From the sequence record NC_024784.1: a DNA stretch of 46,440 nt. One strand, given 5' to 3'. How positions within the stretch are numbered: position 1 is the first letter of the stretch; the number at the start of each line of letters is the position of its first letter. Positions 1 to 46,440 of this stretch are shown here, one piece after another. The notes below the pieces were generated by a model. The model had not been told where the DNA came from. It saw only the letters and a list, made by a program, of their open reading frames with translations, and made no database searches. This DNA comes from Escherichia phage vB_EcoS_AHS24. The position numbers and the translations under genes are program-made.

Positions 1-516
1 ATGTCAGAAGAGAAAAAGATTCACCAGAAGATTGGCAACTTCAAGGAGCTATACAATAAGAAGTATGGCGACATTGCCAATCTAAAGATTAACCACAGGT
101 ACACTCCTGAGCAGGTATTCGACATGGCCGTAAGGTATTTCAGCTGGGCTGAAGAGCAAGCGATTAAGGCCATTGAAACGGCGAGCTTTCAGGGTGTTGT
201 AACGGAAAACCTTGTTCATAAGCCACGAATATTTACGATAACTGGATTCCAACTTTTCTGCGGCGTTGGTCATAATGCCATCAGTAAATGGCGCTCTTCG
301 CCTGGATTTGATGAGGTGATGGAGTTTGTGGATTCGGTAATCTTTGAGCAGAAGTATCAGCTTGGCGTTAACAACATCGTCAACCCTGGACTGATTGGCA
401 AGGACTTAGGCATCGATAAGCCGCAAGAGGTTAACATCAACAATGCTTCCAATGCAGTAGTGAACGATGAGGAAGCTATGAAGGCTGCGCTTGAATCAAT
501 AGTTGATAAACTTTGA
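1..516 (+). CDS. terminase small subunit (putative)
   Basis: 171-aa ORF directly upstream of large terminase at start of packaging module; assigned by synteny; window end carries GGAGG RBS that would serve this ATG if genome is circular. Confidence 0.5.
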   Translation: MSEEKKIHQKIGNFKELYNKKYGDIANLKINHRYTPEQVFDMAVRYFSWAEEQAIKAIETASFQGVVTENLVHKPRIFTITGFQLFCGVGHNAISKWRSSPGFDEVMEFVDSVIFEQKYQLGVNNIVNPGLIGKDLGIDKPQEVNINNASNAVVNDEEAMKAALESIVDKL

Positions 517-532
517 TATGTTGATATAATTA

Positions 533-562
533 CCCCATTCAATAAACGAGTGGGGTTTTTTA
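533..562 (+). terminator. putative intrinsic terminator
   Basis: Imperfect hairpin CCCCATTC...GAGTGGGG followed by TTTTTTAT. Confidence 0.45.
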
Positions 563-1077
563 TGTTAGATAGAGCGAAGCCTATGCCGCCTCTGGATTTT
601 CTTAGAGGAATTCTGAGTTACAATCCTGAAACGGGAAAGCTAACGTGGACATCAAAAGTAAGTAGCAAAACCATAATCGGATCCGAGGCTGGGACTTTGC
701 ACAAAGCTAGCGGTCGATATCAAGTACAGATACAAGGGAAGATATACAAGAGCTCAAGGATTGCATTTTATTTGTATTATGGCTTTGAGCCAGTTGGCGC
801 GGTTGACCACATAAATCGTGACCCATCAGACGATAGGATTTCTAATCTTAGGGATGCATCGCTTAGCCAAAACGGAATGAATAAGTCTATGATGAGCAAT
901 AATACATCTGGCTACAAAGGTGTTAGCTACTCAAAGAGAAGGAATGAGTATATTGCATATGTGAAAATAAATGGAAAAATGATGTTTGGAGGTTGGTTTA
1001 AGAAAAAAGAAGAAGCAGCAAAGGTGGCGGCATCAATGAGAGAGAGTATACATGGGGAGTTCTGCAATCATGAGTGA
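562..1077 (+). CDS. HNH homing endonuclease (HNH + AP2-like domain)
   Basis: HINRDPSDDRISNLR HNH-type motif; paralogous to ORF 24664..25137; inserted between terminase subunits; ORF track start 550 is GTG, ATG at 562 preferred. Confidence 0.7.
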   Translation: MLDRAKPMPPLDFLRGILSYNPETGKLTWTSKVSSKTIIGSEAGTLHKASGRYQVQIQGKIYKSSRIAFYLYYGFEPVGAVDHINRDPSDDRISNLRDASLSQNGMNKSMMSNNTSGYKGVSYSKRRNEYIAYVKINGKMMFGGWFKKKEEAAKVAASMRESIHGEFCNHE

Positions 1078-2641
1078 AATAATTGTATGGGAAGACTTAA
1101 CATACCCAGAAAAGCTAGCTATAAAGGCACTATCAACTCATAGCTTCGAGGGTTTCTTAAGGGTGTGGTTTCAAATAAGTCAATCTGAGCGTTATATTCC
1201 TAACTGGCACCATAAGTACCTCTGTAGAATCATCGATGAGGTTATTAGCGGTCAACGCAGAGATACAATCATTAACGTAGCTCCCGGGGCCGGAAAAACC
1301 GAGATTACATCCATTCACTTCCCAGTATACTCAATGCTTAAACTAAAGAAGGTTCGCAATCTTAGCCTGTCATTCTCAGATAGCCTCGTGAAGCGTAACT
1401 CTAAACGGGTTCGTGACCTTATCAAATCGACAGAATTCCAGGAGTTGTGGCCCTGCAAGTTTGGCACATGTAAGGATGATGAGATTCAGGTTCTTGATGA
1501 TTCTGGTAAGGTTAAGTTTGAATCAATATCAAAAGCAATTGGCGGTCAGATTACAGGCGCTCGCGGTGGATATATTACAGATAACTATAGCGGCTGTTTG
1601 ATGCTTGATGATGTAGACAAAGCGGATGATATGTTCAGCAAAGTCAGGCGAGAGGCCGTGCACACTCTTCTCAAAAACACCATTCGCTCACGTAGGGCGA
1701 GTAGCGTTAAAGGTAAAGCTACGCCAATTCTGTCAATTCAGCAAAGGCTTCATACTCAGGATTCAACGTGGTTCATGACTTCTGGTGGTATGGGTATCGA
1801 CTTTGATGTAGTGAAGATACCGGCGCTGGTCACTGAAGAATATGTGAATGAACTCCCTGACTGGATTCGTGAGCAGTTCGAGAAGGACGTGCTTTCATCC
1901 GAGTACGTCGAGCGAGATGGTGTTAAGTATTACAGCTACTTCCCGCAGAAGGAATCTGTGCATGACTTGATGGCAATGTGGGACTCAGATCCGTACACAT
2001 TCCTAAGCCAGTACCAACAATCTCCAGTAGCTCTGGGTGGAAACCTGATCAACGTAGATTGGTTTGCTCGCCTCGATGAGAATAACAGGCCGCCAGTCAA
2101 GTATGACTACCGTTTCATTACGGCTGATACTGCCATGACCACTAAGAGTTATAGCGACTACTCAGTATTCCAGCTATGGGGGCGCAAAGATAACAGGCTT
2201 TATCTTCTGGATATGGTAAGGGGTAAATGGGAAGCACCTGAACTTGAGCAAACTCTTCTGGACTTTGAGAGTAAGCATAGAGCAGCTAGTAAGACAGATG
2301 GTATATTGCGCAAGGTTATTATCGAGAAGAAAGCGTCTGGAATAGGACTTATCCAGTCGGCGGGTCGGGTAATGCGAACTCCTATCGAGCCTTTCGTTCC
2401 AGATACAGATAAGTTAACCAGGGTGATGAGCGCACTGCCACAGATTAAAGCTGGTAACGTAGTTCTGCCTGACTCTGCGCCATGGCTTACCTCGCTATTA
2501 ACCGAGTTCTCGGCGTTCACTGCTGACGATTCTCATCCCCATGATGACATTGTGGATACGACAACAATGGCCATCAACTGTGAATTGAACTTGAGTGACG
2601 ATCCGAGAGCCCGCTTAATGAGGCTAGCTGGCGTTAAGTAA
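1052..2641 (+). CDS. terminase large subunit
   Basis: 529 aa; Walker A-like VAPGAGKTE; acidic nuclease-type C-terminus; alternative start ATG 1070 overlapping HNH stop. Confidence 0.85.
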   Translation: MGSSAIMSEIIVWEDLTYPEKLAIKALSTHSFEGFLRVWFQISQSERYIPNWHHKYLCRIIDEVISGQRRDTIINVAPGAGKTEITSIHFPVYSMLKLKKVRNLSLSFSDSLVKRNSKRVRDLIKSTEFQELWPCKFGTCKDDEIQVLDDSGKVKFESISKAIGGQITGARGGYITDNYSGCLMLDDVDKADDMFSKVRREAVHTLLKNTIRSRRASSVKGKATPILSIQQRLHTQDSTWFMTSGGMGIDFDVVKIPALVTEEYVNELPDWIREQFEKDVLSSEYVERDGVKYYSYFPQKESVHDLMAMWDSDPYTFLSQYQQSPVALGGNLINVDWFARLDENNRPPVKYDYRFITADTAMTTKSYSDYSVFQLWGRKDNRLYLLDMVRGKWEAPELEQTLLDFESKHRAASKTDGILRKVIIEKKASGIGLIQSAGRVMRTPIEPFVPDTDKLTRVMSALPQIKAGNVVLPDSAPWLTSLLTEFSAFTADDSHPHDDIVDTTTMAINCELNLSDDPRARLMRLAGVK

Positions 2642-2653
2642 TCATGATAAACT

Positions 2654-2677
2654 GCCCCTTACTCAGGGGCTTTTTTA
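2654..2677 (+). terminator. intrinsic terminator
   Basis: GCCCCT-tactc-AGGGGC + T6. Confidence 0.7.
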
Positions 2678-2690
2678 TTGGAGAAATTAC

Positions 2691-3965
2691 ATGGTAAAAG
2701 CAGACAGCTACGCAAACATCTTTCTTAGCGGGAGTGATGGTAGTGAGGTTTACGGAAAGTTTGGCAGCCTTGGCCTAACAGCGCCAGCGCAGCTTGAGCA
2801 ACTTTATGTCAGCAGCGCTCTGGTTCGTCGAATTATTGATATCGTTCCAGAGGTCGCACTTGGCGCAGGCTTTAGTATTGAAGGTATCGACGACGAAGGT
2901 GCTTTCTGGTCGCGATGGGATGATTTAGGCCTTTCAGATAACGTAATCGACGCACTAGCCTGGGCGAGACTATACGGTGGCGCTGCTGTAGTGGCAATTG
3001 TGAAGGATGGAAGGGCGCTAACCAGCCCGGTTCGTGAAGGTGCGGAACTTGAAACAGTTCGCGTATACGACCGTCAGCAAATTAAGGTCCAGACTCGCGA
3101 GGAGAATCCACGTAACGCGCGTTTTGGTAAGCCATTAACTTACCGCATCACGCCAAACGGGTCGGCAACGTTCTACGATGTGCACTATACACGCTGTCAC
3201 ATCATTGATGGCGAGCGAGTACCTAACAACCTACGTCGTAATAACGATGGCTGGGGCGCAAGCGTACTAACTGGTGACTTAATTGACGCGATTGACGACT
3301 ATCAGAACTGTGAGCGACTGGCTACTCAGTTACTTCGTCGTAAACAGCAGGCGGTGTGGAAAGCAAAAGGCCTTGCTGACTTATGTGATGATTCAGATGG
3401 ATTTGGAGCAGCTCGTTTACGTCTGGCTCAGGTGGATAATAACAGTGGCGTTGGTCAGGCTATCGGGATTGACGCGGATAGTGAAGAGTACAACGTTCTC
3501 AACTCAGATATTGGCGGTATTGATACATTTCTGAGTCAGAAGTTCGATCGAATCGTTGCTCTGAGCGGTATTCATGAGATTATCCTTAAGGGTAAGAATG
3601 TTGGTGGTGTGTCAGCAAGCCAGAACACTGCTCTAGAGACTTTCTACGGTTATGTTGACCGTAAGCGCAAGGCTGAATTATTGCCTCTGCTTGAGTTCCT
3701 GCTGCCGTTCATCGTAACCGAGCAAGAGTGGTCAGTAGAATTTAACCCTCTATCGCAGGTTAGTGACAAGGATAAATCTGAGATTCTTGAGAAGAACGTC
3801 AATTCAGTTGCCGCATTGATTGCAGCTGGAATCATTGACGCAGACGAAGCAAGAGATACGTTGCGCGCAATTTCAACTGAGGTTAAGATTGGCGAAGGCT
3901 CAATTCAAACGGAGGTTGTAATTAATGAATCAGAAGACCCGCTGGATGTATCCGCAAATAATTGA
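2691..3965 (+). CDS. portal protein
   Basis: 424 aa directly after terminase; GGAGA RBS; synteny. Confidence 0.75.
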   Translation: MVKADSYANIFLSGSDGSEVYGKFGSLGLTAPAQLEQLYVSSALVRRIIDIVPEVALGAGFSIEGIDDEGAFWSRWDDLGLSDNVIDALAWARLYGGAAVVAIVKDGRALTSPVREGAELETVRVYDRQQIKVQTREENPRNARFGKPLTYRITPNGSATFYDVHYTRCHIIDGERVPNNLRRNNDGWGASVLTGDLIDAIDDYQNCERLATQLLRRKQQAVWKAKGLADLCDDSDGFGAARLRLAQVDNNSGVGQAIGIDADSEEYNVLNSDIGGIDTFLSQKFDRIVALSGIHEIILKGKNVGGVSASQNTALETFYGYVDRKRKAELLPLLEFLLPFIVTEQEWSVEFNPLSQVSDKDKSEILEKNVNSVAALIAAGIIDADEARDTLRAISTEVKIGEGSIQTEVVINESEDPLDVSANN

Positions 3966-4689
3966 GAGCCAGATTAACCGCAGCCTTTTGGTTGCGGTAT
4001 CTGAACTTATTGAGCAAATGAAGTTATCTGCAAAGAGGCTAAAAATTGACACAGCGCAGGAGATTGAAGAGGAAGATTCAGACCTTTCAGATGTAATCTC
4101 AGCGCTGCTATCTGGTTTTGTTTCCACTCTGCCTGCGCTGGCACTAGCAATATATCGTTATAACTCGGCGCAATTCCTTAAGGTGGCCAACAACTCCGGA
4201 GGTAAGAATAATCCTGTAGTTCTTGCGCTAGGATTGTATGGTATTAACGCGGATGAACCATGGTGGCTCGACACCAGGAACTCCTGGATTGTTGGCACGC
4301 AGTTAAGTGCATCAAAGCTGCTAAACAACATCAAGGATGATTTCATAAACAACGCCATTACTGCGCAGGCTGGTAACACTGTTGACCTTGATGATAGATA
4401 CCGAATCTACAGAAAGAGAACAGCAAATATCGCTGCTGGAATTACAGGGTCTCTAAACTCAAACCTTATGCGGAGAAGGCTTGAAGATGCCGGTGTATCT
4501 CAGTATGTTTGGCGTGGTAGACTTGACGACAAAGAGCGACCATCTCACGTTCTGCGTGAGGGGGTTAGCTTTAAATCAGATGGTTCGGACGCTGGAAAAC
4601 TTGACGGCCTTGCGATATTCCCCGGTCAGCAATACGGGTGTCGTTGCTGGGCTGTTCCTAAATGGGAGAATTTAATTAATGAAGAGTAA
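3925..4689 (+). CDS. head morphogenesis / minor head protein (Mu F / SPP1 gp7-like)
   Basis: 254 aa following portal with overlapping start; synteny. Confidence 0.55.
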   Translation: MNQKTRWMYPQIIESQINRSLLVAVSELIEQMKLSAKRLKIDTAQEIEEEDSDLSDVISALLSGFVSTLPALALAIYRYNSAQFLKVANNSGGKNNPVVLALGLYGINADEPWWLDTRNSWIVGTQLSASKLLNNIKDDFINNAITAQAGNTVDLDDRYRIYRKRTANIAAGITGSLNSNLMRRRLEDAGVSQYVWRGRLDDKERPSHVLREGVSFKSDGSDAGKLDGLAIFPGQQYGCRCWAVPKWENLINEE

Positions 4690-5800
4690 AATGCGTTATG
4701 ATAGCGCCAAGGTAAAAGCCCGTTTCGATGAGAACGGTTTTCTCGTGGACACACCAGTGGTTGCTCGCGTAGGTGTACAAACCTACTATATGCCAGATGG
4801 TTCAGAGCGCCGAGAGTTCCGTCCGGCTTCAGAGGTTTTTAAAGCCGATTCGCTGCAAAGTTACCAGGGTAAGCCGCTTACTCTTGGTCACGTGGTTGTA
4901 AACTCTGAAAATGCTAAAGAGGTGGTTGTTGGTTCTGTATCTGGGTCAGCAATGCGTCAGGACTCGGCAGTGATTGTTCCTCTTACCGTTTACGACAAGG
5001 AAGCAATTGAGAAGGCCAAGTCTGGCGTTGCTGGTGAGCTCTCTGTTGGCTACAACACTGTTGACATTGAGTCTCCTGGCTGGGGTAGTAATGAAACGGG
5101 TGAGTACAAGCTTGATGGAGAGTACGCAAGCCAGGATGAGATTCCTGCTGATTGGGTACGCTTTGATGCGCTACAGACGAATATCGTTGTTAATCATATC
5201 GCACTCGTATATAAAGGTCGCGCAGGTATTGCTAAACTCAATCTGGACGCGGAACAGGAAAACCCGTATACTGATACCGTTCAATCAAATAAAGAGGATA
5301 AATTGATGATTAAGATTAAACTCGATGGCGAACAGGAGTTCGAAATCGCCCCGGAAGTTGCTAACCACATCGAAGCTGTTAAGGCAGATGCGGAGCAGGC
5401 TAAAGCCAAAGCTGACACTCTGGAAGCTGAGCGCGATGCACTGAAAGCTAAAGTTGATGGCATTCCTGCCGAAATCGAAGCTGCCGTAGCCAAAGCTAAA
5501 GCTGACGCTGATGAGCTGGCAACTCTGGTTGCAGTTGCCGCAGAAGCTGGCGTTAAATGTGACGGCCTGGATGCTAAAGCAATCAAAGTTGCTTACGTTA
5601 AAGAAGTCTCTGGCCTGGATGTTTCTGAGAAATCTGACGCGTATATTGACGCAGCGTTCGACATTGCCAAAGAATCTGATAAAATGGCTGAAGTTCGTAA
5701 GGCTACCGTAGCCTCTGATAAATCTGACAGCAAAGAAGAGTTGACGCTTATTGATCCGCGCGCTCGAATTGCTAAAGCTAAATCCAATAAGGAGAAATAA
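4679..5800 (+). CDS. head scaffolding protein (possibly prohead protease-like N-terminus)
   Basis: 373 aa; C-terminal Ala/Lys/Glu-rich coiled-coil (AKAKADTLEAERDALKAKV...) typical of scaffolds. Confidence 0.5.
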   Translation: MKSKMRYDSAKVKARFDENGFLVDTPVVARVGVQTYYMPDGSERREFRPASEVFKADSLQSYQGKPLTLGHVVVNSENAKEVVVGSVSGSAMRQDSAVIVPLTVYDKEAIEKAKSGVAGELSVGYNTVDIESPGWGSNETGEYKLDGEYASQDEIPADWVRFDALQTNIVVNHIALVYKGRAGIAKLNLDAEQENPYTDTVQSNKEDKLMIKIKLDGEQEFEIAPEVANHIEAVKADAEQAKAKADTLEAERDALKAKVDGIPAEIEAAVAKAKADADELATLVAVAAEAGVKCDGLDAKAIKVAYVKEVSGLDVSEKSDAYIDAAFDIAKESDKMAEVRKATVASDKSDSKEELTLIDPRARIAKAKSNKEK

Positions 5801-5802
5801 TA

Positions 5803-6297
5803 ATGGCATTTCGTCAAGCAGCATTAGCGGGTATGGTATCTGATACCTCTCTTTACAATATCGATGGCGCGTGCGTTCTAGGTGGCACCGCTCAGGTGCA
5901 GGTTGGTCAGGCAGTTGGTGTTAGCGAAGTTGAAGTTACTGGAACTAGCTCATCTGGTGCAGGTCATAAAACTGTAGTTGGTTCTGGCATTACGACCGCT
6001 AACGTTTATGGTGTTGCTGTTCGCTCGCATTATGAAGCTGTTGATGGCTTCTATCGACCGCAAGAGGCAATTAACGTAATGACGGCTGGTAGAATCTGGA
6101 TGAAAACCACACTGTCAGCAGCGCCTGCATTCGGAACTGCAATCACTCTTGATGCGACTGGAATTGTTGTTTCTAGCGGCGCTGTTGAGCCAGCTGGTTG
6201 GACTTTCGCAGGTGGCTTCATTGCTGGCACTGCGGTGCAGGGTCAGCCAGAACCTTATGATGGCGCACTGATTGAAGTTCAGGTTAAGCAGAAATAA
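5803..6297 (+). CDS. head structural / decoration protein (putative)
   Basis: 164 aa Gly/Val/Thr-rich between scaffold and capsid genes; AGGAG RBS; followed by terminator. Confidence 0.4.
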   Translation: MAFRQAALAGMVSDTSLYNIDGACVLGGTAQVQVGQAVGVSEVEVTGTSSSGAGHKTVVGSGITTANVYGVAVRSHYEAVDGFYRPQEAINVMTAGRIWMKTTLSAAPAFGTAITLDATGIVVSSGAVEPAGWTFAGGFIAGTAVQGQPEPYDGALIEVQVKQK

Positions 6298-6314
6298 TTA
6301 ACCGTGTAAATATA

Positions 6315-6336
6315 ACCCGCTTCGGCGGGTTTTTTA
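6315..6336 (+). terminator. intrinsic terminator
   Basis: ACCCGC-TTCG-GCGGGT + T-run. Confidence 0.75.
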
Positions 6337-6391
6337 TTGCCAAAATTCTGTTACAATCATTAAGACTATTAACCGATATGGAGTAAATGAA

Positions 6392-6844
6392 ATGGCTTTA
6401 GAGTTTATGGAAGTTGTAGCTAAGACTTACGGCGACCTGGAGAGGTTAGTAAAGGCAAAAATGCTGGAAGGATGGATGCCATTTGATAGCTTAATTAACA
6501 ATAGATTTACTATCGCAATTGTTATGGTTAAGGGTAGTGATGCGCAGCTTACCGACTTTAGGATTCTCGGTGATAGCACTAGAGTTAAATTAATAAGCAA
6601 GGCTAACAAATTAATTGCTGATGACCCTGAGTGGGAGGTTTTCGGTCACCCTCAAATATTTGGCGCTGACGATTACATAGTTTCATTATCAAAAGGCTTT
6701 AAGGGAACTACTGGTAGGGATGGCATGGCTGGCCCACAAGGACCGCAAGGACCGCGCGGCGAAGTTGGCCCACAAGGTCCGCAGGGTGAAAAAGGAGATA
6801 CTGGACCTCAGGGACTAAAAGGTGATAAAGGTGATAAGGGGTGA
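6392..6844 (+). CDS. collagen-like repeat protein, N-terminal part
   Basis: C-terminal Gly-X-Y run [43 protein letters not shown] ending at GGGG-TGA. Confidence 0.6.
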
Positions 6845-7277
6845 TCCAGGAGCGCTCGTAACATGGAAAAAATTTAACCTAGTTAACACAGTTGGTTCAG
6901 GGGTGGACACTCAATTCCCTGGTATAGCTAACACTTGGTTTAGGGTGCAAGTAACATCATCATCAAGATTTACATTCTTTGCTCTAAAGGAAGGGTCTGG
7001 AACAACAAGCATTGATGGCGACGTTAAGTACAACGATGAGGATGATACTTATCGCAGGGTTAAGTATTCTGGAGTGTTCACATCGGCATCGAACTACACA
7101 TTTATTAACACAGGATTCGGCGTGACCTCAGCTAGATGTGTAGAGTTTTACACCTATCTAAATGATGGCTCTAGTGGTTATTTTTACAGGGTTGAGGTTT
7201 TCATTGCTGGCAGGCCTGCATTTACCACAATTACACAACCAGACTTCACCGTTAGAATAACAAGACTTGATGCCTAA
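6822..7277 (+). CDS. collagen-like protein, C-terminal part (frame +1 continuation)
   Basis: Overlapping ORF in +1 frame begins ..[10 protein letters not shown] continuing the Gly-X-Y register; likely one gene with the upstream ORF. Confidence 0.5.
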
Positions 7278-7357
7278 ACTTTATCACCCGCCATTGCGCG
7301 GTCTTAAAACTCGTGTATAATGTCAACGTACACAGTTAACCAAAAGGATAAATAGGA

Positions 7358-8302
7358 ATGACTATTAAGCTAGATGCTTTCGAGCAGAACAAAATCACCG
7401 AACACCTGCGTAACATGGGTGTTGAAAAAGCTGATGCAGCTGGCATTTGGACCATCAAACAGCTGACTCAGACGCTTAACCGTAACTACGATCGCGAATA
7501 TGCTGAAACGTCTGTAGTTAACCTGTTCCCGGTCACTAACGAAATTGGCGCTTACGCTAAATACTTCGAATACGGCGAAATGGATGGTGTTGGCTTAGCT
7601 CAGATTGTAGCTGATTATTCAGATGATTTGCCGACGGTTGATGCACTGATGCAAGAGAAGCAAGGTAAGGTGTTCCGTTTTGGTAATGCATTCCTGGTTT
7701 CCATCGATGAGATTGCGGCTGGCGCAGCTACTGGTCAATCACTGTCTTCTCGCAAACAGGCTCTTGCATTCGAAGCTCATGACAACCTGCTTGATAAGCT
7801 GGTTTGGAAAGGCTCCGCACCTCACGGCATTAAGTCTGTATTCGATTACGACAACGTAAACCAGGTAGTTCCAAGCGGCGCATGGACTACAGCACAGACT
7901 GCTTACGCTGACGTTAATAGCCTGCTGGATATTATCGAAACAGCAACCCAAGGCATCCATCGAGCTAACAGGCTGCTTCTTCCGGCATCCGCTCGTCGAG
8001 TAATGCAAACTCTGGTCCCGAATACTGGTATTAGCTACTTTGAGTTCTTTGCCCGTAACAACAATGGCGTACAGGTGGAGTTCCTGCAACTCCTTGACAA
8101 CTACGATGGCGCAAACGGCAAGGCTGCAATTGCTTATGAGTACGACCCATTGAACATGAGCATTGAGATTCCAGAAGCTACTCACGTCCTTCCAGCTCAA
8201 CCGAAGGATTTGCACTTCAAGTTTCCTGTAACCTCCAAGTCTACTGGCCTGGTTATCTACCGACCTCTGACCGTTGCAGTAATGAAAGGTATCACCTTCT
8301 AA
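7358..8302 (+). CDS. major capsid protein
   Basis: 314 aa, strong RBS, own terminator downstream, position in head module. Confidence 0.75.
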   Translation: MTIKLDAFEQNKITEHLRNMGVEKADAAGIWTIKQLTQTLNRNYDREYAETSVVNLFPVTNEIGAYAKYFEYGEMDGVGLAQIVADYSDDLPTVDALMQEKQGKVFRFGNAFLVSIDEIAAGAATGQSLSSRKQALAFEAHDNLLDKLVWKGSAPHGIKSVFDYDNVNQVVPSGAWTTAQTAYADVNSLLDIIETATQGIHRANRLLLPASARRVMQTLVPNTGISYFEFFARNNNGVQVEFLQLLDNYDGANGKAAIAYEYDPLNMSIEIPEATHVLPAQPKDLHFKFPVTSKSTGLVIYRPLTVAVMKGITF

Positions 8303-8308
8303 TAAATA

Positions 8309-8331
8309 GCCCTCTTCGGAGGGCTTTTTTA
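8309..8331 (+). terminator. intrinsic terminator
   Basis: AGCCCTC-TTCG-GAGGGCT + T-run, after capsid gene. Confidence 0.75.
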
Positions 8332-8392
8332 CGTCTGTACTAAATGAATCATAAAGTATATAATTCATTTATAGACTAAACAGGAGGAAAGA

Positions 8393-8641
8393 ATGATTAA
8401 GTTAGAACACGTTGGTGCTTGCCTTATTCGATTTGCTGGAAATGATTACCTGCCAGGACAAGTCATTGAAGTAGAAGAGTTGAATGACGGTTTTAAGCGA
8501 TTGATTGCTGAGGGTCGACTTGAGGTAATGGAAGACCGCAAGGCAACCAAGAAAGTAATTGAAGAAATTGAAAGCAAGAAGGTTAAAAAGAAAGAACCAA
8601 AGACTGTAGACGAAGCTGAAAACGGCGGCGAGTACAAGTAA
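8393..8641 (+). CDS. hypothetical Lys/Glu-rich protein
   Basis: 82 aa, AGGAGG RBS, flanked by terminators on both sides. Confidence 0.5.
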   Translation: MIKLEHVGACLIRFAGNDYLPGQVIEVEELNDGFKRLIAEGRLEVMEDRKATKKVIEEIESKKVKKKEPKTVDEAENGGEYK

Positions 8642-8648
8642 CCAACAC

Positions 8649-8673
8649 GGACGCTTTAGAGCGTCCTTTTTTG
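8649..8673 (+). terminator. intrinsic terminator
   Basis: GGACGCT-ttag-AGCGTCC + T-run. Confidence 0.75.
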
Positions 8674-8687
8674 TATGGAGATATAAA

Positions 8688-9089
8688 ATGAATGAAGAAG
8701 TAATCGCATATATAAGGCAGCTGTACCCCCCACTTAACAATCAGCCTGATGATGTTCTTAATGCATGGATTGAGGTAGCTAAGCTGTTTATCTGCCTGGA
8801 TAAGTTTGGTGACAAGCAGGTTCAGGCATTAGCTTTCTACACTCTTCACTTGCTTAGTCAGGATATTGCGCTTAAGACTGAGAATGATTCAAGCCAGACA
8901 TCCTCTGACCGGGTTAAGTCCTACTCACTTTCAGGAGAGTACACGATTAGCTATGATACCAGCACTGCTGCCGCGAGCTCATCTAACCTTGAAGCATCCT
9001 CATGGGGTAAGCTTTACATTGATTTGATGCGTCGCAAGGTTGGCCGCTGGGGTTTGATTACTTCTGGTGGGTCGAGGTGCTGCCGATGA
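8688..9089 (+). CDS. head-tail connector protein (putative)
   Basis: 133 aa, synteny between capsid and tail genes. Confidence 0.45.
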   Translation: MNEEVIAYIRQLYPPLNNQPDDVLNAWIEVAKLFICLDKFGDKQVQALAFYTLHLLSQDIALKTENDSSQTSSDRVKSYSLSGEYTISYDTSTAAASSSNLEASSWGKLYIDLMRRKVGRWGLITSGGSRCCR

Positions 9090-9454
9090 ATCATGCATTT
9101 TTGCAGCAGCAAATTAAGGCTGGTATTAATCTCCTGTCAGATGGCGATGGCGTTTTCGAAGCCACGACACAGCCAACCATCTCTATCGTGAATGGCTACG
9201 AAGTGCGCACGCCTGGCACTTCATATACAGTGCGAGGTGTTATACGTGAATTCAAGGCGCGAGACATTGACGGTGACATCATCAAATTCGGTGACCGTCG
9301 CGGAATTTTTACTACTGATTCAGTTGTATCGGAAGGTGACCGCATTTACATTGACCAGGAAGCATACACAGTAATAGACCCGCGACCAGTGAAGCCAACC
9401 GGTACGGTAATCGCCTACAGGCCAGTGCTACGGAGGGCTGCAACTTATGGCTAA
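9077..9454 (+). CDS. head-tail joining protein (putative)
   Basis: 125 aa, overlapping start, synteny. Confidence 0.45.
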   Translation: MLPMNHAFLQQQIKAGINLLSDGDGVFEATTQPTISIVNGYEVRTPGTSYTVRGVIREFKARDIDGDIIKFGDRRGIFTTDSVVSEGDRIYIDQEAYTVIDPRPVKPTGTVIAYRPVLRRAATYG

Positions 9455-9875
9455 TGATAACCTGCTATTTAAGCTAAAGATTAATGATTGGGCCGATTCA
9501 GTAATGGAGGCGATTCCTGAGATTATTGATGATGCCCTTGATAACGCAGCTAGGGATATCGTTAAGTTGTCTCCTGTTGATACTGGAAGGTTTAGAGGTA
9601 ACTGGCAAGCTACAGGAAACAGGCCATCACTGATTGGTTTGAACAACTATGACAAGGATGGGGCTGATACAATTAAGTCACTAAGAAGGCAAATCCACGC
9701 TCTAGCTAGAGATAAGGCTACGCATACAATCTATATCACCAATGCGCTAACGTATGCGTTACCATTGGAGTTCGGTTATTCTGGTCAGGCACCAAACGGG
9801 GTACTTGGTATCGTCACTAAGAGGCTTGGTTTTTACTTTAATGACGCTATAAGGAAAAAGTCCAATGCACTATGA
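9447..9875 (+). CDS. neck / tail component (HK97 gp10-like, putative)
   Basis: 142 aa, overlapping start, synteny. Confidence 0.45.
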   Translation: MANDNLLFKLKINDWADSVMEAIPEIIDDALDNAARDIVKLSPVDTGRFRGNWQATGNRPSLIGLNNYDKDGADTIKSLRRQIHALARDKATHTIYITNALTYALPLEFGYSGQAPNGVLGIVTKRLGFYFNDAIRKKSNAL

Positions 9876-10263
9876 AATGATGGTTTCAGCAAGAAAGCTG
9901 GTTAGCGATGCGGCAGTTGATATTGCCGGCGGAGTTCCAGTGGCTTATGAGAACTGCGGATTCACCCCACCCAAAAACGGAAGTTTATGGTTGAAGTTTG
10001 ATTACACGGAGGTTGATAGTGTGACATGGGGATTGCAGCGAACATGCAGGTATTACGTAGGCATGGTTCAGGTCTCTATATTCTTTTCACCAGGTGAGGG
10101 GACTGATAGACCTCGCCAATTGGCTGGGCGATTGTCAGAAGCTTTCGCCGATGGTACAATGCTTGACAGCGGATACATTTATGAAGGCGGATCCGTATTT
10201 CCTCCAGTGAAATCGCAATCCGGCTGGTTCATTCCTGTCCGATTCTACGTACGTATGGATTAA
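9865..10263 (+). CDS. tail completion / terminator protein (putative)
   Basis: 132 aa immediately upstream of major tail protein. Confidence 0.45.
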   Translation: MHYEMMVSARKLVSDAAVDIAGGVPVAYENCGFTPPKNGSLWLKFDYTEVDSVTWGLQRTCRYYVGMVQVSIFFSPGEGTDRPRQLAGRLSEAFADGTMLDSGYIYEGGSVFPPVKSQSGWFIPVRFYVRMD

Positions 10264-10277
10264 TTAAGGAGATTTAC

Positions 10278-10928
10278 ATGGCCCATCTCAGCAATGGCAC
10301 ACAAATTTTTTTGCAAGGCTCTAAATCCGAATCGGTAGCCGTAACGGCTATCACTAACGCAGCTCAGCCAGTTATGACGGTAGATGACGCTTCAACTTTC
10401 GCAGCTGGTGACTTCATTGTTGTTGAGTCATCTTCATGGTCTAAACTTTCAGAGAAACAGTTGCGAGTAGTTACATCAACGGCTACAACAATTACCGTTG
10501 AAGGCATTGACACTACTGACCCGCTTCAGTTCCCAGCTGGCGGAACGGCATCGATCTACAAGGTTCTTACCTGGTATGAAATGCCTTGTGTTCAAGACGT
10601 TTCAACTGATGGCGGAGAGCAGCAGTTCGTTACTTATCAGTGCCTGGCTGATGACCGTGAGCAGCAGATTCCAACCTATAAGTCAGCGGTAAACACGACC
10701 TATACGTTTGCTCACGAGTTCACCAACCCGATCTACCCGGTACTCCGTAACTACGACGAGTCTGGCGCGCTGATTGCGATTCGTGCATACGTTCCTAAAG
10801 CTGGCGAAGTTCGACTTTGGACTGGCACTATCGCGTTTAACGAAACTCCAAACGTTTCCGTTAACGAGATCGAAACTGTATCCGTAGCAATTACGGTACG
10901 TGGACGCTATAGCTTCCTGGCTGCATAA
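10278..10928 (+). CDS. major tail protein
   Basis: 216 aa, strong RBS TAAGGAG, followed by terminator; precedes chaperone and tape measure genes. Confidence 0.65.
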   Translation: MAHLSNGTQIFLQGSKSESVAVTAITNAAQPVMTVDDASTFAAGDFIVVESSSWSKLSEKQLRVVTSTATTITVEGIDTTDPLQFPAGGTASIYKVLTWYEMPCVQDVSTDGGEQQFVTYQCLADDREQQIPTYKSAVNTTYTFAHEFTNPIYPVLRNYDESGALIAIRAYVPKAGEVRLWTGTIAFNETPNVSVNEIETVSVAITVRGRYSFLAA

Positions 10929-10935
10929 CAATCAA

Positions 10936-10959
10936 GCCCCTTCACAGGGGCTTTTTTTT
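10936..10959 (+). terminator. intrinsic terminator
   Basis: GCCCCT-tcac-AGGGGC + T8, after major tail protein. Confidence 0.75.
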
Positions 10960-11002
10960 ATGTTATAATTTCAACTCAAACAAACACGAGAGGATTATTT
11001 AA

Positions 11003-11317
11003 ATGGCGAAATTCAAATTAAAATTAGGCGCGCTCCCTGATTTCAAGCTTCCGGTTAAGTTCCAGATGATCAACGGCGAGGAAGCTGAGGTTATCTTCAA
11101 TGCCAAGCACCGTAAGGCTAAGGAGATTCAGGAAGTATTCCAGACCGAAGGCCTTAAGGATTTTGACTTTGTTAAAGAGATTTGCAGCGGCTGGAACCTT
11201 GAAGAAGAATTTAACGACGAGAACATCGAAGAGCTGGTATCTCTGTTCCCCGCATCCGTTCTGGCACTGACTAATGCTTACATGCAAGCTCTGGCGGGCC
11301 AGCGCGCAAAGGTCTAA
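11003..11317 (+). CDS. tail assembly chaperone (G-like)
   Basis: 104 aa acidic protein directly upstream of tape measure. Confidence 0.55.
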   Translation: MAKFKLKLGALPDFKLPVKFQMINGEEAEVIFNAKHRKAKEIQEVFQTEGLKDFDFVKEICSGWNLEEEFNDENIEELVSLFPASVLALTNAYMQALAGQRAKV

Positions 11318-11379
11318 AGCGCGCAGTATATCTACAGTATCAAAGAGAGCCAACGGACGCTGAACTTGAAGCCATTGGA

Positions 11380-11634
11380 ATGCGGCGTTCCGATTACGAA
11401 GATGAGGAGCCAGAGGAGTTACACTTCGATGATGACATGATGCTGGCATGGACTGTTTATCAGGCAGCTTCAACTCAATGGCGTGTAGGTATGAACGGCG
11501 CTACCGGAATAGATTATTCAGTACTCCCTTTCCTCTTTGATGTGTATAATGTCAAGGACAAAGAGATGACTTTAAATGACTTGCGAATACTGGAGTGCAA
11601 AGCACTTGAGATGATGCAAGTAAGGCAAAAATAA
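11380..11634 (+). CDS. tail assembly chaperone extension (T-like, -1 frame)
   Basis: ORF in -1 frame relative to upstream chaperone; frame stays open back across the chaperone stop (from ~11296). Confidence 0.4.
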   Translation: MRRSDYEDEEPEELHFDDDMMLAWTVYQAASTQWRVGMNGATGIDYSVLPFLFDVYNVKDKEMTLNDLRILECKALEMMQVRQK

Positions 11635-11657
11635 CCTCCCTTTGTGGAGGTTTTTTT
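11635..11657 (+). terminator. intrinsic terminator / attenuator before tape measure
   Basis: CCTCC-ctttgt-GGAGG + T7. Confidence 0.6.
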
Positions 11658-11668
11658 ATGGAGGTTAC

Positions 11669-14600
11669 ATGGCAGAATTTGCAGGTATCACTCTTGGCGT
11701 TGACGTTCGCCAGGTTGACCAGGGCATAAAGTCCCTGCAAGAATTTAAACGTGCCAATGAACAGGCGGCAGCTGGAGTTAGCGAGTTCGTTAACGCTGAG
11801 CTGGTTGCGAAGAATCAGGCTCGCGACACTGCAAGGTATCTTTCTGAGCAGAGAAGTGCTTTTCAGTCGCTTCAGTCTGCAATTGATCCAACAGCTTCAA
11901 AATTGCGAAAACTTCAAGATGCAGCAAGTTCTCTTGATAAGGCCTTCTCCGCAGGGGTTGTTCCAGAGGCTGAGTTTTACAGGCTTGGTGAAGCATTAGA
12001 AACGCAAACAAATAGGTTAATAAGGTCTAGGTCAGCATTAACTGAGGAGGGTAGGGCGGCTATAGAAGCTGCAAAAAATAAAGAGTCCGCTGAGAGGCAA
12101 GCGCAATCATTTATTAGGTCGCTTCAAGCGCAGGCTGATGCAGCGACATTAAGTAGGGATGAGTTCTTAAAGTTAAGGGCGGCACAGCTTGGAGTTAGCG
12201 ATCAGGCAGCACCAATAATAGATAGAATAACACAGGCATCAAGTAACAATACTAACGCTATAGCAAATCAAAGTAGGGCGTTTCAGGCGGCTGGGATATC
12301 TGCAGGTCAGTACAATCAGGCTTTAAGGTTCCTTCCTGTACAGATCAATGATATCACCAGCTCAATTGCTAACGGTATGCCTTTATTTATGGTGCTTACC
12401 CAGCAAATACCGCAGATTACAGATTCATTTGGTGGGTTTTCAAATACATTATCAGCTGCGCAAGGTGCAGTTATAGATTATGTATCATCAATAGGCGAGC
12501 TGAGAAGTTCATTTGCTGATGTTAGAACTCTTGGTAATGATGCTATCTTAAGGTTTGGTCGTGCTGCAACTATATTTGGTGGCGCGATAGTTGCTTCATT
12601 AGCTGTTCTTGGTAAAGCCGCTTACGACTCATTTATTGAGGTTAGGCAACTTAATAACGCGATAATTGAAACTGGAAGGTCGTCGACTTTATCAGTTGCC
12701 GCTATCAAGGATTACGCTGATCAGCTAAATGAAACATCAAGGGCAACAAAAGGTTCTATTGGTGACATTTACCAGTCGCTAGTATCAAACGGAAGGCTCA
12801 CTGTTAGTCAGATTAACTTAATCGCTAAGTCTGTTGCTAACCTTTCAGCTGTTAGTTCAAGGTCTGCGGAATCAATAATATCTGACTTTGATAAGATAGC
12901 AAAAGATCCAGTTAAGGGGCTGATAGAGTTAGATAAGCAATTTAACTTTCTTAGCGAAGGGCAGTTGACCCTAGTTAACAACCTAAAAGAAACGGAAGGG
13001 CAAACAGCAGCAGTAACAGCAGCTTTAGAAATATTTGCAGCTAGAAATGAGTCAGTTACAAAGCAGATTGAAGGCTCGCTTACACCTCTTGAATTGGCTT
13101 GGGGCGATTTCCGTAAGTTCGTTTCAGACACATGGGATGCTATAGGTGACAGGACTATAGGAGCTCTAAACCTATTTACTGACGTTATAGCTGCGACTAT
13201 TGAGCAAATAAGACTGATAATTGGCACTGGCGACAAGCTAATAAATGATTTCGTAATACGCGGAATAGAGGCTTTACAAAAGATACCAGGAGCATCTGGC
13301 GTTGGTAATGGAATAGCCGAACAACTAAGGAAGGATAATGACGCAATAGAAAAGGAAAACATAAGGCTAGCTAAATCTATCGCTGATAGGGATGCAAGGG
13401 TTCGCAGGGGCGAGACTGGTTACTTGAGTGTTGGAGAGGGTTCAGAAAGTCAAACTGGAACTTCTGATAGAGATTCAGAATCAAGAAGAAAGGCTTTGGC
13501 CGATGAGATTAAAGCAATTGAGGAGAGAAGTAAAAAGACAAAATCTGGAGCAAAAGAAGAGAGGGATTTGACTATAAGTTATGAGTCTGGCGTTCTAGCT
13601 CTGCAGGCTCAGCTTAAGGTTCTTCAGGAGCACCGCCAGATTAGTGATGTTATCAGTAACGAACGCAAACAGCTTTTTGCGGAGGAAGCTAAGTTTGCAA
13701 TCCTTAATGAAAGGCTTGCAGACGGAACCATCACAAAGCAACAGCGATCATTACTGTTGCAGCAGGATAAAATCTTAGGCCTTGCTCGAGAGAAGGCCGA
13801 GCTTGGTGATCAGATTGTATTGCAGGAGCGCGCCAATAAGTTACTTGATGACAATATCAAGAAGACTCGACAGATTAACGCTGAAGCGGCATCAATAAGT
13901 GCAGGTGCTGGATTGTCTCAGCGTGAAGCTGAAAGGCAGGCTACGCTAAAGGCACTTGAGGCGCAGCAACTATCTAAGGGTGGTAAACTTGATGCTCCAG
14001 ATTATACGGCACTAATTGAAGCGCAAAAAAACGCTTATGCACAGGAAGATGCGCTAAGAATGGACTTTGTCGCTGGTGCGAAAAGTGCCTTTATGGAGAT
14101 ACAGGAGCAAGTTACTGACTTTAACCAGATAGCGAGGGATTTGACTACAATTGCCTTCAATGGGCTTACGGACCAGATTACAAACCTGGTAACAACTGGA
14201 GAGGCTAACTTCAAGGAGTTTACCGCTTCAATTCTTAAACAGATTGCACGCATTGCTACGCAGCTGCTGTTTATTAAGGCTATCGAGTCAACAATTTCTA
14301 GTTTTGGTGGTGGTTCTGCTGGTAACTTGTTTAGCTCATTCTCTAGTGCAATAGGTTTTGCTTCTGGTGGTTATACTGGTAACGGTGGAAAGTATGAGCC
14401 AGCTGGCACTGTGCATAAAGGTGAATTCGTGTTTACTAAGGAGGCAACCTCAAGGATTGGAGTTGATAACCTTTATAAGTTAATGCGCGGATACGCAAAC
14501 GGCGGTGTCATTGGGTCTGGTCCTGGTTATGCTACTGGCGGACTTGTTGGCGGAAGCAACGTTAACGTTGGTGGTGTGAATGTTACAGTTCAAACAGGTA

Positions 14601-14722
14601 TCGGCAGCAGCAATGACGCCAAAGGGCTTGAGTCAGGCATTCGTGTTATCATAGCGGAAGAGATTACACAATCATTCCAGCAGGGTGGCGCGGCTTACCA
14701 GTTCTTGCGAGGTTATAGTTAA
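11669..14722 (+). CDS. tape measure protein
   Basis: ~1017 aa coiled-coil-rich protein with Gly-rich C-terminus; ORF track TTG start at 11642, ATG 11669 preferred. Confidence 0.9.
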   Translation: MAEFAGITLGVDVRQVDQGIKSLQEFKRANEQAAAGVSEFVNAELVAKNQARDTARYLSEQRSAFQSLQSAIDPTASKLRKLQDAASSLDKAFSAGVVPEAEFYRLGEALETQTNRLIRSRSALTEEGRAAIEAAKNKESAERQAQSFIRSLQAQADAATLSRDEFLKLRAAQLGVSDQAAPIIDRITQASSNNTNAIANQSRAFQAAGISAGQYNQALRFLPVQINDITSSIANGMPLFMVLTQQIPQITDSFGGFSNTLSAAQGAVIDYVSSIGELRSSFADVRTLGNDAILRFGRAATIFGGAIVASLAVLGKAAYDSFIEVRQLNNAIIETGRSSTLSVAAIKDYADQLNETSRATKGSIGDIYQSLVSNGRLTVSQINLIAKSVANLSAVSSRSAESIISDFDKIAKDPVKGLIELDKQFNFLSEGQLTLVNNLKETEGQTAAVTAALEIFAARNESVTKQIEGSLTPLELAWGDFRKFVSDTWDAIGDRTIGALNLFTDVIAATIEQIRLIIGTGDKLINDFVIRGIEALQKIPGASGVGNGIAEQLRKDNDAIEKENIRLAKSIADRDARVRRGETGYLSVGEGSESQTGTSDRDSESRRKALADEIKAIEERSKKTKSGAKEERDLTISYESGVLALQAQLKVLQEHRQISDVISNERKQLFAEEAKFAILNERLADGTITKQQRSLLLQQDKILGLAREKAELGDQIVLQERANKLLDDNIKKTRQINAEAASISAGAGLSQREAERQATLKALEAQQLSKGGKLDAPDYTALIEAQKNAYAQEDALRMDFVAGAKSAFMEIQEQVTDFNQIARDLTTIAFNGLTDQITNLVTTGEANFKEFTASILKQIARIATQLLFIKAIESTISSFGGGSAGNLFSSFSSAIGFASGGYTGNGGKYEPAGTVHKGEFVFTKEATSRIGVDNLYKLMRGYANGGVIGSGPGYATGGLVGGSNVNVGGVNVTVQTGIGSSNDAKGLESGIRVIIAEEITQSFQQGGAAYQFLRGYS

Positions 14723-14753
14723 TAATTGGGGCTTCGGCCCCTAAGGATTTAAA

Positions 14754-15104
14754 ATGGCATTAGAAACATTTCGCTGGTGTACTCAGGTTCAGGGCGGCTC
14801 AGCGAGCTTCACTAACGCGAATAACGTTAGGGTTGTTAGCTTTGGTAATGGTTATGAGCAAAGGGGAACTGGAGGTTACAGAACCAACAAACGCACTTAC
14901 AACATGACCTACACCAACACCAACTGGAAGGAAGTGTTAGACTTTTGTTTTGCACATATCATCACCCCGTTCGCATGGACGACTCCGCAGGGTGAGCTTA
15001 AGCTTTTTGTTGTTGCTCAGGACAGCATCAGCGTCACACCGAATACCAGGGAAGTGCAGACTGTATCAATGCAGTTTGTAGAAGTTTTCACCTCAATGCA
15101 GTAA
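14754..15104 (+). CDS. minor tail protein (lambda M-like)
   Basis: 116 aa immediately after tape measure. Confidence 0.55.
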   Translation: MALETFRWCTQVQGGSASFTNANNVRVVSFGNGYEQRGTGGYRTNKRTYNMTYTNTNWKEVLDFCFAHIITPFAWTTPQGELKLFVVAQDSISVTPNTREVQTVSMQFVEVFTSMQ

Positions 15105-15148
15105 ATAGCACGAATTGCTAAAGACAAAACTCAAGGATGAGTTATTAT
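15103..15148 (+). promoter_or_regulatory. promoter cassette copy (motif + 22 bp + TATTAT)
   Basis: AAATAGCACGAATTGCTAAA at 15103..15122; leader TTCATCGAGACGAGA follows; upstream of moron 15204. Confidence 0.6.
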
Positions 15149-15203
15149 GTATTCATCGAGACGAGATCGATAAACAAACAAAACAAACAACGAGGATTTA
15201 AAC

Positions 15204-15398
15204 ATGACTAACTTCCCTAAAGCTCAATTCGTACTGGTTTTCTTCCACAACGGCAAGCCTTTCGCAGAGACGATTGATAACACTGGTGATACACCAATGG
15301 TATACACTGGATACCATGACGTGTGGAATGAGCTTTCAGATGAGGATATTTCTTATTACACATCTAAAGCATCAAAAATTATCACTAGTGAAGATTGA
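15204..15398 (+). CDS. hypothetical protein (moron in tail module)
   Basis: 64 aa with own promoter cassette upstream and terminator downstream. Confidence 0.5.
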   Translation: MTNFPKAQFVLVFFHNGKPFAETIDNTGDTPMVYTGYHDVWNELSDEDISYYTSKASKIITSED

Positions 15399-15417
15399 TG
15401 TAAATTGAGATAAACTA

Positions 15418-15438
15418 AGACCCTACTGGGTCTTTTTA
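15418..15438 (+). terminator. intrinsic terminator
   Basis: AGACCC-tact-GGGTCT + T-run, after moron. Confidence 0.7.
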
Positions 15439-15451
15439 TTGGAGAAATATT

Positions 15452-16219
15452 ATGGCAACGCCATTAAGCACTAAGTTCGAGAATCAATTACAAAGCTTGT
15501 TCCCTGGTGAGGTTGTCACGTTGATTGAGGTTGACGGAGGAAAGTTTGGTGCACCAGTTTACCGCTTTCATGGGGAGAATATCAGCTATACCCCAGAAGA
15601 AATCATGATGGCGCAATCAACAGGCCAGCCCCTGCCAGCAAAGACAATTACTTTCCGTGGCGAAGAGTACGGCGCAAGGCCTTTTGGAATTCAGGGTATT
15701 AACATGACTTCTGACGGCAAGGCAAACAAGGTGACTCTGGTTGTATCCAACGTTGACCAGAACATCTCGGCGCTTATCCGCGCTTACAACGGACTTGTTC
15801 AAGCAAAGGTTACTATCTGGATCACGCTTCGCGAGAATATTAATGAAGATGGCACCATTGCTGATGGGGATTATCGCAAGCTGGTTTACTTCATCGAACG
15901 ACCTAAGCAGGTAGATTACAATACGGCGTCGTTTGAACTAACTAGCCCAATGGATATGGATGGTATTTACATTCCAGCACGACTGGTTCAGTCAGTTTGT
16001 TATTGGGCGCAGAGAGGACTTTACCGCTCAGGGAATGGATGTGACTATATGGGTGATAGGTATTTTGATAAAGACAACGTGCCTGTATCTGATCCATCAC
16101 AAGACTTTTGTGCCGGGACGGTTAGCGCTTGCCGGTTAAGGTTTGGTGAGAATAACCAACTATCATTTGGGGGTTGCGCTGCTGCAAGCCTGCAAGCGAA
16201 AGCCAACCAACAGACTTAA
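15452..16219 (+). CDS. minor tail protein (lambda L-like)
   Basis: 255 aa, synteny M-L-K-I-J. Confidence 0.6.
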   Translation: MATPLSTKFENQLQSLFPGEVVTLIEVDGGKFGAPVYRFHGENISYTPEEIMMAQSTGQPLPAKTITFRGEEYGARPFGIQGINMTSDGKANKVTLVVSNVDQNISALIRAYNGLVQAKVTIWITLRENINEDGTIADGDYRKLVYFIERPKQVDYNTASFELTSPMDMDGIYIPARLVQSVCYWAQRGLYRSGNGCDYMGDRYFDKDNVPVSDPSQDFCAGTVSACRLRFGENNQLSFGGCAAASLQAKANQQT

Positions 16220-16229
16220 GGGGGTATTC

Positions 16230-16976
16230 ATGTTAACACCTAAAGTAAAACTCGAAATATTTCGCCACGCCAACGAGGTTTACCCGCAAGAATCTTGCGG
16301 GGTTGTAACTCAGAAGGGGATGGCGCAGAAGTATCACAGGATTACCAACGTATCCAAAACACCAGAGCAATCATTCATTCTCGACCCAATGGAATTCATG
16401 GAGATTTCGGACAATGAAAGCGTTGTTTATGTTGTACATTCACATACTGGTGATGGCGCTACTACTAGGCCAAGCGCAGCTGATATTTGCAGCTGCAATG
16501 AGTGCGAGCTGCCTTATGTTATTGTTTCTATACCTGAAGGGGACTTACGGATTATTCAGCCAGAAAAGATGCCGCTTGCTGGTCGCCCATGGGGTCTTGG
16601 CAGCTTCGACTGCTGGGGTTTGGTTATGGAATTTCACAAGCTACACGGTGTTAAGCTTAACGATTATCGCGTAGATTATCAGTGGTGGACCAATGAATAC
16701 CCTGACAATATCTACGATGATAATTGGGAGTTAGAAGGGTTCGAATTAGTCAGAAGCAATGATATTCCAATTGGCTCAATGGTTATGATGCAGATTCAGA
16801 GCGAGAAGACCAACCACGCCGCCATATACATTGGTGACAATAAAATCCTACACCATTTATATGGTAAGATGAGTAAGGTTGATTTGTACGGCGATTACTA
16901 TCGTGAGCGGACTGTACGAATCGTAAGGCATAAAGATTTACCGGAGGATGCGGGTTATGACCCAGAACGTGATTGA
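16230..16976 (+). CDS. tail assembly protein K-like (MPN/JAB + NlpC/P60)
   Basis: HSHTGDGATTRPSAAD JAMM-like motif; Cys (GSFDCWG) and His (NHAAIYIG) of NlpC/P60; ATG 16230 with RBS. Confidence 0.7.
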   Translation: MLTPKVKLEIFRHANEVYPQESCGVVTQKGMAQKYHRITNVSKTPEQSFILDPMEFMEISDNESVVYVVHSHTGDGATTRPSAADICSCNECELPYVIVSIPEGDLRIIQPEKMPLAGRPWGLGSFDCWGLVMEFHKLHGVKLNDYRVDYQWWTNEYPDNIYDDNWELEGFELVRSNDIPIGSMVMMQIQSEKTNHAAIYIGDNKILHHLYGKMSKVDLYGDYYRERTVRIVRHKDLPEDAGYDPERD

Positions 16977-17523
16977 TGTTAAGCTGGGATTAGGCTTAGG
17001 CAGGAAGTTTGGAAAGCTACATAAACTGTGCGTTAAGACAGTTCCAGAGGCAATGCGAGCTCTCTCTGTAAACATCCCTGAATTTAAGGAATTCATGCGT
17101 AGCCATGTGGGCCAGAACACAAGGTTTGCTGTATTCGTTGACGGTAAGAATGTTAACGAGCACAAGATTAATGACCTTGAGACTGTACGTGAAATTAGGA
17201 TTATGCCAATCCCGCAAGGTCGAAAATCTGGCGGCTTATTCCAGACCATCCTTGGAGGTGTACTTTTGGTGGCATCATACTTCTTTCCTGTTCTTTTGCC
17301 AGTGGCTGTAGGCCTCCTTGCTGGTGGAGTGGCTCAGTTATTGGCTCCACAAGCTACAGGATTGAATGACCAGGCATCACAAACAAGCAACCGAGCATCA
17401 TACGCATTCGGCTCAGCAGTAAATACAATTGCGGCAGGCAACCCCGTTTGCTTACCTTATGGTTACAGGACTGTTGGTGGAGCTGTATTTTCGGCAGGCT
17501 CATATTCCGAGGACATTAGTTAA
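16957..17523 (+). CDS. tail assembly protein I-like
   Basis: C-terminal hydrophobic Gly/Ala-rich segment; synteny before J. Confidence 0.55.
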   Translation: MTQNVIDVKLGLGLGRKFGKLHKLCVKTVPEAMRALSVNIPEFKEFMRSHVGQNTRFAVFVDGKNVNEHKINDLETVREIRIMPIPQGRKSGGLFQTILGGVLLVASYFFPVLLPVAVGLLAGGVAQLLAPQATGLNDQASQTSNRASYAFGSAVNTIAAGNPVCLPYGYRTVGGAVFSAGSYSEDIS

Positions 17524-17530
17524 AATCACA

Positions 17531-17552
17531 ACCCGCCTAGTGCGGGTTTTTT
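17531..17552 (+). terminator. intrinsic terminator
   Basis: ACCCGC-ctagt-GCGGGT + T6. Confidence 0.75.
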
Positions 17553-17603
17553 ATTTAGTGTAGAATGGCACAAATGGTTAAACAAACAACGAGGTTATAT
17601 GAT

Positions 17604-20600
17604 ATGGCCGATTTGCCAAAGATTTATGGAAGCAAGGGTGGTAGCAAGAAGCCGCACACGCCTGTAGAGCAAGAAGATAACCTGATTTCACTTAACAAGA
17701 TTAAGGTGCTACTGGCTGTAGCTGATGGCGAAGTTGATTCTAGCTTCTCACTTAAGGATGTTTACCTTGCTGACGTTCCAGTACAGAACCAGGATAACTC
17801 ATTCAACTATGAAGGTGTGACAGCTGAGTTTCGCGCCGGCACTCAATCCCAAGATTACATCGCAGGACTAGATGGCGCGACATCAGAGATTCAGGTTAGT
17901 CGTGAAATTAACAAAGACACACCTTACATCATCGCAGTTAACAACAGTCAGCTATCAGCAATCCGCGTTAAACTGTTCTGGCCTCGACTCGTTAAGCAAG
18001 AAGAGAATGGAGATTTAAATGGAACAACATGTGAATATGCAATCGATTTATCAGTTAATGGCGCAGCGTACACGGAATATACCAGAGGCGTGGCTAACGG
18101 TAAAACTACAACAGGTTACGACCGCAGCATCAGGGTTAACCTACCAGCCGAGTTTAGCAGCGCTCTTGTTCGTATTAGGAAGTTAACGCCAGACTCAACA
18201 AGTAGCACTCTGGTTAACGGAATGCAGATTACAACCTATCAGGAAGTAATCGACGCTAAGTTCCGCTACCCTCTTACGGCACTTGTTTATGTGGAGTTCA
18301 GTTCTGACCTGTTCCCTAATGGCATCCCAACGATAGCCATTAAGAAAAAGTGGAAGCTTATCCGTGTGCCGACAAACTACAATCCAGAGACAAGAACTTA
18401 TAGCGGAGCATGGAATGGAACCTTTAAAATGGCATGGTCTGACAACCCGGCCTGGGTTTTATATGACCTGGTGGTTAGCCAGCGTTACGGTTTAGATCAG
18501 CGAGAACTTGGTGTTGAGATTGATAAATGGGGTCTGTATGAAGCAGCGCAATTCTGCGACCAGATGGTTCCTGATGGTAAGGGTGGAATGGAGCCGCGAT
18601 ATACTTGTAACGTTGTCATTCAGCAGAAAGTGGAAGCGTATCAGCTTATTCGTGACATCTGTTCTATCTTCCGCGGTTTAACCTTCTATGATGGTGAGCA
18701 AATCGGGATTGTTGTAGACAGGCCGCGCCAGCCAAGCTATGTGTTCACTAATGATAACGTTGTTGATGGATTGTTTAACAGGACATTCTCTAGCGACAAG
18801 AGCCTTTACACGACAGCCAACGTTCAGTTTGATGACGAGCAGAACAACTACCAGCAGGACGTAGAGCCAGTATTCGACTTAGAAGCAACACGCCGATTTG
18901 GTTACAACCCTGTAGACTTGACTGCAATTGGCTGCGTAAGGCGAAGCGAGGCTAACCGCCGTGGTCGTTGGTTGCTGAAAACAAACCTTCGCAGTGAAAC
19001 GGTAACGTTCACAACTGGCCTCGAAGGCATGATTCCTATGATTGGTGATGTAATTGCTGTTAATGACCAGGCATGGTCAAGCAACTACACATTAAACCTT
19101 TCTGGTCGAATTGTTGAAGCTACAGGTTTGCAGGTCTTCGTACCATTCGCTATTGATGCTGACCCTGGCGACAGGATTTTAATCAACAAGCCAGATGGGA
19201 GCCCAGAGTACAGGACTATCGCTTCAGTATCTGCCGATAAGTTGACGCTTGAACTGAATACAGCATTCAGCTTCACACCTCAGCCGGATACGGTATTTGC
19301 AATCGACAAGCAGAATCTGGCGTTGCAGCAATACGTTGTGACAGGAATTCAAAAAGCAAACACGGACGGCGAGGATTCATTCCAGTACAGCATCACTGCG
19401 GTGCAGTATGACCCGAACAAGTATGACGAGATTGACTATGGTGTGAATATTGACGACAGGCCAACAAGTATCGTTGACCCTGACAGGATTTTGCCACCTG
19501 AAAATATCACCGTTACTAGTTACAGCAAGGTAGTTCAGGGTTTAAGCGTTGAGACGATGGTTATTGGTTACGACAAGGTGCAGTATGCGAAAACATACAA
19601 CGTACAATGGCGTAAGAACAATGGTAACTGGATTAACGTACCAGAGACGGCTAACACCGAGGTTGATATTGAAGGAATTTACGCTGGCATCTACGACGTA
19701 AGGGTTCGTGCCGTAACTGACCAGAAATCAGTATCTGCCTGGTCTGATATAACGACAGTTAGCCTGACCGGCAAGATTGGTGAACCTTCGGAGCCGCCTG
19801 TAATTACCGCATCTGATGATGAGGTTTTCGGGATTAGGGTTAAGTGGGGTTTTCCTACTGATTCAGCTGACACTGCGTACACTGAGCTTCAGCAGGTTCC
19901 TGATAATGGTGACGGTACATACAATCCAGAGAGCGCATCGCTGCTTACACTGGTTCCGTATCCTCAGTACGAATACTGGCACACCACTTTACCAGCAGGT
20001 AACGTGAGGTGGTACAGAGCGAGGATTATTGACAGGATAGGTAACGTATCGCCATGGACTGATTTTGTAAGGGGCATGGCATCTGACGACGTAAGTGCAA
20101 TAATTGGTGATATCAAGGTTGATATCGAAAGCTCTGATGGTTACAAGTACCTACTTCAGAACGCCATTGATGCAAACACGGATATCCAGAATCAGGCTGA
20201 GGCAATTATAGAGAACGCCCTGGCAAACGATACTGACGTTCGCGTTATGAAGCGCGAGAATGGCGCAAGGAAGGCTGAATATCGTCAGGCTGTAAGTTTG
20301 ATTGCTGATGAAACTCAGGCCCGTGTGGACGCTCTCACGCAGCTTAAAGCGCAGATTGATGATGAGATTGTTGGTCAGATTACGACAATTGAAACCGCGC
20401 TTGCTACGGAGACCGAAGCCAGGGCTACAGCTGATACTCAATTAAGCGCAAGGCTTGGTGATAACGAGGCGGCTTTGAATCAGAAGCTTGACTCTTACGC
20501 TACGGTTGAAGGGGTTGGTGTTCAGTACGGCGTTAAGCTTGGCCTGAAGTACAATGGAGTTGAGTACGGCGCTGGAATGAGCATGGAGTTAACTGGTAGT

Positions 20601-20990
20601 GGTGGAAATGTTCGTAGTCAGTTTATTTTTGATGCTAACAGGTTCGCAATCAGTAACGGCATTAGTTCTGGTTCCGGTCAGTGGTCGTTACCTTTCGTTG
20701 TGGAGAATAACCAGGTGTTCATTCAGAGCGCGGTGATTCAGGATGGTTCAATTACTAACGCGAAGATTGGTAACAGGATTCAATCAAACAACTATGTTGC
20801 TGGTAGTGCTGGTTGGGCAATTGATAAATCTGGTTTTGCTGAGTTAAGTAACGCTACCGTTCGCGGTAGTTTGTACGCTAACAATGGTAACTTCGCGTTT
20901 AACGGAACCAACAATACTGTCGTAATAAACAATAACGGCATAACTGTTAATTTACCAAATGGAGGTAGGGTAGTGGTTGGAGTATGGTAA
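17604..20990 (+). CDS. tail tip / host specificity protein (lambda J-like)
   Basis: >1100 aa after K and I; ATG 17604 with GAGG RBS (ORF track start 17565). Confidence 0.85.
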   Translation: MADLPKIYGSKGGSKKPHTPVEQEDNLISLNKIKVLLAVADGEVDSSFSLKDVYLADVPVQNQDNSFNYEGVTAEFRAGTQSQDYIAGLDGATSEIQVSREINKDTPYIIAVNNSQLSAIRVKLFWPRLVKQEENGDLNGTTCEYAIDLSVNGAAYTEYTRGVANGKTTTGYDRSIRVNLPAEFSSALVRIRKLTPDSTSSTLVNGMQITTYQEVIDAKFRYPLTALVYVEFSSDLFPNGIPTIAIKKKWKLIRVPTNYNPETRTYSGAWNGTFKMAWSDNPAWVLYDLVVSQRYGLDQRELGVEIDKWGLYEAAQFCDQMVPDGKGGMEPRYTCNVVIQQKVEAYQLIRDICSIFRGLTFYDGEQIGIVVDRPRQPSYVFTNDNVVDGLFNRTFSSDKSLYTTANVQFDDEQNNYQQDVEPVFDLEATRRFGYNPVDLTAIGCVRRSEANRRGRWLLKTNLRSETVTFTTGLEGMIPMIGDVIAVNDQAWSSNYTLNLSGRIVEATGLQVFVPFAIDADPGDRILINKPDGSPEYRTIASVSADKLTLELNTAFSFTPQPDTVFAIDKQNLALQQYVVTGIQKANTDGEDSFQYSITAVQYDPNKYDEIDYGVNIDDRPTSIVDPDRILPPENITVTSYSKVVQGLSVETMVIGYDKVQYAKTYNVQWRKNNGNWINVPETANTEVDIEGIYAGIYDVRVRAVTDQKSVSAWSDITTVSLTGKIGEPSEPPVITASDDEVFGIRVKWGFPTDSADTAYTELQQVPDNGDGTYNPESASLLTLVPYPQYEYWHTTLPAGNVRWYRARIIDRIGNVSPWTDFVRGMASDDVSAIIGDIKVDIESSDGYKYLLQNAIDANTDIQNQAEAIIENALANDTDVRVMKRENGARKAEYRQAVSLIADETQARVDALTQLKAQIDDEIVGQITTIETALATETEARATADTQLSARLGDNEAALNQKLDSYATVEGVGVQYGVKLGLKYNGVEYGAGMSMELTGSGGNVRSQFIFDANRFAISNGISSGSGQWSLPFVVENNQVFIQSAVIQDGSITNAKIGNRIQSNNYVAGSAGWAIDKSGFAELSNATVRGSLYANNGNFAFNGTNNTVVINNNGITVNLPNGGRVVVGVW

Positions 20991-20996
20991 ATGATT

Positions 20997-21020
20997 AAGC
21001 CCCTTTCGGGGCTTTTTCTT
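20997..21020. terminator. bidirectional intrinsic terminator
   Basis: AAGCCCC-tttc-GGGGCTT flanked by A/T runs between convergent J-like and RBP genes. Confidence 0.7.
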
Positions 21021-21992
21021 TTAGTAGAAGTTGGGAATAAATGGAAGTGCCATTGATATGTTTGTATCAAATGGGAATTGCGCGCCAGTTTGAGTTGAAT
21101 AGTTACCTATAACAGTGCCTGGGACGGCTCTAACTGAACCTCCAGACATGCAAACACCCTTGTATCGTAAGTTATTATATCCACCAGTGACTCTAGTTGT
21201 CGCTCCGCATCTAAGTATTGGGAAGAACCCACCATTCACCGACTGGTAACCATTATTAATCTGCATAAATCCACTTAGAACAAATGGCCTCCTGACGCTA
21301 GAGAAAACTATCTGCCCAGCGCTGTTTGATATCGTTAAACCCGGACCAGCTACTGGAGGTGTATTATTGAAAATAACTAACTGAACGTAAGTACTTGCAG
21401 CAACATCATCAATCCCATTGTATGTTATATCCCTACACCATATCGTACTACCATCACTTTCAAGGGATACGTTTGGGTTATCCCATTTACCAAAAGGAAT
21501 GCCGCCAACTGGCAATGATGCAGAGCCATTAACCTGAATGCCACCAACCCAAGCAGCAGTCATTAATCTGGAATTGCTTGATATCGCTGTAAAGTCAGTC
21601 GAGTTCTCAACAAGGACACCGGGGATTGATTGTGATGATGCTGGTAAAATCTCAAAGCACTGACCGCCAAACTGCAATATGCGACCATTAGCGCCGTTAA
21701 AGTTACTTAATGTAATCCTTCCAACCCCATCGTTAACCTTCGAGAACCCATTCATGTAATAAACTTCTGGTATAACATCATATGCATCAACATAAACAGC
21801 CTGAGTTGGCAGGCAGAATGCTGTTGAGCCAGGAGTCATAGTCAAACCGAAATCCCATGATGATGCTGGTGAGCTTAACCCGATAGTGTTTATTGAACCA
21901 GTCACGGCTGGAACTCTCAAGCCAGCTGTGATTTCCATTGCTGGCCTTCCGTCATTCAAATCTATCAAGATACCTTGAGGCATTATTTCCAC
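21021..21992 (-). CDS. receptor-binding protein (putative)
   Basis: 323 aa reverse-strand ORF downstream of J-like gene, translationally coupled to upstream lipoprotein gene. Confidence 0.45.
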
Positions 21993-22226
21993 TCCTTTGA
22001 GCCGTGATCTGCAACTGAGCCGCCGTAGCCTCCACCAACCTTTTGCTCAATACCAGCATAACGAATATCAACCTCTCCAGCTGGAACAACTACGCCACCC
22101 TTCCATTTAGCTACGCATACACCAGAGGCCTGAGTTGCACACCATCCGTCAGGTCGCGGGCCAGAAGAACAACCTACTGTCATGATTACTGCTGCTGCGA
22201 TGATTGCTGATTTGATGAAGTTAGTC
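21983..22226 (-). CDS. lipoprotein, putative superinfection-exclusion (Cor/Llp-like)
   Basis: Signal peptide [20 protein letters not shown] with Cys at lipobox position; 81 aa from ATG 22226 with AAGGAA RBS; ORF track extends to 22303. Confidence 0.55.
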
Positions 22227-22267
22227 ATTTTGTATTCCTTAGTAAGTATGTTTCGTTTCGATGGAGT

Positions 22268-22314
22268 AACTATAGCAAAGGCTGCCGCGGTAGTCTTTAG
22301 CAAATCGTGCTATT
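22268..22314 (-). promoter_or_regulatory. promoter cassette copy (minus strand)
   Basis: Minus-strand AAATAGCACGATTTGCTAAAG, 23-bp spacer, TATAGTTAC, leader TCCATCGAAACGAAAC; upstream of lipoprotein/RBP operon. Confidence 0.6.
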
Positions 22315-22380
22315 TGATATACGCGTAACCGATGTAACTCGATGTATACAATCTCATCCGCGGAAAATTATATACGCTTT

Positions 22381-22462
22381 TTACGCGCAGATACGCATTG
22401 GTTACATTTATAAATCCTTATATAATAAGGGTTTGGAGTATTATTATTATTATATATATTAC
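22381..22462. repeat. AT-rich element with (TTA)4 microsatellite, copy A
   Basis: GGTTACATTTATAAATCCTTATATAATAA...TTATTATTATTATATATAT; homologous to 42262..42342. Confidence 0.6.
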
Positions 22463-22667
22463 TATGTATATCTTGTAACTACTCTCTATAGCTATGTTGG
22501 TATGTTTTTCTAAAATACTATGTTTGATTTCCTGTTAAGGATTAAATGCATATAGATATAGATAGGGTGCAAATTTGGTGGATACATTAGTTACAAGAGT
22601 TACACTCAGCATCCATGCGGCGTGCGAAGTCTCAAAGCGTATTTGGGTGCGTTTTACACCGATATAC

Positions 22668-22714
22668 AAAATAGCACGAATAATCAAAACGTATACGACA
22701 TGATTGGGTATAGT
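22668..22714 (+). promoter_or_regulatory. promoter cassette copy (variant motif)
   Basis: AAATAGCACGAATAATCAAA + 22 bp + TATAGT; upstream of Rha-like gene. Confidence 0.5.
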
Positions 22715-22816
22715 GCACTTACAGGCAGCAATGGTGCTGCGTCTATCTACCAAAAAATGGTAGATACAAATGAAATCGCTCCTCAAACTCGGGAGCGGTA
22801 ACGAGGGAGAATAGAT

Positions 22817-23446
22817 ATGAATCTGATGAATATTGATGAAAACGTAACCATGAGTAGCCTTGAGATTGCTGAATTAACTGGAAAGGAACACTTTATAGTA
22901 CTAAGGGATATTAGGGATATGCTTAATAGGCAGTTTGGTGATGGAGGAGAATACAAATTTGTATCCTCCTACAAATCAAGCCAGAACAAGGATTTACCAA
23001 TGTATAACCTAAAATTCAGGGAAACGATGATTTTGATGGCTGGTTATAGCCAGGAAATTGCTGCCAGAATCATTGACCGCTGGCTTCACCTTGAGCGGGA
23101 GAACAAGTTACTCAAAGAGCACATGGCCAAGATGGTATCTTACGATCTGGTATTAAAAGAGAAGCAGCAAACCAACAAGGAGCTATCGGCACGCAATCGC
23201 GCCGAAGATGAGGTTTACAAGCTAGAGAAGATTATTTATAAGTATATTGATAAGGCTTCAAATGGTGAAGAGATTCACGATGAGCTTTATAAGGTTAAAT
23301 TTGAATCTAGCAGGCTCTTTGATGCTCTTGAGATGGTTTACTCATATCAATCTCAGTGTGAAATTCTTTGCCAGAAGTTAAACGACAAGGATGAGTTGAT
23401 CTCTAATCTGGTAGATAAGAATAGCGAGATTATTAAGTTGAAATAA
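22817..23446 (+). CDS. Rha-like phage regulatory protein
   Basis: N-terminal SSLEIAELTGKEHFIVLRDIRDML resembles Rha-family signature; coiled-coil C-terminus. Confidence 0.5.
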   Translation: MNLMNIDENVTMSSLEIAELTGKEHFIVLRDIRDMLNRQFGDGGEYKFVSSYKSSQNKDLPMYNLKFRETMILMAGYSQEIAARIIDRWLHLERENKLLKEHMAKMVSYDLVLKEKQQTNKELSARNRAEDEVYKLEKIIYKYIDKASNGEEIHDELYKVKFESSRLFDALEMVYSYQSQCEILCQKLNDKDELISNLVDKNSEIIKLK

Positions 23447-23519
23447 TAGGCAAAACCAATTGGATAAACTTAGCTACGGATGTCATAGTTAAACCACATA
23501 AACAGAGAGAGATAGAAAA

Positions 23520-23714
23520 ATGGCATACTTCATTATTCAAGAGCGAAATAACCCTATTTTCGGAACATGTTACTACTGTGTAGATGGCTCAGGTTACACA
23601 AGCAATAAATCAGAGGCAGCAAGATTTGAGACAAAGCAGGAAGCTATTGAATACGCCCACGTGACAGATGAGGAGCTTGGTTCAGTAATGAAGATTATTA
23701 AGGTGAAGGAATAA
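23520..23714 (+). CDS. hypothetical protein
   Basis: 64 aa ORF with RBS. Confidence 0.4.
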   Translation: MAYFIIQERNNPIFGTCYYCVDGSGYTSNKSEAARFETKQEAIEYAHVTDEELGSVMKIIKVKE

Positions 23715-23717
23715 ATC

Positions 23718-24677
23718 ATGAGCTTCAAGGTTTACACTAGCGACGAGTTAACCAACGAAGCCTACCACAAGGAGTCAGACCATGTGTCTGGCTCTGGTCT
23801 GGCTCACATCTTCTCAACTTGCCCCGCTGCTTATAAGTTTGCAGAGCATGATGATAGCAATAAGGCGTTAAAGTTCGGTACATTAGCCCACACGGTTATT
23901 CTTGAAAACTCTGTATTCGATGCGACTTACTATCGCCAGCCAGCGCAAGAAGAGTTTGAGGATCTGATTACTAGCAAGACTGCTTTGGCAACTCGGTTGA
24001 AGTCGATGGGTATTGCTGGAACATCTGGTAAGGATTATCCAGAATTAATGGAGATTCTGGCGCTGAGCGGTGAATCACTTAACGTATGGTGGGATATTCA
24101 GCGCTCTAGCGAGGTTAAAGCGAACGGTCGCGAGATTGTATCAGCTAAAGACTTTGACACAGTACATGCGATGCGAGAGGTGCTGTGTGGCATTCCTGCA
24201 TACAATGCGATAGTAAACAGCAAGACCGCTCAGCGAGAGTTATCAATTTTCGGTGAGATTAACGAGTGTGGTGTAAAGGTTCGTCTTGACCATGTTGACG
24301 TGGTTGATGATGTGGTTTATATACGAGATTATAAGACCACTAGCGACGCGTCTCCGTCTGGATTTGGGAGATTGGCATTAAAGCATGGCTACTTGCTAAA
24401 AATGTCCCTTCAACATGATTTGTTTGTTCGCGCCTTTGGTGAAAAACGTAAAGTTGTTGTACAGCTTCTTTGCCAGGAGAAGAAAAGCCCTTTCTTGCCA
24501 ATGTGCTACACGATAACTAAGGAGCAATTAAAGGTTGGTAGATTGCAGTATATGAGCGCGCTTTCTACGTACAAGCAATGCAAGAAACTTGATATTTGGC
24601 CTGGTTACGGATTTGGCGAAACAGAGATGGATTTGCAGATACCGGAATATGAGATGAAAAAATATGAATTGGCATGA
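23718..24677 (+). CDS. PD-(D/E)XK family recombination exonuclease
   Basis: VVYIRDYKTT D-x-K motif; sits directly upstream of Erf/SSB. Confidence 0.6.
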   Translation: MSFKVYTSDELTNEAYHKESDHVSGSGLAHIFSTCPAAYKFAEHDDSNKALKFGTLAHTVILENSVFDATYYRQPAQEEFEDLITSKTALATRLKSMGIAGTSGKDYPELMEILALSGESLNVWWDIQRSSEVKANGREIVSAKDFDTVHAMREVLCGIPAYNAIVNSKTAQRELSIFGEINECGVKVRLDHVDVVDDVVYIRDYKTTSDASPSGFGRLALKHGYLLKMSLQHDLFVRAFGEKRKVVVQLLCQEKKSPFLPMCYTITKEQLKVGRLQYMSALSTYKQCKKLDIWPGYGFGETEMDLQIPEYEMKKYELA

Positions 24678-25137
24678 TTGGTTTTATTACAGTGAAGGTT
24701 TAATATTTTGGAAGGTTAAGCCATCAAGAGTTATACGTGTCGGATGGGAGGCTGGAAGGGTCGAAAAGACAGGATACAAGAGAGTTGGTCTTGATAAGAA
24801 GATATACTTTGTGCACAGAGTTGTATGGGAGATGTTTAACGGACCAATACCGAAAGGAATGCAAGTCGATCATATAAATCATGATAATGGGGATGACAGA
24901 ATTGAAAACCTTAGACTTGTCACTTGCTCTGATAACAATAAAAATAAATCAATAGGCAAAAACTCAACAACTGGAGTTCAAGGTGTAACTTTTTGCAAAA
25001 GGATGAATAAATATAAAGCGTCAGTTAGGTGTGATGGTAAGTATTACCACTGTGGGTACTTTAACTCCTTGAGTGATGCTGCGGAATCAAGAAGGAATAA
25101 GCTGTTAGAGCTTGGATTTCATGAAAATCACGAATGA
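24664..25137 (+). CDS. HNH homing endonuclease (HNH + AP2-like domain)
   Basis: VDHINHDNGDDRIENLR motif; paralog of 562..1077; inserted between exonuclease and Erf. Confidence 0.75.
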   Translation: MNWHDWFYYSEGLIFWKVKPSRVIRVGWEAGRVEKTGYKRVGLDKKIYFVHRVVWEMFNGPIPKGMQVDHINHDNGDDRIENLRLVTCSDNNKNKSIGKNSTTGVQGVTFCKRMNKYKASVRCDGKYYHCGYFNSLSDAAESRRNKLLELGFHENHE

Positions 25138-25182
25138 TATAGCACGAATAGCTAAAACAAGATTAAATAGGTGAGGTATAGT
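25137..25182 (+). promoter_or_regulatory. promoter cassette copy
   Basis: ATATAGCACGAATAGCTAAA + 22 bp + TATAGTTAC + leader ATCGACAACGAGAGG; upstream of Erf/SSB. Confidence 0.6.
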
Positions 25183-25209
25183 TACCTAATCGACAACGAG
25201 AGGAAAAGT

Positions 25210-25860
25210 ATGAATACCAGCGATAAAAACACAAACGTTTTAAAGGCTCTATTTGAGGCCAAGAGCAAGTTTGCGAAGGCTGAAAAGTCCAAGCAGAACT
25301 CGCACCTTAAAAACAAATACGCAACCCTTGATGACGTTCTGGCGGCTGTAGAGCCAGGTTTAGAAGATAGCGGGCTAGTAATGTTCCAGAGTATGCTGGA
25401 ATCTGAAGCTGCAAATCAGATTAAGGTTGAGACTAAGATTTACCATGCTGAGTCTGCTGAATGGGTTTCTTTCCTTACTATCGTTCCTCTGTCTAAAAAT
25501 GATTGCCAAGGGACTGGCTCATCATTAACGTACGCTAGACGCTACGCCATTACGGCAGCCCTCGGCCTTAGCCAGGCTGATGATGATGGCAACCTGGCAG
25601 TCAAGAGTGTAAAAGACTGGAAGCGCGAAGTAGAGAAGGCAGAGACTCGAGATGAACTCGTAGAGGTTTACAAGGCTTGCAAATCACAAGCAGATGCCGC
25701 AACTTGGGGTATCGTGGAGAAATATATTATCGATAAGCAAGCCGAGATTAAGATGGCTTCTGCAAGTGGATTCAACCCAGCAAAACCAAAAGAAGTAACT
25801 AAAGTTGTTGCAAATGCAACGAATGAAGCTGTAGAATCACAATCAATCGAGCAGTTCTAA
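25210..25860 (+). CDS. erf: Erf-family single-strand annealing protein
   Basis: 216 aa from ATG 25210; N-terminal region typical of ERF family; ORF track start 25171 is GTG inside leader. Confidence 0.65.
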   Translation: MNTSDKNTNVLKALFEAKSKFAKAEKSKQNSHLKNKYATLDDVLAAVEPGLEDSGLVMFQSMLESEAANQIKVETKIYHAESAEWVSFLTIVPLSKNDCQGTGSSLTYARRYAITAALGLSQADDDGNLAVKSVKDWKREVEKAETRDELVEVYKACKSQADAATWGIVEKYIIDKQAEIKMASASGFNPAKPKEVTKVVANATNEAVESQSIEQF

Positions 25861-25907
25861 ATTAAAAGGTGCTTCGGCAACATAATCAAACGAGAAGAGA
25901 GAATAAT

Positions 25908-26330
25908 ATGCACGTAATTACAGGTCAGATTCGTAAAGCCCCTTTCACTAAAGACGGTCAGAATGCTAAAGGTAACTGGAAGATGTACGCTATCGAAATG
26001 AGCGAATCTTACAAGACAAAAGACGGCGAGCGCAAGTATACGAATTACCGAATTACACTTTTTGCTAGTGAGGCTCAGATTAGTTGGTATGACGAAGCAT
26101 TTCAGGAAGGAAAAGTTATCTCTGTGAGCGGCGATTCATTAGCGGTTAATGAGCGCGAACATAATGGCAAGACATATATTACGCTTGAGTTGCAGAATCC
26201 TCGATTGATGTTTAGTCAGCGAGGAGGTGAATCAGAAAAGCAGCAGCAGCGACAACAAGCTCAACAGCAACAAAGACAGCAGCCGCAGCAACAAAGCCGA
26301 TTTAGTGATGAAGAGGATATTCCGTTTTAA
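25908..26330 (+). CDS. ssb: single-stranded DNA-binding protein
   Basis: OB-fold-like N-terminus, Gln-rich linker, acidic C-terminal tail DEEDIPF. Confidence 0.8.
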   Translation: MHVITGQIRKAPFTKDGQNAKGNWKMYAIEMSESYKTKDGERKYTNYRITLFASEAQISWYDEAFQEGKVISVSGDSLAVNEREHNGKTYITLELQNPRLMFSQRGGESEKQQQRQQAQQQQRQQPQQQSRFSDEEDIPF

Positions 26331-26340
26331 TGCAAAAGAT

Positions 26341-26364
26341 AAAGCCCCTTTCGGGGCTTTTTTA
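26341..26364. terminator. bidirectional intrinsic terminator
   Basis: AAAGCCCC-tttc-GGGGCTTT between convergent SSB and tail fibre genes; same core as 20997..21020. Confidence 0.7.
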
Positions 26365-29079
26365 TTGTGACGTTACATCACCATTCAAACTCAAAAATAC
26401 TGATTGTTTTGTCAAATCAACACCACCTTTAAGCGAATAGTATCTTGAAGCGCAATAATCAGACTCATCTGAATAGCTGCCAACGTAAACACCAAAGCCA
26501 TATCCAGAGCAAGCTACATCACCAGCGCCTTGACCTGAATACATGGTTACATAGTTACCGGCTGTTGTTAGTATAGGTCTGACATCAATATCTATATACT
26601 GAGAATCAAATGACCTTCTAACTCTAAATCCAGTATTCAGGTTTAAGATGCTCCACCAAACCTTACCAGATACATCAAAACCAAGAGCAATATTGTAAGT
26701 ACCACCGTTGACCATTCTTGATGAGACTGGCAACACACCTGATAAAACTCTTGTTTCACCTGATGCTGATATTAACAATGAGACACTGTGTTCTCCTGAT
26801 GCCATCACGTTATACTGCAAGTAAAGAGCATTACTATTAACCCCAAAACCAGTCCCTATAGCCATAAGGTTAAAGTCTTCAGCAACAGTTATGGTCGGCG
26901 ATATATTGCATGTAGCGGTGAAACCTAGTGACGGGTCAAATCCAGTGCATATAATCTTATCTTTATTTGCCTGTGAAAGCCTTAGCCAATATTGCTGCCC
27001 AACTGATGATGCTGCTGCGGCGAATACTGGTGTATTAGAGACCCCATCAAAAGCTGAAGTGTCGTTTGCTGGCTTAATTCTTGTCTTCCTTTTGTCTATC
27101 AGTCCGTTTATCTTCAGGTTTCCTGAATACTCAGCAACATAGTTAGTGTCCCCTGAGAAATTTGGGCCAAAGTAACCAGATTCAACAACCCCATCGATCA
27201 CAACATCAGATCTTGAGTCAAGGAATCTGAAGTTGCCAGCGGAAGTTGGCCTTCCATCGCCATTGTTAGATACATAGTTAAGCCCAACAAAACCATAGAT
27301 TCTTACAGAGCTATTTGAAAACGAAACGTTATAATCTCTGTAGTTTGAGTTTATGCTGTTCCTGTTACTATTTAATCCATTAAATACCACATTTCTAGAG
27401 TTTACAATTCTAACACCGTCACCACCGCAATCCTGCGCCTCTATAGCTGACATGGTGATGTTTTGGCAGTTATCAATCAGGATGCCATAAGCATCATCAA
27501 GCTCATTATAAGCCGACCAACCCGACCAAATAAACTTACCGCCAACAATCCTACAGTTTCCGGCATTCCTAAGTATTAGACAATTTCTTCCACAGGTGTT
27601 TACCTGTATGTTATTCCATGTGAAGTCTGTTGTTTCGTTAATCAATCCGTCTTTTTTTATGTGCTGAATAAGAACATCATCAAGAACAGGAGAGTAGTTA
27701 CCAGCAGCAACGAAAATTCCGTAAACATCAAACCCAGCAATGTGAGTGTTTCTTATCGTTAAGTCCCTTCTAGGGTCAGCACCAGTGTTGAATGGGTAAT
27801 TGGTTGATAACCCAGTCGGAGTAGGGATGTAAATCCCAGCAGTACCATCAGTAAACGCCGTGTCTTGCTGGGCTCCAGTGCCGTAAAGAGCAATACCTTC
27901 AATATGAATGAGCGAGCAAGAATCAGAAACCTCAATTAAAGAGCCAATTGATGAACTAAGCTGAGTTATTCTTGACTTGTGCTTGCCAAAACCAATTATA
28001 GAGCAAGATTTATTTCTCATTACCAGGTTTGATGCCATGTAGTCGCTATCAAGCTTTAATGCCAGCCCGGAGTCTAGGATTTGCTGTATCTGTGTCGTTG
28101 AGTCTGATGTCGATGACTTAATGGCCCCAAGTTCGCAAGGCGACAGCTCCCCGCTACAGATTCTTTCCCAGTAATAACCGGTACTTGATTCAAAAACCAA
28201 TCCTGAAGATAATCCATATGATAAAGATGACTCCGGCTTACAAACAAAGAACCCACCACCATAACCAAGACCACCAATGTAAGAATCACAATAGACAACC
28301 TCTAAGTCATAAATTCTGGCAGAGTTTGTCATTGCTGATACTGATTCAAACCTTCTTGTGTAATCCTGTTGAATCCAAAAACCAACTCCAATACCACCTG
28401 TAGACTGTGGTGATGAGTTTTGTGGTATGGATTTTGGAACGCTACCAGACCAGTAATAAACCGAAACATGATTGTCATTAAAGTAAATTGCAGGCTGAGT
28501 TCTTGAGTTTATTTCTCCACCATTTGAGAAATCAACTACAAGAGCAGATGACACAGAAGCCGCAGCAGAGCTTGCTATTGTAGCTGAAGAGGAAGCCGAG
28601 TTAGCGCTACTTTCAGCTAACTGCCTATCAGAAGATACCTGATCTTTGTCAGAAGAAACTTGAGCAGCATCAACAGCAACTTGCTGAGATTGCATGTTGA
28701 CATTATTTACGCTTTGCTGGAAAGAATCAGAATCAAATTGATTAAAAGCATCAACTGCCGCTGCAACCTCTGTTTCACGGGACTGATAATAACGAAGTGT
28801 CTCAGCAACGTCCTGAGCAAGACCTTGGACAGTAATTCCGTCATGAGCAAGGATTGAGTACTGAGTCCCAGCTGGCGCAGTAAAACCTTTATCATTGAAT
28901 ACACGAATCTCTGTATCGCTTAAAATCTCAGCGATAGTAACAATGCTTGTCGGGGTGGTGTTAAAAATCATTGTTGCGCCAACTCGGATTAGTGTTAGTG
29001 GTTGCCTCCACGTGGTGCCAACACCAGTTACAGTTCCGTCAGCTGCAAGCGATGCAGTTCCAGCGTCATAAATTGCCAT
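26362..29079 (-). CDS. tail fibre protein
   Basis: 905 aa reverse-strand ORF with AGGAGA RBS; Ser/Ala-rich linker and long Gly/Asn/Ser/Thr-rich repetitive region. Confidence 0.7.
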   Translation of the reverse strand: MAIYDAGTASLAADGTVTGVGTTWRQPLTLIRVGATMIFNTTPTSIVTIAEILSDTEIRVFNDKGFTAPAGTQYSILAHDGITVQGLAQDVAETLRYYQSRETEVAAAVDAFNQFDSDSFQQSVNNVNMQSQQVAVDAAQVSSDKDQVSSDRQLAESSANSASSSATIASSAAASVSSALVVDFSNGGEINSRTQPAIYFNDNHVSVYYWSGSVPKSIPQNSSPQSTGGIGVGFWIQQDYTRRFESVSAMTNSARIYDLEVVYCDSYIGGLGYGGGFFVCKPESSLSYGLSSGLVFESSTGYYWERICSGELSPCELGAIKSSTSDSTTQIQQILDSGLALKLDSDYMASNLVMRNKSCSIIGFGKHKSRITQLSSSIGSLIEVSDSCSLIHIEGIALYGTGAQQDTAFTDGTAGIYIPTPTGLSTNYPFNTGADPRRDLTIRNTHIAGFDVYGIFVAAGNYSPVLDDVLIQHIKKDGLINETTDFTWNNIQVNTCGRNCLILRNAGNCRIVGGKFIWSGWSAYNELDDAYGILIDNCQNITMSAIEAQDCGGDGVRIVNSRNVVFNGLNSNRNSINSNYRDYNVSFSNSSVRIYGFVGLNYVSNNGDGRPTSAGNFRFLDSRSDVVIDGVVESGYFGPNFSGDTNYVAEYSGNLKINGLIDKRKTRIKPANDTSAFDGVSNTPVFAAAASSVGQQYWLRLSQANKDKIICTGFDPSLGFTATCNISPTITVAEDFNLMAIGTGFGVNSNALYLQYNVMASGEHSVSLLISASGETRVLSGVLPVSSRMVNGGTYNIALGFDVSGKVWWSILNLNTGFRVRRSFDSQYIDIDVRPILTTAGNYVTMYSGQGAGDVACSGYGFGVYVGSYSDESDYCASRYYSLKGGVDLTKQSVFLSLNGDVTSQ

Positions 29080-29131
29080 GTTATTTCTCCTATTTGATAG
29101 ATGAAACCTATTGTATCAGATTAAATGCAAT

Positions 29132-29152
29132 AAAAAACCCTCCGAAGAGGGT
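29132..29152 (-). terminator. intrinsic terminator (minus strand)
   Basis: Minus-strand ACCCTC-ttcg-GAGGGT + T6 after primase gene. Confidence 0.7.
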
Positions 29153-29157
29153 GATTG

Positions 29158-30081
29158 CTATGAATGCTTATCTATCAGATCTTGCGGGTTATATAACCTT
29201 CTTTCAAGCCCCATCTTGAAATTGCCACCTTTAGGTATTACGACTTTTAGACCTCTATCATCAGCAACATAAAGCGACTCCTTTTCATCAGCTAAGCAAG
29301 CTATCCTGCACTCTTTATTCCTGAGTTCATAAGCAACCATTTCTAAGTTGTGGTGAGTTAGGCAGTCGTAAGTTGTCCTTTTTGTGCATGCCGATACATG
29401 TAGTGCGTTAATCCAGCCAACAGTGAGGTAGATAGCGCCATCACTACATTTACTTACCGGAACAACCGAGCCGCGAGTGTAGTCTTTTGCGAGATATGAC
29501 TCATTACCCTCTTCATCTATAAACTTTACGTTACAAGGCTCATCTGATAAACCATCCTCGTAAACCATAAAGCATTGCTCGGCTATAATTTCTTCTCCAG
29601 ACCCCTTTATTCCTATTTTGTATTCCCGTTCAGTAATAATTGCTTCAAATCTCGTAAGCTGTGTCATTTCTACAGACTTGGTGCGAGACATTACCTTCTC
29701 GATTGATTCAATGGATGCCTGAGCGCCAAAGTTATATCTCTGAACTCGGCTCGCTGCTTTGTTTGCCTTCACTATGATTTCGACGGGAGTCAAATTAAGC
29801 CAGTCGCCAAGTAAATTTATAGCTTCCGCAAATCTAAGGCCGGAACATTTCATAACCCATCCTATTCCTGAGTCACTTCCGCACTTAGAGCAAACTGCGG
29901 CCCCATTACCTTTTTCGCTTCCTATTTCGTCTGTAAACCTGAATCTGTCAGTACCAAAGCAATAAGGGCACGGCCCGTGCTTCTTGCTAAGGTGTCTATC
30001 ATTCCAACCAAGCTCCTTTGCATAAAATGATTTCCACAATCCAGCCATTTTAGGTATTACTTCATTCTTGTCGTAATTCAT
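29158..30081 (-). CDS. DNA primase (zinc-ribbon + TOPRIM)
   Basis: CPYC...CSKC zinc-binding motif at N-terminus; acidic TOPRIM-like C-terminal half. Confidence 0.65.
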   Translation of the reverse strand: MNYDKNEVIPKMAGLWKSFYAKELGWNDRHLSKKHGPCPYCFGTDRFRFTDEIGSEKGNGAAVCSKCGSDSGIGWVMKCSGLRFAEAINLLGDWLNLTPVEIIVKANKAASRVQRYNFGAQASIESIEKVMSRTKSVEMTQLTRFEAIITEREYKIGIKGSGEEIIAEQCFMVYEDGLSDEPCNVKFIDEEGNESYLAKDYTRGSVVPVSKCSDGAIYLTVGWINALHVSACTKRTTYDCLTHHNLEMVAYELRNKECRIACLADEKESLYVADDRGLKVVIPKGGNFKMGLERRLYNPQDLIDKHS

Positions 30082-30133
30082 TTTTATTTAATCCAATAAA
30101 AAGGTTGTACCGATTATGGCACAACCTTAATTT

Positions 30134-30607
30134 TTACTCTTTAGCTTTTCGTGCTTCTTCTCTTTCTTTCTTAACCTTTCGCCATGATTTACGCTGCGGC
30201 TTGGTTGCTAACTCAGCTTCTGTAACAACTCGAAGCATCTGACGCTTCTTGCATCGCAGTGTTAGAGGCTTGCCGTTACCGTCGAACTGTAAATCAGGTC
30301 GGCAGAATGTAGCCCTGAACCCCTCGCCAGTTCGCTTATATCGATTATGCGCAAGCTGTGCGCCGCGAGCTGAAATCATTCCCCGCTTACACCATTCTTC
30401 TACAGCCTGGCGCGTAACCTTTAGCTGCTTAGCTAGATTGGCCTTGCTGCCGTAGAAGTCCAAGACAATCTCAAGGCGCGCCCTTAATCCTGCTCTCACC
30501 TCATCCTTTAGTACATAGTAACCTGATGGACGCTTACGCGGCTTCTTGTCTTCTGTGCGAATTGTTCCGTTGTTACCATTAAGAGTACGCTTGTCAATTG
30601 AATCCAT
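30134..30607 (-). CDS. HTH DNA-binding protein (putative transcriptional regulator)
   Basis: LAKQLKVTRQAVEEW helix-turn-helix-like segment; basic C-terminus. Confidence 0.5.
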   Translation of the reverse strand: MDSIDKRTLNGNNGTIRTEDKKPRKRPSGYYVLKDEVRAGLRARLEIVLDFYGSKANLAKQLKVTRQAVEEWCKRGMISARGAQLAHNRYKRTGEGFRATFCRPDLQFDGNGKPLTLRCKKRQMLRVVTEAELATKPQRKSWRKVKKEREEARKAKE

Positions 30608-30617
30608 TTTCTCACCT

Positions 30618-30663
30618 CAATAGCACTTTTTGTTAAACATTGGTTTAGATGGCTGTTATTATA
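30618..30663 (+). promoter_or_regulatory. promoter cassette copy (T-rich variant)
   Basis: AATAGCACTTTTTGTTAAA + 21 bp + TATTAT + leader TCAATCGAACGAACA; upstream of helicase. Confidence 0.55.
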
Positions 30664-32643
30664 TCGTCAATCGAACGAACATTAAAGGCATTTGATATTA
30701 TGGAAAACCGATTGAAAACAATACAAAAACAGATTGAAGAATTGGGCGAAGATAAGATTAAAGAGATTCAAACTAAATTCACCTCTTCTAACGGTATGGT
30801 TCCGTATAGCTATCAGTGTGTTATGTACAATGAGATTGCAAAGCGCATTAGTCGCTATGAGCATCCATTTATCGCAATGGCTTCAGTTTCTGCTGGTAAG
30901 ACTCTGGTTTTTGGTATGGTTGCTAAGCGTTGCTCTGAGCTTGGCTTGCCTATGCTTGTTCTTGCTCGTCAGGCAGAGCTGGTTAGCCAGAATGCTTCTG
31001 AGATTTCTGATTACGGGGTTCCTAACTCCATTTATTGCTCTGGGCTTGGAATAAAATCATCTTATTTCCCTGTGGTGGTTGGCTCTGAGGGCACAGTAGT
31101 TGGCGGGCTTAAGAAGTCACTTGGCGATTTCTGTCCTGCGGTAGTTGCTATTGATGAGTGTCACCATATTGATGACCAGGACATAGCGGAGGCAATTGAT
31201 AACAATGAGACTGCGCAACAGGCATCAGATAAGGGGCGTAGCCAGTATACGGTCATCATCCTGACTTTAATGGAGCGCTGCCGTGCTAAGTATGGCAAGA
31301 ATCTTCGTATCTTTGGACTGACTGGTTCTCCTTTCCGTGGAACTACGCCAATAGTTGTTGAAAACAAAAAGGAGTTGGGATTTTGGCGTGAGACGGTCAC
31401 AAATATCGATACAAACTACCTGGTCGAGTTCGGTTCCGTGGTTCCGACAAACTTTGGTGCTACTGATGGCGTTGGTTACGACCTGTCAGAGTTTGATGCA
31501 TCATCTGAAGATGGTGTTCAGGATTACACTAAAGCCCAGCTTGAAGCCATGGATAAAAAGATTCAGGCATCTGGAACAATGACAGCGGAGATAATGAAGA
31601 AAGTATGGCTTGCCGCGAAAAACAGGAATGGAGTTCTGGTAACATGCGCAGGTGAGCGCCATTGCCACGAAGCCGCAAGTTACCTTCCTGAAGGTGAAAA
31701 GTTCTGCATTATAACTGGAAAGACTGGCGAGAAGCAGCGCAAGGAGTTGCTTGATAAGTGCTTTAGCGGGGAGATTAAATATTGCTTTCAGGTTCAGGCG
31801 CTAACCACTGGCGTAAATGTGCCTACATGGGATACAAGCGTTATTCTGCGTAAGATTGGTAGCCTTACGCTCCTGGTTCAGCTACTTGGTCGAGGAATGC
31901 GTAAGCTTAAGAAGCTCCATGAAGATAAAGGAATGGTCAAGAATGACCATTTGGTACTGGACTTCGCAGGAACGATGGACTCTATGGCATCATTGTACTT
32001 CAATCCAATTCTTGAGCAGGCTCAATATCAGCTACGAAAGAGTAATGGCAAGGAGACTAAGCAGTGTCCAGTATGCGGAACAGAGAACAGCTTCTTTGCT
32101 CGACGTTGCATGCATATTGATGAGAATAATAATCGCTGCGAATATTTCTGGGTTAGTCGCACATGTGAAGACCAGAAAGACCCACGAACCGGAAAGGTTA
32201 TCGTTAAAGGCTGCGGAGTTCAGAATGACGTTGCAGCTAAGATTTGTAGGGGTTGCGATTGCACTTTGCTTGATCCAAATCTCAACTTAAGCGGCAAACA
32301 TTACCGCAAGAACGACTGGTTTGATGTTGTTGACTTTAAGGTTGGGCTAACAAAGAACCAATCAGGAATCATCTACAACTACATCCTTGATGATGGCATG
32401 GGTGGGACATTCAAAGCTCATGAGGTTTTCTTTGTAGAGTCTGACCATCGAGTATGTAAAACGCTCTGGTTGAACAATGGAATTAAAGGTCACGTAGTCG
32501 ACATGAACGCTAAGCGATATATGGCTGCATATCGCAATGCTCGCAAGATTATGGAGTATGCGCAGTACATCCATGCTCCTAAGAGGGTAACTCACCGCAA
32601 GACCGCTAAAGGTGGCGATAATATTGCTAATAAGGAGTTCTAA
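30649..32643 (+). CDS. SF2 DNA helicase
   Basis: Walker A SVSAGKTLVF; motif II IDECHH; C-terminal Cys-rich zinc-finger region; possible true start ATG 30700. Confidence 0.8.
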   Translation: MAVIISSIERTLKAFDIMENRLKTIQKQIEELGEDKIKEIQTKFTSSNGMVPYSYQCVMYNEIAKRISRYEHPFIAMASVSAGKTLVFGMVAKRCSELGLPMLVLARQAELVSQNASEISDYGVPNSIYCSGLGIKSSYFPVVVGSEGTVVGGLKKSLGDFCPAVVAIDECHHIDDQDIAEAIDNNETAQQASDKGRSQYTVIILTLMERCRAKYGKNLRIFGLTGSPFRGTTPIVVENKKELGFWRETVTNIDTNYLVEFGSVVPTNFGATDGVGYDLSEFDASSEDGVQDYTKAQLEAMDKKIQASGTMTAEIMKKVWLAAKNRNGVLVTCAGERHCHEAASYLPEGEKFCIITGKTGEKQRKELLDKCFSGEIKYCFQVQALTTGVNVPTWDTSVILRKIGSLTLLVQLLGRGMRKLKKLHEDKGMVKNDHLVLDFAGTMDSMASLYFNPILEQAQYQLRKSNGKETKQCPVCGTENSFFARRCMHIDENNNRCEYFWVSRTCEDQKDPRTGKVIVKGCGVQNDVAAKICRGCDCTLLDPNLNLSGKHYRKNDWFDVVDFKVGLTKNQSGIIYNYILDDGMGGTFKAHEVFFVESDHRVCKTLWLNNGIKGHVVDMNAKRYMAAYRNARKIMEYAQYIHAPKRVTHRKTAKGGDNIANKEF

Positions 32644-33032
32644 TGGTTAAGGTTTTTCACGACAAAACAAGCACGGACAAGGCTAAAGAGGTTGTTCACC
32701 AAATAAATTCAATAGCTTGGGTTCGCCACAACCATCCAGAGATATTTGCTTTTCACGTGAAGAATGAAGGTCTCAAGTCTATCGGCACAGCAATGAAGGA
32801 CAAGCAGGAGGGAGTAATTAAGGGTGTATCAGATATTCTACTGATTGGACCAAATGGCTTTGCCGCAATAGAGCTTAAGCGAGCAATAAAATCAGATAGC
32901 AAGGTTTCAAAGGAGCAAAAGGAGTTCCTGGAAAAGGTATCAGAAACAGGAGGTTACGCGGCAATCTGTTATGGGTTTGAAATGTTTAAGTTGGCAATTA
33001 CAGATTATCTATCAAATAGCACGAATTGCTAA
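32643..33032 (+). CDS. VRR-NUC domain nuclease
   Basis: D...IELK-type nuclease core (DILLIGPNGFAAIELKRA); last codons STNC-stop are encoded by the promoter motif. Confidence 0.55.
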   Translation: MVKVFHDKTSTDKAKEVVHQINSIAWVRHNHPEIFAFHVKNEGLKSIGTAMKDKQEGVIKGVSDILLIGPNGFAAIELKRAIKSDSKVSKEQKEFLEKVSETGGYAAICYGFEMFKLAITDYLSNSTNC

Positions 33033-33059
33033 AGAGATTTCGCAAGGATGCGATATAGT
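33014..33059 (+). promoter_or_regulatory. promoter cassette copy
   Basis: AAATAGCACGAATTGCTAAA + 22 bp + TATAGTTAC + TTCATCGAAACGAAGAGAG; motif also encodes VRR-NUC C-terminus. Confidence 0.65.
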
Positions 33060-33090
33060 TACTTCATCGAAACGAAGAGAGAGAAACAAA

Positions 33091-33285
33091 ATGACTACTA
33101 TCTACACTGAAAAGCTGTACAAGTCACGCAAAACTAGTTATGAATATGAATTAGCAATCACCCCTGAGGGTTATATTCTTGATGATGGAGACGGTTACTC
33201 ATTCGAAGTTAGCCCAACATACAAAGATGATTTAGAGACTGTTAAAAACGCATTCGGCGAAAAATTTGATGAGGTGTCAGAATAA
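33091..33285 (+). CDS. hypothetical protein
   Basis: 64 aa from ATG 33091 downstream of cassette leader. Confidence 0.5.
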   Translation: MTTIYTEKLYKSRKTSYEYELAITPEGYILDDGDGYSFEVSPTYKDDLETVKNAFGEKFDEVSE

Positions 33286-33503
33286 TGAAATTAACCTTTG
33301 ATAAGCAATGGGAACTCTTTCAGGCAATGGTGGCGCAGGAGTTGAGTAAAGCTGGATATAAAAATGATGTTTGGGATTTAGCTTGGTGTCTTGATTATAG
33401 TTTCGAAGAGGATTATCTGAACACTGATATCGAAACATGGCGCGACCGAATGATTGCTGATATCGAAGAAATGAAGAAAGATTGCCCGGAGGATTTTTCA
33501 TGA
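33285..33503 (+). CDS. hypothetical protein
   Basis: 72 aa, ATGA-coupled start. Confidence 0.5.
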   Translation: MKLTFDKQWELFQAMVAQELSKAGYKNDVWDLAWCLDYSFEEDYLNTDIETWRDRMIADIEEMKKDCPEDFS

Positions 33504-33700
33504 TTACTGCGAATTGCGTAATGACGAACGGCTCATTCACCCTGCTCAATGAGTATGAATTCAAACTTGACCCGATTAATGACCAGGTTGAAATAGTTAG
33601 CGATGACGGATTTGCATGGAAGTTACATAATGAATTTGATGGGTACTACGGGTGTAATGATGCGAAAGGTAAGCATGTAAGTTTTCTTGTTTATGAGTAA
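33500..33700 (+). CDS. hypothetical protein
   Basis: 66 aa from ATG 33500 with GGAGG RBS. Confidence 0.45.
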   Translation: MITANCVMTNGSFTLLNEYEFKLDPINDQVEIVSDDGFAWKLHNEFDGYYGCNDAKGKHVSFLVYE

Positions 33701-33744
33701 ATAGCACTTTTTGTTAAAACTAAAATACAAGGATGGATTATATT
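33699..33744 (+). promoter_or_regulatory. promoter cassette copy (T-rich variant)
   Basis: AAATAGCACTTTTTGTTAAA + 22 bp + TATATT. Confidence 0.55.
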
Positions 33745-33774
33745 AATTACATCAGCAAATGAGAGGGTTAAGAG

Positions 33775-33900
33775 ATGAAAATTATAGACAAAGAGATGTT
33801 CGAGATTGCGCAGTCTTTCGCAAATGACGCAGTTAAGACTGGATCTGAATATTGCTGGATGTGCGCTCGAGAATATTTAAAAATGGCTTACGGCCTATGA
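33775..33900 (+). CDS. hypothetical small protein
   Basis: 41 aa ORF after cassette leader, ATGA-coupled to next gene. Confidence 0.35.
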   Translation: MKIIDKEMFEIAQSFANDAVKTGSEYCWMCAREYLKMAYGL

Positions 33901-34136
33901 TAGTTGAAACCGGACGCGCCGCTGTATGGGCGCATTGTGGAGAGGCGGAATTGCAGGATGACATCAAGATGATAGGTAAATACTTTGATATTGATGACAT
34001 ATCTGTAGTTTTCAATGGGAAGTTTAGTTATATGAACCAGCGGCCACGCAAGTATGTAAGAGTTCCAGCAACGCCTAGCCTCGCAATGTATCGTGAGGAA
34101 GGTAAGAAGATATTTAAGAAAGGTGCGAAGAAATGA
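33897..34136 (+). CDS. hypothetical protein
   Basis: 79 aa from ATG 33897. Confidence 0.45.
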   Translation: MIVETGRAAVWAHCGEAELQDDIKMIGKYFDIDDISVVFNGKFSYMNQRPRKYVRVPATPSLAMYREEGKKIFKKGAKK

Positions 34137-34390
34137 ATTTACCTGGTCTAGATTTTGATGAGAGTAAGTATCAGGTTGTGTTTTTTGGTGAGAAGCCTTA
34201 TCGGAAGATTCCTTTCTCTGAGTGGATTCCTCCGGACTACCTCGATGTACTGGTGCAAATTGAGATTGGTAAAGCTGAGTTGATGTACTATTCGCCAGGT
34301 TGCAATATGATGATGCCTAGTGAGTATTCACCAGCAATTTCTGCTCTAGAAACTGAGTTTCTTGATTACTGGCTAAAAGAAGTAAAATAG
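34133..34390 (+). CDS. hypothetical protein
   Basis: 85 aa, ATGA-coupled. Confidence 0.5.
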   Translation: MNLPGLDFDESKYQVVFFGEKPYRKIPFSEWIPPDYLDVLVQIEIGKAELMYYSPGCNMMMPSEYSPAISALETEFLDYWLKEVK

Positions 34391-34430
34391 CACTTTTTGT
34401 TAAAACACATCGCCATGGATGGCGTATAGT
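34385..34430 (+). promoter_or_regulatory. promoter cassette copy (T-rich variant)
   Basis: AAATAGCACTTTTTGTTAAA + 22 bp + TATAGT + TTCATCGAAACGAGAGACG; upstream of phosphoesterase. Confidence 0.6.
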
Positions 34431-34541
34431 GTGTTCATCGAAACGAGAGACGATTCAGATGAAAACATTACTACCGTTGATGGCTATGCCATTAACCTTT
34501 ATAATCATGTACTTCATAATCTGCTAACAGGAAATTAAATA

Positions 34542-35675
34542 ATGGCTATAGCTAAAATCACCAACGAAGAGTTAAAGCAAGAACTGGCTAACGGTATGAC
34601 TAACAAGGCAATCGCAGAGAAGTACGGTATGAATATTCGTAACGTAGAGCTGCGTCGCAGCAAGTTGGCTAAGGCTGGGGATGGTCACGGTCGCGATGTG
34701 AGTAACCTAATTCCTCAGGGCTACATGGTTAAAGGTGTATCTAGCCTTGTTGATAATGATGGCAATGTGAAGTTGCAATGGGTTAAGTCCTCTGTTGATG
34801 CAGAGAAGCTTGAGGAGATGATGAATCAAGCGCGAGAGGCATTCTCTAGCGAGCTACCAAAAGAAAAAGCAGTTAAATCTGAAGGTCTGAATTTTGATGA
34901 AGATACTTTAGCTATGTATCCAGTATTTGACCTTCACATTGGCGCAATGGCCCACAAGCATGAGTGCGGAGAAAACTACGACACAGCAACGGCAGAGAAA
35001 GTAATGAACGATTATTTTGACTACGCCGTACAGAAATCTCCAAATTCAAAGAATGCTGTACTAGTGCTAGGAGGTGATCTGCTTCATTATGATTCTTTGG
35101 AAGCCAAAACTCCAGCCAGTGGTCACATCCTGGACAGTGACAGTCGCTACGCCAAGATTGTTTATGTTTGCATTCGAGCGGTTCGCCGCGCAATTCGAAA
35201 CATGCTTAGCAAACATGAAAACGTAGAGGTTAAAGTTATATCTGGTAATCATGATGAAAGTGGTATGGTTTGGTTGCGGGCTGCGCTTGCTGCATTTTAT
35301 GAGGAAGAGCCACGCGTTAGTATTGATGTTAGTCCCGCGGCAATGATGGTAACTAAGTTTGGTTCTACAATGCTTGGTTTCACTCACGGGCATCAAATGC
35401 GTAAAGCTGATACTCGCCTTTCGGTTATGGCTACTGACTGGCGACGTGACTTTGGTTTAAGTGATTATGTATACACCCACTCAGGACACTGGCATTCACA
35501 GAAGATTACAGAGACAAATCTTGGTATTGATGAGGTTCATGGTCAGCTTGGTTCACCAGATGCATATAGTGCGAATGGTGGATGGCGCTCACAAAGGCAG
35601 GCCGCGGTAATCATCTATCATAAAGAGTTTGGTGAGGTTGGTCGCTTTATCTGCCGTCCAGAAATGTTCAAATAA
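34542..35675 (+). CDS. metallophosphoesterase with N-terminal HTH-like domain
   Basis: Calcineurin-like motifs DLHIG, GGDLLH, GNHDE, THGH, GHWH; N-terminal KAIAEKYGMNIRNV HTH-like. Confidence 0.65.
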   Translation: MAIAKITNEELKQELANGMTNKAIAEKYGMNIRNVELRRSKLAKAGDGHGRDVSNLIPQGYMVKGVSSLVDNDGNVKLQWVKSSVDAEKLEEMMNQAREAFSSELPKEKAVKSEGLNFDEDTLAMYPVFDLHIGAMAHKHECGENYDTATAEKVMNDYFDYAVQKSPNSKNAVLVLGGDLLHYDSLEAKTPASGHILDSDSRYAKIVYVCIRAVRRAIRNMLSKHENVEVKVISGNHDESGMVWLRAALAAFYEEEPRVSIDVSPAAMMVTKFGSTMLGFTHGHQMRKADTRLSVMATDWRRDFGLSDYVYTHSGHWHSQKITETNLGIDEVHGQLGSPDAYSANGGWRSQRQAAVIIYHKEFGEVGRFICRPEMFK

Positions 35676-35693
35676 TATCACTTTTTGTTAAAG
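35674..35693 (+). promoter_or_regulatory. degenerate promoter-motif copy
   Basis: AATATCACTTTTTGTTAAAG; no TATAGT at fixed spacing; hairpin AAGCC-attcgag-GCTT follows. Confidence 0.35.
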
Positions 35694-35740
35694 CCATTCG
35701 AGGCTTTTGAGATGCGTCAGCTACAGATATAGGAATCAAA

Positions 35741-35938
35741 ATGATTACAGAGATGATTTTAGTTGCAAGCCTTTCATCTCCATTGGTATCTCAACAGTAT
35801 TGTGAACTTGGAAAAGAGATTTACCATGAAGGAGTGGAATTAAGAACGGTTGTTGATTGGCTTAATCACAGCACGATGAATATTGATGATAAAAAGATTG
35901 TCCTTGAGTGCTATATAGTGGAGGCAAATAAAGTCTAA
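35741..35938 (+). CDS. hypothetical protein
   Basis: 65 aa ORF. Confidence 0.45.
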   Translation: MITEMILVASLSSPLVSQQYCELGKEIYHEGVELRTVVDWLNHSTMNIDDKKIVLECYIVEANKV

Positions 35939-35981
35939 ATAGCACGAATTGCTAAAACGAAAATCAAAAGATGGGGTATAG
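35936..35981 (+). promoter_or_regulatory. promoter cassette copy
   Basis: AAATAGCACGAATTGCTAAA + 22 bp + TATAGTTAC within hairpin GATGGGG/CCCCATC + leader AAACGAGAGGA. Confidence 0.65.
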
Positions 35982-36014
35982 TTACCCCATCTAAACAAAC
36001 GAGAGGATACAAAG

Positions 36015-36200
36015 ATGGCTAAATTCACACAATCAGATGCACAAATCGAAGTTAAAGATGTTGGTTTTGGTAAGACCTTTAAGATTGCGCAGGCATACGG
36101 CTCTAGCGAAGATGATATAAAGGTTGACACTATTAACCTTACGTCTAAAAATGCACGTGAAATCGCTTATGCAATCCTTGCCGCACTTGGAGAGCGTTAA
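36015..36200 (+). CDS. hypothetical protein
   Basis: 61 aa, GAGAGG RBS. Confidence 0.45.
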   Translation: MAKFTQSDAQIEVKDVGFGKTFKIAQAYGSSEDDIKVDTINLTSKNAREIAYAILAALGER

Positions 36201-36388
36201 TGTTGCAAGCAATTAAAGCTGATATGGTTAAGGTGCGTGATGAAGTTTTGTTCTCAAATTGCCCGCCGCAGAAAGTTAAGTCTACAAGCCTTGAGTATTA
36301 CCATAGCTGTACTTTTGTAATGATTAAGACCGTTGGTGGCAACTGCTTCCCGATTAATGTAAACACGCTTATTTGTGTAAATCGTTGA
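36200..36388 (+). CDS. hypothetical protein
   Basis: 62 aa, TAATG-coupled. Confidence 0.4.
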   Translation: MLQAIKADMVKVRDEVLFSNCPPQKVKSTSLEYYHSCTFVMIKTVGGNCFPINVNTLICVNR

Positions 36389-36400
36389 GAGATTATCAAA

Positions 36401-36573
36401 ATGACTAAATTATTCTGCGTTAGCAACAAATCTAAATCACTGCCTTTTACTGTAAATAATCCCTACAGTGGTGAGTACCAGGGTGATGGTAACTACAAGA
36501 TTTATGGCGATGACATGACTTGGATCTTCGCTCCCATTGATGGAGAACTGGTGGAATTTATTATCGAAGACTA
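36401..36573 (+). CDS. hypothetical small protein
   Basis: 57 aa ORF (below ORF-track cutoff) followed by terminator. Confidence 0.35.
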
Positions 36574-36599
36574 ACTTATAAGAAACATCAACTTGCAAA

Positions 36600-36626
36600 C
36601 AGGCGGCCTTTATGGCTGCCTTTTTT
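36600..36626 (+). terminator. intrinsic terminator
   Basis: AGGCGGCC-tttat-GGCTGCCT (one G-U pair) + T7, upstream of lysis cassette. Confidence 0.7.
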
Positions 36627-36689
36627 TCGTTTATGTCAAAGTGTAATGTCTGGTATTATTTAACCAAATCAACTTAAAGAGGCCGCAAC

Positions 36690-36905
36690 ATGAAGCATTT
36701 CTATGACGCAGCCGCCTTGTCCGGTAGCGGAGTGGCTATGGGCGGCGGTTTATCTGACAACACAATCATCGGAATTATTGGTTTAGTTATCGCCGTATGC
36801 TTTGGTATTTTTGGCGCATGGCTGCGCTGGCGTGACAGTAAAGCGCTCCATAAAGCACTTGAAGATGGGGATATTCGAGAGGCAATGAGAATCAGGAGTA
36901 AATAA
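36690..36905 (+). CDS. holin (single-TMD, pinholin-like)
   Basis: 71 aa with one hydrophobic segment IIGIIGLVIAVCFGIFGAW and charged C-terminus; immediately upstream of endolysin. Confidence 0.6.
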   Translation: MKHFYDAAALSGSGVAMGGGLSDNTIIGIIGLVIAVCFGIFGAWLRWRDSKALHKALEDGDIREAMRIRSK

Positions 36906-37387
36906 TGAGCATTAAAAATAAGGTAATTGGTTCTGCTGTTGCTGGTGCTATGGCTCTGGCGGTTCCGTTCCTTAATGAGCATGAAGGCGTTGAGTACAAG
37001 CCTTACAAGGATGTTGCTGGGGTATGGACTATTTGCGCAGGAATCACTGGTCCTGACGTTATTCTGGGCAAGGTTTACACACAGCGAGAGTGTGATGCAC
37101 TACTTATGAAGCACTTGTCAATTCATCGTGCCGCTGTTGATAAAGCGTTAAAGGTTGATGTTCCAGTTAGCACCAGGGCTGCCTTGTATAGTTTCTCATT
37201 CAACGTGGGAACTAATGCGATGCGCAAATCAACGGCAATGAGGAAGATTAATTCCGGAGATATCTATGGCGGTTGCAATGCCTTAAGGCTATTTAACAAG
37301 ATTACAATTAATGGTAAAAAGGTTGTATCTAAGGGTTTGGATAATAGACGTGACGCGGAGGTGAAGCTATGCGTTTCGGAGTTGTAG
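36905..37387 (+). CDS. SAR endolysin (phage lysozyme)
   Basis: N-terminal weakly hydrophobic SAR-like segment GSAVAGAMALAVPFL followed by E-x8-D/C-x5-T catalytic motif EGVEYKPYKDVAGVWTICAGIT. Confidence 0.8.
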   Translation: MSIKNKVIGSAVAGAMALAVPFLNEHEGVEYKPYKDVAGVWTICAGITGPDVILGKVYTQRECDALLMKHLSIHRAAVDKALKVDVPVSTRAALYSFSFNVGTNAMRKSTAMRKINSGDIYGGCNALRLFNKITINGKKVVSKGLDNRRDAEVKLCVSEL

Positions 37388-37773
37388 TTCTGGCAATTAT
37401 CTTGCTGACAGGGTGCTCTGCTATGTCAGCCATTTCTGATTTCTTACCAGCAAAGGATGGCGTAGAAGCAACCGCGCAGGTTGGTGAGTCCAACCAGAAA
37501 ACAGGAGTTGGATTGTCAAATCAAACAGACAAATCTAGCTCAACAGAAAGCGACATGCGCAACTCAACTAACAGAGACGTAGATTCATCAAGCCAGAAAA
37601 AGACAGCCGCTACAGGACTATCAGCCAACACAATAACAGCTGAAAAGATTGAAATTCATAGCACTGAAAATTCTGGCTTTGACTCTTTAGTCTGGGGTAT
37701 TCTGGCTGGATTAGTTTCAGGTTTGCTAACTTACTTCGCTTTAAGATTCGCAGGAAACAAAAAAGGAGCCTAA
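37369..37773 (+). CDS. unimolecular spanin (T1 gp11-like u-spanin)
   Basis: N-terminal lipoprotein signal (LLTGCS) plus C-terminal transmembrane helix WGILAGLVSGLLTYFAL; overlaps endolysin end. Confidence 0.7.
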   Translation: MRFGVVVLAIILLTGCSAMSAISDFLPAKDGVEATAQVGESNQKTGVGLSNQTDKSSSTESDMRNSTNRDVDSSSQKKTAATGLSANTITAEKIEIHSTENSGFDSLVWGILAGLVSGLLTYFALRFAGNKKGA

Positions 37774-37798
37774 TGGCTCCTTTATTTTACGCGAACAG
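37769..37798. terminator. bidirectional intrinsic terminator
   Basis: A6-GGAGCC-taat-GGCTCC-TTTATTTT between convergent spanin and minus-strand genes. Confidence 0.65.

Positions 37799-46440: not shown

Follow-up and report, generated by a model that had tools for sequence, protein, structure and literature searches.

A probable HNH-AP2 homing endonuclease gene between the terminase subunit genes of Escherichia phage AHP24

An open reading frame for a putative HNH endonuclease lies between the small and large terminase subunit genes of a Rogunavirus genome, and the question raised by this locus is whether it is a homing endonuclease gene that has been inserted there. Sequence analysis was performed on the window, meaning the whole 46,440-nucleotide stretch of NC_024784.1, and on its relatives. 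The reading frame at 562–1077 corresponds to AHP24_02, "HNH endonuclease", in the GenBank annotation of KF771236.1 (bV_EcoS_AHP24), a T1-like phage of the genus Rogunavirus, Drexlerviridae; in a megablast comparison positions 1–3000 were 100% identical to this record. AHP24_02 is most likely an intact, free-standing HNH-AP2 homing endonuclease gene, carried on a cassette of about 553 bp that occupies precisely the interval from the terS stop to the terL start. Homing endonuclease genes of the HNH-AP2 type have been described near terminase genes in phages (PMC10448857). An HNH-AP2 homing endonuclease gene beside terminase is thus of a known and ordinary kind, and AHP24_02 has been annotated since the 2014 GenBank record. 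The AHP24 genome paper (PMC4070988) makes no mention of an endonuclease or of homing, and a literature search returned no paper naming AHP24 together with HNH. Within the literature searched on homing endonucleases and terminases of Drexlerviridae and Webervirus, nothing specific to the terS/terL junction was found, nor was a characterised HNH-AP2 member at a Drexlerviridae terS/terL junction.

The cassette at the terminase junction

1–516, plus strand: terS, small terminase subunit (AHP24_01); Pfam GP3_package, 6.8e-8
517–1069, plus strand: inserted cassette (leader and HNH-AP2 reading frame), 553 bp, relative to endonuclease-less relatives
562–1077, plus strand: HNH-AP2 endonuclease gene AHP24_02, 171 aa; ATG 562, TGA 1075–1077
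1070–1077, plus strand: overlap of terL start codon and HNH stop codon, ATGAGTGA, 8 nt
1070–2641, plus strand: terL, large terminase subunit; Terminase_6C; annotated start 1052

The limits of the cassette were set by comparison with close relatives. Rogue1, JK06, C119 and Sf12 are without exactly positions 517–1076 of AHP24, seen as one clean alignment gap, and in these endonuclease-less phages the four letters ATGA hold both the start of terL and the stop of terS; the cassette, 517–1069, therefore lies exactly between terS and terL. The first-pass annotation had spoken of an "intron-less" junction, and as the gene is free-standing and intergenic the term is replaced here by endonuclease-less junction. 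That same annotation had tied the insertion to the existence of empty sites, and these were found in the four phages above and in most Webervirus records. Orthologs, with about 57% identity, were carried at the same junction by approximately 23 of the 348 records matching a query made from the NJS1 region, carriage being scored as at least 80% coverage of that query. Most of the NJS1-query matches listed were split in two, with a span of 1526 rather than 2080 bp, and the site is therefore empty in those Webervirus-type records.

The gene itself is 99–100% identical in AHP42, AKS96 and BECP10. Its nearest homologs beyond these, at 55–58% amino acid identity, belong to Klebsiella Webervirus phages, E. 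coli phage ETEP102 and a few others, and among the matches listed nearly all of these nearest homologs adjoin terL. A scan of IMG/VR with exact peptide patterns returned no relatives of AHP24_02. GC content was considered as a sign of foreign origin and rejected, as that of the insert (40.1% vs 43.8%, 14th percentile) is not unusual.

The start of terL is probably ATG 1070 rather than the annotated 1052, as the TerL N-termini of relatives align from ATG 1070 and the annotations of AKS96 and BECP10 agree. An overlap of the reading frame with the start of terL had been noted from the sequence at the outset, and it is present, with an extent of 8 nt (ATGAGTGA) from the 1070 start and not the 26 nt counted from 1052. 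An 8-nt overlap of the form ATGnnTRA is also found between the HNH gene and terL in NJS1, HZJ32 and ETEP102, and in Roth44 and 25-49702 the overlap reads ATGAGTAA. Its occurrence in AHP24-type, Webervirus-type and ETEP102 cassettes suggests that HNH-terL coupling replaces terS-terL coupling, and translational coupling of the two genes through the 8-nt overlap is likely. Some records give a wrong start codon for terL; in Rogue1 the gene is annotated 24 nt too short.

The encoded protein and its leader

754–876, plus strand: HNH_3 nuclease core, aa 65–105 (Pfam), aligning with the DH...NLR...N segment of I-HmuI
805–810 (D82-H83), 844–846 (N95) and 871–873 (N104), plus strand: predicted catalytic residues, from conservation and the I-HmuI alignment
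907–1056, plus strand: C-terminal AP2-type DNA-binding domain, aa 116–165; three strands and a helix

The reading frame had initially been classed as an HNH/AP2-type endonuclease, and this was borne out by profile searches in which Pfam HNH_3 (PF13392) matched amino acids 65–105 above its cut-off (7.8e-10, 38.7 bits vs 24.8) and AP2 matched amino acids 116–165 below threshold (19.8 bits vs 33.3). PHROG 99, "HNH endonuclease", matched at 1.8e-63, and both PF13392 and PF00847 were present in most homologs retrieved from a search of 5.8 billion proteins. Among 61 aligned homologs, H83 and N95 were invariant and D82 and N104 were at least 90% conserved, and the spacing of D-H...N...N in I-HmuI, 12 and 9, was present in AHP24_02 according to profile alignment. 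Presumably D82, H83, N95 and N104 act as their counterparts in I-HmuI do.

A single-sequence phmmer search of AHP24_02 against the PDB gave no match, and a 4-sequence profile gave weak matches to I-HmuI (1u3e, E = 0.0075) and to the AP2 domain of WRI1 (E = 0.002). An AlphaFold2 model of the protein (mean pLDDT 95.4) matched I-HmuI and plant AP2 domains, with the C-terminal 50 residues superposing on AP2 domains at 1.1–1.3 Å in Foldseek. By sequence and by model, the AHP24_02 protein is a predicted nuclease in which an I-HmuI-like HNH nuclease is fused to an AP2 DNA-binding domain. The likeness to I-HmuI (PDB 1U3E) extends to the DH...N(LR)...N motif with its spacing and to an N-terminal beta-sheet region ahead of the HNH core. 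The two proteins are however only 17% identical, and I-HmuI, which is intron-encoded in Bacillus phage SPO1 and nicks one strand, has a helical C-terminal DNA-binding part and no AP2 domain. Among Webervirus orthologs of AHP24_02 dN/dS spanned 0.07–0.15, and the protein therefore appears to be maintained by purifying selection.

503–530, plus strand: sigma-70-type promoter-like site, TTGATA-16-TATAAT with TG before the -10; annotated promoter in the GenBank record
532–561, plus strand: terminator-like hairpin and T-run (stem 532–540/548–556, loop 541–547, T-run 557–561); rho-independent terminator in the GenBank record

Upstream of the gene, the promoter-like site at 503–530 has 11 of 12 consensus matches plus an extended -10 and is the best within 1–3000, where both it and the terminator of AHP24 are to be read as consensus matches only. 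Its -10 abuts the hairpin. A hairpin following the small terminase gene had been reported in the first-pass annotation and was recovered at 532–556, between terS and ATG 562; its 9-bp stem has a predicted stability of -14 to -15 kcal/mol (z = -4.6), and none of 200 shuffles was as stable. The T-run at 557–561 ends at the HNH start codon. An earlier start at GTG 550 was considered and rejected, as the ortholog alignment begins at the ATG straight after the T-run. A weak SD-like sequence, GAGTGGGG, lies within the 3' arm of the AHP24 hairpin, and RNA starting at position 537 has no fold (-1 kcal/mol).

The same layout of a TG-extended -10-like hexamer, hairpin, T-run and ATG is common to AHP24, ETEP102, NJS1/HZJ32 and Roth44/25-49702, and an equivalent promoter-like element is present in the ortholog cassettes. 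The hairpins of the four ortholog lineages have 9–12 bp and -12.5 to -15.2 kcal/mol and occupy the same place with different stem sequences, SD-like purines occur in the 3' arm across the leader-bearing lineages, and double changes were observed at 4 of 7 consensus stem pairs in an alignment of six sequences only. The conserved arrangement suggests that the promoter-hairpin leader controls expression of AHP24_02. In T4, hairpins hide the ribosome sites of I-TevI, segB and mobE on read-through transcripts, while a promoter within or next to the hairpin yields translatable RNA (PMC2988022). In AHP24, read-through transcripts from terS would likewise either be terminated at the hairpin or have their ribosome site hidden, and transcripts from the cassette promoter, starting at approximately nt 537, about 7 nt past the -10, would have no 5' arm and hence be translated. 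Translation of terL would then proceed through coupling at the stop of the HNH gene (ATGAGTGA).

Flanking tracts, candidate target and proposed homing

Identity between AHP24 and its endonuclease-less relatives falls toward the insertion, in terS from 95% to 80%, and recovers beyond it. For Rogue1, successive terS bins toward the insertion were 95, 89, 89, 85, 85 and 80% identical and successive terL bins away from it 63, 73, 81, 86, 81 and 94%. Compared with endonuclease-less relatives, terL of AHP24 was 63% identical at 1070–1130 and 73–86% over 1131–1600, and identity to Rogue1 was 94% at 1601–2000. A similar profile was obtained for the filled site of NJS1 and the empty site of NJS2, which are separated by a 551-bp gap between terS and terL. 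Identity between these two was 94–99% in most of terS and 55–66% in its last ~130 nt, and terL was 78–88% identical for most of the next ~700 nt and mostly 99–100% identical after that.

Sharing of the gene was accompanied by sharing of its flanks. AKS96 is 89–95% identical to AHP24 at 1–300, 99–100% identical over 301–2000 except for 93% at 401–460, and 73% identical at 2001–2641; the endonuclease gene is thus contained in a near-identical tract with DNA of lower similarity around it. UDF157lw is 100% identical to AHP24 at 1–400 and beyond 2100, and between approximately 400 and 2100 it is phiEB49-like, being 92–99% identical to phiEB49 across the nuclease gene. The nuclease in this 1.7-kb cassette swap is a different HNH-AP2 protein, of phiEB49 type, with 36% amino acid identity to AHP24_02, and therefore two endonuclease lineages compete for one junction. 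Each of the junction lineages brings ~100–200 bp of terS and ~1 kb of terL. Phage mosaicism alone could give patches of divergence, and the 73% patch of AKS96 at 2001–2641 looks unrelated.

The comparisons support the reading that the last ~130–200 nt of terS and the first ~0.5–1 kb of terL form a diverged or co-converted flank that travels with the endonuclease gene, on what is correlative evidence. With the 553-bp cassette included, the tracts reach about equally far to either side of the 5' end of terL, which would fit a break near there. Flank divergence together with the shared identical tracts fits homing with co-conversion, and with the empty sites it lends support to the claim, made at first from the letters of one genome, that an HNH homing endonuclease gene has been inserted between the terminase genes.

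1102–1120, plus strand: ATACCCAGAAAAGCTAGCT, the form taken in AHP24 by the candidate recognition sequence GCCAGCYGAWAAGCTGGCA, with 8 of 19 positions changed; a putative immune variant

A candidate target was found in terL. The sequence GCCAGCYGAWAAGCTGGCA, an inverted repeat of the form GCCAGC-N6-GCTGGC, is present at terL nt ~30–48 in all 8 endonuclease-less genomes examined (Rogue1, JK06, C119, Sf12, NJS2, KP36, KpV522 and Sushi), which represent two genera, and it is disrupted in 9 of 9 genomes bearing either endonuclease type, a contrast that rests on few independent lineages as the endonuclease-less genomes within each genus are close relatives. While terL of Rogue1 and NJS2 is 55% identical overall, the 19-mer is conserved at 18 of 19 positions and is the only place in the gene at that level. 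At up to 3 mismatches it has no occurrence in the window. We infer that GCCAGCYGAWAAGCTGGCA is a candidate homing target in endonuclease-less terL; this would fit the rule that the targets of homing endonucleases are highly conserved, with immune variants in the carriers.

A likely course of homing can be proposed from the family. In a mixed infection with a relative that is without the gene, the protein would contact DNA with the AP2 domain and with the beta-sheet region at its N-terminus, and would be predicted to nick or cut the rival DNA near the terS/terL junction. The break would be resected and repaired from the AHP24-type genome, and the repair would copy the cassette along with a few hundred bp of the terS 3' end and 0.5–1 kb of the terL 5' end. 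The carrier genome has a different terL 5' end, which would protect it, GCCAGCYGAWAAGCTGGCA being the candidate target.

The cassette might in addition have taken over expression of terL, on account of the separation by the hairpin, its own promoter and coupling at the stop, and GCCAGC-N6-GCTGGC, its apparent target, might serve some function in the terL mRNA or DNA of endonuclease-less phages. This extension is considered unlikely. If the cassette did control terL, its loss would be costly, which is a form of addiction, or the TerS:TerL ratio would be changed. A milder variant is that the nuclease may also influence the initiation of headful packaging.

The same distribution and flanks could have arisen by ordinary modular recombination with the nuclease as a passenger, in which case AHP24_02 would be a relic, decayed or domesticated, that has lost the ability to home. 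Unrelated mosaic patches do occur nearby, as at 2001–2641 of AKS96, the HNH_3 score of AHP24_02 is below that of its paralog (38.7 vs 77.4 bits), and bioinformatics alone cannot prove that an individual nuclease gene homes (PMC10448857). The reading frame is however intact with conserved catalytic residues, dN/dS is 0.07–0.15, and the gene is 99–100% identical in phages whose nearby DNA is 73–95% identical. Furthermore, a second genus shows the same asymmetry of the flanks, with its centre at the terL 5' end, and UDF157lw has a different endonuclease gene with its own flanks at the same site. A relic is accordingly regarded as quite improbable, and a homing endonuclease gene is the more likely reading.

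A role as a DNA-packaging component like HK97 gp74, which would assist terminase in cutting, was weighed on account of the position of the gene between terS and terL, its likely translational coupling to terL, the presence of orthologs at the same junction in three lineages and the purifying selection acting on it. There are known cases of HNH nucleases working together with terminase, and neither reading rules out the other (PMC10448857). Those of the HK97 gp74 type are, like AHP24_02, encoded beside terminase genes, but they act with terminase on cos and are conserved in the packaging modules of related phages (PMC10448857), whereas AHP24_02 is dispensable in relatives, bears an AP2 domain and belongs to a headful-packaging phage. 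The gene is absent from the viable close relatives Rogue1, JK06, C119 and Sf12, and the majority of Webervirus records lack it. The circular permutation of AHP24-type genomes means headful rather than cos packaging (PMC4070988), and the HK97 nuclease is encoded directly upstream of terminase and the cos site and not between terS and terL. The Pfam scan gave HNH_3 and AP2 only, an architecture described for homing endonuclease genes (PMC10448857). A packaging function is for these reasons held to be very improbable. It is scarcely credible that the reading frame belongs to a group I intron or to an intein within a terminase gene, for although terminase genes of other phages host both (PMC10448857), the insert takes up precisely the space from the terS stop to the terL start, with both genes complete and collinear with endonuclease-less relatives, and no Rfam intron family was found in 1–3000, where the sole match was a sub-threshold chance one (E = 0.66).

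Relation to known systems and the second copy

As a homing endonuclease gene, AHP24_02 resembles the HNH-AP2 family in its N-terminal HNH and C-terminal AP2 domains and in being free-standing beside essential genes including terminase. It differs from IPA-HNH of vibriophage ICP1, in which the HNH domains are too divergent for Pfam HNH_3 (PMC10448857), in that it matches HNH_3 directly. Plant AP2 factors are thought to derive from this phage and cyanobacterial HNH-AP2 endonuclease family, according to the work cited as ref. 45 in PMC10448857.

Intronless homing, co-conversion and the replacement of one endonuclease gene by another at a single site have been reviewed in PMC2988022. The mob and seg genes of T4-like phages (MobE, SegG, SegB) are similarly intergenic between conserved genes and sporadic, with co-conversion of flanks, a target in the neighbouring essential gene (a candidate in AHP24) and a hairpin over the ribosome site that is escaped by a promoter (inferred in AHP24). 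Replacement of mobC/mobE by SegH/Hef resembles the occurrence of different endonuclease genes at the AHP24-type junction (PMC2988022). In contrast to AHP24_02, the T4-like proteins belong to other families or have other DNA-binding domains, and their targets lie hundreds of bp away, whereas in AHP24 no more than ~50 bp separate the candidate target from the point of insertion. Transcription in the T4 examples is from phage late promoters, while the AHP24 leader resembles a host sigma-70 extended -10 site.

The general significance is small, HNH-AP2 genes beside terminase being a documented pattern. The additions made here are modest and not surprising: a candidate target motif, a conserved promoter-hairpin leader and two competing endonuclease lineages at one junction. 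Endonuclease-linked gene conversion at the terL 5' half and the terS 3' end can distort terL-based phylogeny and taxonomy in Rogunavirus and Webervirus, and several phages of these genera are used for biocontrol or therapy. Carrier and non-carrier phages of the same E. coli O157 hosts, with a second competing endonuclease gene, make a convenient system for intronless homing, and the AHP24-type system is suited to the study of homing outside T4, in phages transcribed by the RNA polymerase of the host.

Two further proteins, phiEB49 gp59 and UDF157lw_00013 (162 aa), are of the HNH-AP2 type and occupy the same terS/terL junction with their own diverged flanks. They are however 36% identical to AHP24_02 and nearer to the second copy in AHP24 (49%). 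Their leader has no hairpin, a strong AGGAGG and a 1-nt overlap with terL, unlike that of AHP24_02.

24664–25137, plus strand: second HNH-AP2 endonuclease gene, 157 aa; HNH_3, 6.4e-22, 77.4 bits

A copy-number search of the whole window gave two genes of the HNH-AP2 type, at 562–1077 and 24664–25137. The second sits between exonuclease VIII and an Erf-like recombinase and overlaps the exonuclease VIII 3' end by 14 nt. The core HINxD..DDRI.NLR, said in the first-pass annotation to be shared by the paralog, was found as DHINxD..DDRIxNLR (DHINRDPSDDRISNLR vs DHINHDNGDDRIENLR), and BLASTP gave 40% identity over 131 aa (E = 8e-28). With 49% identity to phiEB49 gp59, the second copy is closer to that protein than to AHP24_02 (40%). 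Recent duplication was considered as the source of the two copies and was rejected on these identities.

The second copy is absent from Rogue1, JK06, AKS96, BECP10, UDF157lw and AHP42. AHP42 is 99.9% identical to AHP24 in the terminase region, yet it is without exactly 24668–25136. Around that position the two genomes are 100% identical at 23500–24200, 85–91% identical approaching the gene, 59–67% identical for ~400 nt downstream and 100% identical again from 26100. The suggestion of two homing events by one endonuclease family thus gains support as two separate acquisitions, from the 40% identity and from the independent polymorphism of the second copy. In Phagiculus a homolog of the second copy is 95–99% identical within flanks of 77–90%.

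Position of the terL start codon and an inverted repeat downstream of it

Two features at the 5' end of terL were considered:
Window 1052-1077: terL start region and end of the HNH gene in AHP24
Rogue1 (L002) about 1542-1560, homologous to window 1102-1120 in AHP24: inverted repeat GCCAGC-N6-GCTGGC near the start of terL in endonuclease-less phages

GenBank starts the AHP24 terL at window 1052, probably 18 nt too far upstream. Homology to the TerL N-termini of endonuclease-less phages places the start codon at window 1070, and the annotations of AKS96 and BECP10 also put the start at the equivalent position. The annotated start of Rogue1 terL (L002 1537) was found to be 24 nt too late, the real ATG overlapping the terS stop as ATGA.

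Equivalents of the inverted repeat were observed in NJS2, KP36, Sushi and other endonuclease-less phages, and across two genera the repeat is conserved even at synonymous positions (18/19 vs 55% for the terL gene). The repeat is a candidate endonuclease target and may also be functional in its own right, forming an mRNA hairpin or serving as a protein site.

Further inserts at the terS/terL junction

Shigella phage Sd1 (L004) 1013-1126: gp52, a 37-aa ORF
UDF157lw (L007) about 900-2600, corresponding to window ~400-2100: phiEB49-type patch of ~1.7 kb
Klebsiella phage NJS1 (L012, NC_048024) 2504-3016: HNH-AP2 ORF of 170 aa between terS and terL

In Sd1-type phages the gp52 ORF, whose product has a hydrophobic C-terminus, occupies the same junction as AHP24_02 with an ATGA overlap at each side, meaning that this junction also takes other small inserts. 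The UDF157lw patch is flanked on both sides by sequence 100% identical to AHP24 and holds an HNH-AP2 gene different from that of AHP24, the sole annotation there being 'DNA-binding protein'. The NJS1 ORF has no annotation in the RefSeq record, where a joined 'terminator' feature oddly extends over 1437-24178.

The terL/portal junction and the second HNH gene

Window 2001-2641: terL 3' third, compared in AKS96 (L008) and e4/1c (L005)

Across this segment AKS96 is just 74% identical to AHP24, with 99-100% identity at both flanks, and 89% identical to e4/1c, a phage in which frameshifted HNH gene fragments lie between terL and the portal gene. The divergence in AKS96 may be the trace left by a third endonuclease site, located where terL meets the portal gene.

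The second HNH gene of AHP24 (window 24664-25137) lacks a promoter-hairpin leader resembling that at window 503-561. It begins inside the exonuclease VIII gene, overlapping the last 14 nt of that gene (window 24664-24677), and the C-terminus of AHP24 exonuclease VIII differs from that of AHP42, which is without the insert.

A single tRNA-Arg (anticodon CCT) was located at window 45859-45934, consistent with reports for the phage group of AHP24.

Follow-up and report, generated by a model that had tools for sequence, protein, structure and literature searches.

The genome of Escherichia phage vB_EcoS_AHS24 contains a collagen-like gene that is distributed over two overlapping reading frames, the first of which ends at a stop codon directly after a short run of G residues. 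This arrangement raises the question of whether the phage makes its collagen-like protein by a programmed +1 ribosomal frameshift, encodes two separate proteins, or carries an ordinary single-frame gene in which one base has been gained, either in the phage itself or in its published sequence. The sequence analysed, hereafter the window, is the entire 46,440 bp of vB_EcoS_AHS24 (KF771238), and coordinates refer to it unless stated otherwise. AHS24 and its relatives AHP24, AHP42 and AKS96 are T1-like siphophages (Drexlerviridae, Rogunavirus), and all four were sequenced with Roche/454 GS-FLX+ Titanium reads and assembled with Newbler (Niu et al. 2014, PMC4070988).

The gene lies in the head module, flanked by genes with Pfam matches to the capsid cement protein (Phage_cement, PF22758; 5803..6297) and the major capsid protein (Major_capside, PF09950; 7358..8302). 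A rho-independent terminator-like hairpin on the plus strand (6314..6331) separates the cement-protein and collagen-like genes, and a terminator is annotated in AHP24, AKS96 and AHP42. A GGAG ribosome-binding site, read from the sequence, is found on the same strand at 6380..6383, 8 nt 5' of the ATG at 6392, which is the sole translation start of the ancestral collagen-like gene. The first ORF (6392..6844, plus strand; annotated as AHS24_08) encodes 150 residues, of which 1-101 form an N-terminal domain (6392..6694, plus strand) and 102-150 a collagen stalk of 16 Gly-X-Y triplets (6695..6841, plus strand). This stalk, i.e. the last 49 residues, matches the Pfam Collagen profile (PF01391) above the gathering threshold (E=5.5e-8; 32.9 bits against a cut-off of 27.2). 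The ORF ends in GAT AAG GGG TGA, with the premature in-frame TGA at 6842..6844 (plus strand) followed by a U in the transcript (UGA-U). The +1 frame stays open over 6822..7277, and GenBank starts the gene AHS24_09 within it at GTG 6831. From 6843 to 7277 (plus strand) this frame contains the remainder of the ancestral gene, namely the last triplets (DP GAL), a predicted β-rich C-terminal domain of ~139 residues and the stop codon, a segment corresponding to the family phrog_31616. Skipping one base anywhere within AAGGGGT keeps the Gly-X-Y register (GDK GDK GDP GAL) and yields a protein of 294 residues with 18 triplets at residues 102-155. An earlier examination of this DNA, the sequence-only reading, had described both the Gly-X-Y run that stops at AAG GGG TGA and the continuation of the repeat register in the +1 frame from 6822; re-reading of the sequence and its frames confirms both, with the second frame leading into a C-terminal part of 144 residues.

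The single collagen-like protein of ~300 residues that had been proposed on these grounds is also borne out by the close relatives. With one G removed, the translation of the AHS24 gene is 100% identical to AHP24_08 over 294/294 residues, and the product of 6843..7277 taken separately is 100% identical to residues 151-294 of that protein. As the removal of a single G reproduces AHP24_08 exactly, each ORF is one half of a single gene, and the pair is not a chance juxtaposition. In a gene alignment the GGGG run of AHS24 (6838..6841, plus strand) is GGG in all four of AHP24, AKS96, AHP42 and BECP10 (4/4), one G in AHS24 apparently being a lineage-specific insertion behind the frameshift. The extra G in the GGG run converts AAG-GGT-GAT to AAG-GGG-TGA, shifting the frame and creating an immediate stop from bases that in the intact allele lie within the codons GGT GAT. 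AHP24 and AKS96 both have a single annotated CDS of 885 nt for the gene, and the BECP10 copy is one 849-nt "collagen-like protein" CDS. Across the 43,723 nt that align between AHS24 and AHP24 (KF771236) there are 23 substitutions and exactly one indel, which is the extra G; the first 42.9 kb differ by 8 substitutions. Elsewhere in the comparison of these two genomes, 61 of 69 substitutions cluster in AHS24 42960..45165, and the segment 43724..43751 replaces about 308 nt of AHP24. In contrast to the 8 substitutions in the first 42.9 kb, this clustering indicates that recombination has made 42960..45165 a mosaic patch within the early genes.

Judged from these alignments, the ancestral state is plainly an uninterrupted gene, and the split is either an ordinary frameshift mutation or a 454 sequencing error in a normally single-ORF gene. 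Either way the finding is an ordinary one, a one-base insertion in an already known single-ORF collagen-like structural gene. The sequence-only reading had itself offered a sequencing error in the G run or a true mutation as alternatives to a frameshift site, and it is this pair that the evidence supports.

More distant homologs give the same picture. The slot between the cement and major capsid genes holds a homologous gene in UDF157lw, e4/1c, phiKP26, JK06, Rogue1, Sd1 and AugustePiccard, and together with AHP24, AKS96 and BECP10 these provide ten uninterrupted syntenic homologs, every one of which (10/10) is a single ORF without an internal stop. All ten share a common plan of an N-domain of ~100 residues, one or two Gly-X-Y runs and a C-domain of 132-156 residues. 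The tblastn matches across the junction are likewise all single-piece, and the fused protein matches a single family, phrog_5073, over residues 1-292. No stop, frame change or conserved GGGG-UGA was found at the collagen/C-domain junction in any homolog examined; in particular, the junction is free of a frame change or stop in the four near-identical relatives, in L013 (a Logan metagenomic contig) and in six more distant syntenic homologs. Homologous protein searches recovered two proteins with the C-domain and four with the N-domain profile, mostly fragments and too shallow a set for a useful alignment, and an exhaustive search of representatives gave eight relatives of the N-domain. Both the GGGG and the GGG junctions were sought in IMG/VR and JGI metagenome contigs, where neither allele was matched.

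One way to account for two annotated genes is that the second ORF is translated from an internal start, GTG 6822 or 6831, each after a GGUGAU, so that the phage would make an anchor-plus-stalk protein and a free C-domain. The GenBank start of AHS24_09 at GTG 6831 and the anti-Shine-Dalgarno-complementary GGUGAU motifs just 5' of it agree with this. However, the identical GTG and GGUGAU are present inside the intact genes of the relatives, where they are ordinary Gly-Asp-Lys codons, a stand-alone C-domain is encoded by no homolog, and a free C-domain would be without the stalk and the conserved N-domain. A 159-residue protein called in L013 was considered as a stand-alone C-domain homolog and rejected, as it is the tail of a TAA-cut gene, i.e. 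the remnant 3' of an in-frame nonsense codon. Independent translation of the second ORF is hence a quite improbable account. The sequence-only reading had looked to homologs with two separate, independently started proteins as the outcome that would speak against a fused product; the homologs instead proved to be single uninterrupted ORFs that lack the shift site, a result that equally refutes programmed recoding.

Programmed recoding had nevertheless been the main claim made for this site, in the form of an evolved +1 frameshift of the prfB type, wherein tRNA-Gly, paired with GGG beside a shifty UGA, would slip onto GGU under stimulation by the SD-like AAGGGG, setting the ratio of short to full-length product. 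Several features lend this a formal plausibility: in formal terms GGG-UGA qualifies as a shifty stop, the exact ancestral protein results wherever in AAGGGGU a +1 slip takes place, the complementarity to the 16S rRNA 3' end is strong (-16 kcal/mol against -10.7 for prfB), and structural genes of the Listeria phage PSA use stop-adjacent +1 shifts (PMC5009743). The claim was not borne out, as the site is found in AHS24 only, the relatives and syntenic homologs read through in one frame, and the tested elements of the prfB context differ. The prfB site consists of an SD-like AGGGGG, followed by UAU or UCU as the spacer codon, then CUU UGA as the shifty stop and finally a C, the enhancing base at that position (PMC13245932). 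In AHS24 GGG would occupy the P site, it is preceded by AAG rather than UAU/UCU, and base 6845 is T, i.e. a U after the UGA in place of the C of a weak termination context. The in-frame UGA after GGG is not CUU UGA, and the +1 codon GGU would keep two G:C pairs along with a wobble mismatch. A search for an SD-like element one spacer codon before the shift codon found none, since the pairing of AAGGGG, or of the longer UAAGGGGUGAUC, includes the GGG and UGA codons and so overlaps the P-site codon itself. No downstream stimulatory structure was detected in the fold of 6845..6934 (-19.2 kcal/mol, z=-0.59 against shuffled sequences), although such a structure is optional for +1 sites.

The rRNA complementarity has a simpler origin in the coding of the collagen repeat. 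The anti-Shine-Dalgarno-complementary stretch GGUGAUAAGGGGUGAUC (6830..6846, plus strand), which covers the shift and stop codons, is a by-product of Gly-Asp-Lys codons, and GGUGAU occurs three times upstream because the stalk is encoded by GGU-GAU-AAR. The copy of GGUGAU at 6830..6835 is complementary to another portion of the 16S tail, and the intact alleles have it just as AHS24 does. Duplex energies with the anti-SD are -16 kcal/mol for the AHS24 allele, -12.5 for the intact allele and -10.7 for the prfB element, and the complementarity is to this extent a property of the unshifted gene too. The centre of UAAGGGGUGAUC is formed by the GGG and UGA codons, and as long as these fill the P and A sites the element cannot pair with the 16S rRNA. 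Considered in its own right, UAAGGGGUGAUC (6835..6846) can pair with nearly all of the 3' tail of E. coli 16S rRNA, leaving one bulge, for a duplex energy of -16 kcal/mol. Of the 12-mers taken from AHS24 at 3-nt steps, only about 0.7% attain a value of even -10 kcal/mol; UAAGGGGUGAUC arises from the choice of Gly-Asp-Lys codons plus the extra G. The lesson for annotation is that a stop beside a G-rich anti-SD-like run in collagen-coding sequence should not be taken as evidence for recoding, since a motif of this kind follows automatically from GGU-GAU-AAR codons.

Time is a further difficulty for the proposal. As AHS24 and AHP24, the latter with the intact gene, differ by only 8 substitutions in 42.9 kb, there was no time for a recoding signal to evolve, and conservation of the shift site and of the two-frame arrangement among homologs is nil. 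The UGA aside, none of the testable features of the class is present here, and an evolved signal at this site appears exceedingly improbable. On the strength of these comparisons, programmed ribosomal frameshifting is refuted as an explanation of the split. Elsewhere in the window, a tail-assembly-chaperone pair is located 5' of the tape measure gene (11003..11634). Relative to the first ORF, 11003..11317, the ORF 11380..11634 is shifted into the -1 frame; this frame is open from 11275 and overlaps the last 43 nt of 11003..11317. The overlap of the two frames contains GCA AAG G, and the pair is a candidate case of the conserved siphophage -1 frameshift of the G/GT type.

Two further mechanisms that act on homopolymers were considered and set aside. 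Phase-variable tracts are typically about 7 nt or longer and polymorphic in length among isolates, but the tract here is only G3 or G4, all four relatives have G3, and the other disrupted alleles of the gene are point nonsense mutations. Transcriptional slippage, which needs long A/T runs, was ruled out as the AHS24 tract is only G4.

The remaining choice is between a real mutation and an artefact of sequencing. 454 pyrosequencing characteristically miscalls the length of homopolymers, with errors growing with run length. It is accordingly a possible, if doubtful, reading that the true AHS24 sequence is GGG, with an intact 294-residue gene, and that the extra G is a Roche/454 homopolymer over-call in the Newbler consensus. 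The data are of the GS-FLX+ Titanium/Newbler kind, the discrepancy is one of homopolymer length, as is typical of 454 errors, and the two genomes are otherwise nearly identical over 42.9 kb. Moreover, the GGGG allele was found in no other sequence in the homologous protein and metagenome contig searches. The SDS-PAGE patterns of all four phages were reported as identical, although the seven virion proteins that mass spectrometry identified did not include the collagen-like protein (PMC4070988). Against an artefact stands the rest of the AHS24-AHP24 comparison. In the aligned region, the two 454 assemblies contain 440 homopolymer runs of at least 4 nt (113 of at least 5 and 25 of at least 6), and these are of equal length in both except for the G run. 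As all other runs agree, including all 113 of at least 5 nt and every other 4-nt run of two independent assemblies, and as the AHS24 assembly has a coverage of 74.6x (PMC4070988), consensus homopolymer errors must be rare in both. A consensus error would be expected in a longer run. Furthermore, the sole discrepancy falls in a gene that makes up 2% of the aligned sequence and is independently inactivated in two other relatives; given this small share and the two other broken copies, relaxed selection explains it better than random error.

The two other lesions differ from that of AHS24 in kind and position. In AHP42 a G to A change (AHS24-equivalent position 6866, plus strand), 24 nt downstream, turns TGG into TGA and truncates the gene, which is annotated as two CDS. 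In L013 an in-frame TAA (1127..1129 of the contig) lies where the collagen run begins, in the X position of one of the early Gly-X-Y triplets, and the junction downstream reads AAG GGT GAT CCT in frame. Three different lesions are hence seen at three sites in AHS24, AHP42 and L013. The three disrupted alleles suggest a dispensable, loss-prone gene, and point to relaxed or negative selection on it during propagation. We therefore favour, as moderately probable, a genuine slippage-type insertion in a dispensable gene of the head-fibre or decoration type, whose product would consist of the N-domain and stalk without the distal domain. The reality of the insertion, the dispensability of the gene and the nature of its product as a trimeric capsid-associated fibre are all inferred, whereas the confinement of the insertion to AHS24, its standing as the only indel against AHP24, the single-ORF homologs and the absence of the prfB context elements are shown directly.

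Should the additional G be genuine, ribosomes could slip by +1 at GGG-UGA spontaneously and at a low level and thereby supply small amounts of the full-length protein, but this would be incidental leakiness and not a programmed system. A stronger version holds that the real G, together with the near-perfect complement of the 16S tail in UAAGGGGUGAUC fused to GGG-UGA, supports +1 slippage at a level that meaningfully compensates the indel. AHS24 would then produce the full-length fibre alongside a stalk-only protein, and the site would be a newborn 'corrective' frameshift site only one mutation old; we regard such meaningful compensation as improbable. Compensated ('savior') indels in G runs have a precedent, e.g. 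the G7 run of herpesvirus thymidine kinase (Atkins et al. 2016, PMC5009743).

In the collagen-like protein the N-domain is moderately conserved, with an identity of 26-41% among syntenic homologs across genera that reaches 99% in UDF157lw, and the C-domain is of constant size with a sequence diverged almost beyond recognition. The stalk varies in length, with 12 residues lacking in BECP10 and more than 60 triplets present in other homologs. Two 12-nt direct repeats TGGCCCACAAGG (6730..6741 and 6766..6777, plus strand), 36 nt apart, bound the in-frame 36-nt (12-residue) deletion of BECP10, which is consistent with repeat-mediated slippage altering stalk length. In UDF157lw a much longer stalk connects the near-identical N-domain to an unrelated C-domain, while L013 has an N-domain of 32% identity and a C-domain of 82% identity. 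By this comparison, the domains on either side of the collagen repeat reassort. The overall arrangement is the pattern expected of a trimeric fibre, with a predicted conserved virion-anchoring end and a fast-evolving distal end for binding. The disruption of the gene in three independent relatives and the free swapping of its C-terminal domain fit a dispensable, fast-evolving surface fibre. Profile searches of the N- and C-domains against PDB sequences returned nothing significant, and a Pfam search at E-values up to 10 gave no match for either globular domain. An AlphaFold single-sequence model of the C-domain has a pLDDT of 46.7 and is unreliable, but hints at an all-β domain.

The split has also left its mark on sequence databases. 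Two spurious "genes", AHS24_08 and AHS24_09, owe their existence to one homopolymer base in a genome of the 454 era, and they have spread into resources. The split halves seem to have seeded the PHROG families phrog_22681 and phrog_31616 (157- and 148-position profiles, respectively). An evidently meaningless 'DNA polymerase' label is attached to the N-terminal half, JK_26, AHP42 gp08 and the phiKP26 protein, and has spread via RefSeq and PHROGs. Homologs are also named 'tail fiber protein' in databases on account of the collagen repeat. The role we prefer to infer is that of a head fibre or decoration protein, as suggested by the position in the head module and the analogy to gp12 of the Bacillus phage SPP1. 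Gene 12 of SPP1 is, we presume, also located directly 5' of its major capsid protein gene. SPP1 gp12 is a predicted collagen-like trimer at the hexamer centres with a proposed role in host adhesion (PMC7602432). The two resemble each other as collagen-like auxiliary proteins, in a comparison by description only; the AHS24-type protein, a putative capsid component, is much larger and has distinct globular N and C domains.

As in the E. coli RF2 gene prfB (AGGGGG-UAU-CUU-UGA-C), the UGA of the AHS24 site directly follows a codon whose tRNA might re-pair in the +1 frame, and a G-rich sequence complementary to the anti-SD is nearby; the AHS24 P-site codon is however GGG instead of CUU, and its SD-like element overlaps the shift codon, while that of prfB is 3 nt upstream. 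The AAG spacer, the U as fourth base, the absence of any RF2 autoregulatory logic and the lack of conservation set it further apart. The capsid and tail-shaft genes of the Listeria phage PSA share with it a stop-adjacent +1 shift that leads to a C-terminally extended structural product (PMC5009743), but the PSA sites use a proline codon and make two products, whereas that of AHS24 is an indel in one genome whose relatives translate the gene conventionally. The G7 run of herpesvirus thymidine kinase is similar in being a G-run indel that low-level ribosomal slippage could partly compensate; it differs in that the AHS24 run has only four G residues and that compensation in AHS24 is hypothetical, with no known selective benefit. 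The closest counterparts are AHP24_08, AKS96 gp08 and the BECP10 gene, which have the same position between the cement and major capsid genes and the same N-domain, Gly-X-Y stalk and C-domain as AHS24, and from which AHS24 is distinguished by GGGG in place of GGG and, hence, by two annotated CDS.

Follow-up and report, generated by a model that had tools for sequence, protein, structure and literature searches.

A small open reading frame (ORF) sits between two tail genes of the Escherichia phage AHP24, with promoter-like sequence in front of it and a hairpin behind, and the locus raises the question of whether an accessory unit has been inserted into the late operon and, if so, what exactly was inserted. 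An earlier note had read it as a moron, an autonomous unit with its own promoter cassette and terminator. We address the question in the window, by which we mean the whole stretch of DNA analysed, 46,440 nt in length; the AHP24 region is 100% identical to KF771236.1 (Rogunavirus, Drexlerviridae, T1-like), and a window position equals the position in that record plus 1. The ORF is indeed present between an M-like and an L-like gene, as claimed, and matches to PF05939 and PF05100 confirm the two flanks. The features of the slot are as follows:

14754..15104, plus strand: gene for a minor tail protein similar to lambda M (PF05939, E=1.3e-18; phrog_14), annotated as AHP24_19; left border of the slot
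15105..15413, plus strand: insert of 309 nt relative to phages with an empty slot, delimited by alignment with empty junctions
15204..15398, plus strand: 64-aa ORF (AHP24_20, phrog_24631) with an ATG start, annotated in KF771236.1 as 'hypothetical protein' with no similarity note
15417..15441, plus strand: terminator-like hairpin and T-tract in the M/L intergenic region, resident, identified by folding and in relatives with an empty slot
15452..16219, plus strand: gene for a tail-tip protein similar to lambda L (tail protein L, PF05100, E=5.4e-45; phrog_18); right border of the slot

The insertion is evident from an alignment of the stretch between the M stop and the L start, in which nine relatives were compared with AHP24. 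In AHP42, JK06, AKS96, Opt-79 and EB49, the junction runs from CAGTAA straight into ACTAAGACCCTACGGGGTCTTTTTTATTGGAG and on to the ATG, and 309 nt split the same two sequences in AHP24: empty sites read CAGTAA followed by ACTAAGACCC, and AHP24 reads CAGTAA, then ATAGCAC...GAGATAA and then ACTAAGACCC. The left edge of the insert is the M-like stop codon and the right edge the M/L hairpin, with an ambiguity of 3–4 nt since TAAA is present at both junctions. Presence or absence in related phages had been suggested as a check, and the unit is missing from most of them; the junction there contains the hairpin and measures 39–46 nt in AHP42, JK06, AKS96, Opt-79, Sd1 and EB49 and 30–103 nt in about 40 further relatives, compared with 347 nt in AHP24 and 321–351 nt in relatives with a filled slot. 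Nor is the ORF conserved in all relatives as a standing part of the tail operon. Among the roughly 40 viral and metagenomic relatives, the exceptions to the short gap are the filled slots and two contigs with an HNH gene after the hairpin. The insert also differs in composition, its G+C content of 36.2% comparing with 46.4% in M, 47.0% in L and 43.8% in the window; this places it 8–10 points under its tail neighbours and in the bottom 2.3% of 309-nt windows.

Public genomes give the same picture of a rarely filled slot. In INPHARED, 530 records match the M-L region, and in 11 of these the match extends over 80% or more of the query (AHP24, two Sf12 and eight with a second kind of ORF); the sampled records with both M and L aligned all span 1,129–1,156 nt, as an empty junction does. 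The AHP24 kind of ORF, hereafter type A, is found there in two distinct phages and the second kind, type B, in five; scanning viral contigs with the M protein revealed no further slot types.

The downstream end of the unit has to be redrawn. The ORF had been described as bracketed by an intrinsic terminator, and a hairpin, AAGACCC-TACT-GGGTCTT at 15417..15434 followed by TTTATT, is present at that site (folding energy -14.6 kcal/mol, z=-3.5), but it did not arrive with the inserted DNA. An identical hairpin lies 3 nt past the M stop in the empty-slot phages AHP42, JK06, AKS96, Opt-79 and EB49, and because insert-free phages have it right after the M stop, it belongs to the tail operon as a resident element and is not the terminator of the insert. 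Distant relatives, metagenomic ones included, also have a hairpin at the M/L junction (L004, L006-L010, L027, L029, L032, L039), and since they keep it with a different stem sequence, it appears to be a conserved structural element of the junction; its sequence diverges with the backbone, not with the cassette.

The history of the inserted part differs from that of its surroundings, as seen in comparisons with two divergent relatives:

AHP24 and L012: leader 93% identical; ORF 86% identical, dS 0.35; M and L 66–70% identical, dS 2.0 for M and not computable for L
AHP24 and L013: leader 90% identical; ORF 89% identical, dS 0.21; M and L 70–72% identical, dS not computable

High identity begins at the M stop codon and ends at that of the ORF. 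C119 and JK06, whose backbones are nearest to AHP24 (87–89% identity in M and L), carry a different cassette or none, and L011 is a mosaic that joins an Sf12-like header to an AHP24-like ORF. The low dS of the cassette beside the saturated dS of M and L indicates that the header-plus-ORF unit has been exchanged horizontally between divergent backbones.

The second occupant of the slot, type B, is a 71-aa ORF (phrog_29402) found in C119, phiKP26, UDF157lw, BECP10 and Rogue1 as well as in some metagenomic contigs, and its header has the same composition of direct repeat, 22-nt spacer and -10-like hexamer. Two representatives are:

L003, 1978..2193: type-B ORF of C119, 71 aa
L005, 1978..2109: type-B ORF of Rogue1, frameshifted

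As the Rogue1 copy is frameshifted and most relatives have no slot ORF, the slot gene is probably dispensable. The model of type B is small and six-stranded (pLDDT 87). Four GenBank records label this ORF 'tailspike sialidase', for which we found no support, its only match being phrog_29402 (unknown function); the label looks like an annotation error. Types A and B share an ELSDE..SY motif (BLASTP E=0.003, hhalign E=0.0066) within a central pattern N.G.T...Y......ELSDE..SY, 13/33 identical, which spans 15279..15356 of the window (ORF residues 26–51) and 2029..2106 of L003; among the ORFs of the window, the best match of type B is type A (E=0.15). The predicted folds of the two differ and a fold search with type B does not return type A, and the likeness may represent either distant homology or convergence.

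These observations bear on the possibility that nothing was acquired and that the ORF belonged to the tail operon from the start, being inherited vertically, expressed with its neighbours, possibly as an accessory of tail-tip assembly or host range, and lost in most lineages. All known copies of the 64-aa ORF are indeed in the M-L slot, in at least three divergent backbones, and the occurrence of type B, with its shared motif, in the same slot of other phages would suit such a scenario. Yet the discordance between the phylogenies of cassette and flanks disfavours vertical inheritance: dS in the cassette is 0.2–0.35 in the two comparisons in which the flanks are saturated, and the phages whose M and L genes are closest lack the ORF. 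The deviating G+C content, the unlike folds of types A and B, and a type of header otherwise confined to the non-structural region are further evidence against it, and we regard this scenario as improbable.

One may also ask whether the ORF is a gene at all, or a chance or decaying frame in DNA duplicated from elsewhere in the genome. Only about five variants are known, the family has no annotation, and the related occupant of the slot is broken by a frameshift in Rogue1, all of which could be expected of such a frame. However, the ORF is exactly 64 codons long and free of frameshifts in all five variants (AHP24, Sf12 and three metagenomic ones), with dN/dS of 0.16–0.48 at dS up to 1.2, and its Shine–Dalgarno sequence and start context are invariant. 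The window contains no paralogue or donor copy of it, and the AF2 model, built from a 4-sequence alignment, is compact (pLDDT 77) and beta-rich, with four strands, a helix and a short strand. The substitution pattern shows the ORF to be in all likelihood a real gene under purifying selection, and a spurious frame is very improbable.

What drives its expression is less obvious. The DNA upstream of the ORF is organised as follows:

15103..15123, plus strand: 21-nt direct repeat of the T1 family, 'G' subgroup, aaATAGCACgaaTTGCTAAAg, found by repeat search and comparison with the published TLS consensus
15106..15120, plus strand: palindrome TAGCA-N5-TGCTA within the direct repeat
15143..15148, plus strand: -10-like hexamer TATTAT, 22 nt past the palindrome
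15152..15166, plus strand: conserved block TTCATCGAGACGAGA, the TTCATCGAAACGA-like block that follows the hexamer
15172..15196, plus strand: A/C-rich, (AAAC)n-like leader, ending in the Shine–Dalgarno sequence GAGGA 7 nt before the ATG
22312 (minus), 25140, 30621, 33017, 33702, 34388, 35940, 40012 (minus), 40210 (minus), 41172 (minus), 42007 (minus), 43669 and 44512: further header copies of the same layout
35676: degenerate copy of the repeat that lacks the hexamer, found in the layout search

In phage TLS, a 21-nt direct repeat, aaATAGCACnnnTTGnTAAAA, precedes start codons by about 76 nt and points along the direction of transcription; its middle triplet defines A, T and G subgroups. The repeat occurs also in T1, Rtp and Rogue1 and may according to the authors be a stoperator, an enhancer-binding site or a UP element, the choice being left open (PMC11447400). 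The repeat of the insert, aaATAGCACgaaTTGcTAAAg, fits this consensus except for the last base and has GAA as its middle triplet, which places it in the 'G' subgroup. It is intergenic, has the same orientation as the ORF and begins about 100 nt upstream of the ATG, differing from the TLS repeats in this distance and in its place inside the late tail operon; the distance is longer because of the extended A/C-rich leader. Neither the AHP24 genome paper nor the GenBank record mentions the repeat, none of the header copies is annotated in KF771236.1, and a literature search for transcript maps of T1-like phages returned nothing beyond the TLS paper.

Within AHP24, the 21-mer ATAGCACGAATTGCTAAAGAC has eight matches in the window with at most three mismatches, against an expectation of zero, and 14 copies of the header follow one layout: the palindrome TAGCAC-N3-TTGCTA, 22±1 nt of spacer, TAnnnT, 3 nt, a TTCATCGAAACGA-like block, a ribosome-binding site and ATG. 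The hexamer is mostly TATAGT or TATATT, and the block matches closely in about half of the 14 copies and more loosely in the others. The copy at 15106 is the sole one in the structural region; the other 13 lie at 22–45 kb, before non-structural genes (small ORFs, recombination and helicase genes, and a lipoprotein gene). The first 75 nt or so of the insert match other sites in AHP24 and about 100 related phages. A motif CAAGGATG is found in many of the header spacers.

The promoter cassette that the earlier note had placed at 15103..15148 is in this sense substantiated as a conserved, promoter-like header from a 14-copy family, and a vague guess has turned into membership in a defined, published and functionally unexplained family of repeats; generic sigma-70 matches, in contrast, are not enriched above chance in the region. 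The best match is AAGACA-16-TATTAT (9/12), with 19 regional matches against 21.8 expected; TATTAT is good as a -10-like hexamer, the -35 candidate AAGACA agrees at 4/6 positions at a distance of 16 nt, TTGCTA at 22 nt upstream is too far, and no canonical -35 hexamer is found at 17 nt from TATTAT. Conservation among relatives gives more information. In the six type-A cassettes, the direct repeat is nearly invariant, TATTAT, TTCATCGA and ACGAGGAT are invariant, and the spacer before the hexamer is only about 58–60% conserved; preservation of these elements across a diverging spacer is the pattern expected of a functional promoter followed by translation signals.

The header could still be something other than a promoter, namely a regulatory or stop element or a structural element of RNA or DNA, in which case the ORF would be transcribed only with the late tail operon and would be accessory without being autonomous. 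The role of stoperator listed for the TLS repeat would agree with this, as would the generic promoter scan and the 22-nt distance from palindrome to hexamer, which misfits a -35/-10 pair; in several copies, moreover, inverted repeats surround the hexamer. Against it speak the TAnnnT hexamer, which 14 of 15 copies have at a fixed 21–23 nt past the palindrome, in a pattern of conserved elements around a variable spacer that a promoter would produce, and the orientation of the copies, which lie on both strands and always point in the direction of the next gene. An Rfam search gave no match, and hairpins are inconsistent, some copies having none. We therefore see this as a possible, though distinctly less probable, alternative to a promoter.

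As to structure, inverted repeats or hairpins occur near the hexamer in several copies (regions 35940..36000, 43669..43730, 25140..25200 and 15130..15160) and can put the -10-like hexamer in the hairpin loop (z=-7.2 at 35940, -4.5 at 43669); in the remaining copies it lies in the spacer or is missing. Such structures could represent operators, a DNA or RNA structure, or chance. A hairpin consistent across the 14 repeat copies was rejected, as it is strong in some and absent in others, and so was a conserved RNA structure in the leader, for which AHP24 gives z=-0.87 and a strong hairpin is seen only in the Sf12 version. The unusually long A/C-rich leader to which the earlier note had drawn attention is real (15172..15195): from hexamer to ATG, the insert has 55 nt, and the other 13 copies 27–40 nt. 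It is predicted to be unpaired, and the length of its A/C tract differs among the six type-A cassettes (alignment columns 90–120), with ACGAGGAT invariant; such (AAAC)n microsatellite-like behaviour suggests slippage and possibly a tuning of translation efficiency.

Two window genes may be relevant to the palindrome. A protein of the Rha regulatory family is encoded at 22817..23446 on the plus strand (PF09669, above the Pfam cutoff), and the product of 30134..30607 on the minus strand has a weak Cro/YdaS-like match that scores 24.3 bits and misses the cutoff of about 30; both are obvious candidates for binding TAGCA-N5-TGCTA. The lipoprotein gene behind one of the headers (21983..22228, minus strand; PF24052, E=2e-38) lies downstream of the tail fibre gene with its repeat at 22293..22313 on the minus strand and may be of the superinfection-exclusion type; it has the first 12 nt, ATGACTAACTTC (MTNF), in common with the 64-aa ORF, possibly by chance.

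Similarity searches yield no clue to what the product of the ORF does. A direct count gives it 10 acidic and 4 basic residues, and inspection by eye shows no run of hydrophobic residues of the length that a signal peptide or membrane span would need. Its sole family match is phrog_24631 (unknown function), which consists of the few relatives of this ORF; there was no Pfam hit above the curated cutoff and nothing in NCBIfam or PADLOC. The PDB contained nothing below E=0.06 by sequence and nothing at E<=0.001 by fold, and Foldseek matches in BFVD were all uncharacterised small phage proteins. An exhaustive HMMER search of 1.8 billion representatives returned its own family and repeat proteins; the latter, of the ankyrin, LRR and DUF11 types, match through short IDNTGDT-like motifs and were judged spurious.

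Taken together, we find it somewhat favoured that the insert is a moron-like accessory cassette, in which a promoter-like module with the direct repeat is followed by an unstructured A/C-rich leader and the 64-aa ORF, placed between the M stop and the resident hairpin. The header would then be a promoter for the host RNA polymerase, with the transcript presumed to start in the conserved block at 15152..15166. If the hexamer is the -10 element, the 15-bp palindrome is centred near -42 and could serve as a regulator-binding site; class II activators use this position. The ORF would be expressed with the early or middle, non-structural class of genes and in addition by late read-through from M, and the resident hairpin would stop or attenuate its transcript, so that a promoter of the early type could safely sit in this slot within a late operon. 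The product would be a small, acidic and soluble protein, dispensable for tail assembly; given a dispensable gene, an early-type header, a protein of this kind and a patchy distribution, our best guess is that it most likely acts on a component of the host or its defence and is not part of the virion. The location of all copies in a single slot could, on the other hand, point to a tail-linked function.

Insertion, lower G+C and a history discordant with the flanks thus bear out the moron reading, and the terminator, which was not brought in, does not. In the classical sense of a gene expressed from a prophage, the term is inapplicable to AHP24, because the phage is described as lytic and T1-like (PMC4070988) and has no prophage from which to express the gene.

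Morons of lambdoid phages were reportedly described by Juhala et al. in 2000, with examples such as lom, bor and, within the tail gene cluster, HK97 gene 15. Like them, the insert is extra DNA between genes that are adjacent in relatives, with a promoter-like element upstream and a terminator downstream, a deviant base composition and a patchy, discordant distribution. Unlike them, it resides in a virulent phage, its terminator pre-existed at the site, and its header is the repeated module of the phage family itself and not a foreign sigma-70 promoter. In TLS, from which the repeat is known, the M-L junction is empty.

Another parallel is with the 'transcriptons' of T1 (Roberts et al. 2004), late modules that, as recounted in PMC11447400, are bounded by rho-independent terminators. 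The late region of AHP24 is similarly punctuated by hairpins, and the cassette and the resident hairpin together make up a promoter-gene-terminator module, but this module arose when DNA was inserted in front of a terminator already in place, and only a minority of relatives have it. We counted 20 terminator-like hairpins across the late region where 10.6 would be expected, which agrees with the transcripton picture.

The ORF itself was already annotated and the repeat published; what is new is the link between the two, the exact anatomy of the insert, with the inserted header, leader and ORF now separated from the pre-existing terminator, and the evidence for horizontal exchange. If the repeat is a promoter or regulator site, its only late-operon copy amounts to a natural experiment on its role. 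AHP24 is among the phages studied for the control of E. coli O157:H7, and its 64-aa protein is a candidate factor for host interaction or anti-defence. A broader and rather doubtful extension would make repeat-headed small-ORF units a general currency of accessory-gene exchange in T1-like phages, with late-operon sites in front of terminators as insulated landing sites and the 64-aa protein as an early host-takeover or anti-defence factor in a few lineages.

The cassette is not the only optional gene in this part of the genome. The tail-tip cluster is a hotspot for single-gene insertions, and HNH homing endonuclease genes occur as optional single genes at the M-L-K-I junctions of relatives; in contrast to these, the 64-aa ORF encodes no nuclease or other recognisable domain, and the HNH genes are inserted past the M/L hairpin or in the L/K junction, whereas the AHP24 cassette precedes the hairpin. 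HNH genes near the tail-tip genes were seen at L002 3082..3378, L004 2780..3268, L011 4084..4569, L010 1022..1501, L041 ~965..1480 and L043 ~996..1495, and they lie before M, between L and K, or in the gap from the hairpin to L; the gene before M in L010 (EB49) is unnamed in GenBank and appears as an HNH endonuclease in RefSeq.

Follow-up and report, generated by a model that had tools for sequence, protein, structure and literature searches.

Several phages related to the one analyzed in this work are known to exploit the outer-membrane protein LptD. For these relatives, either the binding of a phage protein to LptDE or the loss of infection on lptD loop mutants is described in three reports (PMC8594841, PMC13035648, PMC12685063). 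Indeed, phage OzMSK infected neither two lptD loop mutants nor an engineered loop-11 deletion (Black et al. 2025, PMC13035648), its protein OzMSK_038 is annotated as a [quoted passage not shown], and the homologous protein of phage Rogue1 was listed in 2025 among the predicted binders of LptD (PMC13035648). According to the available sections of Dunbar et al. 2025 (PMC12685063), cryo-EM places RBP-Oeko, the receptor-binding protein of phage Oekolampad, at the extracellular face of LptDE, while the lipoprotein Rtp45 of phage Rtp was solved on the periplasmic face of the same complex, the exclusion mechanism being derived from the structure. In the same sections, residues 30-35 of Rtp45 form a beta-strand pairing with LptD 318-323, the exclusion protein of Oekolampad itself shares 35% identity with Rtp45, and the steric loop displacement exerted by Rtp45 is set against the long-range allostery of Llp. 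In addition, a preprint (10.64898/2026.04.02.716166) reported that four unrelated receptor-binding families correspond one-to-one to FhuA, BtuB, LptD, and YncD and that, among 64 T1-like phages screened, the DUF6453-type family led to LptD only. The type of module, the receptor, and the structural mechanism discussed below have all been published between 2021 and 2025, and our analysis adds no new biology to them.

The window, that is, the whole stretch of 46,440 nucleotides analyzed here, is 100% identical to GenBank KF771236 (bV_EcoS_AHP24; Rogunavirus, Drexlerviridae). We suggest that it very probably harbors an LptD-specific operon of a T1-like siphophage, combining a terminal-receptor protein and an exclusion protein. 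What is directly visible in AHP24 is the gene structure, the family membership, the conservation of the Rtp45 structural residues, and the synteny; what we infer is that the receptor-binding protein sits in the virion and binds LptD, that the lipoprotein acts in exclusion, and that the element preceding the operon is active as a promoter. This reading is supported by the full-length homology to structurally and genetically characterized proteins and by the three reports cited above (PMC8594841, PMC13035648, PMC12685063). An earlier note on this DNA had interpreted the locus, on the model of T1- and T5-like phages, as a receptor-binding and exclusion module; the type of module stands, but the predicted receptor is LptD rather than FhuA, and the lipoprotein, in sequence comparison with Cor, does not appear to be a homologue of Cor/Llp.

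As far as the organization of the locus is concerned, the gene of the J-like central tail fibre/tail tip protein, AHP24_24, occupies positions 17565..20990 of the plus strand (its start is placed at 17604 in GenBank). Convergent with it, on the minus strand, lie the genes of the DUF6453 receptor-binding protein AHP24_25 (21021..21983, with the stop codon at 21021..21023) and of the Rtp45-family lipoprotein AHP24_26 (21983..22228), that is, the reverse-strand pair following J that the earlier note had described, with both genes located where it had put them. A lipoprotein gene followed by a receptor-binding-protein gene, convergent with J, is found in six related loci (Rtp, OzMSK, CEB_EC3a, pSf-1, Bas83, and mEp515). 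Neither gene is a chance open reading frame, since the Pfam scores are far over the cut-offs (461.8 bits for DUF6453, cut-off 25, and 130.6 bits for PF24052 Phage_lipoprotein, cut-off 27) and homologues are present in hundreds of phage records, 378 for AHP24_25 and 383 for the lipoprotein. The translational coupling previously proposed for the two genes also agrees with the sequence of their junction (21981..21997, minus strand), where a Shine-Dalgarno AAGGAG (21997..21992) precedes the ATG of AHP24_25 (21983..21981) by an 8-nt spacer and where the stop of the lipoprotein gene and the following start overlap by one base in TAATG. The annotations of Rtp, OzMSK, CEB_EC3a, mEp515, and vB_Ec-G8 show an identical overlap of 1 nt. 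Between the two convergent transcription units, a GC-rich hairpin of 7 bp (20997..21014, AAGCCCC-TTTC-GGGGCTT) is followed by a strong T-run on the plus strand; on the minus strand it has a folding energy of -14.7 kcal/mol (z = -3.5) and a poor U-tract after it. This hairpin is the terminator of both convergent genes, although the weak minus-strand U-tract counts against it; the GenBank record has terminators on both strands.

AHP24_25, which GenBank labels “hypothetical protein”, is a soluble protein of 33.8 kDa. It is 320 aa long, since its homologues begin at the position of the ATG (M-x-x-G-I...) and the GenBank protein also has 320 aa; the 323 aa counted previously would require a GTG start (21992..21990), which we rejected, as this codon overlaps the Shine-Dalgarno sequence and both homologues and GenBank favor the ATG. 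The comparison with known Drexlerviridae receptor-binding proteins, recommended as a check on the earlier interpretation, returned full-length matches. Indeed, residues 2-320 match PDB 9RPT chain C (RBP-Oeko) with E=1e-66, and Gln299, an LptD-contacting residue of RBP-Oeko, aligns with a Gln. The identity is 99.4% to the BECP10 protein, 99.1% to the Rogue1 protein, 88.1% to OzMSK_038, and 41-49% to the proteins of Rtp (Rtp44), Oekolampad, Bas83, FritzHoffmann, and Oslo; at 100% coverage, the values are 88% for OzMSK, 43% for FritzHoffmann, 42% for Oekolampad, and 41% for Rtp44, the last being itself 96% identical to the Bas01 receptor-binding protein. Both Rtp and FritzHoffmann, whose proteins are 41-43% identical to AHP24_25, are LptD-linked. 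Thus, with respect to the proteins of phages whose LptD dependence was assigned by experiment, AHP24_25 exceeds the 30% identity and the 99% coverage by which the family has been delimited (preprint 10.64898/2026.04.02.716166). A search of NCBIfam gave no useful match. The distal loops are the least conserved region across the DUF6453 family (see also PMC13035648), and, with 42% identity to the solved protein, the binding mode of AHP24_25 could differ in detail.

The lipoprotein gene extends from the ATG at 22228 to the TAA at 21985..21983 and is preceded, 7 nt before the ATG, by a Shine-Dalgarno AAGGA (22240..22236). It encodes an 81-aa precursor with a mature form of 62 aa (6.3 kDa). The signal peptide ending in ...IMTVGC that had been noticed earlier is indeed present, with a lipobox ...IMTVG-CSS and the cysteine at residue 20; hydropathy and the alignment of the lipobox indicate that the sole hydrophobic stretch of the protein, residues 4-22, corresponds to this signal peptide. 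The protein matches PDB 9RPS chain D (Rtp45) with E=1.4e-35 and shares 77% identity with Rtp45 and 93% with OzMSK_039. All three cysteines of Rtp45 are conserved, that is, Cys20, which aligns with the lipid anchor, and Cys30 and Cys38, which form the disulfide; the residue at +2 is Ser, so there is no inner-membrane retention signal. Moreover, residues 30-35 (CATQAS), corresponding to the Rtp45 strand that pairs with LptD, are identical in the two proteins. AHP24_26 is therefore predicted to be a superinfection-exclusion lipoprotein of the Rtp45 family. Its membership of the Cor/Llp group, on the other hand, was rejected. The homology to Cor that the earlier note had expected does not extend beyond the signal peptide and lipobox, BLASTP against T1 Cor aligning residues 9-25 only; T1 Cor reaches 17.7 bits on PF24052, under the cut-off of 27, and has neither Cys30/Cys38 nor the PAGExD and KEW motifs, and the PHROGs match of AHP24_26 is phrog_4281 only. 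In the light of these comparisons, AHP24_26 appears to work like Cor/Llp while being a member of neither family, Cor being the one compared by sequence.

The presumed carrier of the receptor-binding protein is AHP24_24, which contains the Pfam domains FNIII-A_GpJ, Phage-tail_3, and Phage_Tail_Tip, belongs to the PHROG “central tail fiber J”, and is 82% identical to Rtp43; the J-like protein was found in AHP24 virions by mass spectrometry (PMC4070988). Its C-terminal portion of about 100 aa (residues 1041-1141; 20685..20987, plus strand) is disproportionately conserved in distant phages possessing a DUF6453 protein. The identity of this segment is 71% in Oslo, versus 25-33% for the parts of J that are N-terminal to residue 900, and 55% in FritzHoffmann, versus 26-36%, such parts being counted where they aligned over their length. 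In T1, which carries a FhuA module, the tip is instead the least conserved segment of J (47% versus 58-67%), and the GpJ tip has been flagged as associated with specificity (preprint 10.64898/2026.04.02.716166). It is likely, on the basis of these alignments, that residues 1041-1141 represent a docking tip co-inherited with the DUF6453 receptor-binding protein.

Upstream of the lipoprotein gene, the minus strand carries a Drexlerviridae repeat cassette (22250..22315), consisting of a box ATAGCACGATTTGCTAAA (22313..22296), a -10-like TATAGT (22274..22269), and a conserved leader CATCGAAACGA (22263..22253). The repeat, ATAGCAC-N4-TTGCTAAA plus a -10-like hexamer, is present in the window in 15 oriented copies; it emerged under looser matching, a search for the 47-nt cassette, exact or with 3 mismatches, having retrieved only itself. 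The hexamer, T-A-N-N-N-T, lies 37-39 nt from the start of the box in all the copies (15/15), and in ten of them the first long ATG-initiated open reading frame of the same strand is 71-99 nt downstream. The earlier note had attributed the transcription of the operon to a cassette at 22268..22314. This is a real member of the repeat, 85 nt upstream of the lipoprotein ATG, whose box has one mismatch to the consensus of the window, whereas its role as a promoter goes beyond what the repeat itself tells; we regard the element at 22250..22315 as a putative promoter of the lipoprotein/receptor-binding-protein operon. It might be argued that the cassette is instead an operator, a “stoperator”, or an UP-like element and that transcription starts elsewhere, for example at the separate promoter that GenBank annotates at 22449..22479. 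Such a scenario, which we consider rather unlikely, agrees with the silence of a simple sigma-70 scan, which did not call the cassette because no -35 is present at 16-18 nt (a TTGCTA lies 22-23 nt from TATAGT), and with the dyad TAGCA-N5-TGCTA of the box, which looks like a protein-binding site. Moreover, the repeat has been described in TLS, T1, Rtp, and Rogue1, and the authors of the TLS work left the stoperator, the enhancer site, and the UP element as options (PMC11447400). However, the fixed offset of the hexamer in every copy, facing a next gene that usually lies 71-99 nt away, speaks for a promoter, as does the presence of a cassette directly ahead of the lipoprotein gene of Rtp, CEB_EC3a, and pSf-1, which represent three Drexlerviridae subfamilies; in CEB_EC3a, it sits past the stop of a co-oriented upstream gene. 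Besides, should the box be bound by an activator, there would be no conflict between a promoter and a regulatory site. The same scan gave one strong match at 21203..21174, which was set aside, as it falls inside the AHP24_25 gene and within chance expectation (2 sites versus 6.5 expected).

The assignment of the two proteins has also to be weighed against other readings. One might imagine that AHP24_25, although belonging to the DUF6453 family, recognizes another outer-membrane protein of O157:H7, the loops of the AHP24/Rogue1 clade having been switched and the lipoprotein being a relic or acting on the new receptor. The variability of the distal loops (PMC13035648) and the T5-like pb5 homologues, which bind either FhuA or BtuB (preprint 10.64898/2026.04.02.716166), would allow for this, and the AHP24 and BECP10 literature names no receptor for any Rogunavirus. 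We consider it improbable, given the 88% identity to the protein of OzMSK, which is genetically LptD-dependent, the mapping of the DUF6453-type family to LptD alone, and the LptD-contacting residues of Rtp45 retained by the co-encoded lipoprotein. In addition, an O-antigen-focused Tn5 screen of 1500 mutants with the sister phage BECP10, from which clones also resistant to an LPS-core phage were left out, yielded wzy and rfaJ only and no outer-membrane-protein gene, hence no match to a non-essential one; this outcome is consistent with an essential terminal receptor, because transposon insertions cannot recover essential genes such as lptD. Still less credit can be given to the idea that AHP24_25 is no virion protein at all but a membrane protein or moron that acts, together with the lipoprotein, in exclusion or host takeover only. 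This idea draws on the RefSeq label of the homologues (“membrane protein”), on the category of PHROG 1265 (“moron, auxiliary metabolic gene and host takeover”), on a 2026 paper in which the two T1 counterparts adjoining cor are suggested to act in exclusion, and on virion proteomics of AHP24, where seven proteins were identified from excised gel bands and ORF25 was not among them (PMC4070988). Such an absence is expected of a low-copy tip protein, yet it remains an absence. On the other side, AHP24_25 has no hydrophobic or transmembrane-like segment (maximum KD19 = 1.02) and no signal peptide, on which ground we rejected the label “membrane protein”; across families, receptor specificity goes with the allele of the DUF6453 protein, the presence of this protein co-varies with the C-terminal tip of J, and the Oekolampad homologue sits, in the cryo-EM structure, on the extracellular face of LptDE, out of the reach of a cytoplasmic protein. 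Finally, the homologue of AHP24_26 in vB_EcoS_Chapo was deposited as a “u-spanin”, and T1-like phages do encode a lipoprotein u-spanin, so that a lysis function (a unimolecular spanin rather than an exclusion factor) might be envisaged; this appears the most improbable reading of all, since the gene is part of no lysis cassette and is coupled to that of the receptor-binding protein, the product has no C-terminal membrane segment in addition to its signal peptide, and it shares 77% identity with a protein solved on LptDE.

If the LptD-specific operon is accepted, the following model might be proposed. Transcription of the two minus-strand genes would probably start at the repeat cassette, about 34 nt before the ATG of the lipoprotein gene, and the translation of AHP24_25 would be coupled through the TAATG overlap. 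The conserved N-terminal base of AHP24_25 would dock on the C-terminal tip of the J-like fibre. The first contact with the cell is expected from the O157-specific lateral tailspike AHP24_34, a lateral fibre with Tail_spike_N and beta-helix domains; afterwards, the distal loops of AHP24_25 are predicted to enter LptD-LptE, the LPS translocon, at its extracellular face, an insertion that would represent the irreversible step triggering DNA ejection. AHP24_26, in turn, is predicted to undergo export and to receive its lipid at Cys20, and the Ser at +2 suggests that its destination is the inner leaflet of the outer membrane. There, like Rtp45, it would attach to LptD from the periplasm and push extracellular loop 4 outward, sterically preventing the binding of the receptor-binding protein. 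The outcome would be the exclusion of LptD-dependent superinfecting phages and the protection of the progeny from adsorption to debris.

The idea that such modules are swapped between phages, put forward in the earlier note, finds support, with the qualification that the exchange proceeds gene by gene, as revealed by discordant identities. Compared with AHP24, Rtp shows 41% identity in the receptor-binding protein and 77% in the lipoprotein, while in pSf-1 the values are 69% and 36%, respectively. These discordant alleles would fit a lipoprotein able to exclude all LptD phages, whatever the clade of their receptor-binding protein. It is conceivable, even though we propose it only tentatively and with some doubt, that the docking tip of J, the DUF6453 protein, and a lipoprotein of the Rtp45 type form a freely re-assortable LptD kit extending beyond T1-like siphophages and including podoviruses of the Gordonclarkvirinae; if this were true, LptD would be an overlooked terminal receptor of that subfamily. 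For AHP24 and its relatives considered for O157:H7 biocontrol (Rogue1, AKS96, AHP42, BECP10, and C119), the likely terminal receptor is the essential and conserved LptD, and AHP24_26 would make infected cells resistant to further LptD phages; both the receptor and the exclusion gene are relevant for the design of cocktails and for predicting routes of resistance. If the receptor is LptD, cross-exclusion of T1, T5, and phi80 by AHP24_26 is expected to be negative; the phages that it would affect are those dependent on LptD (Rtp, Bas01, Bas02, Bas18, and OzMSK). The analysis also corrects the misleading labels “membrane protein”, “moron”, “Cor”, and “u-spanin”. As a separate observation, the trio of J tip, DUF6453 protein, and lipoprotein was found in podoviruses, namely Gordonclarkvirinae (phiEco32/Kuravirus-like).

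Among the described systems, OzMSK (PQ659294) is the nearest relative whose receptor, LptD, has been determined by experiment. Its OzMSK_038 and OzMSK_039 (88% and 93% identical to the AHP24 proteins) are encoded by genes that likewise overlap by 1 nt and are convergent with J. However, the nearest whole-genome BLASTN relatives of OzMSK are the Braunvirinae Rtp, AugustePiccard, and JeanPiccard, it infects B/K-12 strains, whereas the lateral tailspike of AHP24, a Rogunavirus, limits this phage to O157, and its lipoprotein gene, unlike that of AHP24, has a DNA methylase gene upstream of it. The operon architecture of Rtp (Rtp44/Rtp45; PDB 9RPS, Rtp45-LptDEM) is identical to that of AHP24, but its receptor-binding protein is only 41% identical, while the flanking genes are 77-83% identical, a contrast that points to a different receptor-binding-protein allele in a conserved locus. 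The receptor-binding protein of Oekolampad (RBP-Oeko, bas18; PDB 9RPT, 9RPW, 9RQI), 42% identical over the full length, shares with AHP24_25 the N-terminal base, the core motifs, and the C-terminal PNxY; this phage belongs to another genus, Dhillonvirus, and its distal loops and partner lipoprotein have diverged. In Bas83, a Dhillonvirus like Oekolampad, the lipoprotein is about 37% identical to AHP24_26. The FhuA modules of T1 (gp32/gp31 with Cor) and T5 (pb5 with Llp) follow the same logic, that is, a receptor-binding gene adjacent to those of the tail tip and a small outer-membrane lipoprotein blocking that same receptor from the periplasmic side, but with protein families unrelated to those of AHP24 and with FhuA, not LptD, as receptor. 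The T1 locus comprises J, gp32, gp31, and then cor on the opposite strand, a two-membrane-protein FhuA cassette that AHP24 does not have; no DUF6453 domain was detected in T1 gp31/gp32, and tblastn with the AHP24 proteins on the T1 locus retrieved nothing. Lastly, the cassette shares its motif and its orientation relative to the gene with the 21-nt direct repeat of TLS, aaATAGCACnnnTTGnTAAAA (PMC11447400), from which the start codon is about 76 nt away, compared with 85 nt in AHP24; the fixed -10-like hexamer and the leader are additional features of the AHP24 cassette with respect to the TLS repeat.

Over the 2.5 kb around both genes of the minus-strand operon, the window is 100% identical to KF771236 (bV_EcoS_AHP24; Drexlerviridae, Rogunavirinae, Rogunavirus), window coordinates being those of the record plus one. 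AHP24 is a T1-like, O157:H7-specific phage from Alberta feedlots; its record labels AHP24_25 "hypothetical protein" and AHP24_26 "putative lipoprotein". The earlier note had read here a small lipoprotein gene translationally coupled to a gene for a 323-aa protein, and the arrangement is borne out by the coordinates, the signal peptide and the junction of the two genes. Indeed, the lipoprotein gene (AHP24_26, minus strand) runs from an ATG at 22228, with AAGGA at 7-nt spacing 5' of it, to a TAA at 21985..21983 (81 codons), and its product starts with a classical signal peptide whose lipobox Cys is residue 20, with Ser at +2 (CSS). The stop codon overlaps the start of AHP24_25 as TAATG, and AAGGAG lies 8 nt upstream of that ATG. 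The partner protein exists, but its length must be corrected to 320 aa, because the N-terminus of eleven homologues (M-x-x-G-I-x-I-x-x-N-D-G) falls at this ATG and GenBank uses it as well; the longer product derives from a mechanical ORF start, a GTG overlapping the Shine-Dalgarno sequence. AHP24_25 ends at 21021 (minus strand), 30 nt from the J stop at 20990, and the 7-bp GC-rich hairpin between them forms a good terminator on the J side but a less effective one in the minus-strand direction. Judged by their Pfam scores (DUF6453, 461.8 bits, for AHP24_25; PF24052 Phage_lipoprotein, 130.6 bits, for AHP24_26) and by tblastn homologues in 378 and 383 phage records, respectively, neither gene is a chance ORF. 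A 588-bp divergent region separates the lipoprotein gene from a Rha-family gene. Two intergenic regions contain AT-rich tracts of (TAT)n type, at 42308-42349 and at 22439-22468, the latter inside this divergent region and overlapping a GenBank-annotated promoter (22449..22479).

The homology search agrees with the proposed receptor-binding role of the larger product, which matches a single set of PDB entries, over its full length: chain C of 9RPT, 9RPW and 9RQI (E=1e-66), presented in the structural account of 2025 (PMC12685063) as the LptD-binding receptor-binding protein of Oekolampad. Among relatives whose receptor has been determined, OzMSK is the closest; its OzMSK_038 (88.1% identity) is annotated as LptD receptor-binding protein. 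Two lptD loop mutants and an engineered deletion of loop 11 resist infection by this phage, and the same work lists the Rogue1 protein, 99.1% identical to AHP24_25, as a predicted LptD binder (PMC13035648). The proteins of Rtp (Rtp44), FritzHoffmann, Bas83 and Oslo are 41-48% identical at full coverage, values within the family criterion of a preprint that assigns four unrelated locus-encoded families to FhuA, BtuB, LptD and YncD (10.64898/2026.04.02.716166). On the basis of this homology, the predicted receptor is LptD and not FhuA. The RefSeq label "membrane protein" and the PHROG category "moron" are unsupported, since AHP24_25 has no hydrophobic segment.

The lipoprotein AHP24_26 matches chain D of 9RPS (E=1.4e-35), that is, Rtp45, with 77% identity; identity to OzMSK_039 is 93%. 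As far as the structural description in PMC12685063 goes, Rtp45 was solved bound to LptDE from the periplasm, wedged between LptE and LptM, its hairpin shifts extracellular loop 4 by as much as 20 angstroms, blocking the binding of the receptor-binding protein, and its residues 30-35 pair as a strand with LptD 318-323. These six residues are identical in AHP24_26, which also keeps Cys20 (lipid anchor) and Cys30 and Cys38 (disulfide). Placement in the Cor/Llp family, as had been proposed, was rejected because T1 Cor aligns with AHP24_26 in the signal peptide only, falls short of the PF24052 threshold and does not carry the family Cys, PAGExD and KEW motifs, and because the T1 locus differs: J is followed there by gp32 and gp31, with cor beyond them on the other strand, and the DUF6453 domain is absent from gp31 and gp32. 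The Cor cassette is linked to FhuA (PMC13164509). AHP24_26, a member of the Rtp45 family, is predicted to act like Cor and Llp while belonging to neither, so that the receptor-blocking type of function is retained as a prediction. The name "Cor" given to the homologue of vB_Ec-G8 is an annotation transfer, and the vB_EcoS_Chapo homologue is labelled u-spanin; database labels of this kind ("membrane protein", "moron/host takeover", "Cor superinfection exclusion protein", "u-spanin") are inconsistent and probably wrong.

A further question concerns the promoter cassette assumed to drive the operon from 22268..22314 (minus strand). Its 47-nt string occurs once at ≤3 mismatches, and the element belongs to a family of 15 oriented copies in the window, on both strands, each aimed at the next gene (box starts 15105, 22671, 25139, 30620, 33016, 33701, 34387, 35939, 43668 and 44511 on the plus strand; 22313, 40013, 40211, 41173 and 42008 on the minus strand). 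The box, AAATAGCAC-N4-TTGCTAAA, is followed at a constant offset of 37-39 nt from its start by a T-A-N-N-N-T hexamer, in most cases TATAGT, and then often by CATCGAAACGA. In 10 of the 15 copies the first long same-strand ATG-initiated ORF begins 71-99 nt downstream (85 nt for the lipoprotein cassette), and a cassette directly precedes the homologous lipoprotein gene in Rtp and CEB_EC3a (Braunvirinae) and in pSf-1 (Tempevirinae). TLS has 21 copies of the repeat aaATAGCACnnnTTGnTAAAA, located some 76 nt ahead of start codons; it was also noted in T1, Rtp and Rogue1, its function being left open by the authors (PMC11447400). The spacing between TTGCTA and the -10-like hexamer (22-23 nt) is too great for a sigma-70 -35, and the sigma-70 consensus scan gave no call at the lipoprotein cassette and no -35 at sigma-70 spacing. 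The box contains a dyad, TAGCA-N5-TGCTA, centred at about -42 from the inferred transcription start. With this dyad and no spaced -35, the arrangement is closer to that of an activator-dependent (class II-like) promoter than to that of an ordinary sigma-70 one. Membership of the repeat family is therefore established, while the promoter role is putative, a reasonable but unproven reading, and some other role for the element appears rather improbable.

The idea that the module is swapped between phages is borne out by discordant identities to AHP24, gene by gene. Comparing, in this order, the first 900 aa of J, its last 200 aa, the receptor-binding protein and the lipoprotein, Rtp (83, 76, 41 and 77%) has another allele of the receptor-binding-protein gene set between conserved flanks and pSf-1 (67, 68, 69 and 36%) a different lipoprotein allele; the values are 81, 83, 89 and 86% for CEB_EC3a and 32, 43, 44 and 37% for Bas83. 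The comparison of Rtp, pSf-1 and CEB_EC3a shows that recombination occurs between the two genes and not solely around the whole module, which is thus a mosaic. This is plausible, as the two products would contact LptD from opposite sides and so would be under no need to co-evolve. The C-terminal tip of J (20685-20987) is much better conserved than the rest in the distant phages Oslo, FritzHoffmann, Bas83 and mEp515, all with DUF6453: the last 100 aa reach 71% in Oslo and 55% in FritzHoffmann, against 25-33% and 26-36% for the segments N-terminal to residue 900 aligned over their length. In T1, a phage with the FhuA module, they are the least conserved J segment (47% versus 58-67%). The last 100 aa of J thus track the presence of a DUF6453 protein, a pattern compatible with a docking role, as the preprint 10.64898/2026.04.02.716166 also suggests, and the 3' end of J is probably part of the exchanged unit. 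The AHP24 layout is not universal among the genomes compared: in FritzHoffmann, Salmonella phage Oslo and Klebsiella phage RCIP0005 no lipoprotein gene adjoins that of the receptor-binding protein, and in the latter two the DUF6453 gene is co-oriented with J instead of convergent. Klebsiella T1-like phages encode a lipoprotein 58% identical to AHP24_26.

Gordonclarkvirinae podoviruses carry counterparts of the J tip and of both AHP24 proteins. Three related genes occur in Escherichia phage vB_EcoP-101114UKE3 (NC_070982.1; Gordonclarkvirinae; L014:1839-3843 and L013:1483-1809): a fibre protein of 322 aa whose terminal Phage_Tail_Tip domain aligns to the extreme C-terminus of AHP24 J, a DUF6453 protein directly after it (84.8 bits; 2.5e-8 to 9RPT_C) and, in a different genome region, a 108-aa PF24052 lipoprotein (122 bits) with the motifs RPDGWC...GVC...PSGEID...KEW. 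Weak matches to both AHP24 proteins recur in phiEco32, Kuravirus and LAMP-like phages. These similarities suggest LptD as a candidate terminal receptor of Gordonclarkvirinae and phiEco32-like podoviruses; no literature link of Gordonclarkvirinae to LptD was found in the papers searched. Coliphage-type LptD modules are also present in records labelled with non-enterobacterial hosts, among them PP134917.1 (Pseudomonas PsgS01F), MG065669/70 (Campylobacter A123, A121), OQ221563.1 (Acinetobacter NJ01) and MH230177.1 (Aeromonas SD04), which are probably host mis-assignments or contaminants; the PsgS01F protein is 89.7% identical, and its record, of 44,679 bp, has the exact length of an E. coli phage record.

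What is established is what the genes are and to which families they belong. The adsorption model proposed on that footing is one in which the lateral tailspike AHP24_34 (Tail_spike_N plus beta-helix) would bind the O157 antigen, the receptor-binding protein borne on the J tip would then engage LptD irreversibly, and the lipoprotein made in the infected cell would lock LptD against further phage. The sister phage BECP10 requires the O157 O-antigen, and its reported Tn5 screen of 1500 mutants, clones also resistant to an LPS-core phage being excluded, recovered only wzy and rfaJ (PMC8402813); this is consistent with an essential terminal receptor, since insertions in an essential gene, lptD for example, would not survive to be recovered. 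The one observation that counts against the model is a negative one: ORF25 (AHP24_25) does not figure among the seven proteins identified from gel bands of AHP24 virions. On the whole, an operon of receptor-binding protein and exclusion lipoprotein is supported, with a 320-aa product, LptD in place of FhuA as the predicted receptor, Rtp45 in place of Cor/Llp and a putative promoter. Module type, receptor and structural mechanism have already been published, so that nothing new is claimed for them; according to the same structural account (PMC12685063), Llp acts on FhuA by long-range allostery, whereas the Rtp45-type mechanism is a steric displacement of a loop.

Follow-up and report, generated by a model that had tools for sequence, protein, structure and literature searches.

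Two homologous AT-rich elements flanked by short repeats in the T1-like phage vB_EcoS_AHS24 are candidate replication origins or early control sites

In SPP1, a pac-type siphovirus of ~45 kb, two homologous origins, oriL and oriR, lie tens of kilobases apart. Both contain short repeats for a single origin-binding protein (G38P) beside an AT-rich segment, and oriL lies within the initiator gene. The origins of SaPI, SV40 and papillomaviruses have repeats of 5-8 bp, partly inverted, which flank an AT-rich segment of ~70-80 bp that is melted by a helicase with a DNA-binding domain of its own. At T4 oriF and oriG and at the primary origin of T7, a promoter is found directly upstream of an AT-rich unwinding element, and transcription opens or primes the DNA. 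In phage lambda, the homologous regions OL and OR govern leftward and rightward early transcription through the same regulator, and the operators are 17-bp palindromes that overlap strong promoters. The seven classic T phages include T1, whose relatives are common in the laboratory, in fermentation and in phage therapy. To our knowledge, neither a replication origin nor an early control circuit has been mapped in the T1 family. The TLS paper reports no iteron-type repeats and no origin (PMC11447400), no origin was found in the SU57 paper, and the literature searched yielded no usable transcription-start, origin or RNA-seq data for the T1 family. Here, we describe a pair of conserved elements which are so far the strongest candidates for replication origins, or for shared sites of early control, in this family. 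The pair appears to be undescribed in the searched literature, where the sole repeat given for T1-like genomes is a 21-nt, promoter-associated one.

The window analysed is the complete 46,440-bp genome of the T1-like phage vB_EcoS_AHS24 (Rogunavirus, Drexlerviridae), which is 99.9-100% identical to that of AHP24 in the regions tested. Its genes run rightward from 1 to 20990 and then fall into alternating blocks (Table 1). An initial annotation had placed each of the two elements, hereafter copy A and copy B, between divergently transcribed blocks, and the gene map bears this out at both junctions. Copy A has a lipoprotein gene on its left and the Rha and recE genes on its right, and copy B has small early genes on its left and a DUF7174 gene on its right. 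Each lies in a gap of 350-540 bp between the back-to-back promoters of the flanking operons. These operons carry their own promoters, and neither element is the proximal promoter of a flanking unit. The promoter units of the 21-nt-repeat type that bound the gaps read aaATAGCACnnnTTGnTAAAA ... TATAGT and belong to a T1-family repeat described for TLS (PMC11447400). The third divergent junction (30607-30649) has a gap of 42 bp and no such element. GC skew was rejected as an origin indicator because it merely mirrors gene strand; in AHS24 it tracks gene orientation and contains no replication signal.

The homology of the two copies, and their common orientation, are real. Local alignment of 22300-22520 with 42180-42400 gave a score of 67, compared with 19.1 +/- 2.5 for 500 shuffles (maximum 29), which places the similarity ~19 SD over shuffles. 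When the whole genome was scanned on both strands, the best non-self match of copy A was copy B, and the composite pattern GGTTACA-N10-CTTATATAA was present at 22400 and 42274 and nowhere else. Searched with a profile of 21 related copies, the genome gave exactly two matches (nhmmer). The initial annotation had the positions right and was correct that sequence is shared, but its figure of about 70 bp was too short, as the profile extends over ~160 bp. Based on the shuffles, the genome-wide scan and the profile search, we reject a chance likeness of AT-rich DNA. When a host or plasmid source was sought, neither 5,426 E. coli genomes nor 72,556 plasmids contained a match. A mobile element, an attP site or a telomere site was likewise rejected because syntenic positions are kept across the family, and no integrase, transposase or protelomerase is found in the annotated T1-like records.

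From left to right, both copies consist of an ACGCGT palindrome with two or three GTAAC/GTTAT-type repeats, three (T)ACGC repeats, a GGTTACA box, a core of ~70 bp, an inverted GTAAC box and distant right-hand repeats. The contents common to the two cores are CTTATATAA, TTTA, the (ATT)n tract and (AT)n. The right-hand triple repeats follow about 110-130 bp to the right with a period of 9-10 bp, and similar triple xTAC(A/G) repeats occur at the matching aligned place in most copies.

Table 1. Coordinates of the two elements, their parts and their surroundings in the AHS24 genome
Feature	Position	Strand	Details and evidence
Copy A, full conserved element	22317-22484	+	nhmmer, E 4e-45
Copy B, full conserved element	42201-42355	+	nhmmer, E 1.7e-33
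Copy A, left block	22320-22348	+	palindrome TACGCGTA at 22320-22327; read from sequence
Copy A, left-block repeats	22325, 22334, 22344	+	GTAAC 22325, GTAAC 22334, GTATA 22344; 9-10 bp period
Copy B, left-block counterpart	42202-42232		GTACGCGTTA...GTGTAGA; read from sequence
Copy A, three direct TACGC repeats	22373-22396	+	22373, 22382, 22392; 9-10 bp phasing
Copy B, three direct (T)ACGC repeats	42247-42270	+	42247, 42257, 42266; phasing as in A
Copy A, GGTTACA box, left arm	22400-22406	+	pattern search, alignment
Copy B, GGTTACA box, left arm	42274-42280	+	pattern search, alignment
Copy A, AT-rich core	22407-22473	.	CCTTATATAATAAGG 22416-22430; TTTGGA 22432-22437; (ATT)4A 22440-22452, then ATATATTACTATGTATATC
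Copy B, AT-rich core	42281-42346	.	CTTATATAAC 42291-42300; TTTAGA 42306-42311; (ATT)6A 42315-42333, then TATATG
Copy A, inverted box TGTAAC (GTTACA on minus strand)	22474-22479	-	74 bp from left box
Copy B, inverted box GTAACC	42347-42352	-	72 bp from left box
Copy A, right cluster	22581-22604	+	GATACA 22581, GTTACA 22590, GTTACA 22599; 9-bp period
Copy B, right cluster	42450-42474	+	TTAACA 42450, ATAACG 42460, ATAACA 42469
Leftward promoter unit, T1-family 21-nt-repeat type	22260-22314	-	bounds copy A gap; repeat families D4, D5, D7
Rightward promoter unit, 21-nt-repeat type	22669-22714	+	bounds copy A gap; repeat family D3
Leftward promoter unit, 21-nt-repeat type	41955-42009	-	bounds copy B gap; repeat families D4, D5, D7
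Sigma-70-like site	42551-42578		bounds copy B gap; weight-matrix scan
Putative pac zone beside copy B, outside the repeat	42012-42166	+	motifs AGATTTAT, GATTGTTGC / ATTGCGATGATT / GATTGCAATGATT
Perfect IHF consensus TATCAACTAGTTG in putative pac zone	42154		IHF motif scan
Alternating gene block	21021-22303	-	
Alternating gene block	22817-26330	+	
Alternating gene block	26362-30607	-	
Alternating gene block	30649-37773	+	
Alternating gene block	37787-41935	-	
Alternating gene block	42609-end	+	

The cores are the two most AT-rich windows of this 56% A+T genome at both 60 and 100 bp. Over 60 bp, the copy B core reaches 87% A+T, the highest value in the genome, and the copy A core is second with 85%. 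They are also extreme in duplex stability: the copy B core is the least stable 50-bp window (-46.5 kcal/mol), and the copy A core ranks second at 50 bp (-47.9 kcal/mol) and first at 80 bp. With a genome mean of -67.2 +/- 4.2 kcal/mol for 50-bp duplexes, the cores deviate by about 4.6-4.9 SD. Single-strand folding of the elements was no better than that of shuffles (z -0.4 to -0.9) and an Rfam search of the genome returned tRNA only, on which grounds a structured RNA or DNA hairpin was rejected.

Related elements are widespread among relatives of AHS24. By BLAST, 64 phage records have a match to copy A and 36 to copy B; the matched records carry enterobacterial host names save one, labelled Pseudomonas, and belong to the Drexlerviridae wherever taxonomy was checked. 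Alignments of 16-21 copies from Rogunavirinae, Braunvirinae and Nouzillyvirus contain the near- or fully invariant blocks TAC.[CT]GT.A, GTGTA.A, TACG(C) x3, GTTACA, TATATA..AA and TT. Spacing is constrained as well. Counted from GTTACA, the ACGC repeats start at -8, -18 and -27/28 and the ATT tract at +37 to +42 in 21 of 21 copies, and the right-arm GTA(AC) box is found at +71 to +75, again in all 21, despite a range of 3-7 ATT units.

The pair occupies the same two junctions (cor|recE and the genome start) in Rtp, TLS and T1, and is present in four subfamilies. These junctions also hold the two AT-richest windows of T1 (226 and 30016) and Rtp (226 and 28091). T1 and TLS each have a mutually homologous pair of their own, with scores of 66 vs 21 +/- 3 and 63 vs 21.9 +/- 2.6, respectively, and weak colinear profile matches tie TLS_A, TLS_B and T1_B to the AHS24 type. 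Each lineage has flanking repeats of its own: TACGC/GTTACA in AHS24, RTTACR in T1 (ATTACGCC twice, GATTAACAC three times and GTGTAACAG three times) and GTGAACA(G) in TLS. The cores of Rtp and AHS24 are 74-83% identical, which is at or above the mean of 71.9% for alignable, mostly coding DNA, whereas the spacers to the right of the cores do not align between the two phages. Identity between the two Rtp copies is 74%, whereas AHS24 B matches Rtp B at 56% and, across subfamily lines, TH27 B at 85%; a third B variant is carried by AHP42 and e4/1c. These patterns indicate copy conversion and/or exchange of the B module among phages. A pattern scan of IMG/VR returned mainly chance matches, plus phiEB49 and phiKP26. 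In one IMG/VR contig family, which is not homologous, GGTTACG repeats surround AT-rich DNA next to a repressor-like gene.

Several functions could be served by such a pair, and the tract, the position and the composition of the elements bear on them differently. The tract has four units in copy A and six in copy B, as the initial annotation had noted, ranges from 3 to 7 ATT units across lineages, and has no (TTA)>=3 counterpart elsewhere in the genome. From this difference in unit number it had been suggested that the tract could be phase-variable; TTA slippage would then toggle a neighbouring function. We consider this very improbable: at least 11 records from different countries that are >=98% identical to A or B over 121 bp align without indels, and no change of tract length was found among these isolates. 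Furthermore, the 13 nt ATTATTATTATTA, and with them (ATT)4, do not vary among 20 of the 21 copies, which represent three subfamilies; Opt-79 has one substitution. The boxes stay 71-75 bp apart whatever the unit count, and extra ATT units therefore replace adjoining AT sequence instead of lengthening the element. The tract is a constrained functional sequence and no slippage-prone switch. Equally hard to credit is an identity of copy B, and by homology copy A, with the terminase pac site. Many T1-like records begin 190-350 bp from copy B, and the T1 pac end is in the same intergenic region. However, in T1, Rtp and MSK the termini fall left of copy B, at a distance of 100-200 bp, for which reason pac identity was rejected: position 1 of the T1 record is the start of a terminal repeat (1-2800) ~200 bp left of the T1 core, the Rtp record start corresponds to about window position 42068, and the PhageTerm terminus of phage MSK at 36,862 (PMC8421802) sits ~107 bp left of MSK copy B. 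The putative pac zone left of copy B has its own motifs, one of which, AGATTTAT, has been proposed as the TLS pac motif (PMC11447400), and none of them occurs in copy A. In addition, a second pac site 20 kb away would give packaged molecules, and none have been reported. A third view is that the TA-rich cores bind H-NS, Fis, HU or IHF, or absorb supercoils and insulate divergent promoters, with no dedicated phage protein involved. The extreme A+T content with many TpA steps, the placement between divergent promoters and the insignificant single-strand structure are all in keeping with this view. Nevertheless, it needs neither the invariant GC-containing boxes (TACGC x3, GTTACA, ACGCGT) at fixed spacing in 21 of 21 copies nor the invariant (ATT)4, and the third divergent junction works with its short gap and no element. 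The host-factor sites suggested in the initial annotation did not materialize for IHF, whose perfect consensus has no match in either core; matches with one mismatch number just two, at 42282 and 42297, both in copy B. A purely architectural role is thus improbable in our estimation.

Both an origin and a promoter or other regulatory role, which had also been put forward in the initial annotation, are viable and are bolstered by the family-wide conservation, but a canonical sigma-70 promoter common to both copies is not evident. If the elements were regulatory, the cores would be sigma-70 promoters, possibly bidirectional, and the repeats would be operators of one regulator that switches the two early regions in concert, in the manner of lambda repressor and Cro at OL and OR. 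The (ATT)n tract would then be a spacer and/or -10 element, and the candidate regulator would be a Cro/YdaS-like HTH protein encoded at 30134-30607, which scores below Pfam thresholds. Such a role is suggested by a rightward promoter-like site (TTTAGA/TTTACT-N17/18-TATATT/TATTAT, 7.5-10 bits) whose position in the alignment is shared by 13 of 16 copies and whose start is predicted at ~+66 relative to GTTACA; TTTA in its -35 hardly varies, and the ATT tract would form its spacer or -10. A-type copies have a leftward TTACAA-N18-TATAAT, and copy A has a TTGGTT-17-TATAAT site with 11.9 bits in the sigma-70 weight matrix (genome rank 15). Moreover, promoters were predicted at the elements by the AHP24 and AHP42 annotators, the location heads four early-looking operons, and the inverted boxes at ~-66 and +8 of the predicted start could serve as looping operators. 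On the other hand, scores of 8-10 bits are common in AT-rich DNA and expected at 85% A+T (153 sites in the genome exceed 9 bits), and a simple consensus scan of the copy A region found no excess of promoter-like sites (1 vs 3.5 in shuffles). The best site of copy A has a counterpart of <5 bits in copy B, all flanking operons already have gene-proximal promoters, and a promoter spacer does not require an invariant 13-nt sequence. The cores of T1 and TLS score <=9 bits, and these phages have clear early promoters 200-250 bp to the right of the cores (30319-30346 with 14.6 bits and 449-477 with 12.7 bits in T1; P01 and P51 in TLS). With weak cores and promoters elsewhere in T1 and TLS, a promoter role is not the family-wide common feature. 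We regard the promoter-operator arrangement, the chief alternative to an origin, as rather unlikely; a transcriptional role for the AHS24 elements is possible, and it is compatible with an origin, the two not being mutually exclusive.

The explanation that we tentatively favour, and which stops somewhat short of probable, is that the elements are repeat-flanked DNA-unwinding elements that act as twin origins, or as an origin and its cis-acting partner, served by an MCM-like helicase and a P4-type primase. This is suggested by a genuine pair with exactly two profile matches in the genome, whose cores are the least stable and most AT-rich and are likewise the AT-richest in T1 and Rtp. Homologous pairs also in T1 and TLS, which bring the subfamilies to four, an identical geometry in every one of the 21 copies, and the retention of the cores relative to Rtp while the adjacent spacers fail to align all argue in the same direction. 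Lineage-specific repeats fit an initiator and its repeats evolving together. Finally, an origin is suggested because the phage encodes the two replication proteins, because no origin has been found so far in T1-like phages and because a promoter role is not common to the whole family.

As to these proteins, the 307-aa product of 29158-30081 carries a primase zinc ribbon, and its homology to P4 alpha is with the primase domain of that protein (E 4e-14). The 529-aa DUF3987 protein encoded at 38127-39716 gave a model with a pLDDT of 89, which in structure most closely matches AAA+ helicases of the MCM family (probability 1.0, E 1e-5) and whose C-terminus forms a helix-strand-helix-helix-strand-strand winged helix. 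When their sequences were compared with those of solved structures, neither the helicase nor the HTH protein had a match, and no homologue of the helicase and DNA-binding parts of P4 alpha was detected in AHS24. Candidates for binding the repeats are the Cro-like HTH protein and, in the MCM-like helicase, the winged helix at the C-terminus. Rha was rejected as a common binding protein, its gene being absent beside copy A in T1 and Rtp.

We infer the following course of binding, melting and initiation. A sequence-specific phage protein would occupy the three ACGC repeats with GTTACA, the inverted GTAAC box, which is exactly seven helical turns from the left box, and the TAC(A/G)-type repeats on the right-hand side, ~110 bp beyond. 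The 9-10 bp phasing would put the bound proteins on one face of the helix, leading to bending or wrapping of the DNA. Divergent transcription from the promoters on both sides would drive negative supercoils into the gap, and these, together with the bound proteins, would open the ~70-bp core of 85-87% A+T. The MCM-like AAA+ helicase and the P4-alpha-type primase would then be loaded at the opened core, and the host polymerase would extend.

Compared with origins of the iteron type, the elements have at least three helically phased direct repeats and, in both cores, an adjacent AT-rich unwinding element. The units are just 4-6 bp, shorter than classical iterons, which counts against an origin. 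So does the absence of a homologue of the P4 alpha DNA-binding domain, as well as the position of the elements apart from the replication genes, with the helicase gene at 2.5 kb and the primase gene at ~7 kb. Two equal origins would also be unusual for a 46-kb genome, and the promoter-like site in 13 of 16 copies means that a transcriptional role fits the same sequence. In a DnaA-dependent origin with DnaA-trios, a DnaA box is found beside a trinucleotide array. Here, no DnaA box (TTWTNCACA, within one mismatch) is closer than ~200 bp to either tract, the bottom strand of which reads (TAA)n, and neither intergenic region contains the Dam site GATC.

By analogy with DnaA-trios and P4, a bolder version of the twin origins can be imagined, although we would be surprised to see it hold in full. 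They might represent a previously unrecognised origin type in which (ATT)>=4 would be a landing pad on single-stranded DNA, in three-nucleotide register, for the MCM-like helicase, while its winged helix would read TACGC/GTTACA. The two copies might pair like P4 ori and crr, and each Drexlerviridae lineage would have co-evolved its repeats and initiator.

The pair provides precise candidates of ~160 bp and thereby turns the long-open question of the origin and early control of these phages into specific experiments. If the elements are origins, they would give marker-frequency predictions, phage-dependent replicons and a route to the engineering of T1-like vectors. If they are operators, the early switch of the family would be exposed.

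The elements are distinct from the 21-nt repeat of the family, which has at least 15 copies oriented with transcription just upstream of genes, whereas the elements have two copies and lie between such repeats. With lambda OL and OR, they share the presence of two homologous control regions in a genome that encodes a Cro/YdaS-like HTH protein, but the AHS24 repeats are 5-6 bp and mostly direct, and the promoter matches are weak. A promoter coupled to an AT-rich element close by is reminiscent of the T4 and T7 origins; in AHS24, however, the clear promoters point away from the core in both directions. Repeats flanking an AT-rich segment are also the hallmark of the SaPI, SV40 and papillomavirus origins. 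Those adjoin a rep gene or a defined control region and their binding has been shown, whereas the binding in AHS24 is a candidate interaction; the AHS24 helicase has a weak fold match to the SaPI5 primase-helicase (probability 0.54). P4 ori and crr, with repeats as annotated in the P4 record, are likewise two cis elements kilobases apart with short repeats in ~10-bp phase and AT-rich DNA, and P4 alpha has a primase domain homologous to the AHS24 primase. Differences are that the AHS24 repeats are TACGC/GTTACA instead of the P4 type-1 repeat TGTTCACC, which is not found in AHS24, and that the AHS24 helicase is MCM-like. A near-match to the type-1 repeat is present in TLS only, where the flanking repeat is GTGAACAG. 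Neither AHS24 copy is in or beside a replication gene, in which they differ from SPP1, but like SPP1, AHS24 has two distant homologous regions that combine short repeats with AT-rich DNA.

The window sequence adjoining copy B (42012-42166) is a probable pac zone: the first positions of the T1 and Rtp records map to this interval, as does the terminus that PhageTerm assigns in MSK. It includes AGATTTAT, a core resembling the pac site of P22 and of the type proposed for TLS (PMC11447400), together with the recurring motifs GATTGTTGC, ATTGCGATGATT, GATTGCAATGATT and GATTGATGGATTGATGG. Similarity among Rogunavirus genomes stops immediately to the left of copy B (window ~42176-42210), and this break suggests that the copy B element marks a boundary for module exchange. 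In the relatives AHP42 (locus L050, 330-700) and e4/1c (locus L051, 360-730), copy B takes a third form, with the same AT core and (ATT)4 tract but different flanking boxes.

The T1-family 21-nt repeat aaATAGCACnnnTTGnTAAAA is present in at least 15 copies in the window. Every copy sits in a conserved unit of ~55 nt ending in GGATG-N3-4-TATAGT...CATCGAAACGA. In this unit TTGCTA lies ~23 bp from TATAGT, too great a distance for it to serve as a normal -35 element. In TLS, canonical sigma-70 promoters are found only upstream of gp01, recE and the gene for the HTH regulator; the HTH protein (Cro/YdaS-like, 30134-30607) may therefore activate the repeat promoters.

Features located in the window and in IMG/VR contigs
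Feature	Position	Strand	Remark
21-nt repeat aaATAGCACnnnTTGnTAAAA	15105, 22671, 25139, 30622, 33016, 33701, 34387, 35939, 43668, 44511	+	
21-nt repeat aaATAGCACnnnTTGnTAAAA	22295, 30139, 39995, 40193, 41155, 41990, 42506	-	
DUF3987 protein	38127-39716	-	annotated 'DNA helicase'; predicted structure
IHF consensus	42154		perfect match TATCAACTAGTTG; within pac-zone candidate
tRNA gene	45859-45931	+	Rfam, 58.8 bits
GGTTACG layout, IMG/VR contig family	L007 ~2200-2400 (locus coordinates)		also L008, L009, L016, L021, L022, L024, L026

The confident structural model of the DUF3987 protein (pLDDT 89) shows the fold of an MCM-like AAA+ helicase with a winged-helix domain at its C-terminus; the protein's sequence had no match among solved structures. 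The tRNA gene agrees with published reports of an arginyl-tRNA in these phages. Elsewhere in the window, short tandem repeats of TGGCCCACAAGGACCGCAAGG and its variants occur at 6730-6786 within the ORF 6392-6844, where they would encode collagen-like GPQ/GPR triplets in the predicted product.

In an unrelated family of IMG/VR contigs, an AT-rich stretch has several GGTTACG repeats to one side and inverted CCGTAACC repeats to the other; the translation of the ORF just upstream presumably resembles an XRE-type repressor at its C-terminus. This layout is similar to that of the window elements, but it is a chance pattern match and the family is not homologous to them. The junction elements of TLS (loci L052, 755-1110, and L053, 100-520) have GTGAACA(G)/TGTTCAC repeats on their flanks. 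These repeats are a near match to TGTTCACC, the type-1 repeat of the satellite phage P4 origin, and the primase domain of the P4 replication protein alpha is homologous to the primases of T1-like phages.

Follow-up and report, generated by a model that had tools for sequence, protein, structure and literature searches.

A conserved block in the T1-like coliphage vB_EcoS_AHS24 is probably the core of a recurrent intergenic promoter cassette, often overlaid by a hairpin

The window analyzed here, a stretch of 46,440 nucleotides, is the whole genome of the coliphage vB_EcoS_AHS24, a T1-like Rogunavirus with AHP24 as a relative. It contains a recurrent short block, which a first-pass annotation had described as a conserved transcribed leader that also reads as the peptide M-x-Y-S-Y-F-I-E-T-R. 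The conservation is borne out: the pattern TANNNT-N5-CATCGAAACGA, with up to two mismatches, has 8 matches in the genome against 0.37 expected, a number reached in 0 of 100 shuffles, and a repeat upstream of it has 9 matches against 0.04 expected. The block forms the core of an intergenic cassette present in 14 copies. The copy between a VRR-NUC gene and a gene for a 64-aa protein has the following components, with positions relative to the predicted transcription start:

33016..33033, + strand: upstream direct repeat (DR) ATAGCACGAATTGCTAAA, with the palindrome TAGCA-N5-TGCTA centred at about -42; recognized by the published TLS consensus (PMC11447400)
33030-33032: stop codon TAA of the upstream VRR-NUC gene, inside the DR
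33040..33053, + strand: spacer hairpin TCGCA-AGGA-TGCGA at -26..-13, identified by pairing and covariation
33048-33050: the 'ATG' of the first-pass annotation, made up of the final loop nucleotide plus the two nucleotides that open the 3' arm
33054..33059, + strand: predicted -10 hexamer TATAGT, the 'Y-S' of the peptide
33066..33090, + strand: predicted +1 (the A of CATCG, from spacing) and A-rich 25-nt leader AUCGAAACGAAGAGAGAGAAACAAA with the Shine-Dalgarno-like GAGAG
33091..33285, + strand: downstream gene, 64 aa, MTTIYTEKL...

The other copies, with their predicted -10 and +1, and two associated genes are:

15105..15206, + strand: DR 15105-15122, -10 TATTAT 15143-15148, +1 15155, ATG 15204
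22226..22313, - strand: DR 22296-22313, -10 TATAGT 22269-22274, +1 22262, lipoprotein gene ATG 22228
25139..25212, + strand: DR 25139-25156, -10 TATAGT 25177-25182, +1 25189, Erf ATG 25210; the GTG at 25171 lies within this promoter
30134..30607, - strand: Cro-like helix-turn-helix regulator, homologue of T1 Pir/Orf23 (53% identity), candidate repeat-binding protein
30620..30702, + strand: DR 30620-30637, -10 TATTAT 30657-30662, +1 30669, helicase gene ATG 30700; overlaps the divergent promoter of the Cro-like regulator gene
33701..33777, + strand: DR 33701-33718, -10 TATATT 33739-33744, +1 33751, ATG 33775
34387..34461, + strand: DR 34387-34404, hairpin CGCCA-TGGA-TGGCG, -10 TATAGT 34425-34430, +1 34437, micro-ORF ATG 34459
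34459..34527 including the stop, + strand: hydrophobic micro-ORF of 22 codons, MKTLLPLMAMPLTFIIMYFIIC
35939..36017, + strand: DR 35939-35956, -10 TATAGT 35977-35982, bracketed by a hairpin of 9-10 bp, (A)GATGGGGTA/TACCCCATC(T), at 35969-35992, +1 35989, ATG 36015
39928..40013, - strand: DR 39996-40013, -10 TATATT 39969-39974, +1 39962, ATG 39930
40127..40211, - strand: DR 40194-40211, terminator-like hairpin ACCCGC-TTCG-GCGGGT in the spacer, -10 TATATT 40167-40172, probable gene ATG 40129
41093..41173, - strand: DR 41156-41173, -10 TATATT 41130-41135, +1 41123, ATG 41095
41934..42008, - strand: DR 41991-42008, -10 TATAGT 41964-41969, +1 41957, ATG 41936
43668..43745, + strand: DR 43668-43685, -10 TATGAT 43706-43711, bracketed by the hairpin GGGTA...TACCC, +1 43718, ATG 43743
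44511..44589, + strand: DR 44511-44528, -10 TACCAT 44549-44554, +1 44561, ATG 44587

All the peptide readings quoted earlier are reproduced at these copies, but several of the positions given for them are off by 1-5 nt: the ATGs placed at 33047, 15136, 35970 and 44538 are at 33048, 15137, 35971 and 44543, respectively. The micro-ORF, previously given as 21 aa at 34457..34522, stands as an ORF that is conserved in relatives, with its length and coordinates corrected as above. In both phiEB49 and L127 the 33016 cassette is followed by another gene, and the 34387 cassette by an inserted gene of 67 aa; these are just two examples of such gene change. At the gathering threshold the sole Rfam match in the genome is a tRNA (45859-45931), and the cassette falls into no known RNA family.

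The comparison across genera was made on the complete genomes of AHS24, T1, TLS and Rtp, which represent four genera and have 79 repeats, 69 of them with a -10. These T1-like reference genomes were preferred because a 129-aa VRR-NUC query gave only 6 related loci; a pattern scan of viral contigs had returned mainly single chance matches and fragments of T1-like genomes, and the four complete genomes were taken instead. Architecture, spacing, conservation pattern, coding signatures, hairpin enrichment and strand asymmetry were all computed on such copies.

The cassette is characterized by a fixed order of elements: the repeat ATAGCAC-N3-TTGnTAAA; a spacer of 19-21 nt, which is 20 nt in most copies; a sigma-70 -10 hexamer of the form TAnnnT; a C-A start; a leader; and the ATG of the gene. 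A -10-like hexamer is found 19-21 nt 3' of the repeat in 69/79 cases across the four genera, against a background of 6%, and in all 14 AHS24 cassettes; as the copies within and between genomes share descent, these and the other cassette statistics overcount independent events. The conservation profile has peaks at T-12 (0.88) and T-10 (0.83), with the mid-hexamer positions being variable; A-11 and T-7 were demanded by the selection filter and are excluded from the peaks. A G is present at -14 in 78% of the copies and a T at -15 in 46%, with the TG dinucleotide occurring only in some of the AHS24 copies. The predicted +1 is an A in 0.84 of the copies, preceded by a C, this C-A being at the 7th nt past the hexamer. 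The hexamer keeps its 20-nt distance to the repeat irrespective of whether the hairpin brackets the -10 or sits wholly upstream of it, and the phasing of the repeat's dyad to the -10 is fixed. A -35 hexamer 16-18 bp upstream of the -10 is absent, the region -35..-30 being conserved only as the TAAA end of the repeat, and a scan with a two-hexamer consensus promoter shows no enrichment (25 matches versus 35 expected). The TTGCTA at -40..-35 within the repeat resembles a -35 hexamer; however, its spacing of 22 bp from the -10 rules out a canonical two-hexamer sigma-70 promoter with TTGCTA as its -35. It may therefore be recognized in a different mode.

Each of the 14 AHS24 copies points at a gene, which starts 22-50 nt after the predicted +1; among the 69 copies the median gene start is +26, and the leader of about 25 nt is 48% A and carries a Shine-Dalgarno sequence. 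At the other end, the stop codon of the upstream ORF lies in or at the repeat in 46/58 cases, the repeat supplying stop codons in three frames. We infer the exact start site to be the A of the C-A, as placed by spacing; no cassette has a mapped transcription start site in the literature searched on the Drexlerviridae, T1 included. We read the block, with a probability of about 0.75, as the core of a T1-like (Drexlerviridae) intergenic promoter cassette that is often overlaid by a hairpin and is non-coding. The earlier description as a conserved transcribed leader is retained in part: the cassette is conserved past the repeat, and a genuine short 5' leader with a Shine-Dalgarno sequence probably makes up the 3' half (CATCGAAACGAGAGG...) of the block, whereas for the 5' half, ATG-nGn-TATAGT-TAC, promoter DNA with TATAGT as the -10 is the better reading.

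The peptide is an artefact, being the accidental translation of this promoter module. M-x-Y-S-Y-F-I-E-T-R is a one-frame reading of the cassette DNA, in which the ATG is a hairpin arm, Y-S is TATAGT and I-E-T-R is AUCGAAACGAG. The position of the supposed start codon (-18) is occupied in the 14 AHS24 cassettes by ATG in six, GTG in one and no start codon in seven (GGC, GTC, CAA, TTA, GGC, AAT and CTT), and in the 69 copies of the four genera by ATG in 14, GTG or TTG in five and no start codon in 50; the reading 'xxYSYPIETK' is also seen where there is no start codon at all. The first-pass annotation had listed just those copies that happen to carry one. A stop codon follows in the peptide frame after anywhere from 0 to more than 25 codons, such that length and C-terminus vary, as does the frame relative to the downstream gene. 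The conservation has no 3-nt periodicity, its unfiltered peaks (T-12, A+1, T-10 and G-14) falling on no codon position, and among orthologues of the 33016 copy the leader has indels of 1, 5 and 8 nt, with the ATG lost in phiEB49 and T1. In AHS24 the ATG arises from the hairpin NNNCA-NGGA-TGNNN and would be base-paired in it, upstream of the predicted start site; the AAGGA is directly against the ATG, with zero spacing and within the hairpin loop, rather than at a usable Shine-Dalgarno spacing. The conservation is thus insensitive to codons and the frame is frequently disrupted, which is the pattern that the first-pass annotation had itself named as refuting a peptide; in addition, only a minority of copies have a start codon. 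Six AHS24 and seven Rtp copies do share the ATG position and have similar-looking translations, and in GenBank the 34419 frame of AHP24 carries a CDS annotation (AHP24_45), but against the above we regard a genuine leader peptide or uORF, whose translation regulates the downstream gene, as scarcely credible.

The recurrent short hairpins noted in the first-pass annotation are real features of the cassettes, with a mean folding z of -2.44 (t-test p = 4e-15). They adjoin or bracket the -10 and show compensatory changes, while their sequence is variable. Stems of at least 6 bp bracket the -10 in 35% of copies versus 5% of permuted pairs, with 0 of 5000 permutations reaching the observed mean; in about a third of the copies the arms bracket the hexamer exactly, so that a loop of about 10 nt holds TAnnn(T), and in many others the hairpin lies wholly upstream of it. 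In the spacer hairpin NNNCA-NGGA-TGNNN, 90.9% of cells are paired and 14 cells are changed on both sides, which none of 500 shuffles matches. Internal stem mismatches are G·T in 13 cases versus A·C in 2 (p = 0.007), a wobble bias on the sense strand. Many 5' arms begin at about -25, and exactly -1 is often the last position of the 3' arms. The hairpins are stronger where a co-directional ORF lies upstream (mean z -2.74 versus -0.84 without one, p = 0.002), and from these features we infer a terminator or attenuator role on upstream transcripts. A U-tract is absent from most of the bracketing hairpins, which are therefore not classical intrinsic terminators; some of the copies do have U-tracts, and the T1 and TLS annotations list such copies as terminators.

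These elements suggest a mechanism in which the repeat, besides usually providing the stop codon of the upstream gene, would most likely be bound at its palindrome near -42, the place of a class II activator, by a phage DNA-binding protein that recruits RNA polymerase. The host sigma-70 -10, TAnnnT, commonly with the extended -10 G at -14, would then drive a start 7 nt on at the C-A. The variable hairpin over the spacer, -10 and discriminator would most likely act in the read-through RNA, as a terminator, attenuator or 3'-end stabilizer; transcripts begun at +1, which are devoid of its 5' arm, would escape it. The best candidate for the repeat-bound activator would be the conserved Cro-like Pir. 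With Pfam, the AHS24 protein gives only sub-threshold matches to Cro/YdaS-type helix-turn-helix domains, and it has no relative of solved structure at E <= 1. T1 Orf65 was rejected as a universal repeat-binding protein, there being no homologue in AHS24 or Rtp.

Reporter data from T1 fit a link of Pir to the repeat in part and misfit it in part, and the link is hence not clean. Pir activates Pdam (PMC6737242), the reporter fragment of which includes a repeat cassette. It also represses its own promoter in T1 (PMC6737242), where an antisense repeat is present in the early transcribed region, a layout shared by AHS24. On the other hand, Porf65, which contains a repeat, is reported to be Pir-independent, and Phol and PrecE respond to Pir (PMC6737242), with no full repeat found in the cloned 150 bp of either.

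It is possible, though unlikely, that the -10, start and leader are correctly identified and the repeat is no activator site, being instead a repressor site or stoperator, a UP-like element or a recombination or boundary site, with the promoters firing constitutively on the extended -10. The frequency of G-14 makes -35-independent activity plausible; the authors of the TLS study themselves propose a stoperator or UP element (PMC11447400); the antisense repeat in the regulator's early transcribed region would repress there; repeats without a -10 adjoin a tail-fibre gene start; and the three-frame stops, along with the presence of the same cassette before different genes in relatives, would also fit. 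However, the fixed 20-nt phasing and the centre at -42 suit activation and would not be needed by a roadblock, the conserved G/C core (GCAC...TTGC) is unlike a UP element, and T1 Pdam is activated by Pir. Transcription might otherwise start further upstream, with TGnTAAAA of the repeat as an extended -10, or from distant promoters, making the hairpin and CATCGAAACGAG an RNA element of the 5' UTR: either a 5'-terminal stabilizing stem-loop or an endonuclease site that makes the mature 5' end at AUCGAAAC. The sense-strand wobble bias argues for RNA, the 5' arms beginning near -25 are close to where a start driven by TGnTAAAA would fall, and the ends of the 3' arms at -1 agree with this. We nevertheless consider it quite improbable: TAAAAn does not end in the conserved T of a -10; the downstream hexamer has the sigma-70 signature with G-14 and the fixed 20-nt distance even outside the hairpin; in T1 PrecE, which has no repeat, a canonical TTGACT-16-TATAAT precedes the same ggattCATCGTAAACGAAGGAG (CATCG leader); and the weakness of hairpins in exactly those copies that have no co-directional upstream gene would be unexpected if the downstream mRNA needs them.

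The inverted repeats could also be thought to act in DNA, by cruciform or hairpin extrusion that exposes the -10 as a single-stranded loop and makes firing dependent on supercoiling. The third of the copies with arms exactly round the hexamer would fit this. Yet the 13 to 2 excess of G·T over A·C indicates pairing on one strand only, many hairpins are clear of the hexamer, and hairpins track the presence of an upstream gene, all of which make such a DNA-level role highly improbable. A combined version, in which the repeats that bracket the -10 also function in the DNA itself, or in the open complex on its non-template strand, the TAnnnT loop gating firing by supercoiling or upstream transcription in addition to a family-wide Pir switch, would be a host-polymerase counterpart to the hairpin promoters of phage N4; we regard it as very unlikely.

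The promoter cassette shares features with several known systems. Class II sites include lambda cI at PRM and the CRP or FNR sites at -41.5. The cassettes resemble such promoters in having a dyad at about -42 over a missing or poor -35 along with a good -10, and in the divergent overlapping promoter pair at the AHS24 regulator gene; they differ in the asymmetric A-rich flanks and strict directionality of the repeat, and in that its activator is only a candidate. The T4 Mot box has its centre at -30, leaving 11-13 bp to the -10. The MotA/AsiA middle promoters are likewise -35-less and combine a TAnnnT -10 with a box containing TGCT further upstream, but in AHS24 the TTGCTA box is 22 bp from the -10, a spacing that rules out a MotA-type middle promoter; nor does the AHS24 annotation have a MotA or AsiA homologue.

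The TLS genome has 21-nt direct repeats, aaATAGCACnnnTTGnTAAAA, about 76 nt upstream of start codons, which its authors also note in T1, Rtp and Rogue1, leaving their function open between a stoperator, an enhancer site and a UP element (PMC11447400, Phage 2024). These are the same sequence element as in AHS24, with the same orientation to transcription and the same A/T/G middle-triplet subtypes, and their distance is comparable with a repeat that begins at -50/-52 and a gene at about +26. The TLS study treats the repeat alone, listing some adjacent hairpins apart as terminators (T57, T62), and describes neither the phased -10, nor the start site and leader, nor the overlap of hairpin and promoter. 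The closest analogue of the cassette as a whole would appear to be the PeSL/PmSL of T4-type phages (Arbiol 2010, PMC2839356; Comeau 2014, PMC4122927): these too are intergenic modules between small early genes that run from the upstream stop codon to a Shine-Dalgarno sequence and ATG, have an overlapping promoter and stem-loop, and are linked to gene replacement between relatives, of which the two cases above may be examples for the AHS24 cassettes. They have no sequence homology to the AHS24 cassettes. PeSLs possess a near-consensus -35, in place of which the cassettes have the palindromic repeat at -50..-33, and in lacking a -35 the latter have a logic nearer to that of the Mot-box PmSLs. 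Further, terminator and promoter activity has been assayed for PeSLs, whereas the AHS24 cassettes are known from sequence.

Phage therapy collections often contain T1-like phages (Drexlerviridae), which are also frequent laboratory contaminants. Papers on their genomes report only a handful of recognizable sigma-70 promoters and list the ATAGCAC...TAAA repeat with its function left open. Reading the repeat, the 20-nt spacer, the -10, the CAT and the leader as one -35-less cassette reveals no new kind of mechanism; it would furnish about 14-20 promoters per genome with testable start sites, suggest a target for the conserved Cro-like regulator, explain why terminators and repeats occur side by side, and flag mis-annotated small ORFs that cross promoter DNA.

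The genome under study is a whole Rogunavirus genome (Drexlerviridae, T1-like): AHS24 is a sister phage of AHP24 with 46,440 bp (PMC4070988), and the two are identical (100%) across 30000-36000. The first-pass annotation had pointed to a recurrent conserved block, and the sequences it quoted are present in the genome at positions displaced by 1-5 nt. An upstream motif, ATAGCACGAATTGCTAAA, has 9 matches in AHS24 at ≤3 mismatches (0.04 expected) and precedes every TAnnnT-N5-CATCGAAACGA block, of which there are 8 at ≤2 mismatches (0.37 expected). Full cassettes with these elements number 14 in AHS24, across both strands, and in each a gene starts 22-50 nt past a conserved C-A. The conservation is genuine and constitutes a DNA- and RNA-level regulatory signal. 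GenBank lists 5-10 promoters of consensus type in each genome; the block first noted (33032-33093) has none.

Cassettes were compared across four genera, represented by AHS24, T1, TLS and Rtp, whose genomes hold 79 copies of the repeat ATAGCAC-N3-TTG-N-TAAA at ≤2 mismatches. A hexamer of the form xAxxxT, with at least four of six matches to TATAAT, lies 19-21 nt downstream of 69 of these 79 copies, against a background of 6%. When the 69 are aligned on the hexamer, in which the filter itself dictates A-11 and T-7, the conservation displays a sigma-70 pattern: T-12 (0.88) and T-10 (0.83) are conserved, the middle positions vary (TATAGT, TATATT, TATTAT, TATGAT, TACCAT, TAAAGT, CATAAT), and G-14 (78%) and T-15 (46%) resemble an extended -10. 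The seventh nucleotide after the hexamer is A in 84% of the cassettes, with a C before it; the 20 nt following this predicted start are 48% A (29% genome-wide) and include a Shine-Dalgarno sequence, and the start codon has a median position of +26. No -35-like hexamer was found in the cassettes at 16-18 bp upstream of the -10; in its place the repeat spans -50..-33, with the dyad TAGCA-N5-TGCTA centred at -42. The promoter region of T1 recE, which has no repeat, pairs a canonical TTGACT-16-TATAAT with ggattCATCGTAAACGAAGGAG downstream, where start region and leader are those of the cassettes; this supports taking the hexamer for the -10 and the A in CATCG for +1. We infer that transcription starts at this A; the literature searched contains no mapped starts for the cassettes. 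The whole would be a host-type promoter: repeat, spacer, -10, C-A start and leader with Shine-Dalgarno, then the gene ATG.

The block had also been read as a conserved leader peptide, M-x-Y-S-Y-F-I-E-T-R. In that frame the ATG is -18..-16, the -10 hexamer supplies TAT-AGT, and the leader begins with ATC-GAA-ACG-AGA. The ATG is present in 14 of the 69 cassettes (6 in AHS24, 7 in Rtp), with GTG or TTG in 5 others, and copies lacking a start codon still read SCYSYPIKTR, ICYSYPIDN, VGYSYFIETK and one further 10-residue string, so that the similarity stems from DNA conservation. Across the 69, stop codons in the frame fall anywhere from 0 to >25 codons, and the frame is not constant relative to the downstream gene. 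Mean information is about equal over codon positions 1, 2 and 3 (0.59, 0.66 and 0.58 bits, including the filter-fixed A-11 and T-7 at codon positions 2 and 3), and the top unfiltered positions, T-12, A+1, T-10 and G-14, are in no codon phase. Orthologues of the cassette at 33016 have leader length differences of 8, 8, 5 and 1 nt, its ATG is lost in phiEB49 and T1, and the AAGGA adjoining the ATG leaves zero spacing for initiation. Codon-insensitive nucleotide conservation with frame disruption is what the first-pass annotation had itself named as evidence against a peptide. We therefore reject the peptide as an artefact of reading promoter DNA in frame. One annotated gene of AHP24 shares this start:
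34419-34538: AHP24_45, a 39-aa CDS beginning at the -18 ATG and crossing the -10 box and leader.
Its frame stops after 16-17 codons in phiEB49 and another related phage (L127), its length is not kept, and it is probably a mis-annotation.

The recurring hairpins noted at the same sites are borne out by folding, stem permutation and wobble bias. Measured against dinucleotide shuffles, the -32..+8 segment is the more stable fold in most copies: mean folding z is -2.44, with 58% of copies below -2 (p = 4e-15). Three layouts are seen:
Arms bracketing the hexamer: AHS24 copies 35939 and 43668; in T1, GGGGTA..TACCCC, GGGGTT..AACCCC, AGGCCA..TGGCCT, GGGGAA..TTCCCC and AGGGCA..TGCCCT.
NGGA hairpin immediately upstream of the hexamer: arms TCGCA/TGCGA, CGCCA/TGGCG, ACTCA/TGAGT and ATCCA/TGGAT.
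GC-rich tetraloop hairpin in the spacer, with hexamer and discriminator as T-rich tail: AHS24 40211 (-); T1 39976 and 41956, both annotated as terminators.
Of the copies, 35% have bracketing stems of ≥6 bp; when the 5' region of one copy is paired with the 3' region of another, 5% do (≥8 bp: 14% against 0.2%). None of 5000 such permutations matched the mean of the real copies. Internal helix mismatches are G·T in 13 cases and A·C in 2 (p = 0.007), which points to sense-strand pairing with wobble, i.e. RNA.

The NGGA hairpin accounts for the -18 ATG. In a cassette subfamily of AHS24 and Rtp, a 5-bp hairpin NNNCA-NGGA-TGNNN occupies -26..-13, the ATG being the final loop base plus an invariant T-G paired with an invariant C-A. 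Among 11 sequences picked by eye, 90.9% of cells are paired (67% in shuffles), 14 cells are altered on both sides, equalled in 0 of 500 shuffles, and shifting the 3' partner abolishes the pairing. Elsewhere GATG pairs with the start-site CATC, e.g. at 35969-35992.

Where a co-directional ORF ends shortly before the cassette, structure is strong (mean z -2.74, n = 58); at divergent junctions and operon starts it is weak (-0.84, n = 11; p = 0.002). The predicted +1 lies in or past the 3' arm, so the whole hairpin is found only in read-through transcripts from upstream. The simplest reading of these sequence patterns is that the hairpin serves as the upstream unit's terminator, attenuator or 3'-end stabiliser; it would act on the upstream transcript while nested within the following promoter's sequence-free spacer. 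U-tracts are absent from most bracketing hairpins, hence classical termination cannot be general. The clearest candidate for a promoter nested in a terminator lies past the regulator gene in T1 (~35930-35995, -) and TLS (35178-35242, -): downstream of a repeat comes a hairpin of 7-8 bp whose loop contains a -10-like hexamer, then a T-run; the annotations of both phages call this hairpin a terminator.

The repeat also carries stops in three frames: an abutting TAA, TAG at positions 2-4 and TAA at 15-17. Such stops occur in T1, TLS and Rtp, and in AHS24 at:
33030-33032, 34388-34390 and 35936-35938: stop codons at repeats.
Of 58 upstream co-directional ORFs, 46 end within the repeat or right at it; genes thus lead directly into the next promoter module. 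The annotated start of AHP24_57 (40013-40195, -) lies in the final bases of a repeat, and the ORF crosses the spacer hairpin and -10; the cassette layout is better matched by the in-frame ATG 40129, which has AAGGTG 8 nt ahead of it. For Erf, a mechanical ORF list gives GTG 25171 (25171-25860), which falls within the promoter, at -18; ATG 25210, the annotated one, with GAGAGG ahead of it, is the plausible start.

A hydrophobic micro-ORF noted earlier (34459-34527) holds up: its 22 codons are preserved as an ORF in JK06, e4/1c, phiKP26, phiEB49 and L127, in the last two even with a 67-aa gene inserted between promoter and micro-ORF and an ATGA overlap at the junction. A hairpin of 9 bp (34476-34496) lies inside it, ahead of CTTTATAAT; in e4/1c and JK06 one A-T pair of this hairpin has become C-G, a compensatory change. 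The micro-ORF could encode a small membrane peptide, act as an attenuator, or both.

In TLS the repeat was published as a 21-nt direct repeat, also present in T1, Rtp and Rogue1, and suggested to be a stoperator, enhancer site or UP element; terminators T57 and T62 were given beside DR10 and DR12 with no connection drawn (PMC11447400). The sole predicted transcription factor common to all four genera is a Cro-like protein beside the primase gene, which in AHS24 (30134-30607) is 53% identical to T1 Orf23/Pir. In T1 reporter assays Pir activated Pdam and repressed its own promoter (PMC6737242). A full cassette lies in the Pdam fragment, and in the pir fragment an antisense repeat sits shortly downstream of a TATAAT. 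AHS24 has the same face-to-face layout, with a minus-strand TATAAT at ~30662-30657 and a repeat (30620-30637) between it and the regulator ATG; the helicase cassette and the divergent regulator promoter overlap at their -10 boxes (30607-30700). The repeat falls in the regulator's early transcribed region; T1 and TLS are arranged alike throughout, and the divergent region looks like a genetic switch. However, Porf65, which contains a cassette, was Pir-independent, and Phol and PrecE, which lack the full repeat, responded to Pir (PMC6737242). As these three promoters speak against a one-to-one link, we give activation at the repeat by this candidate regulator about even odds.

In three genera (AHS24 17565-17582, T1 25021, TLS 24908), repeat-like copies without a -10 lie on or beside the point where the large tail-fibre (J-like) gene begins, and may be a regulatory site of another, non-promoter kind. 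A degenerate copy (22671-22716) with 3 mismatches and TATAGT at 20 nt, ~95 nt upstream of a Rha-domain gene, may be a 15th AHS24 promoter; another (35675-35692, ATATCAC...) lacks a properly spaced -10.

The PeSL/PmSL modules of T4-type phages extend from the upstream stop codon to the Shine-Dalgarno and ATG, unite a host-type promoter and a stem-loop bearing G-T pairs, which mostly sits over the -10 or between the boxes, and are associated with gene shuffling (PMC2839356, PMC4122927). The AHS24-type cassette would be a functional match to these composite promoter-terminator modules; the two have no sequence homology, and PeSL has a -35 hexamer where the cassette has the repeat. Different gene content follows the same cassette in two cases: phiEB49 and L127 have other genes behind orthologues of the 33016 and 34387 cassettes (~10430-10470, 11800-12195), consistent with cassette-mediated modular exchange. 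The cassette would be a partly published form of a phage regulatory cassette, with the functions predicted here.

Follow-up and report, generated by a model that had tools for sequence, protein, structure and literature searches.

The box at positions 33014-33033 (plus strand; AAATAGCACGAATTGCTAAA) of Escherichia phage vB_EcoS_AHS24 probably heads a promoter cassette of about 75 nt that also terminates the genes upstream of it and acts as a preferred joint of genome mosaicism, in a manner like that of the promoter-early stem-loop (PeSL) cassettes of T4-type phages. The window that we analyzed is the complete 46,440-bp AHS24 genome (Rogunavirus, Drexlerviridae), and within it and its relatives the box serves primarily as a conserved expression signal. 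Both as therapy candidates and as laboratory contaminants, T1-like phages (Drexlerviridae) are common, yet to our knowledge their transcription signals are essentially unmapped.

The box belongs to a published family of direct repeats

Searching AHS24 with the 15-mer AGCACRAATTGCTAA at up to 2 mismatches returned 10 matches against 0.39 expected, a count attained by none of 100 shuffled sequences, and a looser pattern scan gave 15 good box copies plus one or two degenerate ones. Plus-strand copies start at 15106, 25140, 30621, 33017, 33702, 34388, 35676 (degenerate), 35940, 43669 and 44512, with a weak one at 22672, and minus-strand copies at 22312, 40012, 40210, 41172 and 42007, with a weak one at 30156. 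All of them share the direction of their downstream genes, they crowd the small-gene regions at 33-36 kb and 40-45 kb, and their central triplets are GAA or GAT (6 copies), TTT (7) and AAA (2). A lipoprotein gene (21983-22228) is headed by box 22296-22312 on the minus strand, the Erf gene by box 25140-25156 and a helicase gene by box 30621-30637 (both plus strand), and box 41991-42007 (minus strand) stands at the head of a leftward small-gene operon. Upstream of a Rha-family regulator operon lies a degenerate plus-strand box with 2 mismatches (22672-22688), followed by TATAGT at the canonical 22-nt distance, and minus-strand box 39996-40012 is a TGGCAC variant.

For comparison across the family we compiled 714 cassette instances (597 distinct cores) from AHS24, five GenBank genomes and 55 IMG/VR loci, the latter retrieved via the 529-aa protein encoded at 38127..39716. 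The box consensus of the 597 instances, aAATAGCACtttTTGcTAAAac, has the Drexlerviridae direct repeat form aaATAGCAC-N3-TTGnTAAA and contains the pseudo-dyad TAGCA-N5-TGCTA, which is imperfect (TAGCAC vs. TAGCAA). An 81-nt cassette query matched 218 phage records, all of them from T1-like phages of Escherichia, Shigella, Klebsiella and Citrobacter. Where such records are annotated, two hypothetical-protein CDSs usually cover the matching segment.

The repeat itself has been described before. A re-annotation of phage TLS (German, Kropinski et al. 2024; PMC11447400) describes a 21-nt direct repeat, aaATAGCACnnnTTGnTAAAA, at 21 places, co-directional with transcription, intergenic, approximately 76 nt ahead of start codons and divisible into three subgroups by its central triplet (AAA, TTT, GAA). 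The same authors mention "similar repeats" in T1, Rtp and Rogue1, find only three sigma-70-like promoters, and leave the function of the repeat open between a stoperator, an enhancer site and a UP-like element (PMC11447400). The AHS24 box is a member of this T1-like/TLS repeat family: it shares the sequence, the co-directional rule and the three center types (GAA, TTT, AAA), its distance to the start codon is comparable (70-98 nt in the AHS24 cassette vs. ~76 nt in TLS), and Rogue1 is a close relative of AHS24. We found no mention of the motif in the GenBank records of AHP24 and AKS96, nor in the paper that describes AHS24 and AHP24 (PMC4070988). Because the repeat has been published, only the stop-codon and module-boundary ideas could be new; the TLS paper treats the 21-mer alone, without a fixed -10 partner, a hairpin-prone spacer or a conserved start region, and draws no link to stop-codon overlap or to mosaic joints (PMC11447400).

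Upstream genes end inside or beside the box

An earlier note on this DNA had claimed that box copies supply the stop or last codons of two upstream genes and lie across or against the stops of five more, and every one of these endings proved correct on checking. The VRR-NUC gene (32643..33032, plus strand, with a VRR_NUC hit; ending ...SNSTNC*) reads its last five codons and its stop (..N S T N C *) from the box, with TAA at 33030-33032, and the 186-aa ORF at 43124..43684 (plus strand; ...YSTNC*) ends within box 43669-43685, both terminating at the TAA in box positions 14-16. The TAG in positions 1-3 terminates 34133..34390 (box 34388-34404, plus strand) and, on the minus strand, 41170..41322 (box 41156-41172) as well as 40208..40417 (box 40194-40210). 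In 14754..15104, 33482..33700 (ahead of box 33702-33718, plus strand) and 35741..35938, the stop is a TAA that precedes the box by 4 nt (TAAaTAGCAC). Further stops lie 5 nt ahead of a box (24664..25137) or 3 nt ahead (34542..35675 and, on the minus strand, 40013..40195), and wherever an AHS24 box has a co-directional gene upstream, the stop of that gene lies in the box or within 5 nt of it (12 of 12 boxes).

Together, the TAG, the TAA and the frequent extra TAA 4 nt upstream cover all three reading frames; the box comes to serve as a stop codon because TAG and TAA stand in two frames (three with the upstream TAA) of a tightly packed genome. Extending the survey to 618 distinct box instances from 60 Drexlerviridae loci, we found the upstream long ORF to be closed by the box TAG in 249 cases, by the TAA within the box in 72, by the TAA lying 4 nt ahead of it in 59 and by some other stop no more than 12 nt before the box in 43. 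In all, a stop falls within the box or next to it in 423 of the 553 instances with an upstream ORF. Endings at the internal TAA yield recurrent protein tails (...NSTNC, ...NSTNS, ...YSTNC), and in our proposal upstream genes would simply run into the box and terminate there, with the ...STNC tails as a by-product. What did not hold is the claim that 43124..43684 is a paralog of the VRR-NUC ORF: BLASTP detected no homology between the two (E=15), and the STNC tail is common to both because the box encodes it entirely.

Cassette anatomy suggests a family-specific promoter

Beyond the box, the instances follow a single ungapped consensus, aAATAGCACtttTTGcTAAAac-N13-t..GgtATaaT...c.cAtc.aAAc. The resulting cassette of approximately 75 nt consists of the box, a 22-nt hairpin-prone spacer, a -10 element, a conserved CATCGAAAC, a ribosome-binding site and an ATG, the last lying 70-98 nt downstream of the box. 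Next to the VRR-NUC gene, the full cassette (33014..33090, plus strand) comprises the box, a spacer with a small hairpin at 33040-33053, a -10 reading TATAGT at 33054-33059, CATCGAAACGA from 33065 and a purine-rich ribosome-binding region, with the ATG at 33091.

Calling a -10 at four or more of six matches with A2 and T6, we found the hexamer in 578 of the 597 distinct instances, which come from 60 related loci. It follows TTGnTA at exactly 22 nt in 463 of the 597 and at 21-23 nt in 546, position -14 is G in 76% of instances, and the normal -35 position is occupied by the hexamer AAAACn, with no -35 at 17 nt. When positions are numbered from an inferred transcription start ~7 nt past the -10, the box lies at about -52 to -32 and the center of its pseudo-dyad near -42. 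We rejected TTGCTA as an ordinary -35 (in 80% of instances 22 nt separate it from the -10), and since this box-to-(-10) distance excludes TTGnTA from the role of a normal -35, promoter activity would need a factor. A generic promoter scan showed no excess (39 found vs. 36.1 expected) and detected at most two cassettes in the scanned 30-46 kb. We found no usable transcription-start, RNA-seq or binding data for the T1-like cassette in the searchable literature.

Judged from its sequence, the cassette most likely serves as a promoter specific to this phage family, and we infer that a putative factor binds the box and contacts RNA polymerase. Such cassettes stand before most non-structural genes and operons. 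In class II activator-dependent promoters, CRP and FNR bind at -41.5 and lambda cI at -42. The T1-like cassette is similar to these and to extended -10 promoters in its dyad near -42 over a missing -35, its rigid distance to the -10 and its G at -14, but differs in that the dyad is imperfect (TAGCAC vs. TAGCAA) and the activator putative.

Several other identities for the box and its hairpins were considered and set aside. The sigma-54 promoter consensus is TGGCAC-N5-TTGCW, with GG and GC doublets at -24/-12; the TAGCAC-N3-TTGC of the box is 2 nt too short for it and has AG, not GG, in nearly all copies, and a sigma-54 reading would also leave the conserved -10 further downstream unexplained. 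A UP element is unlikely because the -46..-38 segment, CACGAATTG, is not A-rich. The spacer and -10 region does tend to fold, with a mean MFE of -11.0 vs. -4.6 kcal/mol for shuffles and folds of -6 kcal/mol or lower in 76% of instances vs. 22% of shuffles. We nevertheless rejected a structured RNA with a fixed fold, as no column pair exceeded expectation by more than 0.14, which implies that the hairpin register is variable; an Rfam search returned nothing for the cassette and only a tRNA-Arg match. Nor do the hairpins serve generally as terminators, given that a flanking T or A run accompanies just 7% in the forward and 12% in the reverse direction. Terminator-like hairpins are a minority, found for instance at 40194 and 41156 (both minus strand), the former a G+C-rich hairpin between box 40194-40210 and its -10, and at the degenerate plus-strand box 35676-35692 (TATCAC...), where a hairpin and a T-run follow without a clear -10. 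At box 35940-35956 (plus strand), a 10-pair stem (GATGGGG../..CCCCATC) encloses the -10.

The box could instead be a negative operator, stoperator-like or Cro-like, at which a phage repressor-type protein shuts down early genes and for which the part played at gene ends and joints would be secondary, a reading that we regard as quite unlikely. L5-type stoperators of mycobacteriophages are asymmetric repressor-binding sites in transcribed regions of a temperate phage with a cognate repressor; the orientation bias of the T1-like box fits this, whereas its fixed -10 partner argues for a promoter element. The TLS authors themselves named the operator option (PMC11447400), and the pseudo-dyad TAGCA-N5-TGCTA is compatible with it, as is a Cro/YdaS-like HTH gene (30134-30607) that is divergent from box 30621-30637 and carries a degenerate minus-strand box (AAGCACGAAAAGCTAAA, 30140..30156) within its 3' end, followed by a terminator at 30101-30128. 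Against this stands the rigid 22-nt spacing to a -10 that has no -35 partner, which favors a positive role or direct contact with polymerase. The regulator is also a weak candidate for the box binder: its Pfam hits fall under the curated cut-off, and across 50 loci the conservation of its HTH segment is ordinary, no better than that of the rest of the protein, when the box is nearly invariant.

Mosaic joints favor box junctions

We compared AHS24 with its close relatives AHP24, C119, Jk06, AKS96, phiKP26 and e4/1c and counted approximately 19-20 indel or replacement events, about half of which have a boundary at a cassette edge. These include a moron at 15105|15411, an HNH gene exactly 5' of box 25140, a slot between boxes 35676 and 35940, and events at 40212|40459, 40781|41111, 41562|41942, 43645, 43720/43723 and 44097|44509. 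Events at box-free junctions or inside genes comprise 516|1109, 5876|7304, 22927|23441, 33500 and 45938|46157. The HNH gene (24664-25137) is an insertion relative to C119, Jk06 and AKS96. Upstream of box 40194-40210 (minus strand), C119, Jk06 and phiKP26 carry a different gene, joined at the box 5' edge; behind box 41991-42007 (minus strand), Jk06, AKS96 and e4/1c have other genes, and the joint there falls 65-84 nt past the box start. At box 44512-44528 (plus strand), C119 shows a replacement that joins 3 nt ahead of the box, and in AHP24 the box TAG ends the upstream gene.

Escherichia phage bV_EcoS_AHP24 is 99.6-99.9% identical to AHS24, and divergence between the two rises from ~2% to ~9% at the plus-strand cassette 43669, accompanied by a 277-bp indel 51-54 nt past the start of box 43669-43685. 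A clean step in identity from 99.9% to 97.9% at 43669 proved too simple a description, as the SNPs between these two phages cluster over 42960-44592.

The tail-operon moron (15106..15440, plus strand) is composed of box 15106-15122, a leader, a 64-aa ORF (15204-15398) and a terminator; it is absent in AKS96 and Jk06 and replaced in C119, and its right side shows only a GTAAAT microhomology. Locus L014 carries a homologous moron cassette, whose box, leader and small ORF match at 90% identity over 136 nt, at the 3' terminus of its regulator gene; there a full box and a degenerate one bracket it, and the corresponding empty site in AHS24 holds the single degenerate box 30140-30156 (minus strand). 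The earlier note had suggested comparing gene content between motif copies in related genomes, and such swapping with the motifs retained is what the hypervariable slot 35672-36015 displays. Bounded by box 35676-35692 on the left and box 35940-35956 on the right, it has five alleles: phiEB49 has one box and nothing in the slot, AHS24 carries a 65-aa ORF there, and HNH genes occupy it in C119/AKS96 and Sf12. Another slot, at the minus-strand box 41156-41172, has seven alleles among 15 loci.

We next counted breakpoints, defined as the ends of HSPs of at least 85% identity and at least 300 bp, to which 57 of the 60 loci contributed; counts across loci are phylogenetically non-independent. Box junctions carried 0.67 breakpoints each vs. 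0.33 at other ORF junctions (0.66 vs. 0.35 with stricter gene calls). At the level of orthologous junction families, and ignoring kinship, 42 of 65 box families were broken vs. 116 of 278 others (OR 2.55, p=0.0014), and stricter gene calls gave 32/46 vs. 74/156 (OR 2.5, p=0.011, kinship likewise ignored). The 475 breakpoints within -150..+200 of a box form two peaks, with 131 in the 10 nt before the box, 178 at +40..+89 and few in between; joints at the box 5' edge (131) exceed those at the 3' edge (~36). Precise module absences showed a modest excess between boxes (5/232 vs. 38/4345 otherwise), and a test of linkage between upstream and downstream flanks gave a noisy, weak difference (25/41 vs. 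85/170).

The cassette is thus largely borne out as a preferred mosaic joint, with box junctions about twice as likely as others to be sites of gene gain, loss or swap. Conserved gene order with no breakpoints at motif copies, the outcome named in advance as contrary to the module-boundary idea, is not what the relatives exhibit, as breakpoints are enriched at box junctions. The boundary idea holds in part: the roughly 2-fold enrichment, the chimeric cassettes described below and the five-allele slot speak for it, and the box-free half of the joints limits it.

Chimeric cassettes point to recombination between copies

Four independent module indels (gains or losses) leave a chimeric cassette at the joint. 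The crossover lies at the box 3' end in L043 vs. L051 and in L060 vs. L056, inside ~50 nt of shared cassette in L044/L047 vs. L057, and at CATCGAAAC in L029 vs. L030. Chimeras of this kind imply that cassette copies have recombined with one another through shared stretches of 4-50 nt, and they lend weight to the earlier suggestion that identical sequence at many gene junctions is a signature of exchange; such identity is not in itself evidence of recombination.

Systems of the Erf/exonuclease/SSB type can use short homologies. AHS24 encodes one in its plus-strand recombination genes (23718..26330), with a PD-(D/E)XK exonuclease (23718-24677), an Erf annealing protein (25210-25860) and an SSB (25908-26330), and since short homologies would be usable by it, recombination between cassette copies is plausible. 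In the mechanism that we propose, units of a cassette plus its gene or genes are gained, lost and exchanged over evolutionary time, and the joints fall either at the 5' boundary of the box or in the stretch from the -10 to the start codon, the agent plausibly being the phage Erf/exonuclease system or template switching during replication.

The same joints could also arise if the box were purely regulatory. Illegitimate recombination would then occur everywhere, only intact promoter-gene units would survive, and boxes would happen to precede dispensable, fast-turnover small genes. Selection for such units predicts the dominance of the 5' edge just as well as crossing-over in the box does, and the main breakpoint peak indeed falls at the edge and not inside. 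The account also draws on the frequency of joints at box-free junctions (0.33-0.35 breakpoints each; among them 516|1109, 33500, 41562 and 45938|46157), on the 38 precise module absences between non-box junctions, and on the right flank of the tail-operon moron, where GTAAAT is the only microhomology. Somewhat unlikely in our estimation, it is confronted by the four independent indels that end at equivalent positions of two cassette copies, a classical signature of repeat recombination, by the L014 insertion, which sits between two boxes where the empty site has one, and by the 2-fold excess, which holds at the level of junction families. A further thought, that HNH homing endonucleases recognize the box and drive insertions next to it, starts from two paralogous HNH genes directly 5' of boxes (24664-25137 in AHS24 and 31791-32282 in C119). 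It is highly improbable: of the 28 HNH-like ORFs that the 60 loci contain, only 6 (21%) terminate at a box, vs. 17% of all ORFs (p=0.61), and the HNH gene at 550-1077 lies away from any box. Exchange between cassette copies, acting on a regulatory element, remains our preferred reading.

Relation to known exchange systems and implications

In T4-type phages, recombination at PeSL cassettes shuffles small genes, producing chimeric cassettes and mini-circles, the latter shown by inverse PCR (Arbiol, Comeau and Krisch 2010, PMC2839356; Comeau et al. 2014, PMC4122927). By analogy, the T1-like cassette resembles these in the way it would work. Both are composites of promoter elements and a stem-loop present in many copies among small non-essential genes, both bound indels and replacements between related phages, and both leave chimeric cassettes where a deletion has occurred, the crossover lying either in an A+T-rich part or between -10 and ATG. 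The T1-like cassette nevertheless belongs to another phage family and is unrelated in sequence; it does not share the sigma-70 consensus early promoter (-35 and -10) of PeSLs, having instead a strongly conserved upstream box without a consensus -35; most of its hairpins do not resemble terminators (7% forward and 12% reverse do); and it overlaps the upstream stop codon.

Work by Juhala and Hendrix and by Clark and colleagues on HK97, HK022 and HK620 is said to describe boundary or linker sequences and morons in lambdoid phages. The T1-like boxes are likewise short conserved gene-border sequences between otherwise unrelated modules, and the AHS24 unit at 15106-15440 is built like a moron, with a predicted promoter, a gene and a terminator. 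Lambdoid boundary sequences, however, are heterogeneous and locus-specific, whereas the T1-like box is a single repeat family found genome-wide and family-wide.

A more far-reaching view, which we put forward as speculative and unlikely, is that the cassette is a universal docking junction combining a factor-dependent promoter, a multi-frame stop and an Erf/exonuclease recombination site. The promoter would make all accessory genes one regulon, the two- or three-frame stop would render any upstream fusion viable, and promoter-gene units would be excised and re-inserted as mini-circles or by template switching. If this were true, the PeSL principle would operate in an unrelated siphovirus family, which would suggest a general solution among virulent phages.

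Returning to the cassette as a probable promoter and preferred joint, its fixed geometry would provide a testable map of approximately 15 transcription units per genome, and recognizing it corrects over-extended gene calls and flags small genes that may be independently expressed. If true, the role as preferred joint would mean that the PeSL idea applies in a second phage family, unrelated to the first, and box-to-box recombination would offer a handle by which to predict and engineer the turnover of accessory genes.

Gene starts and features around the cassettes

We used the regular geometry of the box-headed cassettes, in which an ATG lies 70-98 nt after the box, to re-read two annotated gene starts. 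For the minus-strand gene at 40013-40195, the call used in the related phage AHP24 begins at 40195 and overlaps the cassette at 40194-40210, and this geometry predicts that the true start is instead the ATG at 40129. The predicted product is a hydrophobic peptide of 38 aa (MKNISKAVDAVMEQVIKFGFFGFMGAIAVVVGKCLVGL), and the annotation of AKS96 also has a 38-aa call, in agreement with the start at 40129 on the minus strand. For the plus-strand gene at 34419-34538 (AHP24_45 in AHP24), the annotated start lies ~31 nt past the start of the box at 34388 and upstream of the -10 of that cassette, and is probably wrong; an ATG with a ribosome-binding site is found ~70 nt after the box, and seems to be the start codon of a hydrophobic ORF of very small size.

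Across box instances from all loci, many cassettes carry GATG upstream of the -10 and CATC downstream of it (box positions ~30-33 and 49-52), with arms lengthened by covarying bases (GATGGGG/CCCCATC, TAGGT/ACCTA, GGGTA/TACCC), such that the loop of the potential hairpin holds the -10. Such pairing may give structure to read-through RNA, form a cruciform in the DNA or provide a second protein site. The Cro-like regulator gene ends in codons that form a degenerate box (AAGCACGAAAAGCTAAAGAG), with a strong terminator directly behind it (30101-30156, minus strand), a layout that is also kept in Nouzillyvirus TH21 (9154-9170 of the TH21 locus, L005).

Variable regions and HNH genes

Directly after tRNA-Arg(CCT) (45859-45934), ~220 bp at 45938-46157 have no homologue in C119, Jk06, AKS96, e4/1c or Sd1, which carry 11-15 bp in their place, making this an indel hot spot without a box. 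The ~600 bp at 42008-42608, which separate divergent small-gene operons and contain no convincing genes, may be an origin or have a role in packaging; a 69-nt segment of the other divergent region (22403-22471) has a match in the Jk06 and e4/1c counterparts of this stretch, and is absent from 42008-42608 itself, where the common sequence is a 19-nt exact match only. At 6815-6860, a G-run of GGGG vs. GGG in AHP24 splits the single 294-aa ORF of AHP24 into two ORFs (6392-6844 and 6822-7277), and this 1-nt difference resembles a 454 read error in a homopolymer more than a true biological change.

Free-standing HNH endonuclease genes, located at 550-1077 and 24664-25137 here and at 21437-21931 and 31791-32282 in C119, vary in presence among close relatives at all four sites, two of which lie directly 5' of a box; overall, HNH genes were not enriched next to boxes. 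Finally, the variable slot at 35672-36015 is occupied in Jk06 by a gene (32538-33011) whose annotation notes similarity to ORF229c of RB49, a T4-type phage. This is a hint that T1-like phages share genes with the T4-type phages that bear promoter/stem-loop (PeSL) cassettes.

Follow-up and report, generated by a model that had tools for sequence, protein, structure and literature searches.

The window, that is, the whole stretch of 46,440 nucleotides that was analysed (NC_024784.1), comes from a phage (AHP24) that is a Rogunavirus of the Drexlerviridae. The locus described here holds an ORF of 377 codons (34542..35675, + strand), with an ATG start and an AGGAA Shine-Dalgarno sequence at 34529-34533, that encodes a metallophosphoesterase (MPE) with an N-terminal helix-turn-helix (HTH) domain. 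A small gene lies in front of it, and copies of a recurring cassette lie on both sides. The ORF given in a preliminary description of this DNA is real, and its coordinates and translation agree with ours. The features of the locus are the following:

34391..34404, + strand: 14-mer core of the cassette, CACTTTTTGTTAAA, which follows immediately on the upstream gene's stop codon
34419..34538, + strand: non-genic ORF of 39 residues that shares the frame of the MPE gene
34425..34430, + strand: -10-like hexamer TATAGT, 20 nt past the 14-mer
34459..34527, + strand: hydrophobic micro-gene of 22 residues, MKTLLPLMAMPLTFIIMYFIIC, with a GAGAG ribosome-binding site at 34445-34449
34554..34676, + strand: HTH (residues 5-45) of the sigma-70 region 4 / LuxR-GerE type, from AlphaFold and profiles
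34707..34895, + strand: linker module (residues 56-118), from AlphaFold, with a long beta-hairpin (61-70, 76-85), a helix (87-103) and a variable loop
34896..35675, + strand: MPE catalytic domain (residues 119-377) and stop codon
35679..35710, + strand: next copy of the cassette, overlapping a weak terminator-like hairpin (GCC-ATTCGA-GGC, then TTTTG)

The promoter-like cassette and the upstream micro-ORFs

A cassette had been placed at 34385, ahead of the ORF, and a recurring 14-mer was indeed located there in more copies than expected by chance. Exact copies were found at four positions of the + strand (30624, 33705, 34391 and 35679), together with three to four near copies carrying one or two mismatches, those on the - strand lying at 39996, 40194 and 41991; the number of matches expected by chance was 0.83. 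Each copy points toward a downstream gene. Of the 99 loci that were fetched, 74 contain the 14-mer, among them loci of T1, Webervirus and the Tempevirinae. The cassette has the form CACTTTTTG(T/C)TAAA, of which the TTG(T/C)TA part resembles a -35 element. In six of the seven oriented copies, the 14-mer is followed after 19 to 21 nt by TATAnT or TATTAT, the copy at 35679 deviating from this layout with 35 nt and TATAGG. A tcatcgaaacga-like stretch downstream is common to five copies, and a possible hairpin (CGCCAT-GG-ATGGCG, z -2.9) was noted in the spacer. Taken together, the 14-mer and the -10-like hexamer resemble a promoter, from which transcription would begin near 34437. We infer that this family-wide promoter-like element functions as a promoter.

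The cassette copy at 35679..35710 marks the end of the two-gene unit. The hairpin after the MPE gene was no stronger than that of shuffled sequence (z -0.19), and terminators are annotated at the matching place in AHP42 and T1. Folding of the leader RNA (34432-34545) was not significantly better than that of shuffled sequence either (z -1.85).

Two leader micro-ORFs, one of them strongly hydrophobic, had been reported ahead of the MPE gene. Both exist as read (34419..34538 and 34429..34527), the hydrophobic one proving to be a conserved gene and the 39-residue one an in-frame artefact. The conserved start of the hydrophobic gene is the ATG at 34459 and not the GTG at 34429, and 14 nt separate its stop codon from the MPE start codon. 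In 71 of the 80 Drexlerviridae loci, the MPE ATG is preceded, at a distance of 1-18 nt, by the end of a hydrophobic ORF of 22-29 residues; the same criterion picked up 57 of 8000 shuffled upstream regions (0.7%). We counted 35 distinct peptides, one of which is encoded by six different DNA sequences, and the gene is retained in Tunavirus and Braunvirinae despite diverged DNA. It is unannotated in the T1 RefSeq record. The peptides gave no match to Pfam, Imm_superinfect included, because they are too short. Judging from this conservation, 34459..34527 is a small gene for a predicted membrane peptide and not merely a leader.

The 39-residue ORF was rejected both as a gene and as an N-terminal extension of the MPE protein, since stop codons break its frame in Braunvirinae and Tunavirus. 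Its conservation is confined to the Rogunavirinae, and transcription is predicted to start only downstream of its ATG. Where AHP24 and AHP42 differ, the replacements are non-conservative in its frame and conservative in that of the hydrophobic peptide. Opt-79 carries a CDS annotation for this ORF, and in e4/1c the ORF is fused to the MPE CDS.

The HTH-metallophosphoesterase protein and its family

The product of 34542..35675 is the ortholog of T1 ST16 and a member of PHROG 704, to which it was matched over its full length in a profile search (residues 4-376 on profile positions 2-389 of 390, E 1.7e-155). The T1 gene has the same position, upstream of the lysis cassette. Family matches numbered 4679 cluster representatives at E<=1e-3, and 2043 of the 50,697 phage records contain one (about 4% of the phage genomes sequenced); the family extends to Jersey-, Dhillon- and lambdoid-type phages. 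In the Drexlerviridae, the MPE gene is a persistent core gene with a fixed position just upstream of the lysis cassette, and an exonuclease-holin-endolysin-spanin module is present in 508 of 522 genomes (PMC13164509). The view that this gene is noteworthy held in part: it encodes a true HTH-MPE fusion, but it is not unusual, as the T1 ortholog is already annotated as "DNA repair exonuclease" or "phosphoesterase." The former label, carried by both PHROG 704 and T1 ST16, is an annotation by similarity, and our literature search found neither a biochemical or genetic study of any family member nor escape mutants touching the protein. The HTH-MPE family is ordinary and catalogued already; the mostly unannotated membrane-peptide gene in front is a modest but definite addition to the annotation of hundreds of genomes.

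The full calcineurin-like motif set previously read in this protein was found in the translation as FDLHIG (D130/H132), GGDLLH (D179/H182), GNHDE (N236/H237/D238), THGH (H282/H284) and GHWH (H316/H318). These supply all five PF00149 motifs (DxH, GD, GNH[DE], H and GHxH) as D130xH132, G178D179, G235N236H237D238, H282 and G315H316xH318. Seven residues (D130, H132, D179, N236, H237, H282 and H318) do not vary among 74 relatives, whose identity to the window protein is only 29-62%, and the domain has a family-specific loop, TPxSGHxLDxDxR, at residues 190-202. The PF00149 score of the window protein is below the gathering threshold (19.7 bits against a cutoff of 21.5 bits, E 0.0013), and 18 of the 74 relatives match this model at E < 0.01. 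The protein has the beta-sandwich MPE fold of the PF00149 superfamily, of which the HTH-MPE family is, by its motifs and scores, a divergent branch.

An AlphaFold model (m9f0f50f4f1c2) built on 74 sequences reached a pLDDT of 92, and its nearest structures are the DNA nucleases PolD-DP1, SbcD and Mre11; a comparison with BFVD returned uncharacterised viral proteins only. A direct search of PDB sequences with the single window protein gave chance matches only. When a profile of the MPE domain alone was compared with 177,635 PDB sequences, 11 weak, sub-threshold matches (E <= 10) were obtained, and the only MPEs among these were Mre11/SbcD (E 0.019-2.7) and the ssDNA endonuclease "Nuclease MPE" (E 0.23). 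In these sub-threshold matches, tDlHlG and GDflH of the profile align with SDWHLG and GDLLH of Thermotoga Mre11.

The N-terminal segment had been said to resemble an HTH, and this is borne out by the profile matches of relatives and by three modelled helices (8-16, 21-27 and 32-44, pLDDT 84-96). Taken alone, the window protein matches Pfam GerE below threshold (residues 13-41, E 0.038, 14.1 against 23.5 bits) and FixJ/TtrR-type HTH at E 0.013-0.075, and the N-termini of relatives match Sigma70_r4_2 (1.5e-9), GerE (2.4e-8), HTH_8 and HTH_1. On these profiles, the evidence for the predicted HTH is weak for the window protein by itself and solid at the family level. Among Drexlerviridae, the recognition helix has two invariant residues, R33 and R38, and two whose conservation is 90% or more, K41 and K44. 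The HTH is missing from a Campylobacter-phage homolog and unmatched in some Vibrio-phage homologs. The linker module, whose G74 and W80 hardly vary within the family, is still present in the Campylobacter-phage homolog that has no HTH (profile positions 78-389 of PHROG 704). When the N-terminal 118 residues served as the sole query of a homology search, two fragments were the only matches.

Gene neighborhood and proposed role

In the window, the MPE gene comes after helicase and VRR-NUC genes, and small unknown proteins are also encoded nearby. The homolog adjoins genes for DNA ligase and a Holliday-junction resolvase in the Campylobacter phage and for SSB in a Vibrio phage, and it follows Endonuclease VII in other lineages. 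In lambdoid prophages, it sits in the nin region after NinB and NinG, directly before antiterminator Q. Recurrent neighbors of the family are dNMP kinase, HAD_PNKP phosphatase and dGTP_diPhyd_N genes (see also PMC13164509); the dNMP kinase and HAD neighbors are found neither in the window phage nor in T1.

We propose that the protein is an HTH-tethered, Rad50-independent DNA phosphodiesterase, produced as a delayed-early enzyme for DNA breakdown or processing during infection, and we give this reading a probability of about 0.5. A binuclear metal centre (D130, H132, D179, N236, H282 and H316/H318) with H237 as the catalytic histidine would carry out phosphodiester hydrolysis, and the three-helix HTH on its flexible linker would keep the enzyme on DNA. 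Because there is no capping domain and no annotated Rad50/SbcC partner, the enzyme would act alone or as a homo-oligomer. The 22-residue membrane peptide and the MPE would be expressed as a two-gene unit from the Drexlerviridae-type promoter cassette, and this unit would close the replication/recombination (delayed-early) block directly ahead of the lysis and late genes. The enzyme could degrade host DNA to mononucleotides that feed salvage, as in the case of T4 gp46/47, or it could trim recombination and replication intermediates. Protection against a Tunavirinae phage is provided by a defence system that senses m6-dAMP set free when host DNA is degraded (bioRxiv 10.64898/2026.01.15.699771); by implication, T1-like phages break host DNA down to mononucleotides.

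Several observations are counterpoints to a role in DNA breakdown. The phage encodes other nucleases (a RecE-type exonuclease and VRR-NUC), as do its relatives (HNH nucleases), and these could degrade host DNA; the resemblance in sequence to Mre11/SbcD does not reach significance; the HTH could have a regulatory function instead of directing the enzyme to its substrate; and the window phage is missing the dNMP kinase and HAD neighbors. The substrate of the MPE, once known, would fill a gap in T1-type phage biology with regard to host-DNA degradation and nucleotide recycling, and it also bears on the triggers of defence systems that sense degradation products. The gene is carried by nearly all T1-like phages and by many lambdoid prophages.

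The transmembrane peptide (22-29 residues) and the HTH-MPE might also form a functional unit in which the peptide recruits or gates the nuclease at the inner membrane, a link that we hold to be quite improbable. If true, such a unit could destroy superinfecting DNA or time the breakdown of the host nucleoid relative to lysis. In Jersey- and K-02-type phages, the gene before the MPE gene encodes an Imm-type superinfection-immunity membrane protein, and the lysis cassette is adjacent across families; both observations fit this model.

The gene neighborhoods could also be read as pointing to nucleic-acid end-healing, in which the MPE would act like the MPE domain of bacterial Pnkp and take off 3'-phosphate or 2',3'-cyclic-phosphate ends, so that DNA or RNA that toxins of the host have cut is repaired jointly with the neighboring kinase or phosphatase genes. 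In Webervirus, K-02 and three metagenomic lineages, the MPE gene adjoins an annotated polynucleotide kinase / HAD_PNKP and a dNMP kinase, and in some cases the stop codon of one gene overlaps the start codon of the next. However, the "polynucleotide kinase" has a DxDGT motif and is a HAD phosphatase, not a kinase, and a phosphatase is therefore already supplied. Because of this, and because the neighbor is absent from the window phage and T1, we consider end-healing unlikely. In addition, the Drexlerviridae have no ligase, and the authors of PMC13164509 take these neighbors as nucleotide-supply genes.

Nucleotide-signal degradation and host takeover had been suggested as well and gained no specific support. 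In such a model, a small-molecule phosphodiesterase would destroy cyclic (oligo)nucleotide immune signals (anti-CBASS, anti-Pycsar or anti-type III CRISPR) or another nucleotide metabolite, and the HTH would be autoregulatory. This is improbable as well, as nucleases outrank phosphodiesterases, cyclic-nucleotide ones included, in structure and sequence searches alike, and no family of the PADLOC anti-phage defence and anti-defence models was matched at E <= 1. Furthermore, the predicted DNA-binding domain is kept in most members, and the MPE gene is a core gene at a fixed position, whereas anti-defence genes are usually sporadic.

The protein might instead be mainly a transcription regulator whose HTH binds phage promoters, perhaps the 14-mer cassette or late ones, in an early-to-late switch, with the MPE as an accessory or sensor domain. 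The constant place of the gene at the boundary before the lysis/late genes, or directly before Q in lambdoid prophages, would suit such a switch, and the Drexlerviridae conserve both the recognition helix and the 14-mer with its -35-like TTG(T/C)TA. This model is nonetheless unlikely, as the catalytic residues are invariant family-wide, in contrast to the HTH, which shows little sequence conservation and is missing from some members, family members also occur in phages without the cassette, and the Drexlerviridae have a separate dedicated regulator adjoining a cassette copy. Finally, a protein phosphatase acting on host or phage phosphoproteins, like lambda NinI (lambda protein phosphatase), which is of the same superfamily and whose gene occupies the slot just before Q on the lambda map where the homolog sits in lambdoid prophages, is very unlikely. 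The PPP motifs GDxHG, GDxVDRG and GNHE are not found as a set in the window protein.

Comparison with related nucleases

The proposed DNA phosphodiesterase can be compared with three groups of nucleases. The small subunit DP1 of archaeal PolD, a 3'-5' proofreading exonuclease, shares only 10% identity with the window protein. DP1 carries an OB-fold before its PDE domain, whereas the model of the window protein has a two-stranded hairpin and a helix and no OB barrel, and neither a DP2 partner nor any DNA polymerase gene is annotated in the phage. The ligase-associated ssDNA endonuclease of Pseudomonas putida (Nuclease MPE / PdeM) is matched far under the cutoffs (15 bits against 150 for TIGR04123); it has no HTH, and the window has no ligase/Lhr gene cluster.

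No match to Mre11/SbcD was obtained with Pfam or NCBIfam, and the best PDB profile match (E 0.019) covers motifs I-II only. The capping domain that lies C-terminal to the nuclease domain in Mre11/SbcD is lacking in the window protein, and no gene for a Rad50/SbcC/gp46 ATPase was found among the annotated product names of a 99%-identical genome annotated across its length. With these three traits absent and a real HTH present, the protein is therefore not a housekeeping Mre11/SbcD without an HTH, the outcome that the preliminary description had named as contrary to its proposal. In place of what is seen in Mre11, SbcD and T4 gp47, it has an N-terminal module of an HTH and a beta-hairpin and its own TPxSGHxLDxDxR loop, and an activity on DNA would make these proteins an HTH-guided, Rad50-independent branch of Mre11-like nucleases.

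A common phage metallophosphoesterase probably related to DNA nucleases

Across 34000-36200 the window shows 100% identity to Escherichia phage bV_EcoS_AHP24 (KF771236, Rogunavirus, Drexlerviridae) and 99% identity to Rogue1 and UDF157lw. Its metallophosphoesterase (MPE) gene is labeled "hypothetical protein" or "phosphoesterase" in the matching records and "DNA repair exonuclease" in RefSeq.

34542..35675, + strand: MPE ORF, 377 aa, with AGGAA 9 nt upstream of the ATG

The translation contains all of the motifs first read from it (FDLHIG, GGDLLH, GNHDE, THGH and GHWH). The preliminary description was correct in its observation, and its interpretation was reasonable in broad terms. The PHROG 704 profile matched the protein over its full length (E 1.7e-155), and Pfam Metallophos scored slightly below threshold (19.7 against 21.5 bits). 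Across 74 cluster representatives that share only 29-62% identity with the window protein, the residues D130, H132, D179, N236, H237, H282, G315 and H318 are unchanged, and conservation reaches at least 90% at H182, D238, G283 and H316; the active site is thus under strong selection. The motif residues are also invariant in 21 Drexlerviridae homologs (61-83% identity).

At E <= 1e-3 the family comprises 4679 cluster representatives (clustering at 50% identity; 999 at E <= 1e-30), and it was matched in 2043 of 50,697 phage records, with hosts including Escherichia, Klebsiella, Salmonella, Vibrio, Campylobacter, Rhodobacter and Ruegeria; its T1 member is ST16. BFVD returned only uncharacterised viral look-alikes, and our literature search brought up no experiments on the family. 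Far from being a peculiarity of this genome, the family is widespread in phages and already catalogued, though uncharacterised.

In the structure search, small generic MPEs (MJ0936, YfcE, Vps29) scored ~13-14, Rv0805 12.4, GpdQ 12.2, purple acid phosphatases ~11 and PPP protein phosphatases ~9. When a profile of the MPE domain only was run against 177,635 PDB sequences, 11 matches were obtained at E <= 10, all weak and sub-threshold, and the only metallophosphoesterases among them were Mre11/SbcD, at E 0.019-2.7, and "Nuclease MPE", an ssDNA endonuclease from Pseudomonas, at E 0.23. In the alignment with Thermotoga Mre11, tDlHlG and GDflH of the family lie opposite SDWHLG and GDLLH. The nearest characterised relatives, reached through sub-threshold matches and with no claim that the protein is Mre11, are DNA nucleases.

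Membership in Mre11/SbcD itself fails on three defining features. The protein has no significant sequence match to Mre11/SbcD; it has no capping domain, its chain stopping at the end of the MPE domain in the AlphaFold model; and no gene is annotated as Rad50/SbcC in the 99%-identical annotated genome. That genome encodes a RecE-type exonuclease, a recombinase, SSB, a primase, two helicases and a VRR-NUC protein, and neither a polymerase nor a ligase. A firm Mre11/SbcD placement without a helix-turn-helix (HTH), which the preliminary description had set against its own reading, was thus not found, the HTH being clear at the family level.

The proposed HTH-like N-terminus is weak for the window protein alone (GerE, E 0.038, aa 13-41; FixJ/TtrR HTH regions, E 0.013-0.075), although the N-termini of relatives match Sigma70_r4_2 (1.5e-9), GerE (2.4e-8), HTH_8, HTH_1, HTH_23 and others, and precomputed Pfam matches of further relatives are likewise to HTH families. 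A profile of the diverse family alignment reached GerE and LuxR-type HTH chains in the PDB at sub-threshold E 0.057-0.52. The AlphaFold model (74 sequences; pLDDT 92.1, pTM 0.77) has the following layout:

aa 8-16, 21-27 and 32-44: HTH helices
aa 45-60: linker, low confidence
aa 61-85: long beta-hairpin
aa 87-103: helix after the hairpin
~residue 119 to the C-terminus: MPE domain

In the recognition helix, R33 and R38 do not vary among Drexlerviridae, and conservation of K41 and K44 is at least 90%. The HTH is absent from the Campylobacter-phage homolog, and in some Vibrio-phage homologs this region is unmatched. The HTH would be an accessory targeting domain added to a conserved hairpin-plus-MPE core.

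An upstream membrane micro-gene and its promoter-like cassette

Two leader micro-ORFs had been proposed upstream of the MPE gene, and only the hydrophobic one held up. From ATG 34459, with GAGAG 9 nt upstream, it encodes MKTLLPLMAMPLTFIIMYFIIC.

Counterpart peptides of the micro-gene
AHP42: MKTLLPLLAVPVTFIIMYFIIC
Braunvirinae: MKILILVALVPLFSFTILYFIVMN
Tunavirus: MKLYFAVVLTPLISFSVMYFIIM
Webervirus: MRYIAILFTAILFTIAIMNYAIQLG
Tempevirinae: MWRLLLLPLPVMMAISIVYVVIMR

An ORF that begins with ATG, is 18-45 residues long, has a mean hydropathy >1 and ends no more than 20 nt from the MPE start was present in 71 of 80 IMG/VR Drexlerviridae loci and in 57 of 8000 shuffled upstream regions. The peptides take 35 distinct forms, a single one being encoded by six different DNA sequences, and in Tunavirus and Braunvirinae the micro-gene's start codon and the stop of the gene before it overlap as ATGA. 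This conserved membrane micro-gene is new and so far unannotated, in T1 RefSeq as well. It appears dispensable, since it is missing in ~10% of loci, one of which seems to carry a disrupted copy. In Dhillonvirus, a hydrophobic ORF of 26 aa lies ahead of the MPE gene. An Imm_superinfect (PF14373) membrane protein lies directly upstream of the HTH-MPE gene in phage K-02 (L010 2771-2962) and a Jerseyvirus (L011 2759-2938), with E 1.3e-13 and 2.5e-15, respectively, a position that parallels the Drexlerviridae micro-peptide.

34476-34496, + strand: hairpin within the micro-ORF, GTTGATGGC-TAT-GCCATTAAC
34419..34538, + strand: 39-aa ORF in the MPE frame, TAA-ATA separating it from the MPE gene

By eye, AHP42 and e4/1c preserve the stem by a double change from A-T to C-G. 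Folding of the entire leader is not significantly better than that of shuffled sequence (z -1.85). The 39-aa ORF was rejected as a gene: in Braunvirinae and Tunavirus several stop codons interrupt its frame, and the substitutions in it are non-conservative. It is a separate CDS in the Opt-79 record (L003 618-737) and is merged into the MPE CDS in the e4/1c record (L005 620-1870); the conserved 22-aa gene is unannotated in both.

The window has seven copies of CACTTTTTG(T/C)TAAA, part of a Drexlerviridae-wide, promoter-like cassette; they are oriented with the downstream gene and mostly lie straight after a stop codon.

30624, 33705, 34391 and 35679, + strand: cassette copies
39996, 40194 and 41991, - strand: cassette copies

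Six of the seven copies are followed, after 19-21 nt, by a TATAnT or TATTAT hexamer, the 35679 copy having a longer spacer than the others, and five share a downstream tcatcgaaacga-like stretch. The spacer from TTG(T/C)TA to the -10-like hexamer (21-23 nt) is longer than a standard sigma-70 promoter allows and holds a hairpin in some copies. Of 99 fetched loci, 74 contain the 14-mer, T1, Webervirus and Tempevirinae among them, and the cassette may represent a factor-dependent middle promoter class. With cassettes at 34391 ahead and 35679 behind, we infer that the peptide-MPE pair in the window is its own transcription unit; in T1 and Braunvirinae no cassette goes with the pair, which is coupled to the gene before it.

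33775-33900, + strand: 41-aa protein, PHROG 2180, weakly like Kil septation inhibitors (PHROG 2055, E 8.6e-5), also preceded by a cassette copy
36401-36574, + strand: 57-aa protein matching DUF7244 (E 4.6e-29), a stand-alone SH3 protein recently described in the Drexlerviridae lysis module (PMC13164509)

Gene neighborhood and possible role

In lambdoid prophages the order is repressor, Cro, O, P-like, NinB, NinG, HTH-MPE, Phage_antitermQ, lysis genes and terminase, making HTH-MPE the last gene of the nin region.

L100 6567-8493 (lambdoid prophage): HTH-MPE directly upstream of antiterminator Q, 4-nt overlap
L107 5001-6726 (lambdoid phage contig): HTH-MPE directly upstream of antiterminator Q

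The slot before Q in lambda belongs to NinI, an unrelated MPE phosphatase, and the two may reflect non-orthologous displacement inside one superfamily. The MPE gene sits in a small island with tail genes on either side in Jerseyvirus and K-02, with lysis genes on one side and terminase genes on the other in Dhillonvirus and in two metagenomic phages, after DNA ligase and near a Holliday-junction resolvase in a Campylobacter phage, and after SSB in a Vibrio phage. A podovirus-like contig has DNA_pol_A, then Endonuclease_7, MPE, HAD_PNKP and dGTP_diPhyd_N. Recurrent immediate neighbors are a dNMP kinase (Webervirus, K-02, L108), a HAD_PNKP phosphatase (Webervirus, K-02, L104) and dGTP_diPhyd_N (L100, L104).

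L008 4172-5238 (Webervirus) and L010 4128-5170 (K-02): gene annotated "polynucleotide kinase" beside MPE

This product name is probably misleading: the protein starts MNRNICIFDLDGTL, a HAD phosphatase signature (motif FDLDGTL), and the P-loop dNMP kinase comes next.

Protection against a Tunavirinae phage is conferred by a defence system that detects m6-dAMP arising from the breakdown of host DNA (bioRxiv 10.64898/2026.01.15.699771). T1-like phages thus probably break host DNA down to mononucleotides, and the MPE is a candidate for the enzyme behind this breakdown. What is new here is the placement of the fold on the nuclease side, with explicit failure of Mre11/SbcD membership, and the constant position at the early-to-late boundary, the pre-Q slot of lambdoid prophages included. 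The DNA-processing and nucleotide-pool neighbors fit an enzyme that converts DNA to nucleotides or one that trims DNA intermediates, and in T4 both jobs are done by gp46/47, a Rad50/Mre11 pair.
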